NCBI GenBank assembly: GCA_900128395.1 | Contig: LT649259.1 | Location: 1-55,946, forward strand | Origin: Stramenopiles sp. TOSAG23-2 | Taxonomy: Eukaryota | DNA: 55,946 nucleotides | Direction of reading: 5' to 3' | Shown: one piece after another, positions 1 through 55,946 of the stretch | How the letters are laid out: the number at the start of each line of letters is the position of its first letter | How positions within the stretch are numbered: the first letter of the stretch is position 1 | Notes under the pieces: generated by a model | The model's input: the letters and a program-made list of their open reading frames with translations, nothing else | Told to the model about the DNA's origin: nothing | Database searches by the model: none | Made by a program: the position numbers and the translations under genes

Positions 1-734
1 CTAATGCTATCTTACACTAAAGATAGACATTAGGGTATGGAAAATACCAAAAAAAGCTCCATGTAGCGAGTACACAGCATGGTATAATGGCACATAAGAT
101 AATCCGACAGCTTTAAACTACTGTCTATTATTCCTCCCATCTCGGCCACCCCTCACCCCTCTCTCTTCCTCTCCCTCCCTCAAGTAACCAACAATTTATC
201 AGCAAAAGATGTTAAACGATATAGCGTACCTTCACAGCATAAATACAACCAGTAGTGGCAAGAGAATGGGAATAATGCCGGCTGTCTGTAATTTGCAGCC
301 GGCATTTTCCCCAAATTGTGCTACTTTACCTGCATGAGGGTTGATAAAGCCTTTCATTAAATCATTATGAATTGCAACGGTGTCTTCGCTTGACACTAAC
401 GTTATCTGTGGCATAAAGAGGGAAAATGAACAAAGTAAAATGTTTAGACATACTTGCAGGGGGCTAAAACCCATATTGAAAACGGTGGGGAGATTGCTAT
501 TAAATTGAATCAAGGGTTTTTTAATATGTGTTTATATTTACAATGATTGTGATTACTTTTCGCAATGCAATGTATATATATATATATATCTTCGTGTGAT
601 ATTATATGTTTCTATATTTTTGATTTATGTGTGCTATTATACATTATACATCAGTATGTATACAAGTATATAGCTATACCTGATAGGTGATCGCTCACAC
701 CAGTCAGTGGTTGGACACGGATTCGTTGGACACA

Positions 735-812
735 TTTTAAAAAACGATATATACCTATTTCCCATAGTGAATAGTGTTATTTTAATATTTTGTTAAGTGC
801 ACATTTTTGCAT
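735..812 (-). mobile_element. Partial copy of the MITE family found at 40127-40471
   Basis: AAAACGATATATACCTATTTCCCATAGTGAATAGTGTTATTTT...AAGTGCACATTTTTTGCA closely matches the reverse complement of about 40160-40238. Confidence 0.75.
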
Positions 813-1270
813 CATAAATATCATTGTTGAAATATCATTGTTGGTATATAATAAAGCTATATTATTTTGTTTTTATAGAATGGAAATTTTAGAATACCAA
901 AAAAATATCAAAATTGGCTTTTCAGCATCTTTTCAACAAAGAATAAGATCCAAAAATTTTATTAGTGTGTGTATGTGGTGCTGTGGAGAGAATGGAGAAC
1001 CTATTCTTCTGGTATTATAGGCATACTTGCAGTAGGTAGCGTACTATACTAACTACATGCAAGAAGAGATATTTTTTATACATCATATTATAGTACGTGC
1101 GTACCAGGTAGTATGTTGTTATATCATACTTATAAAGTGGTATATATGTATATATATATATACATGTGTGCGTGTGTGCAAATCTTAGTGGTTTAGGTAT
1201 TATCGATAGATCTTCTATATATTTTGTTCAATGAAATATCACTTATATAAATACAGATAACATAACATAT

Positions 1271-3306
1271 ATGTTTACGAAGAAATTATTACGTTCTTCT
1301 GGTTATGGTGGTGCAACATCTCCAACAAATTCCACTTCGTCCTCTTTGACATCAACAACTTCAAGCAATAATAATAATAAAAATAGTAGTAATTTTAGAT
1401 CCAGCAAATTAGAAAGATTTTTAAAAGGTAGAGCTTCCAACACAAAAAATATTCAAGAAAAATCTAAAAAATATGGCGTTGAATGGCAAAGTTATGATGC
1501 AGTTGCAAAATGCAATCGATGTGAAAAACCATTTACACCACTTCGTAGGAAACATCACTGTAGGCAATGTGGACTTATTTATTGTTCAGCTTGTACATCA
1601 ACAAAGTTAAAGGTAGAAGGTTCACAAAATTTGAAACGTGTATGTCGAAAATGTGCAAATAATATGCAATCTGTCGTCCCATCTGATGAAAAAACTACTG
1701 CATCTAAATCTTCCAATGCTGCAAATAAGACAAAAGCTATGGTTCTTATTGAAGATGCAAATTTTTATTATCACGGTGCTTTAGAAAATGATGCAATGTT
1801 GCATGCAAATTTTAATGATGTTTTAAATTTTGGTATTGCTAGATGGTATCGCGTATTAAATGAAGGAGAGGAAGATAATAATGATTGGTCAACAAGCGTA
1901 AATTCGAAACCAATATATGAAGAGAAAATCATACGTGCTGAAGATACAATTTATAAAGTACATCGCGATGATATTGGTTATAAATTGAAATGTATTATAT
2001 ACCAAGGTAAATCTACTACATTCCAAAGTTCAAATAAAAAGATATGCATCATAACTGATGAAATCGTTCATCGGGCTGTGCCGACATTGGAAAATGCAGC
2101 AATACAAATTGGATTAAGGCCACATAAGCATACATTAAAATGTGATCGTACCACTCGTATATGCACAGCAGCTGGTAAATATAGGGAAGGGGAAACATTA
2201 TATGTTGAACCAAATATAAGAGGTCTTGAAGTAGGTGGTGATGTTTTCATCGTTTGTAGGTTTTTAAGATGTAAAGAAACATTTGATGATTACGGTAATG
2301 AAATTGGTGGTAAGGAAAGACGTGGTAGGAAAACGATAAATAGTAGTAGTAGTAATAATAGTGGTGGTGGTGGTAATAATGGAGGTGAAGATGTTGAAGC
2401 TATCAATTTAGATTTTTCACGTGATCAAGTAACAATGGCAAAAGTTTTATATAATTTTGATGGTAAAAATGAAAATGAATTACAAGTAGAAGAAGGTGAT
2501 ATATTAACATGTCTTGATTTAATCGATGATAGGAATTACAAGTAGAAGAAGGTGATATATTAACATGTCTTGATTTAATCGATGATAATGATGAATGGAT
2601 TGTATGCCTTGGTAGCGATGGAAATATTGGTTCAATCCCACGATCATTTGTAAAATGTTACTCAATGCCAGTACAACGCAAATCGGAGCTATGGGAAAAC
2701 GATCGAGAAGCTGATTTATATGGCGAAGACGAGCCATTATGTAGACAGTGGCGTAGTATGATTGGTAATTTTTTGCATTTTGATACAGTAGCAGAAACAA
2801 AGAAACAATTTGAATATAATTTAGGTAAAGCAGATGTCGGTAAATTAATAGTTTGTGAAGTAGAGATGTATCGTGGAACTGAACCGATAGGAAAAGCTGT
2901 TCGTTCTATGCCAGTGGGCCCAATTGAACCAGCGCCACCACGAATAGATGATTTGAAAATTGTTGGTTCTCGTACCATCAATTCAACTTTAAAAGCACAT
3001 TATATTTATTATGGAGGTATGGAGGGAGCTAGCCGGTTCATGTGGATACGTGTAACAACAGATGGGAAAAAAGTAGAATTAGTAAATACTAAAACTTATG
3101 AAGTAGTTGCAGAAGATATTAATTGTAAACTTCGTGTAAAAATAACACCAGTTCGTTCATGTGGTATGGAAGGAAAACCTACTGCATCTGCATCTGTAAA
3201 AATAGTAGAAAAAAGTGCTGTAAAAGCAACTAGCTCAACAAGTAAAAGAATCAATCGTTTGAAAAAAGCTAGGGCAAGTTTAATTACTGTAAATAATCCG
3301 ACTTGA
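1271..3306 (+). CDS. FYVE zinc finger + SH3 + Ig-like (AIR9 A9-type) domain protein; one gene split into ORFs 1271-2545 and 2665-3306 by a 56-bp tandem duplication
   Basis: FYVE signature WQSYD..CNRC..RRKHHCRQCG..CSAC..RVCRKC. Removing one duplicate copy restores a full SH3 (AKVLYNFDGKNENELQVEEGDIL...DEWIVCLGSDGNIGSIPRSFVK) in frame with the second ORF. That ORF has A9-like motifs (YYGGMEGASRFMWIR, YEVVAEDINCKLRVKITPV). Confidence 0.8.
2477..2587. repeat. Tandem duplication, period 56 bp, causing a frameshift (probable assembly artefact)
   Basis: GAATTACAAGTAGAAGAAGGTGATATATTAACATGTCTTGATTTAATCGATGATA occurs at 2477 and at 2533. Confidence 0.9.
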
Positions 3307-3721
3307 ATTTCATATTATGTGTGTGTGAGAAAAAATAATAATACGTAATTTTTACTATATCATACATAGATTTGAGATAATAAATACCCCGTCGTAAGAA
3401 AATATTATAATACGTCGTATTTTTTACTCGAAATATCGTACACTGTAATACAAAATATAATGATTTTTAAAAATTAAATTTTGTGTGTGCGTGTATAACA
3501 GAATATTGTATGACCACACATTACAACACCACAGACGTTTTTACCCACACTCCACGCTCCACGCCCGGTTTCAAAACGCAAAAATTTGGGGGCTTGTTGT
3601 ATGTGCGTGTAAAAGCAAAATAAAAAAAAGCAACACACACACACACGCACGCACACACAGCTAACTATGCATAGTTTCCCGAAAATGCATCTCGCACTCT
3701 TCTTTTCTTTTATATCGTGTA

Positions 3722-4689
3722 TTAATCTATGATTTCATCCTCTTCACCACCACCACTATTACTATTATTGTTGTTCTTTTCCTCCATGTTACGTTGATTC
3801 CTTTGTTCCAATGCTTCTTCTGTCCTTAATAACAATCTTTCAACAGCTTGCATACGATTATTCAATGATCTGCTTTTTAGAAATTCGGCTCCTAATTGTG
3901 ACGGTGCGCCTAATACGTGTAAAATCCACCAGACTAAATCAGCATCTTTTTCTTTCAATTGAATTAAAGACCGCATATTATGTGTTGTCAAATCAATATT
4001 TCCAGAATCAAGCTGTTGAAAAAATCGTCTTGTTACTATTGGATCTTCAATCATTCGTAATATGGTAATTCTTGATATTGATTGAGGATAAAGATCAACC
4101 ATTGTATCAAAAATTCTCTCAATTGAAGCACGTATAGTTTGACTCAATAACTCTGAAGCTTCTACAGTAACATTTGGAGCATTATCATCAAATATTGTCA
4201 CATTTGCAAATGGATAATTTTGACGATTTTCTCCTTTCTCAAACCATTCATTCACTTGAAACCTCCCACAACCTTGAACTCGAATAAGTGATGTCCCATC
4301 ACCTAAAGTTTTATTTTGTACAATTTTCAATAAAACGCCTATATTACTCACACCATCCTCATTATTTTGTTGCCAACACATCCCAAAAATTTGCTCCCCA
4401 TTTTGGTTTACATCTTTCAATAACTTTTTATAACGTGGCTCAAAAATACGAAAAGAATATTCTATTATGGGCATACCTATGGAGCGTAGCGTATGAATGA
4501 GCGATGTGTTAGAGAGGATAACTTTTTTAAGTGTAGGGGAGTAGAATTTTTTTACTTACCAAATTGTAAAATAAAAATACCCAAATCTCGTGTACTTTTG
4601 TCATTCACTGTAGTTTCATCTGCATCATCAAGATCACTGCCACCCGCACCAGCCGTTGTATTTCTTCTTATAAAATGTACTTTTGACAT
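3722..4689 (-). CDS. Lon N-terminal substrate-binding (PUA-like) domain protein; exons 4689-4560 and 4476-3722
   Basis: The spliced product MSKVHF...DLGIFILQF-G-MPIIEYSFRIFEPRYKKLL...FGM...IGVLLKI...DGTSLIRVQGCGRF matches the LON_substr_bdg pattern. No AAA or protease domain is present. Confidence 0.8.
4477..4559 (-). other. Spliceosomal intron, 83 bp
   Basis: On the minus strand: GTAAGT donor at 4559, CTAAC branch point, CATAG acceptor ending at 4477. Splicing joins G+GT (Gly) in frame. Confidence 0.8.
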
Positions 4690-5234
4690 CACGGCAATAG
4701 ACGACTTATAGTACCACTACAAAAACTATTCTTACCACAACTTAAAAATAAAGTATACCAATAATAATAAGCTATATATGATTATACTTCATGGTTTGAA
4801 ATTGTGTATATATATATATATATTCGAAGACCTTTGGGGGGGGGGTTGGATCGATCGTTATTTTTATATTATTACTATAGAGGAGGGTCTCCCGTTGGTC
4901 GACAGAGGCCTAATTTCATGCTTAATAATGTAAGAAGTACCATGTCCTATTTGTATTATTCAACCTCCTTAAAACTAAGGTTTTTGACGGAAAAGTTTTA
5001 AAGGTTGTACTCGAGGGTATTGTAATTAAAGTAGGATACCTATCGATAAAGTGCCATTTATGAACATGATAGGATTTTTTTGAAATTTAAGTACAAAGAA
5101 TAGTATTGTTAAGGAGGAGCCTTGGACATACATTCTATTTTTTTAGTTGTTTAATTTTGTCGGATATTTTTAATCAAAATCTCTTGTGACATGTTATTAA
5201 ATAGGCAAAATGGTATTTTGAGGAAATCGCCCGC

Positions 5235-5472
5235 GAAGAAGGTCAATCAAAAAAATACAAACCAAATAATTAAAAAATACAATACAAGTACTAATACTAA
5301 TACTACTATTACTATACTACTAACACACCACTAATATATATAATGGTAATGTAGAAGAAGGTCAATCAAAAAAATACAAACCAAATAATTAAAAAATACA
5401 ATACAAGTACTAATACTAATACTACTATTACTATACTACTAACACACCACTAATATATATAATGGTAATGTA
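5235..5472. repeat. Tandem duplication, period 119 bp
   Basis: GAAGAAGGTCAATCAAAAAAATAC...AATGGTAATGTA occurs at 5235 and at 5354. Confidence 0.9.
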
Positions 5473-5684
5473 TAATTTGATTGAGATATATATACTGTCA
5501 CATCACGAATATCTTTGAACAAAGAAAAAGAAGAGTGTATATTTATTCGAGTGAAAAGAGAAGATCAAAATCGATTGAAACGATTGTATTGAGATATTAT
5601 ATATATATTGTAGACTATATATTAGTTTCACCAATTATAATATAATAATTATTATTATAAAATTATTTAAACAAGAATAAAAAC

Positions 5685-5939
5685 ATGTCGTCGACGTCCA
5701 GTAGTGACGAGGAGTTTGATGATAACGAAGATATGCCAGGTCTTGTTAGTGATAGTGAAAGCAATGATGATTCTGATTCAACGAAGCGATCTTCCTCTGA
5801 GGGATCATCGTCTGAAGGGGAAGAGACGGATGGTGAAGAGTCTGATAGCGATGAGTCTTCATCAGAGGAAGAGGAGGAAACACCTAAATTAAAAACTAAA
5901 ACTGGGGGAATTAAAAAAGGGTTTTTAAATTCACAACAA

Positions 5940-5974
<35 letters not shown>

Positions 5975-8900
5975 GAAGAGTGGTGGTGTAAAACAAAAAA
6001 AAACAGCTGCAAAAGCCCCGCCTGTTTCTGATGAAGAATTTTCTGATTTGCCAGACCTCCTACATGCTTCAGATGATAGCAATGTTTCTAGTGAGAGTAG
6101 TGATAGCGAAGATAGCGAAGATAGTCAAGATAGTGAAAATATGACAATCAATAACATGCCAACTCTAGTCGAGTCGTTTGATTCTTCTATGCCAACTACA
6201 AAACAAAGTAGTAGTAGTAATAATAATAATGCTGATGATGTTGGTGTGAATAACCCATTGTTTTCAGGTTTAAAACGTATAACCAAAAAAATGAAAAAAA
6301 AACAACCATCTTCCTCGAAAAGTGGTTTCCAATCAGGGTTTTTAAATTCTAAAAAGAAGAAAAAAAAGAATAATACAAACAATCAACAGAAGGTGAATAC
6401 TAAGAAAAAAGGTGCTTCAAATGCTCAACAGAAATCACATTCAAGTGGTGTTGATCCTCAGAAAAGTAGTTCATATGCAAACAGTAATAATAATAATAAG
6501 AGTAACAATCATACCAAAAAGAAACCTCGTCGAAATAAGAAGGAACAGCAAATATTCAACTATATTATCAAACGAAAAAAAACGCTTGAAAAAGAATTGA
6601 AGGAGTTGAATAAATATGCAAATATCGACAATTACACTGGAAAATTACGATCGGCATTTGAAAACAATAAGTATATCACATGTACTAATATTAAAGTTGC
6701 TATTGGATTTTTTCAATTTGCATTAAGTCATTTGAAAGGAATAAACACTGAGCATAATGAAATATTGGAGCCTAAAAATAAGATAAAGCTTGATTTTTCC
6801 GATGTTGCTACTATTTATGGGTACCGATTTAGGGAAGTAAATGATAGTAAAAAACGGTGCAACCATCAATTTTATGAAGCTATCCAATGTATGCCTCTCA
6901 TGGATCTCTCATTGGACTACAGAAACGACTTAACACAACGATTAAAGCAAATAGATCAACGCGAGCGTTTTCAAATCTCTCTTGATGCTACAATTAACAT
7001 AATGTTCTCCCTGACACAGTATAAGTACATGACAAATACATTATTTTTAGGAAATCCAAATTTTTTCCTTCAGCTGTTCGATGGCCAAGTCATAGTCTTA
7101 ATTGCTCCAGGGTTTTTTCATCATAGTAAAACGACCGATGGTAAAAAAGGGGAACCGCTTTGGGATATGATATCAAAATATTACGAAACCAATGTTACAA
7201 ATATTCAAACTGATTTTCCTGTTTGGAATCCAGAGTTTGGTAAGAGATTATTCTCTGAATTGAAACCAGTTTTAATAAATGCTGTGGATAAGGTTGTTGA
7301 GACTAAAAACGGTACCACATTGAGAAAACAACTGGTTGAATCTTTGATCCATGATCACTCTGATGATTATATACTTTTAGAAGGTATTAAATTATTAAGA
7401 GCTGCACCTAAATTTAATAAAATTTTGCAAGCATCATTTTTATCAAAAGGACGTCGTTTCGAACTTATTCGTGTCATGTTACGTATATTGAAAGAGGACA
7501 ATTTGTTACAAAATTACTTTTACGAAGTTGAAAAATCTCCAGTATTTACTCTAATTGAGTTAAATTTAAAAGGGGACAAAGTTGAATATTTAAATCTGAT
7601 TGATATGTTTATCAGTGAATTTGGATTTGACCCGTTGGTGTTTTGCAATCTAAACCCCAATGGCCGAACTACAAATACATTTCGTTTAATATTGGATATG
7701 TACTTTAAAGATGAGTTAGGGCAGAAAACAGTAAAAAAATATTTGGAATATTTCATGTTAGATTTGGAAAAATCATACAATGTCTACGAAAAAGTTATGG
7801 ATGATAAAAATTACGGTATTTTTGACGGTAAATCAGTGAAACAATATTTTGAGAGTAAATATGAAAAGGTAAATAAGCATCGAAAGAAAAAGGGGGATTG
7901 GAAACGAATGATTGCAGATGTTCAAAAAGAGCGAAAGAAGCGAAAGCAAAAGGCAAAACGGCAACGAAAAAAAGCAAATAATAACAATGATGATACCTTT
8001 GATAGAGATGTTAATGATGATGTAAAAACATCTGCTCGTGCGCCAAAGCCTTTGAAAAAGACGATGAAAAATACCGATTCTGTGAACCAAAAAAAGTCAT
8101 CCATTCCAGAACTATTGCACAATGACATAGTTAATATTGTCAATGAATTTACTAATGATACAGATTGGATAAGCAATTTGAATAATAATAAGGATTTATA
8201 TAATAATAATAATAATATCGATGAGGAATTATTAAGACGACCGCCTTCACCAGTTGCACCATCTGCAACCACAGACACTGTTGCATATTCGCCACCTTCA
8301 ACGGTTGTATCAGCGGAGACGCGAAAAAAAACAGTATCAGATGTAGAAAATCCAATCGATCCAAATAATGAAAGTAATCCAAAACAACCAAAACCTGAAG
8401 TTGCAGATCATTTATTGGATCAAATGGATTTTGATCCAGCATCCTTTGACTCTGGTAAACACGTATGGGAAGTTGTATTCTGTCGAAAAGTAAAAGATTT
8501 CTTTAAAAAACAACGAAAGAAAAATTTTCACACATGCGTACGTATGATGAAAACTATCAGTGAGCTTGCAACTGGAAATAGATGGAAACAGAATGAACGG
8601 TTAAAAAAAGGAGTTACTCATACGGTTAAAGACAAATTACAACTTAATCTATTCGAAGCTAAACCAAGTCAATCAGAGAGGATACTTTGGGAAATTACAC
8701 CAGAAACATCAAAGCGCCATGGCGATACGAGAGAAGTCATACGCATCTGGGATATTGTATTGGATCATGATAATCTCTCTTCTGCGATCATACAAGTGCG
8801 AAAAGCGCATAAGCTTGGGCAAGAGTCAAGAAAAAAATGGAAATGGAAGTTTAAACGAAAACAATTTATTAGCGATGACGAAAAAACGTATCCAGCTATA

Positions 8901-11900
8901 TATGTACGTCATGGAGAAAACGACATACAGAATGGAAATGATAATGCATCAGAGTTGACAGAACAATATTTCTTCATCGAGCCAGATACTGCAAAATTTA
9001 ATCCCATCCGACATTATTTTATCGATAGTTCTGCTGCCACAGCATTGTTATATTTTGAAGAAGACGACGATTTTGAATTAGAATCAGGTGGTAATGAACA
9101 AGAAACTCGAATTATTACTCGTGGCTTAAATCCCGATCCGAGGCAAAAAAAAGAGAAGGAATCATCCATATTATTGCTGGGAAGATCCGGTACAGGAAAA
9201 ACAACATGTTTGATATACCGTTTGTTTAATGAATTCAAATTATTTTGGAAACGAAGGAAACAAAATGAAGAAAAGCGAGTTCTACTTCGTGAAGAAAGAC
9301 AAGCTGAAATCAATCAACGTAATGCAGAAAAAGAAACTGGTGATGATGAAGAAATCGGCGATGAAAATTTGGAAACAGAGGAAGATGGCGATGATGAAAT
9401 TGATATCGCCCAAGATGAATTCGATGAGTTTGATGGTGAAGATTTTGGTGCAATTTTCATCACAAAGTCGCAAGTTCTTCGATCTGAATGCTTAAAACAA
9501 TTTAAGAAACTTCGTGCTGGACTCACCATAAGCGAAAAGGTATTAATAGAAGAGGAGGAAGATCGTGTTATGCCAGAAGATGCCCATCCATTAAGTCTAC
9601 ATGATTTACCTGCATCGTTTTATCGTGAAGATCCTGAACGAGCAAATTTGGGAACGCAAATTCAAATGGGAACGTTTCCAATGTTTTTGACGGCTGATGC
9701 GTATTGGAGAATGTTAGACAACACTTTACCCGGGGAACGAGTAAAGTACTTTCAGCATCGCCCAGTACCGTCAGATAAACCGAGGACTGTCGGGGATATA
9801 GTAAATATGAACCAAGATAACCCGCTTGATGGTTTAGAAGAATTACCAGTGGATGAAATGAATCTTTCATCTGATTCTGATTATACCGATAGTGAAGACG
9901 ATGAAATAAAAGAAATTGACAATATCGCTTTTAGTAACATTAATTACATTGAAGTAACGTTTGAAATTTTTGTCAAAGAATTTTGGGGTAAAATTAAAAA
10001 CGTCAAAAATGACAAATACAATGCTGCAGTGGTTTGGGGTGAAATTAGAAGTCATATAAAAGGTTCAATTCACTCGTATACTCATGAAACTCCATTAACA
10101 AGGCAAGAGTATACACTTACTGAAGTAGGAAAGAAGCAAAGTAATTTGTCTGAAGCAGAAAGAAATGAGATTTACGACATGTATCAAAAATATGAACGTA
10201 TGCGAAAGCAGGCTGTGCAAGGCGAAAAAGGTATCTCATGGTATTACGACATTATGGATGCTCTCCAAGAAATCATACCTCGCTTAAAGAAATTTAAAGC
10301 ATCTTCAGCAGATGAACAAAATAAAGTTGTCCCAGTTTTTACTTCATATGTAGATGAAATTCAAGACTTCACGCAAGTTGAAACGGCAATAATCATAAAT
10401 TTTTGCAAAGATCCAAACCGACTGGTACTTGCAGGCGATACAGCTCAAAATATTTGTAGTGGAATTAGCTTTCGTTTTGAAGATATTAAATCAATGTTTT
10501 ACAAATTAAATGAAAGCTTAATAAAAGAAAACGAAGTACGGAATAATATCCTTGAAGATGCTGAAGTATTGGAGATCGCAGTTGGAAAGAAATGGAAAAC
10601 AAAAACAAAAAGCATCAATGTTCCAAGTGAAAAAGATGGTACTTTTTGCCATTTAAACTTGAACTTTCGTTCTCATGATGGAGTATTATTACTTGCTGCG
10701 AGTGTAGTTGAGTTGCTATATGAATTTTTCCCCGTTTCAATTGATAAGCTTGATCCAGACAATGGAATAAAAGATGGTCCAAAACCTGTTTTATTTAAAT
10801 CTGGCAATGGACATGACTTACTTATGATGTTACTTGGATCTAGAGATACGAGTACAAAAGTGCCATTTGGTGCCTCGCAAGCGATTCTCGTGCGGTCCAA
10901 AGATGCAATAAAAGCTCTTCCAAAAGAACTCAGTGTACATCCCTTGATCTTGACGATCAATGAGTCAAAAGGTTTAGAATTTGATGGAATTCTTTTGTAT
11001 AATTTCTTTAAAAATTCAAAAGCAACAGAAAAAACATGGCGTTGTATTGCAAAGTATATGGATAGGCATAAACATAAAAGCATGCAAACGGTGGATGGAG
11101 AAATGTCACATGAAGAATTTCAAACATATTGTGATGAAATGAAAAGAAAATTACGAAGTAGAGCAAAAGATTTTGAGGAAACATCAGATCGTATTTTGGA
11201 AAGCGAATTAAAATTATTGTACACTGCAATAACACGTGCAAAATCAAATGTATGGATTTTTGATGACGATGACAATAAAAGCATTCCAATGTTTGAATAT
11301 TTTGAACGTAGAAAGTTAGTCAAAATAGTGCAATCAATTGAAGATTCGCAAAATGCGAATGCTAATATCGCCCAATCTGCTACCAATGGTGCTTATGAAT
11401 GGATTAAGCAAGCTCGGGTGTTTGAGAAAAGTGCTAGTATTAAGAAAGAATACGAAGAAAGAAAACGATTTTACAAGCTTGCTAAAGGGTGTTATGATAA
11501 AGCAGTTGAAGAAAATAACATTGCAATGAAAACGAATGCTGATTTAATCACATCAACTAAGAAAGAAGAGGATGACTATGAAGATGTAATAAATGAAGGT
11601 ATGATAAATTTACACTTTGATAAAACTTCATCTATTAAAAATAGACAAAATGAAAACAAAGAGCATTTGCAAAAACAAAACAAATATTGTAAGGAACAAA
11701 TTGTTAAATGCGAGTTTGAATTATTATTAGCTAATTCACAATATATCAAATCTACACAACCGAAGAAATACGTTGAAAGTTTATTGGAAGCTGCAAAAGC
11801 AGCAGCTGTTGCATTTAAAATGACTAGACGCAAAATTCCATATGGAAAATATTTATTGTCCATTTATTATAATTTAGCGAAACATGTTGAAACGAAAAAT

Positions 11901-12287
11901 GGTAGTATAAACGCGAAGAAATATTATGAAATTGCTGGAAATTTATCTTACACATTTGGAGAGCTTCAAAATGCTAAAAGTTTCTTTGAAAAAGCGGGTG
12001 ATAAGGAATCTGTGGCTAAAATCGAAACGTATTTGAAAGGTAATACAAATGATAGTAGTAGCGATTATACTGATAGTAGCGATGATGAAAAAATATCAGA
12101 TACTGCACAGATTGAAAATACTCTAAACTTAGTGAAAATGATGGACGAGGAACGAAACAAAACATTGAAAAATCGACGTAAGAAACGATTTAATAAAAGA
12201 AAAATGAAGAAAGGTAAAAAAAAGAAAAGTCAATCGACGAAAAAAAATGCAAAGCGACCAGCATTGAATGTCGAAGATGATTATTAA
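5685..12287 (+). CDS. TRANK1-like superfamily-1 (UvrD-like) helicase with an upstream RelE/ParE-like module; acidic and low-complexity termini
   Basis: Helicase motifs: Walker A GRSGTGKTT, Walker B YVDEIQD, AGDTAQNI, LNFRSH, SKGLEFD, LYTAITRAK. The segment LFEAK..ERILWE..EVIRIWDIVLDH resembles animal TRANK1. Confidence 0.85.
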
Positions 12288-12295
12288 AGAGAGAA

Positions 12296-12330
<35 letters not shown>

Positions 12331-12354
12331 GGAGGGGGAAAAAAAAAAAAAAAA

Positions 12355-12768
12355 NNNNNNNNNNNNNNNNNNNNNNNNNNNNNNNNNNNNNNNNNNNNNN
12401 NNNNNNNNNNNNNNNNNNNNNNNNNNNNNNNNNNNNNNNNNNNNNNNNNNNNNNNNNNNNNNNNNNNNNNNNNNNNNNNNNNNNNNNNNNNNNNNNNNNN
12501 NNNNNNNNNNNNNNNNNNNNNNNNNNNNNNNNNNNNNNNNNNNNNNNNNNNNNNNNNNNNNNNNNNNNNNNNNNNNNNNNNNNNNNNNNNNNNNNNNNNN
12601 NNNNNNNNNNNNNNNNNNNNNNNNNNNNNNNNNNNNNNNNNNNNNNNNNNNNNNNNNNNNNNNNNNNNNNNNNNNNNNNNNNNNNNNNNNNNNNNNNNNN
12701 NNNNNNNNNNNNNNNNNNNNNNNNNNNNNNNNNNNNNNNNNNNNNNNNNNNNNNNNNNNNNNNNNNNN
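12355..12768. other. Assembly gap (N run), preceded by poly-G and poly-A
   Basis: N bases are seen directly. Confidence 0.99.
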
Positions 12769-13735
12769 CGAACGTGCGAACGTGCGAACGTGCGAACGTG
12801 CGAACGTGCGAACGTGCGAACGTGCGAACGTGCGAACGTGCGAACGTGCGAACGTGCGAACGTGCGAACGTGCGAACGTGCGAACGTGCGAACGTGCGAA
12901 CGTGCGAACGTGCGAACGTGCGAACGTGCGAACGTGCGAACGTGCGAACGTGCGAACGTGCGAACGTGCGAACGTGCGAACGTGCGAACGTGCGAACGTG
13001 CGAACGTGCGAACGTGCGAACGTGCGAACGTGCGAACGTGCGAACGTGCGAACGTGCGAACGTGCGAACGTGCGAACGTGCGAACGTGCGAACGTGCGAA
13101 CGTGCGAACGTGCGAACGTGCGAACGTGCGAACGTGCGAACGTGCGAACGTGCGAACGTGCGAACGTGCGAACGTGCGAACGTGCGAACGTGCGAACGTG
13201 CGAACGTGCGAACGTGCGAACGTGCGAACGTGCGAACGTGCGAACGTGCGAACGTGCGAACGTGCGAACGTGCGAACGTGCGAACGTGCGAACGTGCGAA
13301 CGTGCGAACGTGCGAACGTGCGAACGTGCGAACGTGCGAACGTGCGAACGTGCGAACGTGCGAACGTGCGAACGTGCGAACGTGCGAACGTGCGAACGTG
13401 CGAACGTGCGAACGTGCGAACGTGCGAACGTGCGAACGTGCGAACGTGCGAACGTGCGAACGTGCGAACGTGCGAACGTGCGAACGTGCGAACGTGCGAA
13501 CGTGCGAACGTGCGAACGTGCGAACGTGCGAACGTGCGAACGTGCGAACGTGCGAACGTGCGAACGTGCGAACGTGCGAACGTGCGAACGTGCGAACGTG
13601 CGAACGTGCGAACGTGCGAACGTGCGAACGTGCGAACGTGCGAACGTGCGAACGTGCGAACGTGCGAACGTGCGAACGTGCGAACGTGCGAACGTGCGAA
13701 CGTGCGAACGTGCGAACGTGCGAACGGTGCGAACG
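12769..13735. repeat. (CGAACGTG)n 8-bp tandem array
   Basis: 119 perfect units at 12769-13720, then a degenerate CGAACGGTGCGAACG. The array is truncated by the gap. Confidence 0.97.
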
Positions 13736-13788
13736 CCCCATATATATATATATATCTTCAATCCCACACAACACACACAACAAAACTT

Positions 13789-15132
13789 TTAAAACCAACC
13801 ACTTGATACACCACCTGCACCAGTTGATTTAGATAAGACTTTTTTACTCAACGTAACAAATGTTTGTATATCATTGCTTACTAAATCTTGATCCCATCGC
13901 ATGAATAAATCTAAACCTGAATTATTAAATACAAATACAAAGATAATAAGTACAAGTCCATATATTATAAAATATGGCCATGCCGATCGTGTCCCTGCAA
14001 ATACTGGACCAACAATATTACTATGCAATAATGATGTCGTCACCATAAATGCAATGCTAAATACAAGTGTTTTTTCAAATGCTAATAAAAAATTTCGCTC
14101 ATATGTAGCAAAGATACTAATACATGCATCCATATTACTTTTCCAAAAACTTCGATCTTGCATTGTTAATTCTTCACATACTTGACTTAGACGATTCACT
14201 ACAGGCTCAAAATATTGAGTTTCTAAGCGTTGCAAACCCCATCTCCAACGATAGAAATGCCGTACGACTGTCCATGCAACTGAATGAAAACCACCAATAA
14301 TCATACCAAAGACTTGAAAATGCATATTTGTCATATATAAATATGCAGTAGAAATAACAGTGCATTGAATCACAGTATGTGCATCTGTAATATAATCGTA
14401 TAAGAAAAAAATTTCATCAATTAATTTTTCACGTAATCCTACTCCATTTGGTAATTGAATATCATCCTTTGTCCATATATAAAAGACAAACGAACAAACC
14501 ATACCGACAAAGATAAGACCAGCACTAAAACCGTACATAAACCATATTAACAAATGGAAGAAACATGCAATTGAAAAAAATTGCAAAAGTCGTTGTTTCC
14601 ATGTTTCTAACGCTAATAATGTTAATTCATCTTCCATAACATCTGGATTTAACACGTAATAATCACGATCTGTTTCGCACCAAATATTTGGATTTTGTAC
14701 TATTGAGCATAAAGGGACAAATGCAGCTTTTCCATCTTTGATAGGTTCATACCATAATCCAGCAATACGACTATTCCATTTAAATCTTGGGACATCTTCA
14801 TCACCTTCAGTACTATGAATATGGGAATGATAAATTGCACTTAATACCATATCTGATAATTCTTTCGTGGTAAGTTTACGATTATTTTCACCAGTCGGTA
14901 TATATAATATTCTACGTTCATGTTCAATGTCATCATCATCTGGTGGACTTCTTCCAAATAATACTATACCATTTTGTGCTGATAAAATATTTTCATCATC
15001 TGTAAGTTTATGTTTTAATATACATAATTTAACATAACCGTCTGGTGCATCTGGTAACCCTGGGTATGATGATGATCTAGATATACGAGTATTATTTCCA
15101 GATGATGGTGAAGTGGATGGTGATGATGGCAT
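13789..15132 (-). CDS. Multi-pass membrane protein of unknown function (447 aa)
   Basis: Long ORF with a soluble N-terminal ~175 aa followed by about 6 hydrophobic segments. No family recognised with confidence. Confidence 0.75.
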   Translation of the reverse strand: MPSSPSTSPSSGNNTRISRSSSYPGLPDAPDGYVKLCILKHKLTDDENILSAQNGIVLFGRSPPDDDDIEHERRILYIPTGENNRKLTTKELSDMVLSAIYHSHIHSTEGDEDVPRFKWNSRIAGLWYEPIKDGKAAFVPLCSIVQNPNIWCETDRDYYVLNPDVMEDELTLLALETWKQRLLQFFSIACFFHLLIWFMYGFSAGLIFVGMVCSFVFYIWTKDDIQLPNGVGLREKLIDEIFFLYDYITDAHTVIQCTVISTAYLYMTNMHFQVFGMIIGGFHSVAWTVVRHFYRWRWGLQRLETQYFEPVVNRLSQVCEELTMQDRSFWKSNMDACISIFATYERNFLLAFEKTLVFSIAFMVTTSLLHSNIVGPVFAGTRSAWPYFIIYGLVLIIFVFVFNNSGLDLFMRWDQDLVSNDIQTFVTLSKKVLSKSTGAGGVSSGWF

Positions 15133-15287
15133 TGTTTCTTTAATACGATATATTATTATTTTTCTTTCAGTTTAATTTTCTTCTTTTTTATCTGTGTATT
15201 TCAACGAAGTTCAAATAATAATATTTCTTGAATCTATTTTCTGTATATTGGGAGCTATCTTTTTTGTCTATCTATCTTAAATACTTC

Positions 15288-15496
15288 TTGTAATTATTTT
15301 ATACAATTATCATCAACAAAACTCCACCCTATACCACCCAAACAAAATACCAAAGTCTATATATCTTATCCTTATTGGATATTATTGTATTGTAATTATT
15401 TTATACAATTATCATCAACAAAACTCCACCCTATACCACCCAAATAAAATACCAAAGTCTATATACAGTATCTTATCCTTATTGGATATTATTGTA
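15288..15496. repeat. Imperfect tandem duplication, period ~102 bp
   Basis: Copies start at 15288 and 15390 and differ by a substitution and a small indel. Confidence 0.85.
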
Positions 15497-16121
15497 AATA
15501 TATAAGTTACAGTGTAAGAGTTGGATTGGGTTGGTGTTTTAGGGGCACACTTCATTGGAAATATCATATATTTTAAGTATAATAATTAGTATTGTATATA
15601 CAGACTTATATATTTTTTTACTGAAAACATAGGAATATGATTGAAATAATTGAAGAATAATTGAAATAATATACAGTTTGTTTTTAGTTTTCCTTAATAT
15701 ATACAAAGTAGTAGCTGGAATACAAGAAATCCGCAAAGATAATAATAATAAATACGAGGCGTATATGCTGGTACCAGGTAAACTGGTATATGCCAAGGTA
15801 CTATTTGCACGAGTGCCTGTGTGTCTATGCTATTGATTTCAGGCGTTCACCATTTACCACCATTTACCACCTCTATTCCACTACATAATCTCTAATTACC
15901 ACAGATATTATACCATACTAGGTTAAGGTAATACAGAAGATATATGCATCTCACATTAGTCTGCGTCGTCAGACTCTTTCCGGGAAGAAAGACATATGAA
16001 GCACGCGACAATAATACCTGGTAATACCTAGGTACAGTAATAATAATATGATAAGCAACGTGCATAAAGTAATAATAAAAAATTAGGTGCTTAGATATAT
16101 AGATATAAAGTGTGTATCACA

Positions 16122-16335
16122 GACTATATACAAACACCTCTTCCATATTTTTTTAAAAAAAAACTACAAAATAAAATGCCACTTCTCGAATCAACCGCCT
16201 CGTCAAAAACGGCGTGTGTTTCCACGGCGACTATATACAAACACCTCTTCCATATTTTTTTAAAAAAAAACTACAAAATAAAATGCCACTTCTCGAATCA
16301 ACCGCCTCGTCAAAAACGGCGTGTGTTTCCACGGC
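16122..16335. repeat. Tandem duplication, period 107 bp, spanning the alkB 5' UTR and start codon
   Basis: GACTATATACAAACACC...TTTCCACGGC occurs at 16122 and at 16229, giving ATGs at 16176 and 16283. Confidence 0.9.
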
Positions 16336-17707
16336 GCCTGTATTTAATAAATCTCTTGGACTACCCAAAAAACCTGATGAAGGGTGGTGGGCACTTACAC
16401 ATCACAACTCAAATAATCAAAAAGGGAAACATCCTGGGGATAATAATCCAATAGTACAAACGTTATTATGGAGTGTATGGTTAATTTTACTCATTTCAAC
16501 TGCATTAATTGATGATTTTTTTCAATTTGTTGGTGCTGTTTGTTTCTTAGTCGTACTGTGTATATTTATTCCAGATGATGGAAGTACAGTATTACCATAT
16601 TACATACATTTAATATTGCCTATTATTGCATTTAAATCTGTATTGCAAGGTGGCCATTATTCGTTTTCAATGTTTTATTTTATATTTGGTATTGTTCCAT
16701 TAGCTGATTATATACTTGGTGTTGACGTAGCAAATCAATCAAAAGAGGAGCAAAAGATATTAAATAAATATTATGGATTTAAATTGTTTACATTATTAAT
16801 TCCTATTTGTGTCGCTGGTGTTATTGCTGCAGGTGCATATTTTTTGACACAAACAGAGGAAGGTAAAAATTTAACTTCAACTGAATTTATTGGTTTTAGT
16901 TTATCAGTTGGATTTTATACAGGAGCAATTGGGATAGTTGTTGGCCACGAACTTTGCCATAAAGCAAAATGGTATGAACGTTTATTAGGAAGGTTTTTAA
17001 TGTGCGCTGCTTGTTATGGGCATTTCTATGTAGAACATACACTAGGCCATCATAAAGACGTTGCGACTGATAAGGATCCAGCAACAGCACGGTATGGGGA
17101 GGACTTCTATTCCTTCCTTCCAAGGGTTGTAATAGGTGAATTTACATCTGCATGTAAAATCGAACTTGATCGGTTAAAGAGAAAGAAATTACCATGGTGG
17201 CAAAATGAAATCCCAATGTACTTTAGCGTTTCAGGTTTAATGGCGCTAGGCCTTTACATAGCGTTTGGTGCGATAGCAGTGAAATATTTTTTACTGCAAG
17301 CTGCTTGGGCGATTATATTATTTGAATCCGTAAATTATTTAGAACATTATGGTTTGGAAAGACGTCAAGACTCAAATGGAAAGCATGAAACGGTGAAGCC
17401 ACAACATAGTTGGGATTCCCCGGCAAGGCTTACGAATATGGTAACCATTAAATTACAAAGACATGCTGATCATCATGCACATGCTGGAAAAAGATTTCAA
17501 ACACTTCAAGCATATGAAGCTTCCCCGCAGTTACCAAGCGGATATGCTACAATGATCGTTCTTGCTTTCTTCCCACCGATTTGGAGATACGTGATGCATC
17601 CTCGATTAATGCGTTTTCGAAAAACGCAAACAGGTCAAGTTTGGAGACATGGACCACAGCCAGAATATGATGAGAACAATGGTGAGGGTGATAAGAAGAA
17701 GAAATAA
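16283..17707 (+). CDS. alkB: Alkane 1-monooxygenase (AlkB-type membrane di-iron hydroxylase), 474 aa
   Basis: His boxes GHELCHK, EHTLGHH, NYLEHYGL and LQRHADHHA, plus DPATARYGE and PQLPSGY, and multiple TM helices. The start is taken at the in-frame ATG of the second duplicate copy. Confidence 0.92.
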   Translation: MPLLESTASSKTACVSTAPVFNKSLGLPKKPDEGWWALTHHNSNNQKGKHPGDNNPIVQTLLWSVWLILLISTALIDDFFQFVGAVCFLVVLCIFIPDDGSTVLPYYIHLILPIIAFKSVLQGGHYSFSMFYFIFGIVPLADYILGVDVANQSKEEQKILNKYYGFKLFTLLIPICVAGVIAAGAYFLTQTEEGKNLTSTEFIGFSLSVGFYTGAIGIVVGHELCHKAKWYERLLGRFLMCAACYGHFYVEHTLGHHKDVATDKDPATARYGEDFYSFLPRVVIGEFTSACKIELDRLKRKKLPWWQNEIPMYFSVSGLMALGLYIAFGAIAVKYFLLQAAWAIILFESVNYLEHYGLERRQDSNGKHETVKPQHSWDSPARLTNMVTIKLQRHADHHAHAGKRFQTLQAYEASPQLPSGYATMIVLAFFPPIWRYVMHPRLMRFRKTQTGQVWRHGPQPEYDENNGEGDKKKK

Positions 17708-17718
17708 CAAGTACATTT

Positions 17719-17941
17719 TTGTGTACGACTTCGTAATAATATTTTTAATTATAATTATTATTTGTTTTTATATTTATAAAGCTAAATCCTCTACGTGTAT
17801 TTTCGTTTTTTGCGCCTATAATAATCGTTTTGCTTTAAAATGTGTTGTGTACGACTTCGTAATAATATTTTTAATTATAATTATTATTTGTTTTTATATC
17901 ATATTTTAAAGCTAAATCCTCTACGTCTATTTTCGTTTTTT
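17719..17941. repeat. Imperfect direct duplication of ~95 bp between convergent genes
   Basis: TTGTGTACGACTTCGTAATAATATTTTTAATTATAATTATTATTTG...CTCTACGT occurs at about 17719 and 17845. Confidence 0.85.
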
Positions 17942-17967
17942 TATATATATATAAATAAAAACTTCTC

Positions 17968-20529
17968 TTAACTCATTGCCGCTTCTAATACACCACAGGC
18001 TATCATTACATCTTGAATTGCTACACCAGTTGAATCAAACAATGTTATACTATCATCATTTTTACCACTACGAATATTATCTTCACTGCTCCCTTGCAAT
18101 AATAATTCTCCCAATTCTACTACAGGGTGATTATCATCATTATCAGAGCAACATGATAATTCGCCAAATGCTAAGCATTGTTTTTTTGAATCTGCTACTT
18201 TTACATCTGCTTGCTTTACTAAATCTTCAGATAATTCTCGTTTGCCAATGCCATCGCTGCCGATTGCTGTTATATGGGTACCAGGGCGTACAGAGTGTAA
18301 AATTGGTTTCTTTGCCGATGTTGTTGTTACAATTAAATTACATTCCCTAGTCAAATCATTCATTTCTGTGGCAACCGCTACATCAAATCCTTCATTTATC
18401 ATTTCACTTTTAAATATATTCGCTTTTTCTATATTTCTTCCCCAAACAACTACTGGTGCAATTATACCAACCACTTTTAACCATCTCAATTGAAAACGAG
18501 CTTGCATGCCAGTACCTACTATGCCAATTTTTTCTAATCCTTGCTTTGCATTTATTTTAGCTAATTTTCGTGCTGCAATTGCCCCAGCAATTGCTGTTCT
18601 TACATCTGTTAAATACCCATTATCAAACAGAATGCTGTCTGTATTTCCAGACTTTTGATTAAATACTAGCATTAATCCAGTTGATGTACTTTTATTTAAT
18701 GCTACATTTCCAGGGAAACCACCCGCACATTTCACAACAAACTTATCTCCATTTTTTATAAATCCACTTTTGACACATACATCACCATATGAACCAAGAT
18801 CCAAATGCTGTACCGGGGCTACTTCAACAAGCCCTTGAGAAAAGGATATAAATCCATTTACTTGCGCTTCAATTAATGTAAGAAATTTTTCTTTAACTAC
18901 TCTTTTAATTGTATCTAATCCTAATGTAAATGGAGATTTGGTTACAGCATTACCATTATTGTTTGTGATTGTAGTAATTTCATTTTTAGTAACCACCTCG
19001 GCATTTGCATTTTTTACTTCTACTGCTTTTTTTACAATCTTGGACCATTCTAGAATTTTTTCTTTTGATTTTTTTTTATTTGCACGTAACCAATTAAATT
19101 TATCATTCGGTAGACTTCTCAAATGTTGAACAGTTTTGTTTACACGTGGTGTCAAACCTGCTTGAATCAACGTTTCATCAAATTTTGCTGGATGTGCTGT
19201 TAGTACACAAACAGTATTATTATGGTCTAGCTTATTTTTTATTTTATTATTATTTATATTGTCTTTATTATCATTATTTAGCTTAAAGTATGCAAAAACG
19301 CCAATGGCAGAGTGTGGGCAAAGATGATATGAAGACGCTTCATCTACCTTTTTCATTACATCCATTGTGGATTTATCTGTAACATTTAAACTTGTAAATG
19401 TTTCTTGAATTTTTAGAACTAACAATTCATCTAATTGGCATCCACGACGTTTGGTAGGTCCATTATTACTATTATTTTGCTCCAATTGTTTCATATAAAA
19501 GCTTACTTCATCTGAATTTTGATTTAACATGAAGTAAAGCATCCGCTCCAAATTGTATGCAAATTGAATATCCATAGCGGGCGAAACTGTTTTTTTATTT
19601 GCACCCATAAACATATCGCCAGTTGATAGTGTACGATGTACAATATCATTTGCATTTGTAGCGCATATAATTTTATCGATTGGGAGATTCATTAATTTTG
19701 CAAGATAGCCACCGCATGCATTCCCAAATGCACCAGAAGGTACAATAAATGTTACTTTTTTCTCACACAAAGGTTGTAATTGTATGTAGCTCCAAAAATA
19801 ATAACACGATTGAGCCATAATCCTGGCAAAATTAATACTATTAATTGAACATACAGAGTATTTTTCCATGAATTGTGAATCCATAAATAACATTTTCAAC
19901 GCCTCGGCTTGCTCATCCGTATTACCTTCTGTACGAAAAACTTCTACATTATCCGAGTCAACAGTAGTTAATTGTAATTCCTGTACAACACTAACACGTT
20001 CATTTGGATATAGACAAAAAATATTAATATTCTTTAAATCTTTTACCGCTGCAATGGCTGCAGGGCCCGTATCTCCAGAAGTTTCTACTATTATATTTGC
20101 ACGTTTTTTTCTTTTTCCTAAATAATAATTTAAAAGTTGCGCAACAACTTGTTGGCCAATATCTTTAAATGCTAATGTTGGACCATTTCCTGTTTCAAGA
20201 AAATACGGGTAGTTATCTTTCACTTTCAACAAAGGCAAGGATGGAGTTTTCCCATCATTAAAAGTTTTGAATGCAGCTTCACACATATCTAAACAATCAG
20301 CAGCTGGTATAGATGTATACATTTCCATTACAAATGCAGTCACTTCAGCAAGTGTTGCTTTTTTTGCTGCCATTCGCTTTAAATCAACGGATTTGATTTT
20401 CGGTATGCATTCTGGGACATATAACCCACCATCTGTCGCATATGCTGAGAATAATATCTTTTCAAATGGTTGATTTCTTTCTATAGATGCACCACGTGTT
20501 GAACAATATCGTATTTTAGATGTTGCCAT
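17968..20529 (-). CDS. Fusion: threonine synthase-family (fold-type II PLP) domain + ornithine cyclodeaminase/mu-crystallin domain, 853 aa
   Basis: N-terminal half: YCSTRG, DGGLYVP, GPTLAFKD (PLP Lys), ETSGDTG, NSINFAR, VPSGAFGN, SPAMDI, CPHSA, TAHPAKF. C-terminal half: YLTDVRTAIAG, GIVGTGMQA, HITAIGSD, FDSTGVAIQD. The first ATG is at 20529; the ORF-track start at 20553 is GTG. Confidence 0.9.
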   Translation of the reverse strand: MATSKIRYCSTRGASIERNQPFEKILFSAYATDGGLYVPECIPKIKSVDLKRMAAKKATLAEVTAFVMEMYTSIPAADCLDMCEAAFKTFNDGKTPSLPLLKVKDNYPYFLETGNGPTLAFKDIGQQVVAQLLNYYLGKRKKRANIIVETSGDTGPAAIAAVKDLKNINIFCLYPNERVSVVQELQLTTVDSDNVEVFRTEGNTDEQAEALKMLFMDSQFMEKYSVCSINSINFARIMAQSCYYFWSYIQLQPLCEKKVTFIVPSGAFGNACGGYLAKLMNLPIDKIICATNANDIVHRTLSTGDMFMGANKKTVSPAMDIQFAYNLERMLYFMLNQNSDEVSFYMKQLEQNNSNNGPTKRRGCQLDELLVLKIQETFTSLNVTDKSTMDVMKKVDEASSYHLCPHSAIGVFAYFKLNNDNKDNINNNKIKNKLDHNNTVCVLTAHPAKFDETLIQAGLTPRVNKTVQHLRSLPNDKFNWLRANKKKSKEKILEWSKIVKKAVEVKNANAEVVTKNEITTITNNNGNAVTKSPFTLGLDTIKRVVKEKFLTLIEAQVNGFISFSQGLVEVAPVQHLDLGSYGDVCVKSGFIKNGDKFVVKCAGGFPGNVALNKSTSTGLMLVFNQKSGNTDSILFDNGYLTDVRTAIAGAIAARKLAKINAKQGLEKIGIVGTGMQARFQLRWLKVVGIIAPVVVWGRNIEKANIFKSEMINEGFDVAVATEMNDLTRECNLIVTTTSAKKPILHSVRPGTHITAIGSDGIGKRELSEDLVKQADVKVADSKKQCLAFGELSCCSDNDDNHPVVELGELLLQGSSEDNIRSGKNDDSITLFDSTGVAIQDVMIACGVLEAAMS

Positions 20530-20975
20530 GGTTTGGTATGAATTATAATACACTTTACTGTAATATGTCGGTAATATTATCTTCCTTGAATTTAGCAGAA
20601 TATATTTAATATATAAATAATTCGTGATGGTTAAAATCTAAGTTACAATAATTTTAGTATATATATTTATATTTTAATATTATATTGAAATATATTTAAA
20701 CCACATCATACAGACAAGCTACATCTGTATATATAATATAATTATTATTACTTATAATCATAATACTTGTTGTATTAAAATGTGGTGATTGATGTGATTG
20801 TGCGATTTAAAGGGTAAATAAATTTTTATTATACTAATAAGTATAAATTATAATACCCATATTTTAGTATCAAATCTCCGATGCACTTTGAAATGTAAAT
20901 GCTAATCATTATAATAAATAATTTCAATAATACTTTTTCAAATAATAATTTCTAATTTGGTTTTAGTTTCTTTTT

Positions 20976-23900
20976 TTACCGCATTTTCGCTCTGCTATCA
21001 TATCGCCTAAATGTTTGTTGCATATCGGCGGATGAAGCATTCCATACAGAGGAATCACTAAAGGACATCACTCGTCTAGCTTTTAAATTTCTACGACGGA
21101 ATTTCTCTGCATTTAACTCTAATTTCATAGCATCCATCGATAACATTGCATTGGCACATGTCTCTACTATTAATGCTGCATTTCTACTTCGAACATTTTG
21201 GAACGAGCTATGAGTACTTTCAATTGCTAATAAACCTCCCTCGTTGATAATAATTTCAGCTTGCCCTGCACTAGCCATAGCAATGTTTTCTAATGTACTA
21301 ACACAACGTACGCATATTTGTGGGCGATTGGGCCATGCACATAAATTATTAATGACAAAAGTAATACCACCTTGCACAACTGTTAAACGTAAAGCCTCTT
21401 CGCTAAATGATAAAAGACCTATAATTGCTATAACCCCGGTAAGGATTGTATATTCTGTTGGATAAAGTTGCGTACAAATCTTCATCAATGGAGGTATTGC
21501 ATATCTTGCAACATCAAACATACAGTTGTCATCGGCTGCTAGTTTGTTCAAAGCATTCACTACAATGCCTATCAATTCACGATCATAGCCTTCTCCTTCA
21601 CTCAAGGAAATTAAATTTGAAACCGATGCTATACCACCAAGTGCAACCATCCGCCTACGCGTTTCTTCATCAGCAGATAAATGATAAAATGCAGACACTG
21701 TGTTTATAAGAACATCTATGCGACTTTTTTGCAATGTTGAATTATCAATAACACCTACAACTACTTGGAATCCACCATCTTCCAGCAAAATATTTCTACA
21801 TGTACTAGATGTACATATGGCATGGACCATGGACATAGAATGCTGTATCACAACGTCATCATAATCATGAATTTGGATAATCTTTAAGATCGTTTCAACT
21901 ACATCTTTCACAACTAAACGCTCCAATGTAGCGGCATAAATTGTTGCATTATACAATGCTTCCAGTCCTGATGCTAAAACCTTTGAAGGAACGGATTGGG
22001 AAATAGTTTCCAAGATTATATCTGGAGCGCGATGCGAATACAATTGCTCATGGTAATCATTATTATCTTCAATATCGTCAAATTCCGCGAGGAAGAAATT
22101 CCCAAGTACATCCATACTTAGTTTCAATATTTCATGATGTTTTGGATGGGATTCAATGAAGTGCACTACAACGGAAGTTCCGCCGCTTGAAACCACACTA
22201 ATCATCAATTCGTCTGAATCGCATAACACTCCAAATAAACGCGTTCCATGGGCGGCAACTTGCTCTTCCTCCCGATGGCGATGTGTTAGATATAGGATCT
22301 TTTGATCAAGTATATCCCAAACAGTTTGTTGTATAGGTACATTCTGAGCACATAGATTGGACAATAAATGCAGGCATAAATATTCCACCTCCACTGATGT
22401 TTCCATGTAGTGATGCATTACATATTCTAACCCACTAACAAGCTTCAACGTATCTACTAAATGATTCGAGATATCTGGTGCCCGGTACGATAGATTAATC
22501 AAGCATTTTAAGCACGGAATGATTAAATCTACATATTCTAGATATTTCATCATCAATTGCACAGCAACAACGCCAGCACCTTGCGATCCATACATTCGTT
22601 GATTGTGTCGTACTTTTGTAGCATTTTCCATCTCCGTCATTTTTTTTGTATATTGTTTAATATTTCCAGCATCTACTTCGCGCAATTCCTTGACTCGCTG
22701 CGCTACTGTTTCCTCGTCTTCCACTTTAACAATTGCTTTTCCAGCCGGCCGTTTATATCTTTTTTCTGCTTTTTTTAATGCCGCTTTTAACGCGCTGATA
22801 TCCATGATATCTTCATCATTGTCGAGTTCATCTGTTTCCATTCCTTGTAACAATGACAATGCATCTTTGGAAAATTTATCATTTTCATCATCTTTCTGCG
22901 AACCAGCAAGTGCAGCAGAGATGCGAGAACCGACACGCATATTAATCAATTCCTCCGAAACAAGTGCAGATGAATGTACATGTTCTGTAACTTTGTTCAA
23001 AACTTCTAAACATGTCAATGCATGTTCTGAATTATTTTCTAATGTACTCATAACATTTGCAACAAAACCATTCAACTCGCTTTGTTTTCCAGAGTTAGCC
23101 ATACCAGTAACAATAGATTGCATTGCTTGCGAACCTCCTTCAGTGGAACAGATTTCAGCCATATTAGCACTGATGACTTCAACCGCTTTCGATTGAGCAC
23201 CTGGCATGTAATCGTGGACAATATCACTCAAAGCAGAATCGGCCATCAAATATACTGCACTTTGAGGACTCATTACTTCCGACAATATTTTATCTGCATG
23301 AATGGTAACATTTTCTTCCTCTGGAAATTTATTGACTAGCTGAACCGCAGCACTGGATATTTCTTGCTCAATTAAAGACTCTCTCAAGCCTTCCACCTCT
23401 TTGGAGGCTACAACTAGCGTGGCTAGTAATTCAGCCGCACCTGCTGCTGCGGGAACAAATGCAGGATCGGATGGACATTCCATTGCAAATTTAATGACAC
23501 TTCTAGTACCACCACGTTGCGATACTGCATTTGCACCCTCATTAGTCTCTGCTAAAATTTTTAAAACTTTTGTAGCAGCTAAAATCACATCAGGGTCGTT
23601 CTTATGCAATTGCAAGACACGGATGACTAGTCGAATGCCTTTTTGGTTTAAAATACTTTCGCGTAAATGCTCAACAGTAGCCAACGTAGCTAGTAGCTCC
23701 AATAGTTCGGTAACGTCGTATTTTGCATTTGCTTGAAGGCCTCGTAATACACATTCAATAGTGCCATTGTCTACAATCTCATCAATCATATTTTGAGCAA
23801 CTGATGGATCAGTTTCTCCAGATCTCATGGTTGATTGGATAAGCCCTCTCAGTGCGCGAGCGGCAGCATTAACAATTTCTTCTTTTTCCGACGTTTGTAA

Positions 23901-26900
23901 AGTTGTTAACGGAGCTACATCGAGACTACATGCCAAGGACAATGCCTGTATCATAACACCCAACGCACCTTTCTTTAAAACTGCATGGGTTGCACTTTTT
24001 GATATTGCACATGTAGACATAACACGCAAATGCGCTAAGAATGTCTTTGCATCGGATGGTACCCGACTAACCGACGGCCCTAGGCGATCTATTTCAACCA
24101 GTGCATGGTCAAGAACTTCTAGATCGATATGATGTTTTTCTATATCCAACGTCTCATCTAGCAAATGTTTCTCCATGACGTCAACTATTTCTGCAATCGT
24201 TATTGAACAGGATTGGTGAAGACTTTCTTTATTATGGCATGTTGGTGGCAAGTTAATAATACTTTTGCAAGTTTTAATCGCCGCTTCAAGCGCCCCCATC
24301 CGTACGATTTGAACGCCGGTAGCGTCGGAGCTTGCATAGACTAATAAGGTTCTCAAATCTACCATCATTTGCGCTTGGAGCTTCGCATCTTTGGCTATTT
24401 TTTTTTTATTGTTAGGATCTGTAAGTTCATTTAAACGGTTTACAGCATCTGCAGCATACCCAATAGGCAAATTCGTAGCAGCTTTCATGTCACATTTGTC
24501 AATCATTGCTTCACATGCTTCAACAATTTCTTTCCTAGTGGATGCAGGTAAATCACTATCATCCAACCCAGCCGTCCTACCCATGGCCGCTAAAATACTA
24601 CTGATACCTCCTAATCTAGTAACTAAATCTTGTGTTTCACCAGACAAGGCAATACCCTCCATAGCTTTTAAGGAGTTTAATAATGCTTCCCCGGAATCAT
24701 TACTGGAAGCTTCGTGGGATGCATAACCTGCATTAGCATTTGCGCGTGCATGTGTATCCCAAGATTTATCATTGCCAAATATAGTATACATTTGCAATCC
24801 ATCAATTAAACCAGCTCGAGTTATACCATCAAAGCCATCCAAATCCATGTCTTGCCACAATGAATCGACTAAGCCTTTCGCAATTTCTTCGTTCAAACCA
24901 GAATCAATAAACATGTACAACAATTCCTCCTTAGGAATTTGATACGTATCTGACTCTATTCCTAAAGAATCTACAAATGGAATTATAAGGTGCGGCTCCG
25001 GTACAAATTCTTGTTGCATCTTTGCTCTGCTAACTTTTTCAATCAAATTTAAGAATGCCTGGGCAGATGATACATTCATTCCAACATCATCTTTGTCTAG
25101 ATCTTGATCCCTACTACCTAGGCGTTCTGCAGCAATTAAATCTGCTATTTCAACCAAAAATGCATCGCTGACATTTATCCCGGCATCCTTACACATTTCA
25201 CGCAAAAGAGATTCATTGACTACACGATCCGTAGAAACGCCGTTCACATCTACCAATCCATATTTTTGAATCCATTGATCCCACTTGCCATTGTATTCTT
25301 CATCGATATGATCAAGTAAATGCGCTAATAAAACACCGGTATGCGCATCATTTTGATTTTGTATGTACCTTCCTTCACCAGATGCGACTAATGCAACATT
25401 TACCATTTCGCTTAACCATTCCTTTGAAATGGCTACATCAAAGCTCAAGCCGTAAATATCCGTCAGTGTGTTCATAAATTTCAATGATTCAGTAGAGTCA
25501 AATCCAACCGACGTCATTTTACCAATAATATCAGGCGTTGTCATTGCGAAACAACTAGCCCCTTTAAAAACTCGTGCGGCAAACGAATCGCCATCCTCGA
25601 CTTGATTATGCAAGAAACGTTTTGTCGATTTAAATTGGTTTACGCGTTTTAATTGCTGTAAAAATTCTTTCATATTTGAATGGGGGTCTTTTTCAGAAAT
25701 CAAATGCAATAAAGACAATAAATCATTTTTTGAAGTCTGTAAACCAAGTACATTAGCAATGAGTGATAGATCCGTCATTGTCAACGAATTATCTTCAATA
25801 TCATCTTCATCTTCAATCAACTTTAAATGTCGTAAAAATCTCATGTCATCCCCACTGTAATATTGTTCAATGCCATCGACCATACGTGCAAGTAATCGTA
25901 AAGATGCAATTTCACCTAGATTTGCATCTGTCATATGTGCACCGGGCATACCCCCAGCAAGATGTCGTAAACGTTCTATACCACCTTCTAACGACTCTGG
26001 TGTAAGATCTGCCTTTTCCATAGTGTTGCCCAATTCAATTTCCTCAGCGCTGTCATCCCAATGCATTGTATCAGACATCACCGAACTGAGTTGCAAGGCT
26101 TCCATGATGCCTAAATCAGCTTGTACAAAATGTTTTTGCAAATTTTGCTGGCTTGTATCGCCAACTTCGATGGAATTCAACTCACATTTTTCCACGAAAT
26201 GTGGTGTATGACCTATGGAAAATTCAAGAGTTTCATGAACATTGTTGACTGACATTTTTTTATTTAATGCGTCATATAATCCCTCAACAGTCGAATTTTC
26301 CTGTTTAGCTAATGTTTGGATTGCATGCCGTAAACGTCCAATATCGGATCTGCTTGCATCATTAACCCCACATGCTTTTAAAACTTTTTTTAACTTTCGT
26401 ATATTTAATGGACCACGTATAATTTTACCATTTACATCAGCCATTTTTACGGATTGAAACATGGCTAGAAGACTGCCATTATATTTCATATCAATTCCAC
26501 GTATAATTTTTGAAAGCATATCAGATGCTTCAATAATATCTAATTGTTCTTGTGGTAACTCTGGACGTGATAAAATAATACAGGTGTCTAAAAATTCTGC
26601 TATTTCCGCTGGACTAAATTTACGTTTAATCTCTACGGCACTACTATCATCATCACTATCCCCATCTTGGTCGTCATCATTTGCAAAACTAAATTCATCG
26701 GGTAAATCGTTATTTGCTTTAGGCTTTTTTGCACTTTTCTTCAAAATAACATCAGAGCTATGATTTGAAAGAGCTTTCAACATATCTCCGATTTTTTGAA
26801 TTTCATTCGTATCTAAAAACCCATCCATAAAAAATTTATCAAGTATATCTTCTATTGTTAATTTACCACTAGCATATTTGCCTAAATCCATATGTGAAAC

Positions 26901-29081
26901 AAAATCGACATAGCCTTTTTTATGGATCTTATCCAATGCTTCGCGTCCGTTCCGGCATAACATTATGTTATTTAATAAGACTAATAGGTTATTAGTCGTG
27001 ATTCCATGCTCCACATGATCTATATCATCATAACAATGTCGCATCTCATGTTTAGAACTGTTGACACCGCAGCGTCTCATTAATGATTCAAAATTATGAT
27101 ATGCAATTTTGTTAGTTCTTGAAGAAGCAGTGTCTTCCGCATCGCCACCACCGCCATCATCATCATCATCGCGTTTCTCAACAACTGGCTTGTAATTGGA
27201 ATCAATTAAATTCATTGCTATCGCCCATTTCTGCAAACTTCCACCAAAACCACTTTCAATCTTGCTTGCTGCACAAGCCATTAAAAGTATTGAATTTGGG
27301 CGCAAATTTCTAGAACGGCCTACTTCTTTTTCTGTTGTCAAGGAACGTCCAACAAGTATGCCTTCTTTAAATTTAGTACTACTTATTAAACCACTGGTAC
27401 CATTGCCACCAGTAGCAGATGGATCATTATTGAAAGTCCAATTTTGTACTTTTCCTAAAGCATTGATAAACATATCAGCTTTTGACACACCACAGCGTTT
27501 TAAATCTTTTTTCAGCTCATCTACCGTTTTTTCTTTTTGAATAGGTGTTTTTTTCCAAACTTCTTTGACAAATAAATCGGGATCACCAACATTATCTAAC
27601 ATCGTTTCAATGCTTTGAGCTGCGATTAGACGTGTCAATGCTTCATAAAATGCCTGTGGCGTTGCACGTCCATCCGCTTTCATCGATGTTTCGGCAACAT
27701 ATTTATACATAATATTTTCCTCCTCCGCTGTTAAATTAGGATTCAATTCATTTAATGTACGTCTAGACAATAAAACATCCGTGCGTGGTTTATTATTTTC
27801 TAAGTTCATAAGGTTTGAATCCATCATCCATTGCTCCACGGTTGCTTTTGATACGATATCGGCATTGCCATCGCTACCATAAACAGGATTTGCTTTCAAA
27901 CTTTCTAATAATTTTTTCAACACATCTGATGCCATGACACGTTCAGTGTATATACGTCGTTCTTCCCCACGATGGTTAATCAATTTTCCTCCACTGTTAC
28001 TATTTCCATTGCATATTTCAGCAACGCGAAATGCATGTAAAAGGTCTACTTTACTCAACATAATACTTGGATCATCGTGATTATTATTACTTTTCCACTT
28101 CATTATGTCTGTTAAATTAGATATCAATACATCTACATTATCCGGGTTGCACCCAAAATCATCAACAAATACACTTTTTAAGATATCGGTAGATATCATT
28201 GTTTCAAATCCAACGCCACTTGGGTTTGATGTTGCATTTTGCACTTGGTGTTTTTCCTCAAATTGATTCCATACTTCATCCACTAACATACTTGAGTGGT
28301 TGATAAAATTACCTGTCACTTCCACCGTATCAAGAACTTTTTGGAATTTATCTATAACAGTCATAATTTGCCCAATAGTCAATGGTGCACCGTCAACAAC
28401 AACACCAATTTCATCATCTATCAATGTTGTTTGAATATATGTATATAAATTGGAAATGTCTTTGTTATCACACGCGATCAATCCTCCATTTGCACATAAT
28501 TCGCTTAACTGTTGCAAGTCATAACTTTTCTCAATCACTTGATTTGTAGTTGGATCTATTAACTCCAACGCAACTAACCATTCTCTTAAACTGCCACGAT
28601 GATCTTCCTTTATATGACGAGCTATCGATGCCATCATTATTTCTGGTGTTTGCTTACCACGTGTATGATTTGGATTCTTAGTATTGGCGCGCTCTGACGT
28701 AGCTATTGCCTGTTTCGATTTTTCATCACCAACCCAATCCCAATCATTTACTTGCTTCAATAAGCGTTTAACAACAAGCTCTGCACTATCTGGTGCTAAA
28801 ATTTTCAATGCACGAACGCCATTAACAGTACTTGAATCTTTAGAAGCTTGGTGATTTTGTAAATATTTCACAATAGTGGACGATAAATAGGTTACAAAAT
28901 ATTCACCACACGTATTTTTAAATTCATTTGCCCATTCTTCCGGTGGCTTACTCGTCGTTGTCAACAAACTTTTTAATAAATATTCTATTAAATTTGGATT
29001 TTTTTTAAATAAATATTTTTTAATTTGTTCCACAATGGAATCGGTTTTGGAGGATGGGCGTGGCCTCAATTGCACCGGCAT
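20976..29081 (-). CDS. Giant (2701 aa) protein with a C-terminal armadillo-like helical repeat region and six N-terminal ~200-aa repeats
   Basis: Uninterrupted 8.1-kb ORF with ARM-like motifs (GIRLVIRVLQLH, GGTSVVVHFIESH, GGIASVSNL, GGITFVINNL, EGGLLAI). Confidence 0.8.
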   Translation of the reverse strand: MPVQLRPRPSSKTDSIVEQIKKYLFKKNPNLIEYLLKSLLTTTSKPPEEWANEFKNTCGEYFVTYLSSTIVKYLQNHQASKDSSTVNGVRALKILAPDSAELVVKRLLKQVNDWDWVGDEKSKQAIATSERANTKNPNHTRGKQTPEIMMASIARHIKEDHRGSLREWLVALELIDPTTNQVIEKSYDLQQLSELCANGGLIACDNKDISNLYTYIQTTLIDDEIGVVVDGAPLTIGQIMTVIDKFQKVLDTVEVTGNFINHSSMLVDEVWNQFEEKHQVQNATSNPSGVGFETMISTDILKSVFVDDFGCNPDNVDVLISNLTDIMKWKSNNNHDDPSIMLSKVDLLHAFRVAEICNGNSNSGGKLINHRGEERRIYTERVMASDVLKKLLESLKANPVYGSDGNADIVSKATVEQWMMDSNLMNLENNKPRTDVLLSRRTLNELNPNLTAEEENIMYKYVAETSMKADGRATPQAFYEALTRLIAAQSIETMLDNVGDPDLFVKEVWKKTPIQKEKTVDELKKDLKRCGVSKADMFINALGKVQNWTFNNDPSATGGNGTSGLISSTKFKEGILVGRSLTTEKEVGRSRNLRPNSILLMACAASKIESGFGGSLQKWAIAMNLIDSNYKPVVEKRDDDDDGGGGDAEDTASSRTNKIAYHNFESLMRRCGVNSSKHEMRHCYDDIDHVEHGITTNNLLVLLNNIMLCRNGREALDKIHKKGYVDFVSHMDLGKYASGKLTIEDILDKFFMDGFLDTNEIQKIGDMLKALSNHSSDVILKKSAKKPKANNDLPDEFSFANDDDQDGDSDDDSSAVEIKRKFSPAEIAEFLDTCIILSRPELPQEQLDIIEASDMLSKIIRGIDMKYNGSLLAMFQSVKMADVNGKIIRGPLNIRKLKKVLKACGVNDASRSDIGRLRHAIQTLAKQENSTVEGLYDALNKKMSVNNVHETLEFSIGHTPHFVEKCELNSIEVGDTSQQNLQKHFVQADLGIMEALQLSSVMSDTMHWDDSAEEIELGNTMEKADLTPESLEGGIERLRHLAGGMPGAHMTDANLGEIASLRLLARMVDGIEQYYSGDDMRFLRHLKLIEDEDDIEDNSLTMTDLSLIANVLGLQTSKNDLLSLLHLISEKDPHSNMKEFLQQLKRVNQFKSTKRFLHNQVEDGDSFAARVFKGASCFAMTTPDIIGKMTSVGFDSTESLKFMNTLTDIYGLSFDVAISKEWLSEMVNVALVASGEGRYIQNQNDAHTGVLLAHLLDHIDEEYNGKWDQWIQKYGLVDVNGVSTDRVVNESLLREMCKDAGINVSDAFLVEIADLIAAERLGSRDQDLDKDDVGMNVSSAQAFLNLIEKVSRAKMQQEFVPEPHLIIPFVDSLGIESDTYQIPKEELLYMFIDSGLNEEIAKGLVDSLWQDMDLDGFDGITRAGLIDGLQMYTIFGNDKSWDTHARANANAGYASHEASSNDSGEALLNSLKAMEGIALSGETQDLVTRLGGISSILAAMGRTAGLDDSDLPASTRKEIVEACEAMIDKCDMKAATNLPIGYAADAVNRLNELTDPNNKKKIAKDAKLQAQMMVDLRTLLVYASSDATGVQIVRMGALEAAIKTCKSIINLPPTCHNKESLHQSCSITIAEIVDVMEKHLLDETLDIEKHHIDLEVLDHALVEIDRLGPSVSRVPSDAKTFLAHLRVMSTCAISKSATHAVLKKGALGVMIQALSLACSLDVAPLTTLQTSEKEEIVNAAARALRGLIQSTMRSGETDPSVAQNMIDEIVDNGTIECVLRGLQANAKYDVTELLELLATLATVEHLRESILNQKGIRLVIRVLQLHKNDPDVILAATKVLKILAETNEGANAVSQRGGTRSVIKFAMECPSDPAFVPAAAGAAELLATLVVASKEVEGLRESLIEQEISSAAVQLVNKFPEEENVTIHADKILSEVMSPQSAVYLMADSALSDIVHDYMPGAQSKAVEVISANMAEICSTEGGSQAMQSIVTGMANSGKQSELNGFVANVMSTLENNSEHALTCLEVLNKVTEHVHSSALVSEELINMRVGSRISAALAGSQKDDENDKFSKDALSLLQGMETDELDNDEDIMDISALKAALKKAEKRYKRPAGKAIVKVEDEETVAQRVKELREVDAGNIKQYTKKMTEMENATKVRHNQRMYGSQGAGVVAVQLMMKYLEYVDLIIPCLKCLINLSYRAPDISNHLVDTLKLVSGLEYVMHHYMETSVEVEYLCLHLLSNLCAQNVPIQQTVWDILDQKILYLTHRHREEEQVAAHGTRLFGVLCDSDELMISVVSSGGTSVVVHFIESHPKHHEILKLSMDVLGNFFLAEFDDIEDNNDYHEQLYSHRAPDIILETISQSVPSKVLASGLEALYNATIYAATLERLVVKDVVETILKIIQIHDYDDVVIQHSMSMVHAICTSSTCRNILLEDGGFQVVVGVIDNSTLQKSRIDVLINTVSAFYHLSADEETRRRMVALGGIASVSNLISLSEGEGYDRELIGIVVNALNKLAADDNCMFDVARYAIPPLMKICTQLYPTEYTILTGVIAIIGLLSFSEEALRLTVVQGGITFVINNLCAWPNRPQICVRCVSTLENIAMASAGQAEIIINEGGLLAIESTHSSFQNVRSRNAALIVETCANAMLSMDAMKLELNAEKFRRRNLKARRVMSFSDSSVWNASSADMQQTFRRYDSRAKMR

Positions 29082-29464
29082 ATTAGTTGGGGGGGGGGGG
29101 GGGGTCTCTCTCTATATATATTATATATGTAAAGTCTTGTTGGATAAATGAAATGGGTGTAAAGATGAAAGGGTATGGTTGATCATGTTTTCCATCGTTT
29201 TAATAATGTATATATCCATGATAATTATTCAATAATTATTAGTTGTTTTTAACTTCTATTATATATATATTTTATTTTTATGTGTAGTAATAAATGATAC
29301 TACCAGGTAATCTGGTAATATTAATATTACTACCTGACAGTAAGCAGCTAGCATAAGAATAGCATAGGAAACATAAATCTAACACGAATTAAGTGTTACA
29401 AATTTTTAGTATGAGAACATTGTTTAAAAGTATATGAAAGCATCACTATATATAAAATTACCCC

Positions 29465-30055
29465 TCACAACACACCAATTCTACTGGGAAACAAAAAAAA
29501 TTGTTTTTTACCAGCTGTTTTTTTCCCTATTGCATGAATGGCACTATTTAAAAAAATGGGCCCAAATAATTTGTGAATACATTCCAATGCTTTTTTCATT
29601 TGATGAAATGGACCATCTAATAAAATTAGTTTATGATATTTATTGGGGTGATCATGTTTCCATCAAAAAGCCTGGGATATTGGTTGGCCATCCATGGAAA
29701 TGTATGCACCCAGAGAAATGGTACCACAACGAATCAGACCATTTGTAATGGCATACAAATCCATTTGCTTGTAGATGTTTTCTTTTCGGATGGAACTAGC
29801 CCCATTCAATTGCTTATACATTTCATTTAAAAACTGATCATTCAGACTATCAACCCATTTTTCAATTTTTCTATCTCTTTGTTCTAAAGCTTTGTCCATT
29901 AGTTCTACTACAGAATCTGTTGTTGCTAGATTTTTAGCCCATATCTCTTTGTGGTATATTTTATTTGTTTCATACCTTGTACTTTCATTCTCATCCACCT
30001 CTACCTTGGATTCCAATTTTATTGCATAAAATATTCCAGCAAAACAAACAAACAA
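29465..30055 (-). pseudogene. Degenerate transposase-like fragment with an in-frame TGA at 29665-29663
   Basis: Reading through the stop gives SMDGQPISQAF*WKHDHPNKYHKLILLDGPFHQMKKALE. This resembles the DQP...W..P..Y.....GxFH pattern of uncharacterised transposon-derived proteins, recalled from memory. Confidence 0.4.
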
Positions 30056-30179
30056 TAAAGGTACAATGCAGTAAACTTATCAGAAAGGACAGAAGGGTAG
30101 ATGGAATACATACTGTTAATTCACATTGGCCAACAGAAGATGTAGAAGCTATTAATGTGACAAGAATTGATGGATGGAA

Positions 30180-30783
30180 TGAAGATGGTGGATTAAAATT
30201 AAGCGTTGATGGAATTGAAAAAGTATTTGCAACTAACCATGTAGGTCATCATTTAATGTGGAAAATTTTAGAATCAAAAGTAAAAAGTTCAAATTGTGGT
30301 AGAGTTGTATTAACATCTTCTGCTTCTAATTTTGGTTCATATGATTATGGAATTGCAACAGATTTAGAAACATTAAATGCTGGAGAAGCAAATATGAAAG
30401 CATATGGACAATCAAAACTTGCACAAGTTCTTTGGGCACAAGAATTAACACGAAGACTTGGACCAGACTCAAATGTATATGTAAATTCATATCATCCAGG
30501 TGCGGCTGCTACAATGATTTGGTTTACAAATCCTATGATCCCAAAACTTATGCATCCTATTCTTCGTTTTTTTACAGAAAATGTCATGTGGACTAGCTTG
30601 GAAGGTGCATTGACTATGTTGTATTTAGGTGCTGCATCGGAAGATTTAGTGACAAATAATGTACGAGGAAAATATTTCCACCCCCAAGTGCAAGAGGTAA
30701 TACCAAATCCAAAGTTTGCTCAAAATTTACAATTACAAAAAGATTTATGGACATTTTCAGATGAATTAATAGAACGTGCTTAA
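30180..30783 (+). pseudogene. C-terminal half of a short-chain dehydrogenase/reductase (retinol dehydrogenase/WWOX-like); N-terminus missing
   Basis: DGIEKVFATNHVGHHL, RVVLTSS, catalytic YGQSK, NSYHPG, GKYF and LWTFSDELI are present. No TGxxxGxG or NAG motif occurs upstream in the ORF. Confidence 0.75.
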
Positions 30784-30936
30784 AATATACGATCAGCAGG
30801 TATGAAGAAGATGGATCTTTAAAAAAGAGGGGAAGAGATTACTCATATTCGTATATATTATCTAGATATCTAGATATATTCTATACTGATTGTACGAACG
30901 TACTCTCTCTATCTCTCTCTAAATTTAGTTTTTTTC

Positions 30937-32427
30937 CTACAAAGCGTACGAACGAACGCCAAATGGGTTCATCCCTCCAACTTTTTTAATACTTTCCACC
31001 TCGTCGATCATACCACTATCACCACCACCACATTTAGAAAAGAAAACTTCTCCAGGTGATCGTCTGAATGATGAACTTAATGCCCTTATAACTAAACTAT
31101 GTCTTGCACCTTTCCTATGTGTATTTGTTCCATGAAATTGTTGGCATAAATTTAAAAAAGCAAAACCTGGACGGTGCGGTACAGTTGTATAACCTTTGGA
31201 CTTATTATTTACACCAATTCCAGCATTTTGAAACAGGACATCGCCACCTTGAAATGTACTACCTAAACATATATTCATACTGAATTCACAAATATCAATA
31301 TGAGTACGTAGATACGATTCACCAATACGTGCTTCTCCATGATTGTTTGGTACAACATGTAAAGAAAACGAATGAAAACTATCTACATCTAACCCACCCC
31401 ATAATGGGTATGCTATTTTTCCTAATGGTGCTAATATATATTTTACTAAAGCTTGGCTAAAATCAAATAAACCTATTTCACTTAAAACAACACCTGTCTG
31501 TGGACCACGTTTACGTCCAACATTATTTGGCAATCGTAATTCTTCATCTAAAAAAAAATGTTTTGCATTTTCAATTTCTTCAATAATGTTTTGAGATACA
31601 TTTAATTTTAAAATTGGAAATCGATAAACTTCTGTGCGAGTTTTTGTTAAAATTTTATTAAAATCATCGAATAACAATGCTTCTTGCATTTTTGGATGAA
31701 CAATGGACATTAAATCCTCTTTAGTTTTGATATCATATAAATATGTATGCAATCGATGTGATTTATATTTCCTAGCATTTTCTTGCCAATGTAATTTTGC
31801 TTCTTGGATTTCATCTTTTTCATCATTCCGAACATTATTAAATGCATCTGATAATAATTTATTCTCTTTAGCTATGGAGCCAATAGAATATTTTATTACA
31901 CGTACATATAATTTTGGTGGATTCGTATGTACTAAATTTGGCACAATAGTTGTTGGAAACAGTTTTTTGGTGCGAAAAAAATTTAATATATGATATCCTC
32001 CATGAGATGGAAATTTTAACGCAAATTGTTTCATATTGTCATTATTAATATCATCAGTAGCAGTTTCAAAACAAAAATAGTTTTCTTCATCTGCTAATGG
32101 TGTTGGTGGAACCATGAAATGCCAACTACGACTTGTTGAGCTGCGTATTGATATATATATACATGGATATTCTTTTGATACAATATTTACATTAAAATTA
32201 ATTGAAATATCTTTTTGATTTTTATCAACAATTGTTTTTGTAAAGCAAGTTTCATTGAATTTTTCTTGAAAATGTACTGTAAAATCGATATTGTTATCAT
32301 TATTTTGTAATTGATCATTTACAATTTGTGCATATCCTTCTGCATAACCAGATACAATAAATGGTAGAAATAAAAACACGGAAAATAATTGTATTACTAT
32401 TACTATTATCGTATTCATTAGTTTCAT
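30937..32427 (-). CDS. Secreted 2-oxoglutarate/Fe(II) dioxygenase (prolyl/lysyl hydroxylase-like)
   Basis: Signal peptide; HID (HxD) followed by FSMNICLG..FQGGDVLF; distal His in QFHG; 2OG-binding Arg in GARHSLVI. Confidence 0.8.
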   Translation of the reverse strand: MKLMNTIIVIVIQLFSVFLFLPFIVSGYAEGYAQIVNDQLQNNDNNIDFTVHFQEKFNETCFTKTIVDKNQKDISINFNVNIVSKEYPCIYISIRSSTSRSWHFMVPPTPLADEENYFCFETATDDINNDNMKQFALKFPSHGGYHILNFFRTKKLFPTTIVPNLVHTNPPKLYVRVIKYSIGSIAKENKLLSDAFNNVRNDEKDEIQEAKLHWQENARKYKSHRLHTYLYDIKTKEDLMSIVHPKMQEALLFDDFNKILTKTRTEVYRFPILKLNVSQNIIEEIENAKHFFLDEELRLPNNVGRKRGPQTGVVLSEIGLFDFSQALVKYILAPLGKIAYPLWGGLDVDSFHSFSLHVVPNNHGEARIGESYLRTHIDICEFSMNICLGSTFQGGDVLFQNAGIGVNNKSKGYTTVPHRPGFAFLNLCQQFHGTNTHRKGARHSLVIRALSSSFRRSPGEVFFSKCGGGDSGMIDEVESIKKVGGMNPFGVRSYAL

Positions 32428-32988
32428 TTTCTTCTTATCCCTCTACCGTAGATAAAATCTTTGCCTATGAAAATGTTTCTTTTTCCCGCTTCTGTCGTTT
32501 CGAGCCACCACACATGTATATCATTTTACATTTGAAATAGTATATATATATATATATTTCTATGTCTTATGTACTTGCATTTCATGTGTGTGTGTGTGAT
32601 AAAGTTGTTTAAGTGTTTTACTTTATTAAGGGAACCGGGAGGAAGTCCAGAAGTCGGAGTGTCGGAGTTGAAAGTCATCAATCTTTACACACTATTAGTT
32701 CACAGTCAAACATTGGCACAAAATGTATTATAGCATACAAGGTACATACCATTGTGGGGAAATCGAATCGAATGAATAAACTACTAATAAAAATGAAATC
32801 ACCAACTTTTAACTAAAAAAAATATAATAATATTTATTGATAGACGACTACAGACACAGACTATAGTGATGATTGAAATCATCACAATTAAAAGTAAATT
32901 GTAGATTCTCTTCGTCTCTATCTCTCTTTTGCTTATTTTCTCAATCGCATTTGAATATATTACATATATATATATATATATAAAGAAG

Positions 32989-35649
32989 ATGAAGCGGACG
33001 CCACCATCGCCTGCAAAATATTCACCATCTTTTCGTGCTGGAATTTCACCTAATAATGCACCGTTAAAAAGGCATGATAACCGTATATCACCTGCAACGG
33101 CTGGTATGAAATCTCGTGGTCCATCATGTCCAATTGAATCACATATGGCATTCCGTGGAAGTGCAAGTACATCAAGAAATCCAAATCGATCAGCCAGATT
33201 ATCCTCTAATCAAAAAGGCTTTTTAAGTGCTTTAGGTGGTGGTGTTAAAAAAAAAAATAATAATAATAGTAACAACAACAATAATAAAAAAAAAACATCC
33301 ATGGAACCACCGAAAATGCCATTAAGACGCCGTGTACGTATTAATTCAAGACCAAAAGGTAAAAATACTACAGCGACTGCAAATAGACCCATAAAAGCAT
33401 TGCCTGTCAATAACAATAATATTACCAGCGATAGTATGGTAATCGATAATGATAATGATATTACTACTGATAAAATTGCACAAAGCAAAGCTCGTGCTAC
33501 CTCGCCAATATTAGTTACAACTAATAATAACAATATGATGTCCTCCTCTGATAAAGTTCAAGCTGCGATGGCTACTTTGGATCAAAGCAGTTCGGCAAGA
33601 GGACCACAACGGCGGCGACCTACTCCAAAATGGACAAAGGAAGAGGATCGGAGGTTGAAAGAAGCTGTTAAAAATTTTGGACCAAAAAAGTGGAAAAAAA
33701 TAGCAGAATATATAGGCAATGATCGAACAGATACACAAGCTTTACATCGTTGGAATAAAGTTTTAAAACCTGGTTTAGTGAAAGGCCCGTGGACACCAGT
33801 GGAGGATAAGATAGTAGAAGATTTTGTAAATATGCATGGTATCGACAATGTGGTATGGTCTGAATTAGCTGAACATTTAGACGGGAGGTCAGGGAAGCAA
33901 TGTAGAGAAAGGTATTTTAATCATTTGGACCCATCAATTAAAAAAGGGAATTGGACGGAGGATGAAGACCGAATTATTTTTGAAGGGGAACGACGTATCG
34001 GTCATAAATGGAGTGAAATAGCAAAATTATTGCCTGGAAGGACTGAAAATGCAGTGAAAAATAGATGGTATTCTTCCGCTCGTAAAAAATGGTACGAAGT
34101 CCATCAGATGGACCCGCATAAAATTTCACCAAAACCATCGAGTGGATTGAAAAATAATCAATTTTCCACGCAAAACAGCGACAGTGATGATAATACTAGT
34201 GATATAAGTAGTACTGGTTCAAAAGATGGGGAGCGAAAGAAAAATATAAATCAATATTCATCAAAGCAACGACAAACAAAGCAACAACAGTCGCAACAGC
34301 AACAACAACGTTTACAACAACAGCAACAACAAGGGATGAAAAAAGAACAGCAATTGAAACAGCAGCAACAACAAATGAATCCAATGGCGTTTCAAGCTAT
34401 GATGATGCAAGCATGGATGGGGCAAATGATGGCTGCGCAAGCTATGCAACAAAAGAAAAATGGTGACAATAAAAATAGTAGCCAAGGAAATAACAAAGCT
34501 AGTAGTAACAACAATGGCAACAAGAATAATCAAAGTAGTAATAATACAAATAAAAACAACAAAAATGGCACGATAAAGTCACCAATGAATCCAAATATGA
34601 TGAATCCAATGATGATGATGATGATGCAACAACAACGTATGATGCAAATGCAACAAGCTCAACAACGACAGCAGCAGCAGCAACAACAAGGTGGTGGGAA
34701 AAAAAATGGAAATCCATCAAGTAATACAAATCGAACTAAGCAACGTTTATTAGTACCTGCCGGAATGCCCAAAATGCCTTTTTTCCCAATGATGCCAAAT
34801 CCAAATATGATGAATAAAAATATTAAACCAAATACGCAAAGTGGAAACAACCGTAATAAAACGGCGGCAGTGCAAAAAGTTAAAAAAGGTAATAATAACA
34901 AGAATAATAACAACAACAACAATGCTAATAACAATAATAATAAAGGCAAGAAACCAAAAGCAAGACGTAGAAAAGGTAAACCAAAATTAGGTTTACCAAA
35001 AAACATGGGTCAAATGCGTATTCCAAGTCCAATACAAAGTCCAACTAAATATGGTGATATGATGGACATTTTTGGAGATGGAGAAATGGATATGGATACA
35101 TATGCATTGATGAATGAGAAATTGATATCACCAACTGGACATAATTATAATAATAAACCAAAATCATCGACAGATTTATTTGGTGGAACGGATGATGGTT
35201 TTATGGATGATATAGCTTCTTTAAACCTTGAGAATGAACAGTTTTCGAAAATAGAAGATAATTTTGAATTAGCAGATGACTTTATTCAAAATCAAGGTGG
35301 TAATTTTTCTGACATGCAACAACAACCTGGTTCAAAAGAATTTTTAGAAGAAAATGAAAACAATAGCTTTTCATTACTGGATGAGTTTGATTCATTGGAT
35401 ATGGACGCTGCACTTGAGTTAGATGCGCAACCAAGAAAAGCTGGAAATAGCTTACGTAAACCAAAGCTAAAAATCGGGACTAGTGGTTCCAATCGTGTTC
35501 CAAGGCATAATGCTCAAACCGCAAATGCTTTTAATATACCAGATGAAGCTTCTCCATGGACTCAAAGTGCAAATTGGATTATGAAAAATAATGATGGTGA
35601 AGATGGAGATTTATCAAGCATTAGTGATTTTGGAGGCTCGGATCGATAG
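32989..35649 (+). CDS. Three-repeat (R1R2R3) MYB transcription factor with a Gln/Asn/Met-rich C-terminus
   Basis: WTKEED..WKKIA..HRW, KGPWTPVED..WSELA..GRSGKQCRERYFNHLDP, WTEDED..WSEIAKLLPGRTENAVKNRW. The first ATG is at 32989. Confidence 0.93.
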   Translation: MKRTPPSPAKYSPSFRAGISPNNAPLKRHDNRISPATAGMKSRGPSCPIESHMAFRGSASTSRNPNRSARLSSNQKGFLSALGGGVKKKNNNNSNNNNNKKKTSMEPPKMPLRRRVRINSRPKGKNTTATANRPIKALPVNNNNITSDSMVIDNDNDITTDKIAQSKARATSPILVTTNNNNMMSSSDKVQAAMATLDQSSSARGPQRRRPTPKWTKEEDRRLKEAVKNFGPKKWKKIAEYIGNDRTDTQALHRWNKVLKPGLVKGPWTPVEDKIVEDFVNMHGIDNVVWSELAEHLDGRSGKQCRERYFNHLDPSIKKGNWTEDEDRIIFEGERRIGHKWSEIAKLLPGRTENAVKNRWYSSARKKWYEVHQMDPHKISPKPSSGLKNNQFSTQNSDSDDNTSDISSTGSKDGERKKNINQYSSKQRQTKQQQSQQQQQRLQQQQQQGMKKEQQLKQQQQQMNPMAFQAMMMQAWMGQMMAAQAMQQKKNGDNKNSSQGNNKASSNNNGNKNNQSSNNTNKNNKNGTIKSPMNPNMMNPMMMMMMQQQRMMQMQQAQQRQQQQQQQGGGKKNGNPSSNTNRTKQRLLVPAGMPKMPFFPMMPNPNMMNKNIKPNTQSGNNRNKTAAVQKVKKGNNNKNNNNNNNANNNNNKGKKPKARRRKGKPKLGLPKNMGQMRIPSPIQSPTKYGDMMDIFGDGEMDMDTYALMNEKLISPTGHNYNNKPKSSTDLFGGTDDGFMDDIASLNLENEQFSKIEDNFELADDFIQNQGGNFSDMQQQPGSKEFLEENENNSFSLLDEFDSLDMDAALELDAQPRKAGNSLRKPKLKIGTSGSNRVPRHNAQTANAFNIPDEASPWTQSANWIMKNNDGEDGDLSSISDFGGSDR

Positions 35650-36080
35650 ATTAAAAAGTGTGTGTGTGTTTGCGTGATAATATGATGATGTGTGTGTGTG
35701 TATTTTAAAAATTGGACGGGAAGTAAATGGAAGTTTTCAAGCACATATAATATTATTAAAAAAAACGATCAAGTCAAAACTGTTTAAATCTCTCTTGACT
35801 CATCAAACACTACGAGTATTTTTTTATTTTAATTTCTAGTTTCTAGTACGTATATAGGAATTGTCATGTGGGTAGAAAAAATAAAAAAATTTAAAATTAC
35901 GCGTTACACTTTTTTTAATTTATTATACTCGTAAAATTTATAAAATATGATATCAAACTTAACATACCGAAGGTCGTAAAAAGAATTTCAAAAATAAATA
36001 CACACACATCTTTTTGTTTAAACTTGTGCGATTACAAGTTTTACAAAACAACATCTCTTCTTTTCAGTACCTTCACTCTC

Positions 36081-37487
36081 TCATTCGTATCGTATTGCCA
36101 CACCAGTAAAACAACAGCAACATTGAAAACATTCTCGTATAAATACGTATATGAACGATATGCTATTTAAAAATGATTGTAAAAAATAACCAAGGCCTAT
36201 TCCAAACGATAAATTATTCAAATTTGGGAAAAGTAATGGAAGTAATAATATGAAGCTTTCATATTTAGCAGGTAACAAACCAGGATACTTTAATTGTTGT
36301 GATAATCTTGCAAGAAAAAATATTATCCAAACAAGGACGGTTTTTAACATATGCATTATACTGAAATATTGTATTTGTTCACGTAAATACAATAATCTCA
36401 AATTTACAAATGAAATCGAATCATTGTTACTACTACTACTACTATTAACTATTATTAAATTAGATATTCTTAATCTAAAATCTAATGTCAATTCAGGGAA
36501 AATGATCAACAATGAAGTAAAAAATTTTAGCATCGAAAACATTGATGCATTCCATGCTATATATAACATCCATATTGATAGAATTAAATACGACGCGTTT
36601 GCCTTTCGTCTATTTTTACGCCTAGTAGCTGCAAAAAGAACGATGATTAAAATTAAACATAATAATCGAAAAATCGGATGCAATCGATGCATTGATAATA
36701 TACTATATGTCAATCCCAAAAAGAACAACAACATTGATCCAATCGACCATATGGAAAATAAATAATTATAGGTCAACTTATGTTCCATCTCACGCACTGC
36801 GCATATGACAAATAAATCAGCAACACAAAGAAAATCATTTCCTAAATTCAAATCTATGTAACCGCTACGATGTATTAATTGATGAGAACATTCTGCCATT
36901 ACGCTAGCTTTACCAAATCGTTCCGATCTTTGTTGTATGTTCATTTTTAAAAATAAAGCAGCTGTTTCATGCCACTCTGGCTGTATTGGGGCACCAATTG
37001 TTGCAATAAATAACGACGAGACACCAGCCATAAAATCTTTATTACTAATCAATTTATTTATAACAATAGATTCAACTTGTGGAAAATTTAATGAAAGGTG
37101 ATCAATACCATCTATTTTCCTTAGCTCGAATAATATTGCTCTAGTGATCCGTTTTGTATTTAATTTTTTTGTTAAGTTTCTTTTTCTATATGTTGGCATT
37201 CGCATCCACCAATTTCTGGTTTCTTTTTTTGATTGGTAACCAAGAACAGTATCTTGCGCGTAAAGGTCTGCTAGTGGCATGGGAGATAATGGTGTTGGCG
37301 GTGACGTTGTTGTTGTAGTTGTTGCTGTTAATGCCGAGGATGATGTTGATGGTAAAGATGACGCGTTGATATTATTATTCTGTACATGATTGCTATTATT
37401 TGTTGTTAACGGTGGTGGTGAAGGTGGTGGTGGTGGAGATGAATGTTTCGATGATGACAATGGTAGTTTTTGTCTTTGTCGTCTCAT
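36081..37487 (-). CDS. Multi-pass membrane protein of unknown function with a Pro/Ser/Thr-rich N-terminus
   Basis: 468-aa ORF with several hydrophobic segments in the C-terminal half. Confidence 0.7.
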   Translation of the reverse strand: MRRQRQKLPLSSSKHSSPPPPPSPPPLTTNNSNHVQNNNINASSLPSTSSSALTATTTTTTSPPTPLSPMPLADLYAQDTVLGYQSKKETRNWWMRMPTYRKRNLTKKLNTKRITRAILFELRKIDGIDHLSLNFPQVESIVINKLISNKDFMAGVSSLFIATIGAPIQPEWHETAALFLKMNIQQRSERFGKASVMAECSHQLIHRSGYIDLNLGNDFLCVADLFVICAVREMEHKLTYNYLFSIWSIGSMLLFFLGLTYSILSMHRLHPIFRLLCLILIIVLFAATRRKNRRKANASYLILSIWMLYIAWNASMFSMLKFFTSLLIIFPELTLDFRLRISNLIIVNSSSSSNNDSISFVNLRLLYLREQIQYFSIMHMLKTVLVWIIFFLARLSQQLKYPGLLPAKYESFILLLPLLFPNLNNLSFGIGLGYFLQSFLNSISFIYVFIRECFQCCCCFTGVAIRYE

Positions 37488-37811
37488 ATAACTGATTGGA
37501 CGTCGCTGTAAGATGGATAAGAGTTTTATACAATGTTTATACTATATGAGATTGTTTGTTTTGTTGATTCCATCATATGTGATGTGTGTTCGATACATCA
37601 GAAATGTGTTCATAAACTATATTAATTATTGTAAAGGTGTATTAATTATTTACTAAATTTTACAAGTATTAATACATCATTTTACACACTACATACACAC
37701 CAAAAATCCAAAAATAGCCAATAGTTATTTTGATGAATAAACTAAGAATATCCGATTTTTTGTAATATCCAATACCTCTCTATCAAATATACATAAATTA
37801 GTATACTCAAT

Positions 37812-37869
37812 TAGTACTTAAATTAACTGCCGTTTTGAAATCCACTAATAATCCTTCTCATTTACAAGG
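37812..37869 (-). repeat. ~60-bp dispersed repeat, homologous to 54272-54335
   Basis: The reverse complement reads CCTTGTAAATGAGAAGGATTATTAGTGGATTTCAAAACGG...TAAGTACTA. Confidence 0.75.
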
Positions 37870-38489
37870 CAGTTGCAATCACAGGAATGATAAAAAAATG
37901 CCAGAAATATTATAGAGAATTAGAATGGGCATACCAAAGGGGCAAAACAAAAAAGCGTTCAAATAGGAGCATAAGGATATAGGAGTATGAAAATCACGTA
38001 CTTAAACTATCATCCATCGACCATGACAGTAAACACACAAGAAAAATAAAAAATTGTTTCAAGCGTCATCTGGATAAATCAGGATTTGCCACAAATATAA
38101 CAACAAACTACGAGACTATTTACATGTATCCTACATGTATTAATAATAATTCAGCAAGGATATTTGATAATATCCGGTATTATATCTTAATCTGGATATT
38201 AATGCTACCTGGTATTAATAATAGGGAATGACATTTACTACTATATACTACTAAAACCACGTAATACCCTATTAGGAGAATATACTCGTATTTGCATCTT
38301 GGTTTTTTATGGTTGAAGTAGTGATGTTTTCACCACAGAAAATTAATTTACAACGATACAGCATTGAAAATAATATAAATAATATTATTATATATCCTTA
38401 CTGAACATAATAATAATAGAAATATATATACTACACATACATTATATATAACATATATAATATAATGAATGCATAGGCTCATATTGCAT

Positions 38490-38521
<32 letters not shown>

Positions 38522-38584
38522 TATACATTATATATCATTTAGTAACGAAAGACAAATTAAACTTGTAATCTATTTTGCGTCATT

Positions 38585-39913
38585 ATGAGCATGAATGATA
38601 ATAGTGTTGACAAAAAACAAGATGTTAATAGATGGAGTACAAATAATAATGATTCATCTACTACTTCAACAACTAAAGTAACAAAGAAGAAAAATAGTAT
38701 TATCAACGACGATAATTATGATAGCGGTATGATCAAGACTTTCAACAATGATGGTAATTTTGATCAAGGGGCATTTAACAACGCTATGTCAATGCATGCG
38801 ATGCAAATGCAACAACAACAACAACAACAACAATATGCGGCATGGGCATTAGCACAACAACAAATCCAAGCGGCACAATTTAGCTCAGCACCTCTTAGTC
38901 CAAATGCAAATGTATTTACTCAACAAATGCAAGGCGGATATTCGCCACCTCGACATTATTACAATGGCAACAGTGGCATCTTGGATCCACAACAAGTAAA
39001 AATGGCAGGCTTGACAAATATGTACGGCAATATGAATATGTCCCGACAAGAAACTCTGAATCAAGGTGTACGAGCAGGTATTGCCATCGCAAATGTTTTT
39101 GCAGCTAGTCAACAGCAACAACAACAATCGATGGGTCCTCACTCACCACATCATCATCAACAGTCGTTTCATCAACCAGTATATCCATTGCCAGGAAATC
39201 CAGGTCCGCCGATACAGACTGGGGCAAAAGCAGCTGGTCCGAAAAATTGCAATTTATTCATCTTTCATTTACCCAATGAATGTACGAACCAACAGTTGTA
39301 TGATTTGTTCCGCCCATATGGTAATATTATAAGTGTTAGGATAATGATTAATAATGCAACTGGTCGTAGTCGAGGTTTTGGATTTGTTAGTTATGAAGAT
39401 CAAAACGCTGCAGATACTGCTATCAGACAAATGAATGGAGTGGCATTAGGAGGGAAAAAATTAAAAGTGCAACTAAAAGCCGATAAACGTGCTAATAATC
39501 GTAACCACCGTAATAGCCATCACGGTAACCACAACAACAGAAAACCTTTCCATCATAAAAGAAATAATAGTAGGGGAGGTAAAAGTAATAATCAACGAGC
39601 ATCCAATAATAAAAATAGCAAAAGTCAACAACAAGGCAACAATGATGACAAGCGAGAAAAAGGCCAACAAAATATGAATTACCGCCAACAACAAGAACAA
39701 CAAAATACTGCATTAATAGAAGATGAATTAAACAAAAAAATTGACGATGAAGCAAAGTTTGTTAGAGATGTTGGTATACATACTGACAAAAATATTGATG
39801 TAGTAGAAGATGAAGATCAAGCAAAAAGTATTGATAGTGCAGCAACAACTACAACAACAGAAGATGATGAAGATGTCAATGTTAGAATCAAATTTGTACA
39901 AGAAGTAAAATAA
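38585..39913 (+). CDS. Single-RRM RNA-binding protein, CELF/Bruno RRM3-like, with Gln/Asn-rich flanks
   Basis: GPKNCNLFIFHLP (RNP2), SRGFGFVSY (RNP1), MNGVALGGKKLKVQLK. Confidence 0.9.
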   Translation: MSMNDNSVDKKQDVNRWSTNNNDSSTTSTTKVTKKKNSIINDDNYDSGMIKTFNNDGNFDQGAFNNAMSMHAMQMQQQQQQQQYAAWALAQQQIQAAQFSSAPLSPNANVFTQQMQGGYSPPRHYYNGNSGILDPQQVKMAGLTNMYGNMNMSRQETLNQGVRAGIAIANVFAASQQQQQQSMGPHSPHHHQQSFHQPVYPLPGNPGPPIQTGAKAAGPKNCNLFIFHLPNECTNQQLYDLFRPYGNIISVRIMINNATGRSRGFGFVSYEDQNAADTAIRQMNGVALGGKKLKVQLKADKRANNRNHRNSHHGNHNNRKPFHHKRNNSRGGKSNNQRASNNKNSKSQQQGNNDDKREKGQQNMNYRQQQEQQNTALIEDELNKKIDDEAKFVRDVGIHTDKNIDVVEDEDQAKSIDSAATTTTTEDDEDVNVRIKFVQEVK

Positions 39914-40126
39914 AGAAAATGTACACACAGCAGTGTCGTACATAAAAGTAAAAAATATATACGCAGAAAAAAGAAAACACAAATGGTATACATAGTATTT
40001 AGAAAAAATAAAACAAGATAAAAAAACCAAAAGAAAAAAAAAGAGAGAGAGTGAGGAGAAGAGAGAGTGTTTACAAATTTTTTGGAATAATGGAATAATT
40101 ATTTATGTGAATTAAAGGCCCTCCAG

Positions 40127-40471
40127 CCCTCTAAACCGTGTCAAAAATGTACAAACCGTGCAAAAAATGTACACTTCATAAAATAACAAAATAACACCAT
40201 TCACTATGGGAAATAGGTATATATCGTTTTCTAAAATACCAATTTTATTTTTCATATATTTGGAAAAATTAGCAAATATCCGAAAATATAGAAAAAAATA
40301 TGAATATTTTATATATCGTTTTCTAAAATACCAATTTTATTTTTCATATATTTGGAAAAAATAGCAAATATCCGAAAATATAGAAAAAAATATGAATATT
40401 TCCCCCATAGTGAATAGTGTTAAGTGTACATTTTTTGCACGGTTTGTACATTTTTGACACGGTTTAGAGGG
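40127..40471. mobile_element. MITE with 50-bp perfect terminal inverted repeats
   Basis: CCCTCTAAACCGTGTCAAAAATGTACAAACCGTGCAAAAAATGTACACTT starts at 40127 and its reverse complement ends at 40471. There is an inner IR (AACACCATTCACTATGGG / CCCATAGTGAATAGTGTT) and an internal 92-bp duplication at 40218-40401. No ORF. Confidence 0.9.
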
Positions 40472-41718
40472 TAGCACTGCGCTGCTACTGTATCGAAATT
40501 AGCTATGAATCGAACACACATATACCATCCCCGTTTCGTGTACCCAGCAAAGGAGCAATGCTATTGGAATATCTAGTTCCCAGTATTTTGCCATCGAAAG
40601 AATGCCCTTTTAAAAAGAATACAATGTTATTTACAATTGAATTTGAGAACTTTGTGCCCAAAGGATTTTTCGATCGTTTAAACGTAGTAATGTTGGAATG
40701 TGAGCTAGAAATGAAATTAAAGAAAAGTGGGAAAAAACGAAGCATATTAGAAGATGCAAAAGTACAGGATCGACAACTTAATGATTTGATATATATATAT
40801 AATGACAATATTGGAAAGAAGCAAGGAGACAATATGGTAGATCAAGTTAAAGTTTTCAAAAATTGGTCTATTATTGATTTTGGTTTAGGACAAACATTTG
40901 GAGTTTTGAAAGGACAACAATGCATTCACATCGTTAGTATTGCAGGCACTGGAAGCAATGCTTTGGAAGTAATTCAACTAAAAATTACAAGAATGATTGT
41001 ACGGTTAAACATTGACTTTTATAATGGCAAACTAGATGGAAATAGCATTACCATCGGAGGAAAAGGCGCCATTGACGATATAGTGTGTATTGAGAATGGT
41101 TCCGTCAATTTATATGAACTGCACGACCCAGAAAAATACCCAAACGAGGGAGAGGAACAGTTGAAATTAGAACAATCCGTCACCAGAATTGAAGATAGCC
41201 AAAAGATAATTTTCAATAAATTGGACAACATGACCAACCTATTGCTTACCTTGCACTCCAAAGAATTCCCACGATGGGTCTTATTAATTCCAGACGAATA
41301 CCCGGAAGAAGGTTCTGGTTGGTTTGATAAAATGAACAATTTATTTTCAAAGAAAAAGAAAGACATCCTGCAAAAATTAGGAATGATAAATTGTTGGCGT
41401 TTGATAGTTCTTGATGAAGGACCAATGCTTGAAAAATTTAAAGGCACGCCTGCTTCTCAATTTGTTCATAAAGGCATTAAAATTGAGACAGCTGGTGAAA
41501 ATTTAAAAAAAATTGTCCCAGCATTAAAATGTTTTTCAACGTTGATAAAAATTGGAACAACAGTTACAGGATTCCCGATAAACCTTCAAGAGATGTTTAA
41601 ATCATTAACAAATATAGATACGGGAAATTTATGTGACTTTTATAGCAGACTGGAAATTGATAATGAAGATAAATTGGATATCAATGAAGATGAAAACGGG
41701 TATAAAAAGACAAAGTGA
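40472..41718 (+). pseudogene. 5'-truncated Roco-family fragment (end of COR domain plus C-terminal domain)
   Basis: EYLVPSILP...FENFVPKGFFDRL resembles COR-B. FPRWVLLIPD...WRLIVLDEG...HKGIKI..LKKIVPALK resembles the C-terminal domain of algal/stramenopile Roco proteins. The frame is open back to the MITE TIR, and no ROC GTPase or LRRs are present. Confidence 0.55.
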
Positions 41719-41957
41719 AAAAGAGAGAGAGAATACAGATTTTTATTTACGACGACGAGTCTAGGTTTTTTTAAACTCTTTATATTAATTATATATTAAT
41801 TTAAAATACGAGTAAATTAATATAATTTAATTTTACGATATGCTAAAATATACTCTTAGATTATCTTTGCCTTAATACGGCACCTTTTTAGGGTGATATC
41901 GTAATATAATATATATAATATATATAATATATATATAATTTTCTCTTACTCATATAT

Positions 41958-42150
41958 TTAATTAATGCATAACTTATTTTTTAATTTACTCATGATAATT
42001 TCCTACTCTCCAGAAAGAATACAATAACTGAGACAAATCTATCTCACTAAACTGAAAGATGGACAATGAATCGCAACATTGCGATAGAGTTCATTGAAAT
42101 CCACAGGAGTGTGCCAATATTTTTAAGATATAAAAACATTTGGTGGAGGT
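41958..42150 (+). repeat. Dispersed 3'-flank repeat, copy A
   Basis: GCATAACTTATTTTTTAATTTACTCATGATAATTTCCTACTCTCCAGAAAGAATACAATAACTGAGACAAATCTATCTCAC...GAGGTAAATAGATG. Confidence 0.8.
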
Positions 42151-42626
42151 AAATAGATGCAATTAACGCATTATATGCATCAATTGAAAACCGTGTATTG
42201 TTCTAAGGTGTGTGATACATCGTACCGTGGTAGAGTATATCATGATCCTTCTTGCATATACAGTTTAAAGTGCAATGAATATGACTCGCATCAGAGTCAG
42301 TAATCGGCACAAGGTTGTGTAAAGATATTATATATATATAAATTTTTTTTACTCCCGGACATTTAACATCTCACATCTCAAATCAAAAATGATTTAACAT
42401 ATATAATATGTACGTTGGTACGTTCGTATTATTTCTCTTACTCACATGTATACTATATAAATTTCTTTTACTCCCACATATATATCGTATTTCTCTTTTA
42501 ATACTCATATATTATATACTTCGTATATAAATTTCTTTTACTCCCGGAAGTTAACATCTGAAATCAAAAATGATTTATAAATACTCATTTATACATATAT
42601 ATATAATATATAGTATACTCTCTGTT

Positions 42627-43781
42627 CTACTTTTTCTTCCTCTTAATAATTTCATTATTATCATTCGCTGCTTCAAGAAATGTGATTGGTGTATCCCATA
42701 ATAATTCCCATATATCATGGCATTTATCAATATTTTTACAGACTTTTTCTTTTAATATAGGTGCAGCGCCTGGCCATCGTTTTTCAATATCGTATTGTTC
42801 AGAATTGCATTTTTTTTTCAATCCTGCAGCTACTTCGTAATAATTATGTGCATCGATTCTACGTCCTGCCATACTGATAGTTGGTGTATCTAAATTTAAC
42901 GTTTGGTGCCACCAATGTGCTGGGTAATAGATAATTTCACCTGGTTTTACAATTGTATCGGTACAATCAATTGTTTTTAAATGTGGGTATATGTTTAAAT
43001 CAATCGTTTCTGGATGAAAAAGGTCATGTAATCCTGCTCGGCCAAATTTTAAACCTTCTTTCGGTGAACATACCATCCAACGTTTTCTACCGACAAATTG
43101 TGTTACATACGTAGCAGTTTCAAATCCATCCGCATGCAAAAACATACTACTATTTTTTTCCCCAATCACTATAATACGCCAATGTGCATGGCGAAAAAAA
43201 TTATTTAATGGCCAATCATGATCGTCTTGTTTATCTGGGAAACATTTTTTCATCCAAACTTCATCCACTTTCATAAATTTTGGAAGTGGTTGAAACATTT
43301 CTTCAATTTTTTTATATTCCGGTAAAGTCATTCTCCAATGAATATATTGTGAATGCTTATATCGTTCCTCAAATGGTATGGATGGATCTCCATATTTTTC
43401 TTGTTCTTCATGTTTATCAATAAATCCTTGCATAACCGTTTCCATTGCTTGTAAATATGGTTTATCCTTTGGATTTGCTAAATTACGTGGATAATGATCA
43501 ACAATAGTATTTGGATAATTCTTGATGAAAAAATTTAAATCTTGAAATTTATTTAAAGATTCCCAGGTTTCCATAGCACCAGTTAATACAAATGGTTGCG
43601 CACCAGTCATTAAATATGGATCTGCTTCCAATTCTTCCAATGTAATTCGCCTCAATTCTTTTGAATTGGAAGATGATACCACCCAAAACATCAATATCGA
43701 ACATATTAAGAGATATAGTATTTTTAAATTATTATTATTATTATTATTATTACATTTATTATTATTACATTTATGATACAT
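42627..43781 (-). CDS. JmjC/cupin-like domain protein with an N-terminal signal anchor (JMJD6/JMJD8-like)
   Basis: PFVLTGAMETW, IGEKNSSMFLHAD (HxD), GRKRW, PGEIIYYPAHWWHQTLNL. Confidence 0.88.
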   Translation of the reverse strand: MYHKCNNNKCNNNNNNNNLKILYLLICSILMFWVVSSSNSKELRRITLEELEADPYLMTGAQPFVLTGAMETWESLNKFQDLNFFIKNYPNTIVDHYPRNLANPKDKPYLQAMETVMQGFIDKHEEQEKYGDPSIPFEERYKHSQYIHWRMTLPEYKKIEEMFQPLPKFMKVDEVWMKKCFPDKQDDHDWPLNNFFRHAHWRIIVIGEKNSSMFLHADGFETATYVTQFVGRKRWMVCSPKEGLKFGRAGLHDLFHPETIDLNIYPHLKTIDCTDTIVKPGEIIYYPAHWWHQTLNLDTPTISMAGRRIDAHNYYEVAAGLKKKCNSEQYDIEKRWPGAAPILKEKVCKNIDKCHDIWELLWDTPITFLEAANDNNEIIKRKKK

Positions 43782-44211
43782 TTTTTAATTTATTTTTATT
43801 TTTTTAAATTTGTTTTTTTTTTTTGTACCAGCAAGTGTTCTTTGTCAAATATTTTAATTACGTATATATATATATCAATGGTAATTATACATTCAAATAT
43901 ACTATAAAGAATAATATCCTTTTTCTTTGAAATATGAATATACTGTGATGATAAATACGTATTATTTATATTTTATTATTTAATAATATAATAATAATAA
44001 CAAAACATATAAAGTTTATAAGTTGTGTTCTTCTGTGTCCAATGCAAAAAAATATATTATTGTGCAAACAAGGATATCTTAATTACTACCAAATCAGTAG
44101 TATATAAAACAAATGAAACAAAACAAGCAATTATAAATATTTACATATTTATAAATAAATATTTCAAAGATACCAAACGATAAGTAGAAAGTAACAACAA
44201 CAACAACAACA

Positions 44212-45342
44212 ATGTCAAAGACATTTAAACCAGCTTTTGAAATATATGGTGCCAATGGATCACCATATAGTTGTAAAATGAGATCATATATGCGATATAA
44301 GCAAATTCCATTTTTATGGGAAAAAATGCAAACTATACAAGGAAAGAGTGAACGTGATGCTACTGGGTGGCCAAAAATATTTTCGCATATCAAAGGGAAG
44401 GTTATTCCTGTCATGAAATTTCCTGATGGTACCTATATGAACGACTCTACGTTTCTGATTGAAGAAATTGAAAAACAAGGTTACAACAGCCACCGTGTTG
44501 CCTTGCCAGAAGATCCACAAATGTCATTTCTAAGTTATTTAATTGAGGATTTTGGTGACGAATGGATTACGAAATGTATGTATGGATACAGGTGGAACAA
44601 GAACCGCGATGCAAGATGGAGTTCAGATTTATTATCTATTGATGGTACATCTAGTCTCAACAAAGAACCTGCAAGGCAAAAAATGGCAGATTTTATTCAA
44701 GACAAACAAACCGGTCGAACAGCTATTGTTGGATGCAATCAAGAAACTATTGAAAAAACAATGGATTCAGTTTGTAGTATTATGGAAGGATATTTCAATG
44801 GAAATACTACGAGACATGGTTTATTAGGGCATGCATTGACACCAGCTGATTTTGCTTTCTACGGGCAAATGTCACAATGGCAAGTTGATCTTGAAATTGC
44901 AGAGCAATTGCCAACAAAATATCAAAAAGTATGGGCATGGATATGGCGCATGGATGATATGAGTTTTGTACCAAATACTGATCAAGCAAATGCATGGTTT
45001 GATATTTACAATGGCAATGCACCGGAACATATTAAATCATTGTTACGATTAATTGGCGATGTTTATTTACCATTTTTAATGGCAAATGCAAAAGCACTAC
45101 AAGAAGGTGCGGAATCATTTACAGTGAATATATTCAATGGATCCATTACGCATACGCAACGTCCATTTCCATACCAAGGAAAATGTTTAAATTGGTTAGT
45201 GGAAAAATATGAAAGCATACCAAATAGTCCAAAAAAAGCGCAATTAGATGGATTGTTACAAGAAACTGGATGTTTAACTTATTTTACACAATTAGCAAGT
45301 AAAGTTAACAACAAACGTAAATTAGTACAATCGAAAATATAA
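44212..45342 (+). CDS. Glutathione S-transferase-like protein (long GST_N_3 type)
   Basis: YGANGSPYSCKMRSYMRYKQIP, IPV...NDSTFLI, IEDFGDEW...YRW, ADFAFYGQ. Confidence 0.8.
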   Translation: MSKTFKPAFEIYGANGSPYSCKMRSYMRYKQIPFLWEKMQTIQGKSERDATGWPKIFSHIKGKVIPVMKFPDGTYMNDSTFLIEEIEKQGYNSHRVALPEDPQMSFLSYLIEDFGDEWITKCMYGYRWNKNRDARWSSDLLSIDGTSSLNKEPARQKMADFIQDKQTGRTAIVGCNQETIEKTMDSVCSIMEGYFNGNTTRHGLLGHALTPADFAFYGQMSQWQVDLEIAEQLPTKYQKVWAWIWRMDDMSFVPNTDQANAWFDIYNGNAPEHIKSLLRLIGDVYLPFLMANAKALQEGAESFTVNIFNGSITHTQRPFPYQGKCLNWLVEKYESIPNSPKKAQLDGLLQETGCLTYFTQLASKVNNKRKLVQSKI

Positions 45343-45925
45343 GAACCTTTTACAAGAAGAAAATTACAAGAAGAACACGTATAATATGAAAGAAAGAAAA
45401 AAGAGAGAGAGAGAGAGAGAGAATATAAATAGATGTTGCAGATCTAATAGATAAAAAAGCAGAAGACAAAAACCCTTTGAAATATTTATAAGTAATACAT
45501 TTTTTATATATTTGCATTAGAATACTAATTCAACACTTTGGTTTTAAAACTACACAGTATTGAAAAAGAGAGCGGATCGGCGGAGCGGAAAGCGGGACAA
45601 TGTTGTACTTCTTAGTATACTAAAGAGGGAGACAAATGGACTCCGGCCGGCCTCTAAATGAGGAAAGGCAGAAGAAAAAGTAAAAAATGAAAAAAAGTTA
45701 AAAGTGAGGGGGGTTTTTGCATTTTATAAACTACAAAATGATTATGTCAAAGATAGAATGTACACACATGACAACACATTTACGTTTGAAGATTTTATAT
45801 CTATCGTCTCTGCATGGGTCGGTGTTTTTATGATCACTGAAAATATATTATAGAGCGCTGCGTGTATAAACGAAACAAGCAAACAAAATATTTATTTATA
45901 TATATATATATATAAATATACCACA

Positions 45926-46288
45926 ATGAAAATATATAATATGAATGTATATTTATTTTACATAATATTCATTAATTCGATCATCATATCATCATCGAAA
46001 AAACAACAACAACATTTACGTGCAAATTCAGATGATATTAAGCAACATCAGAGTAAATTTGAAGTGTTACAAAAAACATGTAATAAAGCAATTAGTGATT
46101 ATAAAAATAGTTTTATTAATTTCAATGAAGCATTGATAGACGCCTCATCATCTAATAGTACAGCAGCAGATGATGAAAATGCAACACTTACAGGTAATAA
46201 TGCAACAAATGTCCCTGCTGCACCATTCATTTATGAAAATTGGAATGCAGTTCCAGGAAGTGGAGTAGCTGCATATCCGGTAGTTTAA
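45926..46288 (+). CDS. Small putative secreted protein (120 aa)
   Basis: Hydrophobic N-terminus, ATG preceded by a (TA)n tract as for neighbouring genes, and a GA-rich 3' flank. Confidence 0.6.
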   Translation: MKIYNMNVYLFYIIFINSIIISSSKKQQQHLRANSDDIKQHQSKFEVLQKTCNKAISDYKNSFINFNEALIDASSSNSTAADDENATLTGNNATNVPAAPFIYENWNAVPGSGVAAYPVV

Positions 46289-46506
46289 AACACACCGTGT
46301 GGGTGTGTCATGATTTTTGTCGAGGAGAGAGAACAGTTTTGTTTATTATATAAAAATATAAAAATATAAAAAAAAAATATATTTTTTTAAAATATTTTAA
46401 TTTTTATAATCAGGAGATATCATACGCATAATTTTTTATATTTTTATAATTAAAAAATATTTTAATTTTACGCCATCATATTAAAAACTTATATACGAAC
46501 CCGTAC

Positions 46507-46634
46507 TTTTTTTAAATTTACTCGTGATAATTCATTTATCATTTACTCTCCAGAAAAGAATTGTGCAATTAACTTAAACTGAGTAGACAATAAATATGTG
46601 CATAATATCTGGTCAAATTATTCTATCTCACACT
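46507..46634 (+). repeat. Dispersed 3'-flank repeat, copy B (diverged)
   Basis: TTTAAATTTACTCGTGATAATTC...TACTCTCCAGAAAAGAAT...CTATCTCACACTA. Confidence 0.7.
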
Positions 46635-46705
46635 ATACACACTATAGGGTGGTGATTATGTTTATCATAATTATTTATAAAATGTTAAAAATTTTATATA
46701 TATCA

Positions 46706-46896
46706 GTCGCCTTCCTATGATGCCCATTTTCCATCAGCTATTATGAGTAGTTGATACTATCTATTTACCTTCATTGGTATTTTCGATTATGAGAATATCA
46801 ACACACTTGTGTGAGATAGATTATTTCAGTTATTTTATTCTTTTGAAGAGTAGGAATTATCATGAGTAAATTAAAAATAAATTATGCGTAAATTAA
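46706..46896 (-). repeat. Dispersed 3'-flank repeat, copy C
   Basis: Reverse complement: TACGCATAATTTATTTTTAATTTACTCATGATAATTCCTACTCTTCAAAAGAATAAAATAACTGA...TGATATTCTCATAAT...ATGAAGGTAAATAGAT...GCATCATAGGAAGGCG. Confidence 0.85.
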
Positions 46897-47058
46897 ATTA
46901 TATATATATCAGTAATTATATTTTATTTTTATACTGAAAAAAATAGTTGCGTATATACACACACACACCCTATCTCTCTATCTCTCCTTTTGATAAATAA
47001 AATTTCCTGCGCGTTTGGGGTATTGAATATTTGTGTGTTCGTGTTGTTTCAATTTGTT

Positions 47059-47916
47059 TTAAAAATTATCTTTCCCTCCTTCATTATCTCTTAAACTCAT
47101 GTACATATCATTGTCTTTTTTAAATGCTAACATTTGTTTAGCAAGATAAAAAATAACACCACCCATTCCAATCATCAATAAAAATAATATAACTAATATG
47201 GCAATGATACCTCCATAACCAGGTTGTGATGTGCCTCCTTTTGTACTACAATCAGCACCGGAATAACCATCATCGCAAAAACATCTTACTGCATCAACTA
47301 CACTATCAGTTCTACAGATTCCATGCCCACCACATACGAAACCACTTGTTTTTTCAATTGGGCATTCTGTTGGACAACCATAAATAGAATACATGGTAAT
47401 CTCATAATGACAATGGCTTGGTTCAGTTGGAGATGCATATCTTGGATCTTTTGCTCGTGTATCGCACATGATATTGATCGTTGTTTGTCGTGGAGTTGGA
47501 GTTGGGTGCTGGCATTGGCGTCCACCTTTAAAAATAACTTGTACACCTTTGCTTCTGTCCGTATTATCAACAGGATTCATACTTGCTGCAGCAGTTGATC
47601 CAGCAACGCAACATTCTGTACCATCCATTTGTATTACCGCAGCGGTTTTGATCGTGCCATCCAATGGACAATGATCACTAGTTTTACATGTTGATGCTAC
47701 GGTAGCCACACCACATGGATTAAATGCATAATTATAATTCTTCTCCTCTTTGTTATAAGTACATTCAATATCACCACCACTAACTGATAATGTATTTGTA
47801 CTTAATGGCGTTAAATCCCAAGTAGCACCTTTAACGGATGGTTTACATTCCAATGCATATGCCATGGCAAATGATATTGCCATGAACATTGCAATTATCG
47901 TGATGGATTCTTTCAT
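47059..47916 (-). CDS. Mannose-6-phosphate receptor homology (MRH/ATG27-like) type I membrane protein with an EGF-like domain
   Basis: Signal peptide, WDLTPL, YAFNPCG, GGRQC..RQTTINIMCD, E..HCHYEI..SIYGCP, EGF CGGHGIC..CFCDDGYSGADC, a TM helix and a cytosolic YMSL motif. Confidence 0.85.
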   Translation of the reverse strand: MKESITIIAMFMAISFAMAYALECKPSVKGATWDLTPLSTNTLSVSGGDIECTYNKEEKNYNYAFNPCGVATVASTCKTSDHCPLDGTIKTAAVIQMDGTECCVAGSTAAASMNPVDNTDRSKGVQVIFKGGRQCQHPTPTPRQTTINIMCDTRAKDPRYASPTEPSHCHYEITMYSIYGCPTECPIEKTSGFVCGGHGICRTDSVVDAVRCFCDDGYSGADCSTKGGTSQPGYGGIIAILVILFLLMIGMGGVIFYLAKQMLAFKKDNDMYMSLRDNEGGKDNF

Positions 47917-48613
47917 TGTTATTTTTATATATGTAATTATTATTATTATGCACTACTATTGTATGTATCTACTACTATCCAATATATATATATATACGTA
48001 AACTTAACTCCATTGTCTTTTGGTTCAATATATTTTATAAATTATATTATAATTATTTATTATTTATTAAAATCTATAACATATCCCGTGGTGAGGCTGT
48101 GTGCCCGGAAAATGTTTGATATTTTTTTTAAAAAAACGGGTGATTCATTCATTTTAAGGATGACAATATCAAAAAACAAGATGAACAAGATAAAATATCA
48201 TCGTACATAATATATATACCAAAACACAAATACACACAAATTACATAAAAACACTTAAATATCAAATCAACGAGGTACACAAAGATTACGCAAAAACTTG
48301 ACACCCATTCACGCTTCGGGATTATCATCAATAATCATAAATTACCACCACAGCACACAGAGAGAGAATAGTTGTCTATTTCAATGATATGTCAATATTA
48401 TTGTTTTTATGGTTGAAATAAGATGTATTTCAGTTTTCGCGCAGGATTAGGATGTGGTTTTGCTGAGCATCTGATGTATACTAATGAGTTGGATAAGTAT
48501 ACTCTACTCCTATATAATATCAAAAAAATTCCTAAAAATATGTAAATTATTTCATTATATTTCAAAGGTTTATTCCAATTATTCTATTAATACCTGTGTA
48601 TAATTATATATAG

Positions 48614-48679
48614 GTAGTAGTAGTCTATCAAGTAGCAACTAGTAGTAGTAGTCTATCAAGTAGCAACTAGTAGTAGTAG
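48614..48679. repeat. Short tandem repeat, period 28 bp
   Basis: GTAGTAGTAGTCTATCAAGTAGCAACTA twice, plus a partial third copy. Confidence 0.8.
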
Positions 48680-49068
48680 CTAGAAATAGGTGGTGTGCAA
48701 ATAAATTGCAGGCAGCCTTTTTTTTCTAATAGTTTTTTTGCTATTAAAATACCATCATGTGATGGGAGGTTAGAGGTTAGAGGTTATATAGTACACTTTT
48801 GTAAGTAATTGTGTCCATTTTTTAACCTATTGTCCTATTGTTATAGTACAATTGAAATTCGACCAATCCCGTTAGTTTAAGTTATTATTATGTGCTGGTG
48901 TGATATGTAGTACATCACAATATATATATTTACAATATATATATATATATATATATATATGAATCTATAAAGTACCAAGCTATGTACCTTCTTTCGATCA
49001 AATAAAACAAACAACCCAGGCTTGTTTATCAGTGCAAATAAAGGGTGGGAAAAGAACGATATTGGTAA

Positions 49069-49692
49069 ATGGATAATAGACGTACAAGAAATGTATATTT
49101 CTTAAATAGTTTTTATAATCAATATAATAAACTTAATGTAATGTTGTCAACTTTAATATTATTTGTCCTTGCATTTCATAGTTGTATATATTCTGTTAGT
49201 TCCCAAGGAGATACGGAAACCAAAAGAAGCTATAATACAATTACATTAGAGGAAATTGATCTAATGCCATGCCATGAACCTGGTGAAGAATTAGACACGG
49301 GGGTACGTGGTCGACCAGATTATACTATTGACTGGTATTTATGTAAACAAAAGGCTGGTGCGGAAGTATATAAAGGTGCTTGTTCAAAATGCAAGTGCCA
49401 ATGGACTTTATATTATGAGATAGCAAAAAGATGCTTTCCTGAAAATTATGGTTCCGAACGTTTCGCTGTATACCAAGCACGTGTAGAGAAACAAAAAGAC
49501 GAATGGATAGAAATGGGAAAAAGGTTTTGTGATGGAAAAGCACCTGAAGAACGTTATACATTAAATGAAAATGATCCAAAGTTTAATAACCCATACCCAT
49601 ATTGTGCACCTGCAGCACATGCTGCTTTTCAGTTGCAATTTATAATCGGGTTCCCAGCTATTATGATGTTTTGGTTAGGTTTTCTCTTTTAA
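49069..49692 (+). CDS. Cys-rich secreted or GPI/tail-anchored protein of unknown function (alternative start at 49141)
   Basis: Signal-like MLSTLILFVLAFHSCIYSVSS, several Cys residues and a hydrophobic C-terminus. Confidence 0.75.
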   Translation: MDNRRTRNVYFLNSFYNQYNKLNVMLSTLILFVLAFHSCIYSVSSQGDTETKRSYNTITLEEIDLMPCHEPGEELDTGVRGRPDYTIDWYLCKQKAGAEVYKGACSKCKCQWTLYYEIAKRCFPENYGSERFAVYQARVEKQKDEWIEMGKRFCDGKAPEERYTLNENDPKFNNPYPYCAPAAHAAFQLQFIIGFPAIMMFWLGFLF

Positions 49693-49839
49693 AAAAAAAT
49701 TACGAACGTTCGTATGATATAAATACGAAAAGCGTACATATATTATATAACAAATATTAATGTAAATAAATTCTCTTATTTAAAAAAATATAAAATATTA
49801 AATTTATATTTTTACGTTAGACTAAAATAAAAAAAAATT

Positions 49840-50053
49840 ATTTTTTACTTCATTGATAATTGATAATTCCTCCTATCATACTTTCAAAAAAATACAGTAA
49901 CTTTTAGGCGTGCTTAGGCAATAATATCTAATCTCACACACTAGGTGTCTTGATATTCTCATAATTGATAAAAGACAAAGTACCAAAATGAAGGTAAATA
50001 GATGGGTATCAATTTGCAGTTGATGAAAAACGGACATCATATTAGTAAGGCGG
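49840..50053 (+). repeat. Dispersed 3'-flank repeat, copy D
   Basis: ATCTCACACACTAGGTGTCTTGATATTCTCATAAT...ATGAAGGTAAATAGATGGGTATCAA...GACATCATATTAGTAAGGCG aligns with copy C. Confidence 0.8.
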
Positions 50054-50082
50054 AGAATAGATTTTGTACCGGGGTAATAATT

Positions 50083-50181
50083 ATAATTTACGCGCATAAT
50101 TTATTTTTTAAATTTACTCATGATAATTCCTACTCTTCAAAAGAATACAATAACTGAGGCAATAATATCTATCTCACACTA
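50083..50181 (+). repeat. Dispersed 3'-flank repeat, copy E (5' half)
   Basis: GCATAATTTATTTTTTAAATTTACTCATGATAATTCCTACTCTTCAAAAGAATACAATAACTGAGGCAATAATATCTATCTCACAC. Confidence 0.85.
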
Positions 50182-50392
50182 GATAAATAAAATATTTGAA
50201 TTATGCATAACTATGATGGTGTGCATGTAATTTTATTTGCATATTGCATGTTGCTCAAAAAAAAAGATTTTCCCCTGAAATTACATAATTTATGTGTGGT
50301 GATATTTGTGAATATAGTAAAATACACATGTATTTTGTTCTAACTTAACGCAGTGTAGTATTAATACCATTTGTTGCTGATGTGAACTTCAA

Positions 50393-51112
50393 TTATTGTA
50401 GCAAACTGATTCCTACAACAAACGCAAACATAAGTGCATTGAAACCAAGTAGTGGCAGTGAAGCTGGGCTAGCTACATTCGAGGACCACATTACTGACTC
50501 TGTCGCTGATGTGTTTGTGCATTTGTCCAGTGCTGAAGATTGCGTTACAGTTGGCGTGCCTGAGCATGTTTTTTTTAGCGAGTATGACTTCGAGGTGTAC
50601 GTGGTGCTTGTCCAAGAAAATTTGGAACTTTGGAACTTATTTGTTACGCACTTACCATTCCAAGAAGCATCATATATTTGTAGTTTTTGGTAATATCCTT
50701 CTGCCTTTTTGCACTCATTTGAGCCCTTAAAAGTTGTTGAGACTAAGGCTCCAGCTTTAGCTGCTGTGACTTCATCGTCAGTAAGAACAATCGTTTCCAT
50801 ACCATACACACCAAGCAAAGCCATACATTTCCCGACCTCATCCGTGGTAGTAGTAGACGATGATGTTCCAGTGCAATCAGTTGATTTATACGACATTGTT
50901 GTTATTTTGTTATCTTTAAGAGTCAACATTTTCGATTTAGAAAACAATGATCCTGTTTGCAAACAAGTATCAAGGGGTTCATTCACATCAAGGGTCGCCG
51001 GTCCTGTACACTTCGTTGATGTACTGTACGTTCTGGAGGCAGCAAATTTAGAATGTACGGTTGCACCGCAAAGTAGTAGTACCAGTATGATGATTCCATA
51101 AAAAGTTTTCAT
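50393..51112 (-). CDS. Ser/Thr-rich surface protein with four two-Cys repeats, a signal peptide and a GPI-like tail
   Basis: Repeats: YSTSTKCTG..DTC, YKSTDCTG..GKC, FKGSNECKK..GKC, YSLKKTCSG..DKC. Both termini are hydrophobic. Confidence 0.82.
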   Translation of the reverse strand: MKTFYGIIILVLLLCGATVHSKFAASRTYSTSTKCTGPATLDVNEPLDTCLQTGSLFSKSKMLTLKDNKITTMSYKSTDCTGTSSSTTTTDEVGKCMALLGVYGMETIVLTDDEVTAAKAGALVSTTFKGSNECKKAEGYYQKLQIYDASWNGKCVTNKFQSSKFSWTSTTYTSKSYSLKKTCSGTPTVTQSSALDKCTNTSATESVMWSSNVASPASLPLLGFNALMFAFVVGISLLQ

Positions 51113-51788
51113 TGTGTACCGTTCTCTTTGAAGCGTGAAAAGTCGTTTTCGTGTTTTTTAATTTTTTTTTAAAAATCTGAACAAGGGCTAAGTATGTTTT
51201 TCAATGTAATGGTTACAAATTTGTTCTGTATCGTTTATGTTTTGTGTCATTCCGTTTGTGTATTTATTATTAAATTTCTTGTTCCAGATTATATATATAT
51301 TATTGCGTGGGTTAGCATTGCATTACAATAGAGTTGAAGATTAATCTTGCTGACGAGGTGCACATTTAACACATTTACAACTCATACACATTAACACATT
51401 TACACACCATAGTATCTACCTTGTAATATTTTTGACGGTTCAAACGGATCGTACTGCAAAAAAAGTAGGCCTTTGTCAATACATTTTGGCAATGTCCATG
51501 TCCACATGTTGGTACATTAGGAACAATTTGCATTGGTCATTTATAATATAAATATCATGAAACAACATGTGTTGGTACTTGTAGTACACATTTATTTAAT
51601 ACCCTCATGCATGTCATGCGTGCTGAAACTTTTGCAATCTGTATATTACCAGGTATCGATAAAATGTGAAATAACAAATAAAGTGTAATTATATAGTGAA
51701 TTTTTACCTTAACTTAGCACTGACACAGCAGTGGATATTTTTACATTGACTCTTAGCTCAGCAGCGCTCTCATTTCTCATTTATATAA

Positions 51789-51836
51789 GTAAGAATTATC
51801 ATGAGTTAATTAAAAAATAAGTTATTGCATTAATTA
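51789..51836 (-). repeat. Dispersed 3'-flank repeat, copy F (short)
   Basis: The reverse complement TTAATGCAATAACTTATTTTTTAATTAACTCATGATAATTCTTAC matches the start of copy A. Confidence 0.75.
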
Positions 51837-51888
51837 TAAATAATTTAATTTACGCATATAAATAAATATATATATATCATATACCACT

Positions 51889-52100
51889 TTACATTTTTGA
51901 ATTGCTTTTTAATGGCTTTCCTCTGCTGTCCAATCCAACTTGATTCAATACTTTTCCACTCAACATATTTCCTGTTTATGTTACGCGTTCAGCTGCTGCT
52001 AAATTTTTTCTTGCAGCACGCGCCATAGCACTAGCACCACCAACTAAATCTTTATCATCCACCAATGTATCATTAGTACTACGTGGTCTACTCGTACTTT
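51889..52100 (-). pseudogene. Orphan coding-like fragment with an internal TAA (51978-51976)
   Basis: STSRPRSTNDTLVDDKDLVGGASAMARAARKNLAAAERVT*TGNMLSGKVLNQVGLDSRGKPLKSNSKM*. Composition looks coding in an otherwise AT-rich spacer. Confidence 0.35.
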
Positions 52101-52233
52101 CGTACGAAGTTCGTATCTTAGAGTACAAACTCGTATTATTCTTTACTTTTTAACACTAATACGAGTACGAACGCGTATTTATTTTTAAAATGCAAGTTTC
52201 GCTATATTATTACTCTTGTGTACAAAAAGTCTT

Positions 52234-54093
52234 TCAACACTCTCCACAATCAACAATTCGAACATTTTGAACTGGCTTGTTACCTTTCGCGTTGGTTGAA
52301 CAACTACCTAACTCCTCGATACATTCTAATCCTACTACAACTTCCCCAAAAACAACATGTTTCATATCTAAATGTGGTGTCTCCGATAACGTGATAAAAA
52401 ATTGACTTGTATTTGTATTTGGACCTGAATTAGCCATAGATAGCATCCCAGCACGTATGTGTCTACACGTAAAATTTTCATCAATCATTTTACCTTTTTT
52501 TACCATATCCGACATTGATGCATCGCTAACATAAATGGATTCTCCACCAGTGCCGTTACCATTAGTAATATCTCCACCTTGAATCATAAAATCTTTTATA
52601 ATACGATGTATAACACAATTTTTATAATGCAACGGTTTGCCCTTTGTACCGATACCTTTCTCACCAGTACATAAAGCTCGAAAATTTTCACATGTTTTTG
52701 GTACAATGTGATCAAATAATTGAATGATAATTCTACTTGACATTTTTTTACCATCAATTGCAATTTCAAAATACACTTTAGTATTATCATCTCTACCATA
52801 TTTAATATCTTTTCTCTTGACTAACATTTCAGCTGGTGCAAACGGAATGAATTTTTCTTTATATTTACGATACAACATACCCCATAATACTTCTTCCCGC
52901 CCACTATATTTTCTTAAATTTTTATCAACTTTTGGTAATTTATCAGGACAATGGGATGTATAAAATGCAACTAATCGATCTTTTGGGGTTGAATATGTTG
53001 TAATTTTTGTTGTGGATTTATTAACAGTTGTTTTAGTATCAATAGTAACATTTGTTGATGTTTCGCTATTATTCTCATATGGGTCTAAAAGATTATTAGC
53101 AAAGTAATCATTATTTACATTGCTTGCTATAGGATATAGGATGGAATCATTGCCTATGATCATCATAGTATTACTATTATCATTATTATTATTATTATTA
53201 TAATCATATGGATCTTCGATATTAGTATCATTTGAAAATTGGACTGGATTATTTTTTGTTTCCGGGTAAGAAATAACATCATCATTCTCATTATTATTAT
53301 TATCCTTATTATTTATATTAGTCATTACATTGTTAAATGGATCAAAAATTTTAATTTTATTATATTTTGCATTTAAAGACATATTGGCATTATCATTAGG
53401 ATGCAGTATCATACCATCATAATTATTATTTTCTACACCATTCTTCATGAATGGATCAATGAGGGTAGTCACTTCATTCCACATTGTCTCCATCCTATTA
53501 TTATTATTATTATTATTATCAGGATAAGCTAAACTTTCCCCTGCATATGGATCCATTATGTCTTGTAATGAAATTAAATCATACAAATCAAAACTATTAG
53601 GAGGAAATGGGACATCAACATCAAGGCCATTTTTCATCAAAATAAAATGCAATCGTTCTTGCGATCTTGTCCTGGCTCTAATACGCATATCAGATAATTC
53701 CTCACTAACACTTTTTCTTCTTTCGTTGGTTATTGATTTACTTTTTTCTAAATGTGCTTGATATACTCGAATCCCTTCCTTATGTTTCATATCTAACTTT
53801 TCCAACGCTTCTGCAATACTTTCTTCAGAATCTTTTGAGGCAATCTTTATTTCTCCCATAGCATTATTACATTCATTTATCAATTTATTTAAATCTTGTA
53901 TTCTGTCTTTTTTTCTATTTTCAATATTTTGTTTCATTTCTTGATTTTTTAAGATTTCTTCGTTTGTTATCTGTACCGGTCGTAGTTCTTTTGGCATCAA
54001 TGCATTATTGTTCACCCCACGTCTTCTTCTTCTTCTTCTTCCTTGTGCTCTTCTACTATTCATATTTGTAATTATTGGTGTTGTCAATACCAT
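52234..54093 (-). CDS. Multidomain cyclophilin-type peptidyl-prolyl isomerase
   Basis: [57 protein letters not shown]. It is preceded by a coiled coil, an Asn-rich linker and a small helical RLVAFY...KY domain. Confidence 0.92.
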
Positions 54094-54271
54094 TCCTCTT
54101 GTTGTTATTGTCGTTGTTGTTTTTTGTTGTTATCTATTCTTTTGTATCCCCCCCATCTTATACAATACTGTTTTTTTCTTTTCTGTATGTATATATTTAA
54201 ATTTTTAAATAATACTATACCAACAACAACATTTCTTCTTGGTGTCGTCTACTACTGTACACTAAATTATT

Positions 54272-54335
54272 CCTTGTAAATGAGAAGGATTATTATTAGT
54301 GCATTTCAAAATGGTACTTAATGTTGTAAGTACTA
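54272..54335 (+). repeat. ~60-bp dispersed repeat, homologous to 37812-37869
   Basis: CCTTGTAAATGAGAAGGATTATTATTAGTGCATTTCAAAATGG...TAAGTACTA. Confidence 0.75.
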
Positions 54336-54971
54336 CTTCCACGACATTATTGATAGGAAATGAAAGTAGTAGTGTCGCGTATTTAAGTACAACATAAGGC
54401 ACATTCATCATACATATCATTCTCTAAACATTGTCATATACAAATTTGAATACAAACAATCACCAATGTTATTTATTTATATCTATACAAACATTATATA
54501 TTTGCTTTCCCTCCTCTATCTGTATGTTTGGTATGTTTATTTGACATATTTCTAAAATATGATAACTATTGTTTGTACTTTTTTGTAGTGTCGTGGCAAA
54601 GGGCATACTGGCTAACTTTTTATGACGTATACGAACATTTGTACATAATAATATAAGAATATTCCTATTTATTTGTAAGGATTATTAGTATACCAATAAA
54701 TGTACTTATTATTCTAGAATTATAGTTGTAGAAAATTAAGCCCATAAAAATAAAAAGGTTTTGAAAAGAAAAGAGGTGAATACCAGCAAAATACAAGAGA
54801 ATGATGAAAAAAAGGAGGAAGGTTGTTTGGTACTGTCTGTAGTTTCGGCCTCTGTGTGGTGTTCATCACATGTATTTTGTACTCTTCTATAGGGGATAAA
54901 TGAAATACTAAAAAGAAGAGAAAGGTGCAAAAGGAAAGAAGGAAGAAAAGAAAAGAACATTACAAAATTTC

Positions 54972-55316
54972 TTGTGTCTTTTAATCAACATTTTCAAAGA
55001 AAAAGTAGAAAGAATAGAAGGTTCTTGTAAAAATGACTTTTCAAAAGTTGAAGCTTTTAAAGATGGCTCATTCAAATGGTGGTGTTCAAAATCACCGGGA
55101 CTTTGTGCATGTATACAAACGATATCAAAATCTGGGGAAGAACAAACATTTCAAGGAGGAAATGTCGTTCTTACGTTATTCAAGCATGGCGGCCATGTGG
55201 GGTATGAAATTAGCAACAAGGATGACGGTAAAGTATGGGAGTATGGCTATGTGAATGATGGTAAAATGGGTAGGCGAAGAAGGAGGTTGTTCCAACAGCA
55301 TGCAAGTGGCTGTTAA
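54972..55316 (+). CDS. Small protein or 3' gene fragment ending GRRRRRLFQQHASGC; start uncertain
   Basis: 114-codon open frame with coding-like composition, but it begins at GTG and has no convincing ATG. Confidence 0.45.
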   Translation: MCLLINIFKEKVERIEGSCKNDFSKVEAFKDGSFKWWCSKSPGLCACIQTISKSGEEQTFQGGNVVLTLFKHGGHVGYEISNKDDGKVWEYGYVNDGKMGRRRRRLFQQHASGC

Positions 55317-55946
55317 GAGTTTAAGAGAGGTTGTTGTCTTCGTGCAGTGGTTCATCGTGCGCACCTGGTGGATCTTAAATGATACGCGCTCAGGAATTGT
55401 TGATTCTTTATCTACTCGTTGCATTAATAAGACTCAAATTAAAAGCTTTATATATGGTATGATAATGAATTTGGATATTCCTGGCGTATGTACGAATTAG
55501 CTATACGAGTTGGACAAGAAATGTGATTTAAATGCGAGGTATAAAATTTTGTATTTTAAAAATAAAAAAAATAAAAATACTCTCCTCTGATTCAAATTTT
55601 TATTTATTTATCTTATACACACACACCAGGTACTCTGGACTCTGGACACCAGAGATTTTCCTTGAAATACAGTACAGGTATAAGGTATACCACCAGTGGT
55701 AAGTACCTGGTACAGAATTGAAATTTACAGCTAGCATAGACACAGTTGTGATAGCGTAAGCACGTAAGTTTACCATGCCCGCATGGTTATGGTGATAATA
55801 ATAATAGTTGCTATAATTAGTGCATTATATTATATACCCAAAATTGTATGTGCAAATAATATATTTATTGAAAAGTAGATATATGGAGTACATATAGTGA
55901 AGAACCCATCTTTTTCATACTTAAAACCATCTTATGATACATTAAA

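Follow-up and report, generated by a model that had tools for sequence, protein, structure and literature searches.

AlkB is a bacterial alkane oxidation enzyme and the main marker gene for counting alkane degraders, and hydrocarbons of C15-C17 are products of cyanobacteria and of algal photodecarboxylases. The described systems closest to the gene reported here are the Fontimonas thermophila enzymes FtAlkBG (8F6T) and FtAlkB (8SBB) and the GPo1-type AlkB (alkBFGHJKL/alkST), represented by the OCT-like operon of Pseudomonas plasmid pCP7-41, in which alkB has as neighbours a pair of rubredoxin genes and the genes for rubredoxin reductase and for downstream dehydrogenases. The metal ligands of FtAlkBG have been listed (PMC12262299). 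Trp62 of FtAlkB (8sbb) was equated by its authors with GPo1 Trp55, and the W62V variant gained activity on C13-C14 alkanes, a small residue at this position being a correlate of chain length and not proof of it (PMC10110569).

Within the 55,946-nt stretch of DNA analysed here (the window), a complete, intronless coding sequence of 474 aa plus stop (16283-17707, + strand) encodes an AlkB-family integral-membrane di-iron hydroxylase, as assigned from its ORF and translation, Pfam, phmmer, an AF2 model and VIA-align. The protein matched PF00487 (FA_desaturase) in Pfam at 1e-31, and phmmer searches of the PDB retrieved 8f6t (1.1e-68, residues 124-444) and 8sbb (1.4e-64, residues 133-443). Its relatives are annotated at source as alkane 1-monooxygenase, and a protein atlas search returned generic bacterial alkane 1-monooxygenase clusters only; an NCBIfam search at E up to 0.01 returned no family, from a library that may have no AlkB model. 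An initial reading of the locus from its sequence only had described all four AlkB motifs as intact, and each was indeed present on the + strand: HELCHK (His box 1, aa 222-227, 16946-16963), EHTLGHH (His box 2, aa 251-257, 17033-17053, followed by a clade-fixed K258), NYLEHYG (aa 351-357, in a pocket segment at 17321-17353 that also holds V350 and F347, a clade-fixed Leu-to-Phe change) and LQRHADHHA (His box 3, aa 391-399, 17453-17479). HMMER alignment to FtAlkBG demonstrated a complete set of metal ligands, nine His and one Glu, with every FtAlkBG ligand matched: H222 and H226 of box 1 and H252, H256 and H257 of box 2 map to H137, H141, H167, H171 and H172, whilst E354 and H355 of NYLEHYG and H394, H397 and H398 of box 3 map to E271, H272, H311, H314 and H315. 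Each of the ten is conserved in 48 or more of the 52 rows of the clade. Judged by this alignment, the encoded enzyme is an AlkB-family di-iron membrane monooxygenase whose catalytic ligand set is intact.

The AF2 model of the protein (pLDDT 93.1, pTM 0.92) was superposed by VIA-align on 8f6t with a Z of 42.3 and an rmsd of 2.2 A over 358 residues, and on 8sbb with a Z of 39.0 and an rmsd of 2.7 A, the unrelated entries that followed the AlkB structures scoring Z 15 or lower; Foldseek with the same model gave an E of 5e-21. The AlkB fold, a membrane core of six helices capped on the cytoplasmic side, is present in the model and is shared with FtAlkBG and FtAlkB over residues 96-463 at 32-35% identity, as are the identical ligand set and a hydrophobic channel. 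The superposition on FtAlkB begins only at residue 96-99 and leaves two additional helices uncovered. Relative to both Fontimonas enzymes the protein has ~98 more N-terminal residues, two more membrane helices and a eukaryotic host, and unlike FtAlkBG it carries no rubredoxin domain.

This N-terminal extension of the eukaryotic clade (aa 1-98, 16283-16576, + strand) was delimited from the VIA-align range, the helices of the AF2 model, hydropathy and motif counts. An additional hydrophobic N-terminus had been proposed previously, and both the alignment and the model bear this out, with ~100 residues and two additional transmembrane helices (aa 56-75 and 79-95, seen in the model and also by hydropathy). 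The Trp55 column is preceded by approximately 133 residues in this protein; the count is ~33 for the bacterial homologues nearest to it and 54 for the OCT-type AlkB. Besides the two helices, the extension contains an N-terminal peptide, MPLLE...TAC-V-STAPVF (aa 1-21), and a WWAL motif (aa 35-38); the N-terminus opens with a conserved acidic peptide and not a presequence. A TAC-type peptide was found in 27 of 51 clade rows versus 0 of 61 others. When aa 1-125 were used in a phmmer search of 1.84 billion representatives, 21 matches were obtained; in Pfam the same segment had no match even with E allowed up to 10. At the opposite end, a clade-specific C-terminal tail (17636-17704, + strand) includes an RHGP motif, of a type present in 39 of 51 clade rows versus 1 of 61 others, and ends in KKKK, a di-lysine terminus of the KKXX type. 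The latter is shared with some close relatives, with di-lysine in 6 of 43 clade rows versus 2 of 18 others, and is too sparse to be more than a weak signal of ER localisation.

The residue equivalent to GPo1 Trp55 is Ile134, encoded by an ATA codon (16682-16684, + strand) and identified from HMMER alignments, a MAFFT column and published papers. Ile134 aligned by HMMER with Trp62 of FtAlkB and with Ile54 of FtAlkBG, so that the latter has the same residue at its gate, and it fell in the same column of a 122-row MAFFT alignment as Trp55 of the OCT-type AlkB of pCP7-41. That enzyme belongs to the same family, has the same His boxes, is 33.5% identical to the protein over residues 135-472 and likewise falls in the tree ingroup, but carries Trp of the medium-chain type where the protein has Ile. 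The by-eye placement of Ile at this position in the sequence-only reading was consequently correct; its use as a distinguishing long-chain mark was not upheld, with Trp in only 1 of the 122 aligned sequences and V, I, A, L or T in 111. Since such residues are the default state of the family, Ile134 carries little information: it permits chains of C12 or longer, and does not show use of C13+ alkanes. The long-chain class is defined by A, V, L or I replacing Trp at the constriction, and such a residue is found both at Ile134 and at the second constriction, where Ile216 corresponds to L141 of FtAlkB (8sbb). Substrate and gate residues of FtAlkBG are likewise hydrophobic here (I54 to I134, I133 to I218, L263 to L346 and I267 to V350), and on this alignment the substrate channel is hydrophobic and free of a Trp constriction. 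An exception to the resemblance is F347, which occupies the position of the dodecane-contacting L264 of FtAlkBG and is Phe in 50 of 52 clade rows versus Leu in 58 of 58 other rows. Specificity may have shifted from plain alkanes through this clade-fixed change.

The phylogeny was inferred by maximum likelihood from 74 rows and rooted on XylM of pWW0, the outgroup branch being very long (~6.6) and the root position therefore uncertain. The 28 extended eukaryotic rows formed one group with support of 100/99, and all 31 eukaryotic rows formed one group with support of 95/89, which was recovered in 98% of 200 bootstrap trees. The protein fell in the ingroup with the OCT-type, actinobacterial and Legionella AlkBs, with XylM outside; XylM shares 30% identity with it over residues 201-434 only, and the pattern of an XylA-type 2Fe-2S partner is absent from the window. 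Phmmer, the tree and structural superposition hence concur with the original assignment of the gene as AlkB-type, rather than as XylM or an ordinary desaturase. The extended clade includes brown algae (Ectocarpus, Ascophyllum and Nemacystus), the transcriptome of a dinoflagellate, Gymnodinium smaydae, and MMETSP transcripts, all with the extended architecture, and the protein displays each of its marks, namely the ~100-residue extension, the WW motif, two helices, RHGP, F347 and K258. Other eukaryotic homologues are 40-58% identical to it. The brown algal proteins keep the WW and RHGP motifs but lack the MPLLE...TAC peptide, the P0052 subclade has a Cys-rich C-terminal motif instead, and Cyanidiococcus and Phalansterium, which join the eukaryotic group at 95/89, have no N-terminal extension.

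The highest prokaryotic identities (41-46%, from ~102-140 to ~443) were to bacterial homologues of ~350 aa from Verrucomicrobia and Calditrichaceae MAGs and Legionella spp., which, in contrast to the protein described here, have no extension (~33 residues before the Trp55 column), RHGP tail, F347 or K258, and which are not supported as the sister of the eukaryotic clade. Amongst viral contigs, 202 of 303 stretches encoded AlkB-family relatives, with 28-37% identity. The one whose match appeared to extend into the N-terminal extension proved to encode an ordinary GC-rich, 414-aa bacterial-type AlkB beside an integrase-like ORF. The Tetrahymena sterol C-22 desaturase, considered as a relative, lies in a separate branch of the superfamily and is not an AlkB (PMC9485055). 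The gene belongs to an old, eukaryote-only AlkB branch, and is not a lone transfer. No published work on members of the eukaryotic AlkB clade was found in a literature search.

Several lines of evidence place the gene in a eukaryotic nuclear genome. Its GC3 of 0.248 compares with 0.17-0.29 for eight neighbours, and the neighbouring genes are themselves eukaryotic, including those for FYVE, AIR9, Myb, RRM, JmjC, ATG27 and cyclophilin proteins; a tRNA scan of the window found none. In a relative that is 81% identical, the gene is split by a 79-nt intron (GTAAGT...CAG, GT-AG), excision of which restores a 471-aa frame. Estimates of dN/dS were 0.06 (9 synonymous and 2 non-synonymous changes) and 0.086, and the gene is under purifying selection. 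Of 24 listed runs, 20, which came from 13 studies, contained the stretch, and six of these were RNA. An oligo-dT RNA contig spans 16347-17749 and further contigs, from poly(A) RNA, extend over 16229-16619, 16653-17216 and 17394-17654, whilst most intergenic bins have zero RNA depth; these are assembled contigs, which give no transcript ends, strand or expression level, and they were absent over 15317-15778 and most of 18551-20600, regions on which they provide no evidence. The presence of the gene in metatranscriptomes, one of the checks proposed with the sequence-only reading, was in this sense established.

Linkage of the gene to its neighbours, also proposed as a check, was confirmed on one side. 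Downstream, an independent contig (L001) spans from the AlkB gene into a threonine synthase/ornithine cyclodeaminase fusion gene (17968-20553, - strand, assigned by Pfam) at 98.6-99.2% identity; the best named relatives of this fusion are from Emiliania huxleyi (49%, the same fusion), a choanoflagellate (47%) and a chrysophyte (45%). Upstream, linkage to the ORF at 13789-15132 was unconfirmed, in that none of the assembled contigs examined bridged 15304-16066, and contigs of three runs stop at a repeat near 15957-15992. The gene is also flanked by duplications. A perfect 107-nt tandem duplication (16122-16335, unstranded; repeat search and TRF) covers the 5' leader together with the first 17 codons, the start codon among them, and contains an upstream ATG (16176) that is out of frame with the AlkB gene. 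L001 has only one copy of it, as does a DNA contig from run X6, in which 16149 is joined to 16262. The 3' intergenic region has a direct repeat of two copies with a period of 126-130 (17719-17941, unstranded; repeat search), which is single-copy in L001 and within which lies a high-copy element (17810-17844), with a depth of up to ~1300 and loose ends at 17810 and 17844 in metagenome contigs. Perfect two-copy duplications like those flanking the gene recur across the window, and the flanking ones may be assembly joins.

These perfect 2.0-copy duplications on both sides of the gene, recurring in the window and single-copy elsewhere, and the unbridged upstream ORF are what would be expected if a bacterial alkB fragment had been mis-assembled into a eukaryotic contig, with the duplications marking the joins. 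Such an artefact is nonetheless exceedingly improbable and already contradicted: L001 joins the gene to its downstream neighbour, the intron of the relative is of spliceosomal type, GC3 resembles that of the neighbours, and the gene is present in poly(A) and oligo-dT RNA contigs. Moreover, across 78 loci no bacterial match reached upstream of ~residue 84 of the protein, and the clade includes nuclear genes of brown algae, whose contigs are 160-292 kb long. The earlier claim that the gene is eukaryote-encoded agrees with the intron of the relative, the poly(A) RNA, a composition like that of the host, the purifying selection on the gene and its eukaryote-only clade, and 16283-17707 is almost certainly a real eukaryotic gene for an AlkB-family enzyme. 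It is a transcribed nuclear gene of an AT-rich, intron-poor, uncultured marine protist, and its product is a real, expressed eukaryotic variant within a known enzyme family.

Endoplasmic reticulum desaturases receive their electrons via a cytochrome b5-type chain. The claim that no rubredoxin is fused or adjacent to the protist AlkB held, in that no redox domain was detected in the protein or its nine longest relatives, and no pattern of a rubredoxin, a cytochrome b5 or a 2Fe-2S protein emerged from a crude motif scan of all six frames of the 55,946-nt window, in which the sole paired CxxC match was the FYVE finger at 1559-1654. None of the longer fused relatives (831-2370 aa) scored, which is weak evidence. 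The rubredoxins, reductase and dehydrogenases that accompany alkB in the pCP7-41 operon have no counterparts near the protist gene. A dedicated rubredoxin (AlkG) and rubredoxin reductase, fused or encoded close by, characterise the bacterial system and not the enzyme family as such. Positions of the FtAlkBG-rubredoxin interface are partly changed, with Thr (T253) at N168 and His-Ala (H400-A401) at N317-P318, but since H400 and basic residues at position 300 are also common in bacterial rows, these changes do not prove a switch of partner.

In the eukaryotic branch, the bacterial six-helix core is joined by ~100 N-terminal residues, which bring the conserved peptide and two further transmembrane helices, eight in total, and by a short C-terminal tail. 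In the arrangement that we propose, because there is no cleavable-looking presequence and the number of added helices is even, both termini and the di-iron site would face the cytosol, in a host membrane that would be an endomembrane, probably the ER. With the site so placed, electrons would have to come from a separately encoded carrier, for which a cytochrome b5-type chain appears likelier than rubredoxin. Stearoyl-CoA desaturase 1 (4YMK) offers an analogy for topology and electron supply only: it shares the PF00487 superfamily, a cytosol-facing His-box di-iron site in a helical anchor and the lack of a fused or adjacent rubredoxin, but is distant in structure (Z 5.2). By this analogy, a cytochrome b5-type donor is plausible for the window enzyme, if somewhat short of probable.

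As a whole, the data are best explained by a transcribed eukaryotic eight-helix branch of AlkB that would act as a long-chain hydroxylase, an explanation in which we place modest confidence. The enzyme would hydroxylate the terminal methyl of unbranched aliphatic chains of C12 or longer, candidates being free alkanes or alkenes, whether synthesised in the cell or acquired from outside, and an aliphatic tail on a lipid of the cell itself; going by its ligand and channel residues, it is fairly likely to be a terminal hydroxylase of long aliphatic chains. That free alkanes are the physiological substrate is a tentative prediction. Genes for alcohol dehydrogenase, aldehyde dehydrogenase or acyl-CoA ligase are not clustered with the AlkB gene; the genes of a pathway are not expected to cluster in eukaryotes.

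Recruitment of the branch to the modification of the cell's own lipids, with activity on free alkanes relinquished, is a rather less likely alternative; the reaction could, for instance, be a desaturation or an omega-hydroxylation, and its target a fatty acyl, long-chain alkenone or alkene, sphingoid or isoprenoid tail. Such recruitment would account for the fixation of F347 and the conservation of the N- and C-terminal additions within the clade, and for the spread of the clade over phototrophs without known growth on alkanes. The superfamily also shows catalytic plasticity, with the sterol C-22 desaturase of Tetrahymena in another of its branches (PMC9485055). Nevertheless, the enzyme shares its ligands, its Asn-containing HYG motif and the majority of its channel residues with biochemically proven alkane hydroxylases, and no feature for binding a lipid head-group was identified. 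The sequence-only reading had instead proposed a protist that oxidises C13+ alkanes from its prey, such as cyanobacterial pentadecane or heptadecane, and so gives eukaryotes a part, as a sink, in the cycling of marine hydrocarbons. The small residues at both constrictions (I134 and I216) fit chains of C12 or longer, the gene was recovered from the marine metagenomes and poly(A) metatranscriptomes of 13 studies, and two hydrocarbon-cycle papers consider prokaryotic alkB only (10.1101/2025.10.24.684404, PMC10176705). Given that the residue state is the family default, and thus of little information, and that members of the clade occur in non-phagotrophic brown algae, this proposal appears unlikely. 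Special acquisition of the gene by one predator is contradicted by its place in an old eukaryotic clade that includes such phototrophs, and prey cyanobacterial alkanes are therefore one possible substrate among several. The more elaborate form of the free-alkane prediction is likewise doubtful: the eight-helix branch would be a rubredoxin-independent, ER-anchored, b5-fed omega-hydroxylase of long-chain alkanes and alkenes, by means of which abundant marine protists and algae would consume C15-C17 hydrocarbons, and its N-terminal peptide would be a docking or regulatory element replacing the rubredoxin interface.

In two recent studies of the hydrocarbon cycle, alkB was scored in bacteria and archaea only; the term 'eukaryot' occurs 0 times in one (10.1101/2025.10.24.684404), and in another solely with regard to producers or community composition (PMC10176705). 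With a transcribed eukaryotic branch in marine samples, part of the environmental "alkB" signal is possibly eukaryotic, and protists and algae may themselves oxidise hydrocarbons or similar lipid tails. The branch also raises the biochemical question of how an AlkB is reduced without its rubredoxin, and what role the two extra helices and the N-terminal peptide have. If the substrate were one of the cell's own lipids, a bacterial catabolic enzyme would have been recruited into eukaryotic lipid metabolism; if the enzyme were an alkane/alkene omega-hydroxylase, it would represent a eukaryotic sink that present models of short-term hydrocarbon cycling in the ocean do not include.

The ORF at 16283-17707 (+) ran uninterrupted for 474 codons, and its product matched the Pfam FA_desaturase domain (1e-31) and, in phmmer searches, the only two solved AlkB entries, these being 8f6t (FtAlkBG, the AlkB-AlkG fusion of Fontimonas thermophila; 1.1e-68, residues 124-444) and 8sbb (FtAlkB; 1.4e-64). 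The four AlkB motifs that a sequence-only reading had reported as intact, HELCHK, EHTLGHH, NYLEHYG and LQRHADHHA, were all recovered. Alignment to 8f6t, combined with the ligand list in the available text of PMC12262299 (chain index = published number + 3), matched all of the FtAlkBG iron ligands listed there, at H222, H226, H252, H256, H257, E354, H355, H394, H397 and H398. An AlphaFold2 model (pLDDT 93.1, pTM 0.92; 57-row alignment as input) returned 8f6t and 8sbb as its best Foldseek matches (E 5e-21 and 1.8e-18), and VIA-align placed it on 8f6t with a Z of 42.3 (rmsd 2.2 Å over 358 residues) and on 8sbb with a Z of 39.0, the next entries having Z <=15. Together these data show an AlkB fold with an intact di-iron site and a hydrophobic, unconstricted channel. 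The next-best folds were PDB chains 8xks_K and 8xqw_M (Z 15.1 and 13.3; ~10% identity), both belonging to the Orf2971/Ycf2-FtsHi import motor of the Chlamydomonas chloroplast, and one of these alignments begins at model residue 20, inside the N-terminal extension.

That the gene lies among eukaryotic genes with host-like composition, as first proposed, was borne out. Pfam matches were obtained for 13 of the 18 further window ORFs >150 aa that were scanned, with typically eukaryotic domains (FYVE, AIR9, LON substrate-binding, Myb, RRM, JmjC, GST, ATG27/EGF, cyclophilin, OGFOD2 and ARM), and the GC3 of the AlkB gene (0.248; GC 0.369) falls within the range of eight neighbouring genes (0.17-0.29). 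A separately deposited contig of 4,524 bp (L001), 98.6-99.2% identical to window positions 16064-20746, spans the AlkB gene through to the downstream fusion gene described below, upholding that linkage; among the contigs of the runs examined, none bridged the AlkB gene and the upstream ORF at 13789-15132. On another contig (L002), the frame of a relative is interrupted after WWQNEI by 79 nt starting with GTAAGT and ending with CAG, the removal of which restores an intact 471-aa protein with 81% identity to the window protein. Relative to L001 the gene carries nine synonymous and two non-synonymous differences (dN/dS 0.06), and relative to L002 the dN/dS was 0.086, with dS saturated. Of the 24 public runs listed, 20, drawn from 13 studies, contained the AlkB stretch, and six of these were RNA libraries. 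In the four runs examined, two DNA metagenomes contained the gene (e.g. 16262-17739 on a single contig), an oligo-dT library yielded a 1,458-nt contig across 16347-17749, and poly(A) metatranscriptome contigs covered 16229-16619, 16653-17216 and 17394-17654, with most intergenic bins at zero depth; being assembled contigs, these attest presence in RNA libraries and not transcript ends, strand or level. Because neighbours, composition, linkage, the intron of L002, selection and RNA combine, contamination or a chimeric bacterial insert could be excluded, and the AlkB gene is confirmed as real, eukaryotic, under selection and present in poly(A) RNA.

The adjoining gene at 17968-20553 (-) encodes a threonine synthase (Thr_synth_N, PALP, THR4_C) fused to an ornithine cyclodeaminase/mu-crystallin domain, an arrangement shared by Emiliania huxleyi (49% identity) and a pair of environmental clusters (62-63%), whilst the majority of its relatives are threonine synthase alone. 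The ORFs at 5685-12287 (+) and 20976-29081 (-), of 2200 and 2701 aa, had weak domain matches only (UvrD_C_2 and ARMC5/ZER1-like); both run uninterrupted, which illustrates the intron-poor nature of the genome. Between the 2200-aa ORF and that at 13789-15132 sits a near-perfect 8-nt tandem array (12769-13735; unit CGAACGTG, ~121 copies, 99% matches), where local GC reaches 0.41-0.43 and all six frames are open, generating spurious ORFs of 350-530 aa.

A perfect 107-nt tandem duplication at about 16122-16335 copies the AlkB leader and start codon together with 17 codons, so that a second ATG lies upstream, out of frame with the gene, and a two-copy repeat flanks the gene on its 3' side (17719-17941). 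Further exact or near-exact two-copy duplications occur across the window at 2477-2587, 5235-5472, 15288-15496 and 40218-40401, the exact 2.0-copy duplications starting at these four positions measuring 56-119 nt; with the AlkB-flanking ones included, units are 56-130 nt. Those near AlkB, at 15288, 16122 and 17719, are single-copy in other assemblies. The duplications are read as contig overlaps left unmerged in assembly or as copies of very recent origin, and with that at 16122 in single-copy form the 5' end of the AlkB gene is ordinary. Two short intergenic elements (15957-15992 and 17810-17844) reached summed depths of up to ~1300 in metagenome and RNA contigs, and since contigs from several runs break there with divergent continuations, both are repeats present in multiple copies in this genome or in related ones.

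A word-seeded homologue search scored 7,998 candidates, of which 2,157 had E <=0.001. Among the best 120 of these, the closest relatives were unnamed environmental proteins (61-86% identity), followed by MMETSP/EukProt transcripts and brown-algal genome proteins (40-58%), including Ectocarpus, Ascophyllum and Choristocarpus by source name and Nemacystus and the dinoflagellate Gymnodinium smaydae by accession; the top bacterial relatives, a Verrucomicrobia MAG and Legionella, had ~45% identity. AlkB-family genes with 31-34% identity were also observed at four putatively viral IMG/VR loci (L007, L016, L022 and L082), on exceptionally long contigs of the viral collection (377 kb and 719 kb) and in two giant-virus bins.

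A quick maximum-likelihood tree of 115 rows placed the window protein inside a 52-row group (SH-aLRT 99). A more careful tree (LG+C20+F+G4, ultrafast bootstrap/SH-aLRT) was inferred from 74 rows hand-selected from the 120 best hits and 78 bacterial genome loci, excluding fragments <340 aa, and comprised 28 extended eukaryotic, three other eukaryotic and 41 bacterial rows (22 from named genomes), an OCT-type AlkB and, as outgroup, XylM of pWW0. The extended eukaryotic rows, including the window protein, formed a single eukaryote-only group (100/99). All 31 eukaryotic rows, taking in Cyanidiococcus and its partner P0107 and Phalansterium, also formed a single group (95/89), present in 98% of 200 bootstrap trees. 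No bacterial lineage was a supported sister of the eukaryotic group in this tree, and its root is uncertain given the very long XylM branch. This pattern fits AlkB being old in eukaryotes, via one acquisition or eukaryote-to-eukaryote spread, and speaks against its having been transferred recently into this protist.

The extra N-terminal hydrophobic extension noted earlier was upheld: the extended branch has ~130 residues before the Trp55 column (numbered after Pseudomonas putida GPo1 AlkB) versus ~33 in the nearest bacterial proteins, no match among the 78 bacterial genome loci begins before residue 84 of the window protein, and the model superposes on FtAlkB only from residue 96-99 onward. 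Two additional helices were modelled at 56-75 and 79-95, in agreement with hydropathy peaks, giving a predicted eight membrane helices versus six in bacterial-type AlkB. Conservation is higher in the N-terminal peptide of ~21 residues (MPLLE...TAC-I/V-STAPVF) than in the linker after it. Of 51 clade rows, 27 have the TAC-type core and 25 a WW motif, and neither occurs in any of the 61 others; many of the clade rows lacking them are N-terminally incomplete or of the brown-algal and P0052 subclades. An RHGP-type motif marks the C-terminal tail (39/51 versus 1/61), and Phe347 and Lys258 are near-fixed across the clade. The extension has no Pfam match, and exhaustive phmmer searching with residues 1-125 against 1.84 billion representatives returned only 21 proteins at E <=0.001, none >473 aa; four were AlkB homologues already among the best 120 and 17 were pieces of 80-313 aa. 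At the opposite terminus, a subclade of 550-570 aa (P0052, P0059, P0062, P0095 and P0103) bears a conserved Cys-rich motif, CxxCLDPE/AxC, and another eukaryotic subclade ends R-x-R-x-AGA; neither matches a Pfam domain, and a role in metal binding or sorting is possible.

A long-chain-type channel residue had been proposed from Ile at the GPo1 Trp55 position. The placement is correct: Ile134 pairs with Trp62 of 8sbb in the HMMER alignment, and in a 122-row MAFFT alignment shares a column with Trp55 of an independent reference, the OCT-type AlkB of Pseudomonas plasmid pCP7-41, whose alk operon holds alkB, two rubredoxins, aldehyde and alcohol dehydrogenases, an acyl-CoA ligase, an alkS-like gene and alkT. 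The available text of PMC10110569 equates FtAlkB Trp62 with GPo1 Trp55, and reports that enzymes carrying A, V, L or I there use alkanes of at least 12 carbons and that the W62V variant gains activity on C13-C14 alkanes. The residue is nonetheless ordinary, not distinctive, since the column (V 40, I 24, A 20, L 14, T 13, gap 6, G 2, M 1, P 1, W 1) shows a small residue to be the default and Trp the exception. The second constriction residue, FtAlkB L141, corresponds to Ile216 in the HMMER alignment, and further substrate contacts are conservatively retained (I218, L346 and V350). One contact departs strikingly from this: at the column of FtAlkBG L264, which touches dodecane according to the portion of PMC12262299 available, Phe (F347 here) occurs in 50 of 52 clade rows and Leu in all 58 others, having excluded 12 of the 122 rows (seven fragments, XylM, P0040 and three non-extended eukaryotic rows).

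A motif scan of all 55,946 bases detected no motif of the rubredoxin, cytochrome b5 or 2Fe-2S type, and the nine longest relatives (449-593 aa) contain the desaturase domain alone, consistent with the original observation that no rubredoxin is fused or adjacent. Fused forms of 831-2370 aa were not found among the relatives, which is weak evidence. Of the rubredoxin-interface residues given in the available text of the simulation paper PMC12262299, K173 and R215 of FtAlkBG are retained as K258 and R300, whereas N168 and N317-P318 are replaced by T253 and H400-A401; several of the states at these positions also occur in bacterial rows. The N-terminal peptide, conserved and acidic, does not resemble a signal or transit sequence, and the two added helices would leave both termini on the catalytic-cap side, hence an endomembrane protein with its active site towards the cytosol is expected. 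The C-terminal KKKK, and KKXX-type ends in several close relatives, give no more than a hint of ER retrieval, the motif occurring in only 6 of the 43 clade rows whose ends are complete versus 2 of 18 others. By analogy with ER di-iron desaturases, a cytochrome b5-type electron donor is tentatively favoured.

A long, unbranched aliphatic chain is the likeliest substrate, and prey, seawater or the cell's own metabolism would be possible sources. A free alkane or alkene is a possible but rather doubtful candidate; oxidation of C13+ alkanes from prey, as first proposed, would be one option, and the original interpretation finds partial support. An endogenous lipid carries real weight, because the Leu-to-Phe pocket change is fixed in the clade and the clade extends to brown algae.

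No description of a eukaryotic alkane-hydroxylase-type AlkB was found in the full-text literature searched, matches for ‘AlkB’ in eukaryotes referring to the unrelated DNA/RNA demethylase; subscription journals and preprint supplements lay outside this scope, so a mention may exist. In a term search of two hydrocarbon-cycle studies, ‘eukaryot’ occurs zero times (10.1101/2025.10.24.684404) or eukaryotes feature as hydrocarbon producers or community members (PMC10176705). Clade proteins are already in public databases, some among the best 120 of 2,157 being labelled alkane 1-monooxygenase. This analysis adds a defined, eukaryote-only AlkB branch with eight predicted helices, its rubredoxin neither fused to the enzyme nor encoded in the window, that is present in marine samples from 13 studies.

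Follow-up and report, generated by a model that had tools for sequence, protein, structure and literature searches.

A threonine synthase-like enzyme fused to an OCD/mu-crystallin domain in marine protists is a candidate two-step amino-acid enzyme

A single gene of an uncultured protist joins a class-II threonine synthase-like (ThrC-like) PLP enzyme to an OCD/mu-crystallin domain, and the same architecture is conserved in related sequences and in haptophytes. The gene lies in a window of 55,946 nucleotides, the whole stretch of DNA analyzed here, which is nuclear DNA of a marine eukaryote, AT-rich and intron-poor. We favor, with a probability of about 0.4, a bifunctional enzyme whose PLP half would eliminate phosphate from a phospho-hydroxy amino acid and whose OCD half would reduce an imine with NAD(P)H.

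The ORF listing and translation give one uninterrupted ORF of 853 amino acids with an ATG at position 20529 of the minus strand. A GTG-start version (17968..20553, minus strand) spans 861 amino acids; the ATG start agrees with the identical database protein P0002. Pfam and structure matches confirm the two complete domains of the initial annotation, with the class-II ThrC-like part at residues 1–504 and the OCD/mu-crystallin part at residues 544–851, separated by the Asn/Thr-rich linker that it had described (Table 1). Within the ThrC-like part, PALP matches residues 92–322 at 46.9 bits and THR4_C matches residues 408–504 at 23.4 bits, under its cut-off of 27; the OCD part covers positions 11–310 of the 314 in PF02423 (OCD_Mu_crystall), against a gathering score of 24. 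An AlphaFold2 model of the 853-residue protein has a mean pLDDT of 88.3, with values below 50 only at residues 1–3, 518–532, and 605–615. The second of these segments is the predicted disorder in the linker, a disordered stretch given as 15–40 residues. All motif coordinates were verified by translation.

Table 1 Features of the fusion gene, with positions in the window.
Feature	Position	Strand	Evidence
Whole gene	17968..20529	-	853 codons plus stop (TAA/TAG/TGA at 17968-17970); identical to P0002
Thr_synth_N, aa 7-87	20269..20511	-	Pfam PF14821, 50.4 bits, profile 1-79/79
PALP + THR4_C, PLP catalytic part of the ThrC-like half, aa 92-504	19018..20256	-	Pfam, 1kl7, Foldseek
ETGNGPTLAFKD, containing PLP lysine K122 and the variant motif ahead of it	20161..20196	-	Translation
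TSGDTG loop, aa 150-155	20065..20082	-	T150, G152, D153, T154, G155 at least 95% conserved in all class-II clades
NSINFAR, aa 230-236	19822..19842	-	N230, S231, R236 conserved in all class-II clades
SGAFGN PLP-phosphate loop, aa 265-270	19720..19737	-	Alignment and translation
Asn/Thr-rich linker, aa 505-543	18901..19017	-	pLDDT, dN/dS 0.70, in-frame indels relative to L093
OCD/mu-crystallin domain, aa 544-851	17977..18900	-	Pfam PF02423, 147.9 bits
GTGMQA dinucleotide-binding motif, aa 672-677	18499..18516	-	Translation
W696-G697-R698, end of Rossmann strand beta-2	18436..18444	-	Alignments
GSDGIGKRE, aa 757-765	18235..18261	-	Invariant D759, K763, E765

The fusion is not an assembly artefact, because full-length copies lie on many independent contigs and both orthologues and haptophyte sequences have the same architecture. 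The protein is found at 852–853 residues on separate contigs in 10 of the 15 listed members of a 25-member identical-protein cluster, and the sequence is present in at least 20 runs from at least 12 studies; those that carry a label are marine, seawater, or aquatic metagenomes. In a second species, an 849-residue ORF (L093) has the same architecture at 81% identity, and orthologues at 63% and 62% identity also keep the domain order. The fusion recurs in P0003 (808 aa), in P0004 (811 aa), and in the haptophyte sequences P0005, P0148, P0036, and P0151; both halves occur in five listed clusters (P0002, P0003, P0004, the Emiliania huxleyi cluster P0005, which includes P0148, and P0036). Both halves are under purifying selection, with Nei-Gojobori dN/dS values relative to the 81% orthologue L093 of 0.13 for the ThrC-like part and 0.095 for the OCD part, compared with 0.70 for the linker, whose indels preserve the frame. 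Two adjacent genes joined by a sequencing error or in a chimeric contig could be suspected from an A9 homopolymer near the junction (about 19070–19078) and from RNA contigs of four metatranscriptome runs, which cover 19083–20656 and 18229–18532 and leave 18533–19082 unbridged, yet homology to five other fusion sequences, which stays in frame before and after the homopolymer and across the linker, together with the separate full-length contigs, the shared domain order, and the in-frame linker indels, makes such an artefact exceedingly improbable. The junction thus holds in contigs, orthologues, and linker frame; because no RNA contig spans the interval, a single transcript for both halves is something we infer rather than observe.

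Literature searches on a ThrC–OCD fusion returned no paper, in line with the initial annotation, which knew of no described example, but the architecture itself is not new to databases. It is present in haptophytes, where the public E. huxleyi models XP_005774208 and XP_005786905 (UniProt A0A0D3JE44 and A0A0D3KFE1) align at 47–48% identity with the same domain order. These models are named just ‘hypothetical protein’, ‘Threonine synthase’, or ‘Ornithine cyclodeaminase’, and we found no study of them in the literature. They differ in missing part of the linker and of the OCD N-terminus, which are present in the related contigs P0036 and P0151.

The PLP half has the three-part class-II fold (Thr_synth_N, PALP, and THR4_C). 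Yeast threonine synthase (1kl7) aligns across residues 7–504, and Foldseek gives a target-normalised TM-score of 0.94 to the Brucella enzyme (4f4f). The PLP lysine, correctly recognized at the outset in AFKD, is K122 of the xFKD motif, which together with the TSGDTG loop is characteristic of class-II threonine synthases. K122, T150, G152–G155, N230, S231, R236, G266, and G269 are all retained and are at least 95% conserved across the class-II clades; by analogy with class-I threonine synthase, we take NSINFAR to be the likely substrate-phosphate site.

At other positions the half departs from true threonine synthases. The invariants of the E. coli and yeast type (ELFH, GA-TSGDTG, FDDCQ, SGNFG[DN], and SS-N-F-E-R) are not kept as a set in the PLP half. 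Comparing 21 canonical rows with 35 rows of the clade marked by ETGx, we found 35 canonical-conserved positions that differ, 27 of which now share a new consensus (at least 60% of the ETGx clade). The replacements include L113T, F114G/S, H115x (N in this example), A125G, G148V, A149E, F204T/S, D206E, C207Q, Q208A, N267A, D270N, S324A, and S325Y, among others. Positions 113–115 are Leu/Phe/His in the canonical clade; in the ETGx clade they are Thr (29/35), Gly (25/35) or Ser (10/35), and a variable residue. In SGAFGN, A267 and N270 replace the canonical Asn (21/21) and Asp (86%).

A tree of the PLP half, one of the checks initially proposed, separates it from the canonical clade. In this quick IQ-TREE analysis of 85 rows, unrooted within class II and with THNSL2 left out, the query falls in a 48-row clade (SH-aLRT 100) apart from the 21-row clade with fungal THR4-type sequences, and not within the clade of experimentally known threonine synthases. 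The half passes the thrC equivalog TIGR00260 (211.8 bits; cut-off 167.1) and so could still make threonine; a bacterial OCD-adjacent ThrC-like paralogue passes too (210.4 bits), so that this model does not separate paralogues. The variant ETGNGPT, first read as a hint of altered specificity in the fusion, turned out to be the signature of the eukaryotic ThrC-like clade, in which 31 of 35 rows are unfused. Since most members are unfused and no OCD gene was found within 10 kb of the unfused ETGx-clade genes examined, the OCD partnership is not obligatory in cis.

The OCD half is a full-length PF02423 fold, with TM-scores of 0.85–0.86 to 1omo, 1vll, and 6rqa (Foldseek). Its best solved relatives are AlaDH (1omo/1vll), BhcD (6rqa), and 6t3e, and the functions of the nearest structures (AlaDH, iminosuccinate reductase, and pyrroline-2-carboxylate reductase) are those of enzymes making or reducing a C=N bond at C-alpha. 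The Rossmann motif GTGMQA is present as first annotated, with G672, G674, Q676, and A677 invariant in 8/8 fusion sequences. Neither the fusions nor 25 bacterial relatives vary at K587, K600, R644, D759, K763, or E765; such substrate-site Lys/Arg/Asp residues and a GxGxxA motif typify the OCD superfamily, and the roles of these residues are presumably those known from OCD and AlaDH structures. GSDGIGKRE is an active-site loop that also occurs in lysine cyclodeaminase, AlaDH, and BhcD. Where strand beta-2 ends, the fusion has Gly at a position that is Asp in 1omo, 6t3e, and 5yu0 and Asn in 6rqa, and this Trp-Gly-Arg is conserved across the fusions and in the bacterial family. Its presence in place of the Asp/Asn of members solved with NAD or NADH suggests, as judged from the residues, NADPH and a reductive role.

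An NCBIfam search gave 16 hits for the whole protein, and the OCD half scored under the cut-off of every characterised equivalog (ornithine cyclodeaminase, EutC, archaeal AlaDH, BhcD, Pyr2C/Pip2C reductase, and SbnB) as well as of the uncharacterised PRK06823. The scores (cut-offs) in bits were 288.3 (438) for PRK06823, 240.2 (408) for the ‘cyclodeaminase’ PRK08291, 197.8 (471.65) for EutC, 144.3 (409.15) for AlaDH, 137.5 (500) for BhcD, 107.3 (322) for PRK06141, 98.7 (350) for the OCD model PRK07589, and 62.7 (326.9) for SbnB. Foldseek agrees at the low end, with identities of 16–17% to the SbnB and CmnK structures versus 26–29% to AlaDH and BhcD.

Bacterial relatives of the OCD half are habitually paired with PLP enzymes. 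Among 80 loci of its closest family (PRK06823; 40–48% identity), 66 encode one within three genes on either side: the PRK06815 Thr/Ser dehydratase alone at 21, a class I/II aminotransferase-fold enzyme alone at 22, both types at 17, and a ThrC-like gene at 6, leaving 14 with none of these. The dehydratase is found at 38/80 loci and lies directly upstream of the OCD gene in 37 of the 38. The six ThrC-like loci, in Desulfobacterota and a gammaproteobacterial MAG, are uncharacterised clusters in which the OCD gene comes first and adjoins a non-canonical class-II ThrC-like gene, with a YheO-like regulator upstream (4/6), a homoserine-kinase-like APH gene downstream (2/6), and a polar amino-acid ABC transporter (2/6). 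In each of the five genomes searched (that of L065 was left out), at least one other thrC-family gene exceeds the curated cut-off, which makes the OCD-linked copy an additional paralogue. These clusters differ from the fusion in having separate genes in the reverse order, and no fused form was found among their best 120 relatives listed. Because the bacterial ThrC-like genes belong to the ‘AMGF’ class-II clade and not to the eukaryotic one, the operons provide analogy, not orthology. The breakdown of a hydroxylated amino acid, an option raised initially, suits these neighborhoods better than an SbnA/SbnB-like route.

The initial annotation was right to see an OCD-family protein coupled to a PLP enzyme of fold type II, and here a putative eliminating enzyme of that fold type is linked to its partner by fusion. 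In the route that we infer, from substrate to cofactor, the ThrC-like domain would bind a phosphorylated hydroxy amino acid, likeliest O-phospho-L-homoserine or O-phospho-L-threonine, and eliminate phosphate as threonine synthase and the phospho-lyase THNSL2 do. The threonine-synthase reaction would be left unfinished, releasing an enamine or 2-imino acid. The tethered OCD domain would then use NAD(P)H, probably NADPH, to reduce this labile C=N intermediate, and the product would be a saturated L-amino acid, which from phosphohomoserine would be L-2-aminobutanoate. The route would retain the nitrogen, which an ordinary phospho-lyase would give off as ammonia. We know of no physiological role for 2-aminobutanoate in these organisms.

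This pairing resembles BhcB/BhcD or EutB/EutC more than SbnA/SbnB. EutB/EutC, which serve hydroxyectoine/ectoine utilisation, combine a threonine-dehydratase-like PLP enzyme with an OCD-family protein, and EutC is the third-best model of the OCD half, although below cut-off and with a PLP partner from another subfamily. In BhcB/BhcD, as described in PMC8166194, a fold-type II PLP eliminating enzyme, beta-hydroxyaspartate dehydratase, passes the labile 2-imino acid iminosuccinate to an OCD-family NAD(P)H reductase, iminosuccinate reductase, which yields L-aspartate. BhcD is one of the three solved structures closest to the OCD half, with Asn where the fusion has Gly-Arg and a score far below its cut-off. 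BhcB and BhcD are separate proteins and the PLP enzyme removes water, whereas the leaving group in the fusion would be phosphate, removed by a ThrC-type enzyme. On the PLP side, THNSL2, E. coli ThrC, and yeast Thr4 share the three-domain fold, PLP lysine, and TSGDTG loop, and the best-scoring Atlas feature hits include a chordate ‘threonine synthase-like 2’ cluster (0.96). THNSL2 breaks phosphohomoserine or phosphothreonine down to 2-oxobutanoate. The fusion differs from THNSL2 and the class-II threonine synthases in its separate clade, about 25 replaced invariants, and C-terminal OCD domain.

The SbnA/SbnB-like diaminobutyrate route of the initial annotation is the less supported analogy. SbnA/SbnB, like VioB/VioK and CmnB/CmnK, combine a phospho-amino-acid PLP enzyme with an OCD partner to make L-2,3-diaminopropionate, by replacement followed by NAD+-dependent oxidative cleavage. 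In a comparable fusion, the ThrC-like domain would exchange the phosphate of its substrate (phosphohomoserine, phosphoserine, or phosphothreonine) for an amino group donated by glutamate or a different amino acid, and the OCD domain would oxidise and hydrolyse the resulting secondary amine with NAD(P)+ to give 2,4- or 2,3-diaminobutyrate and a 2-oxo acid. Fused PALP+OCD proteins of the SbnA/SbnB type do exist in bacteria (fold-type II fusions auto-named SbnA, in Atlas clusters of 64 and 65 members; a lead, at a score of only 0.76), and Thr/Gly/x in place of bulky Leu/Phe/His before the PLP lysine could admit a larger nucleophile. Nucleophiles other than water are used by the ThrC relatives cysteate synthase and MetM. 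This synthase nevertheless seems rather unlikely: SbnA is CysK-like and not ThrC-like, the 16 NCBIfam hits include no SbnA/CysK match, the OCD half lies far nearer to PRK06823, EutC, AlaDH, and BhcD than to SbnB, and Trp-Gly-Arg suggests NADPH rather than the NAD+ that SbnB uses as oxidant.

It is also doubtful that an ordinary threonine synthase and an unrelated OCD enzyme, converting ornithine to proline or acting as an alanine-type dehydrogenase, were fused for co-expression only, with no shared intermediate. The thrC cut-off is passed, the PLP, carboxylate, and putative phosphate-binding residues are retained, related eukaryotes have each kind of domain on its own (P0006–P0035, P0160), and the N-terminus, without an extension, suggests no special targeting. 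Set against this are the replaced invariants and separate clade of the PLP half, the linkage of both families in bacterial operons with a ThrC-like gene that is an additional paralogue, fusions in two eukaryotic lineages that the tree places apart, and the failure of the OCD half to reach any characterised cut-off, ornithine cyclodeaminase and AlaDH included.

A true cyclodeaminase or cyclic-imine reductase acting on the PLP-domain product, and making proline, pipecolate, or an azetidine-type compound such as an osmolyte precursor, appears quite unlikely. Because the GSDG-loop Asp is also catalytic in true cyclodeaminases, cyclodeaminase chemistry would be feasible: the GSDG(x)GK(x)E loop that includes Asp759 occurs in lysine cyclodeaminase too, and PRK08291 is the second-best family model. 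Many bacterial relatives also adjoin PLP enzymes resembling GntC/VioD, and the characterised enzymes of those names produce cyclic amino acids. However, cyclodeaminases keep NAD+ and Asp at the beta-2 end (5yu0) where the fusion has Gly-Arg, all family scores are under cut-off, and we know of no ThrC-type reaction that would plausibly yield a diamino or omega-amino product.

Under the favored phosphate-eliminating, imine-reducing reading, the gene would add a version with a threonine synthase-type phosphate eliminator as first half to a recurring two-step device, the pairing of fold-type II PLP enzymes with OCD-family proteins in diaminopropionate synthesis, hydroxyectoine use, and the beta-hydroxyaspartate cycle. 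It would do so in eukaryotes, including bloom-forming E. huxleyi and an uncultured protist. A broader and more tentative proposal is that the eukaryotic ETGx branch has a new reaction specificity and, with its OCD partner, provides marine protists with an undescribed nitrogen-conserving route. This route would start from O-phosphohomoserine or a different phospho-hydroxy amino acid and end in a non-proteinogenic amino acid or the precursor of an osmolyte, with the OCD partner fused here and in haptophytes and separate elsewhere. The bacterial operons of regulator, OCD, ThrC-like, and kinase genes would represent a catabolic counterpart that arose by convergence. As Rosetta-stone evidence, the fusion gives a partner, and with it a reaction that can be tested, to an entire clade whose ‘threonine synthase’ annotations are probably mistaken, and it also points to a widespread uncharacterised bacterial family, PRK06823 with PRK06815 and the aminotransferase-fold enzyme.

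The fusion protein has no N-terminal extension to suggest special targeting; it looks soluble, and its gene is without introns.

A single open frame of 853 codons (17968-20529, reverse strand) encodes a fusion of a class-II threonine synthase (ThrC)-like PLP half (aa 1-504) and an OCD/mu-crystallin half (aa 544-851) joined by a linker (aa 505-543); motif coordinates within it were confirmed by translation. Yeast threonine synthase (1kl7) aligns with aa 7-504 and archaeal alanine dehydrogenase (AlaDH, 1omo) with aa 565-853. An AlphaFold2 model based on a 51-row alignment has a mean pLDDT of 88.3, with both halves confident and a long helix (res. 488-518) that runs into a disordered segment (res. 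518-532); at a pTM of 0.64, the relative orientation of the two halves is undefined. Foldseek matched the first half to class-II threonine synthases, with 4f4f at a target-normalised TM of 0.94, and the second to AlaDH and the iminosuccinate reductase BhcD (26-29% identity), also to pyrroline-2-carboxylate reductase; identity to SbnB and CmnK was 16-17%.

Coordinates of features in the window, in the fusion protein (aa) and in bacterial loci (L-numbers)
Feature	Location	Strand	Remark
Giant unspliced ORF, 2200 aa	5685-12287	+	only weak UvrD_C_2 match
Giant unspliced ORF, 2701 aa	20976-29081	-	ARMC5-like and ZER1-like repeats
Thr_synth_N	aa 7-87		Pfam
PALP	aa 92-322		Pfam
THR4_C	aa 408-504		Pfam, sub-threshold
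OCD_Mu_crystall	aa 544-851		Pfam, near full length
Dehydratase/aminotransferase-fold and OCD module, example	L001:6953-8915		
Dehydratase/aminotransferase-fold and OCD module, example	L004:2601-4831		
OCD/ThrC-like cluster	L075:6339-12111		
OCD/ThrC-like cluster	L064:7279-11312		
OCD/ThrC-like cluster	L032:4-7594		
OCD/ThrC-like cluster	L065:7279-14341		
OCD/ThrC-like cluster	L051:7282-10352		
OCD/ThrC-like cluster	L071:1951-4352		

The fusion is real at the DNA level. The initial annotation had described one uninterrupted 853-aa reading frame with both domains, and the open frame, the Pfam domains and full-length copies on separate contigs bear this out. Specifically, a 25-member cluster is headed by an identical protein, and among the 15 members listed nine have 853 aa and one has 852 aa, each on its own contig, with several archives represented. 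A metagenome contig whose composition resembles that of the window (L093, GC 0.33) carries an 849-aa ORF with the same Pfam architecture and 80-81% identity in both halves. Compared with this ORF, the ThrC-like part (aa 1-504) has a dN/dS of 0.13, the OCD part (aa 544-853) 0.095 and the linker 0.70, ratios that are approximate because dS is near 1, and the linker indels preserve the frame. The same domain order is found at 62-63% identity in the database proteins P0003 (808 aa) and P0004 (811 aa), and also in haptophyte proteins (Emiliania huxleyi XP_005774208 and XP_005786905; contig-derived P0036 and P0151). Near the junction lies an A9 run, across which homology carries on in frame in all fusions. 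The E. huxleyi models P0005 and P0148 lack ~75 residues, from linker and OCD N-terminus, which P0036 and P0151 have (columns ~650-730 of the fusion alignment), probably owing to a mis-called intron.

RNA contigs from four runs cover 19083-20656 and 18229-18532, leaving 18533-19082 unbridged, with no joints seen. Reads seem to be cut at the low-complexity tracts 19056-19082 and 19230-19261, and the absence of bridging RNA is uninformative rather than negative. The junction, for which confirmation by reads or transcripts had been proposed, is upheld by DNA on separate contigs and by orthologues; a single transcript across both halves is inferred from this evidence. When 1.84 billion representatives were compared all against all with HMMER, two among the 150 best matches (P0003 and P0036) spanned both halves, which makes the architecture rare at the 50% identity level and, in this set, limited to two clusters.

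The ThrC-like half scores 211.8 bits against the NCBI thrC equivalog model and passes its cut-off (167.1); paralogues pass this model as well, among them a bacterial copy next to an OCD gene (210.4 bits). Of the two trees proposed, one per half, that of the ThrC-like half (quick IQ-TREE, 85 sequences) resolved three class-II groups: a canonical clade, in which the fungal THR4-type sequences and most of the bacterial ones fall, the bacterial AMGF clade, named for its FKDxAMGF motif, and a 48-row clade (SH-aLRT 100). Nested in the last is a 35-row subclade, ETGx (SH-aLRT 100), which includes the query, apart from the canonical clade, and consists of four fusion rows (query, P0003, P0004 and E. 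huxleyi P0005) and 31 unfused proteins. The unfused members are mostly 475-514 aa long, several come from EukProt and MMETSP, and one is encoded on a 70-kb contig whose neighbouring genes are plainly eukaryotic (SHIPPO repeats, CRAL/TRIO, ABCG transporter, SRP54). The variant ETGNGPT, read initially as a hint at altered specificity, is therefore a signature of the ETGx clade, 31 of whose 35 rows are unfused, and is not particular to the fusion. Fusions occupy two separate places in the subclade with unfused sisters at each, which argues for more than one fusion or fission event. In 80 metagenome loci of eukaryotic ETGx genes, OCD matches were found solely in the fusions L093 and L102. Two other proteins of the same non-canonical ThrC-like clade carry extra domains: P0042 (739 aa) a C-terminal DMSP_lyase-family cupin (33.6 bits, cut-off 27), and P0037 (609 aa) an N-terminal desulfoferrodoxin domain.

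A column-by-column comparison of 21 canonical with 35 ETGx rows revealed that ETGx proteins keep the PLP lysine K122, the residues T150, G152, D153, T154 and G155, N230, S231 and R236, and G266, F268 and G269. Replaced, at positions (near-)invariant in canonical enzymes, are L113T, F114G/S, H115 (variable), A125G, G148V, A149E, F204T/S, D206E, C207Q, Q208A, N267A, D270N, S324A, S325Y, F327L and others. The PLP half thus fails both the residue and the clade tests for a genuine threonine synthase. The retained N-S-x4-R and N270, which would correspond to N154/S155/R160/N188 of Thermus class-I threonine synthase, suggest by this analogy that the enzyme still acts on a phosphate ester.

The OCD half falls under every curated equivalog cut-off. 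Its best score is to PRK06823, 'ornithine cyclodeaminase family protein' (288 bits, cut-off 438), followed by PRK08291 'cyclodeaminase' (240/408), EutC (198/472), archaeal AlaDH (144/409) and BhcD (137.5/500), with ornithine cyclodeaminase proper (99/350) and SbnB (63/327) distant. GTGMQA, K587, K600, R644, D759, K763 and E765 are kept and are invariant in the fusions and 25 bacterial relatives. The aligned proteins differ at the end of Rossmann strand beta-2, in the residue after a conserved Trp/Tyr: this is Asp in AlaDH, NADH-bound pyrroline-2-carboxylate reductase and lysine cyclodeaminase, Asn in BhcD and Gly-Arg in the fusion. A W-G/S-R motif is conserved across the eukaryotic fusions and its W-G-R form across the bacterial family; by general Rossmann-fold rules, such a motif would point to NADP(H) use and a reductive role. 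The corresponding tree of the OCD half (90 rows) places the eukaryotic clade (SH-aLRT 95) as sister to the bacterial PRK06823 family. Within it, the fused OCD halves cluster with five unfused proteins (P0160, P0355, P0362, P0371 and P0397) and with P0161. This last protein is 230 aa long, equals the OCD half of P0004 at every kept column and probably represents part of a fusion. P0160 (56% identity) branches as sister of the query group, a position mirrored in the ThrC tree by P0006 and P0011, both unfused. This pattern agrees with, but does not prove, the idea that the two genes travel as a pair also where they are not fused.

Scanning prokaryotes at one genome per species yielded 600 pattern matches, 571 of them confirmed relatives of the OCD half. 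Around the best 80 of these 571 loci (40-48% identity), ORFs were called and three genes per side clustered. The relatives almost always accompany a PLP enzyme able to make an imine or enamine. Judged from cluster representatives only, the two dominant neighbours are a 338-aa fold-type II PLP enzyme (38/80 loci, in 37 of which it immediately precedes the OCD gene on the same strand), a PRK06815 'threonine/serine dehydratase' member (426.8 vs 371) that is EutB-/BhcB-like below cut-off, and a 429-aa class I/II aminotransferase-fold protein (39/80) resembling PRK07324, GntC and VioD below cut-off. Per locus, 21 have the dehydratase, 22 the aminotransferase, 17 both, six a ThrC-like gene and 14 none, some of the latter being short contigs. 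The dehydratase and/or the GntC/VioD-like enzyme adjoining the PRK06823 OCD gene form a module in 60 of the 80 loci, carried by Acidobacteriota, Bacteroidota, Chloroflexota, Marinimicrobia, Woeseiaceae and others; this module is widespread and uncharacterised.

In the six ThrC-like loci, a class-II ThrC-like gene lies downstream of the OCD gene, directly in five and after transporter genes in L065. Five loci are from Desulfobacterota-type MAGs (L032, L051, L064, L065, L075) and one, L071, from a gammaproteobacterial MAG. Four have a YheO-like PAS/HTH regulator immediately upstream, two a homoserine-kinase-like gene of APH fold downstream (162-167 bits vs PRK05231, cut-off 271) and two an inserted polar amino-acid ABC transporter; a class-III aminotransferase and a HAD hydrolase each follow in one. 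All six ThrC-like copies fall within the AMGF clade, and one or more additional thrC-family genes above cut-off are present in each of the five genomes searched, those of L032, L051, L064, L071 and L075. These clusters look like accessory uptake and utilisation, not threonine biosynthesis. An apparent bacterial OCD-ThrC fusion in L071, an 844-aa open frame, is a high-GC artefact of separate genes in different frames. The OCD family PF02423 occurred in none of the 120 best AMGF relatives listed. In the phylum of the bacterial genome G001, 47 of 201 genomes match its AMGF paralogue at E<=1e-60; matches outside G001 have 35-44% identity, the range of its second, canonical-type gene L082 (40%), and so provide no second OCD-adjacent AMGF case in this sample.

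Starting from a substrate with a hydroxy, phospho-hydroxy or amino group, the PLP partners of the OCD relatives can form an imine or enamine. One well-studied case of such logic is the beta-hydroxyaspartate cycle (PMC8166194), where a dehydratase yields labile iminosuccinate and an OCD-family reductase converts it to L-aspartate. On these grounds we propose, with a probability of roughly 0.4, that the ThrC-like domain would eliminate phosphate and the OCD domain would reduce the released 2-imino acid with NAD(P)H. The particular substrate is much less certain; phosphohomoserine or phosphothreonine might give 2-aminobutanoate. Elimination followed by reduction would account for the fusion, which would shield a hydrolysis-prone intermediate, for the retained putative phosphate-binding residues, for the loss of residues invariant in enzymes that complete threonine synthesis, and for the AlaDH/BhcD-like second half and the kinase in bacterial clusters.

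One rival is an SbnAB-like replacement followed by oxidation: SbnA/SbnB is likewise a PLP and OCD-family pair, and the OCD half is distant from SbnB. Two independent activities on one chain are a further alternative. A docking prediction of the separate halves, in which alignments were not used, scored 0.00 and counts neither way. A cyclic imino-acid product is a less probable alternative, in line with the PRK08291 'cyclodeaminase' score. An artefact, finally, is opposed by the full-length copies on separate contigs. A cysteate-synthase-like sulfonate route was dropped, since C=N bonds are what OCD-family enzymes work on and no evidence speaks for the use of sulfite.

With elimination and reduction as proposed, the fusion would work like the known PLP and OCD pairs, yet it is a member of none, the OCD half missing the equivalog cut-offs of EutC, BhcD, SbnB, AlaDH and ornithine cyclodeaminase alike. 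Pseudomonadota also have PALP-OCD fusions, in which a pair of the SbnA/SbnB type is joined in one chain; they include two Atlas clusters with 64 and 65 members (640 and 757 aa), of which one is auto-named SbnA. The initial annotation knew of no described ThrC-OCD fusion; this holds for publications, none being found in literature without most subscription journals and supplements, but the architecture is already catalogued as E. huxleyi gene models. Neither XP_005774208 nor XP_005786905 was mentioned in the literature found, and the architecture was absent from work on THNSL2 phospho-lyase, class-II threonine synthase structures and phytoplankton cysteate synthase, and on OCD with threonine dehydratase and 2-aminobutyrate; nothing bearing on it was found in PMC4523565, PMC13759103, PMC2654142 and PMC10194917. 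The fusion matters because it offers a function open to direct testing for a eukaryotic clade whose current annotation is threonine synthase, and likewise for the widespread bacterial family of the OCD half.

We interpret the contig as nuclear, from an uncultured marine protist with few introns. With a GC of 0.29-0.41 the window is rich in AT, and its ORFs are unspliced, far apart and encode typical eukaryotic proteins, with neighbours that include Myb, ARMC5/ZER1-like repeats, OGFOD2-like, fatty-acid desaturase, FYVE, AIR9, RRM, JmjC, ATG27 and cyclophilin. At least 20 sequencing runs from 12 studies contain the stretch, those labelled being marine, seawater or aquatic metagenomes; of the 20 listed, six are RNA libraries, with poly-A or oligo-dT selection in four. 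A giant-virus origin was rejected: no relative was found in viral contigs, and the neighbours are ordinary eukaryotic genes. Rfam gave no match on 17600-21000. Two ~32-35-nt pieces flanking the gene recur in RNA contigs, 17810-17844 in four of four runs and 20625-20656 in three (absent from run X17), at depths up to ~260-320, far above that of the gene; some of these contigs run on into unrelated sequence or an A-run, and neither piece has a repeat within the window or an Rfam match. The fusion region is flanked by the two giant ORFs of 2200 and 2701 aa. At 12190-13832, all six frames are open over ~1.6 kb (local GC 0.41, AT skew 0.33): five of them each hold an ORF of 352-528 aa, and the sixth holds the 3' end of the 2200-aa ORF, which seems to finish in a purine-rich tract of low complexity or repeats.
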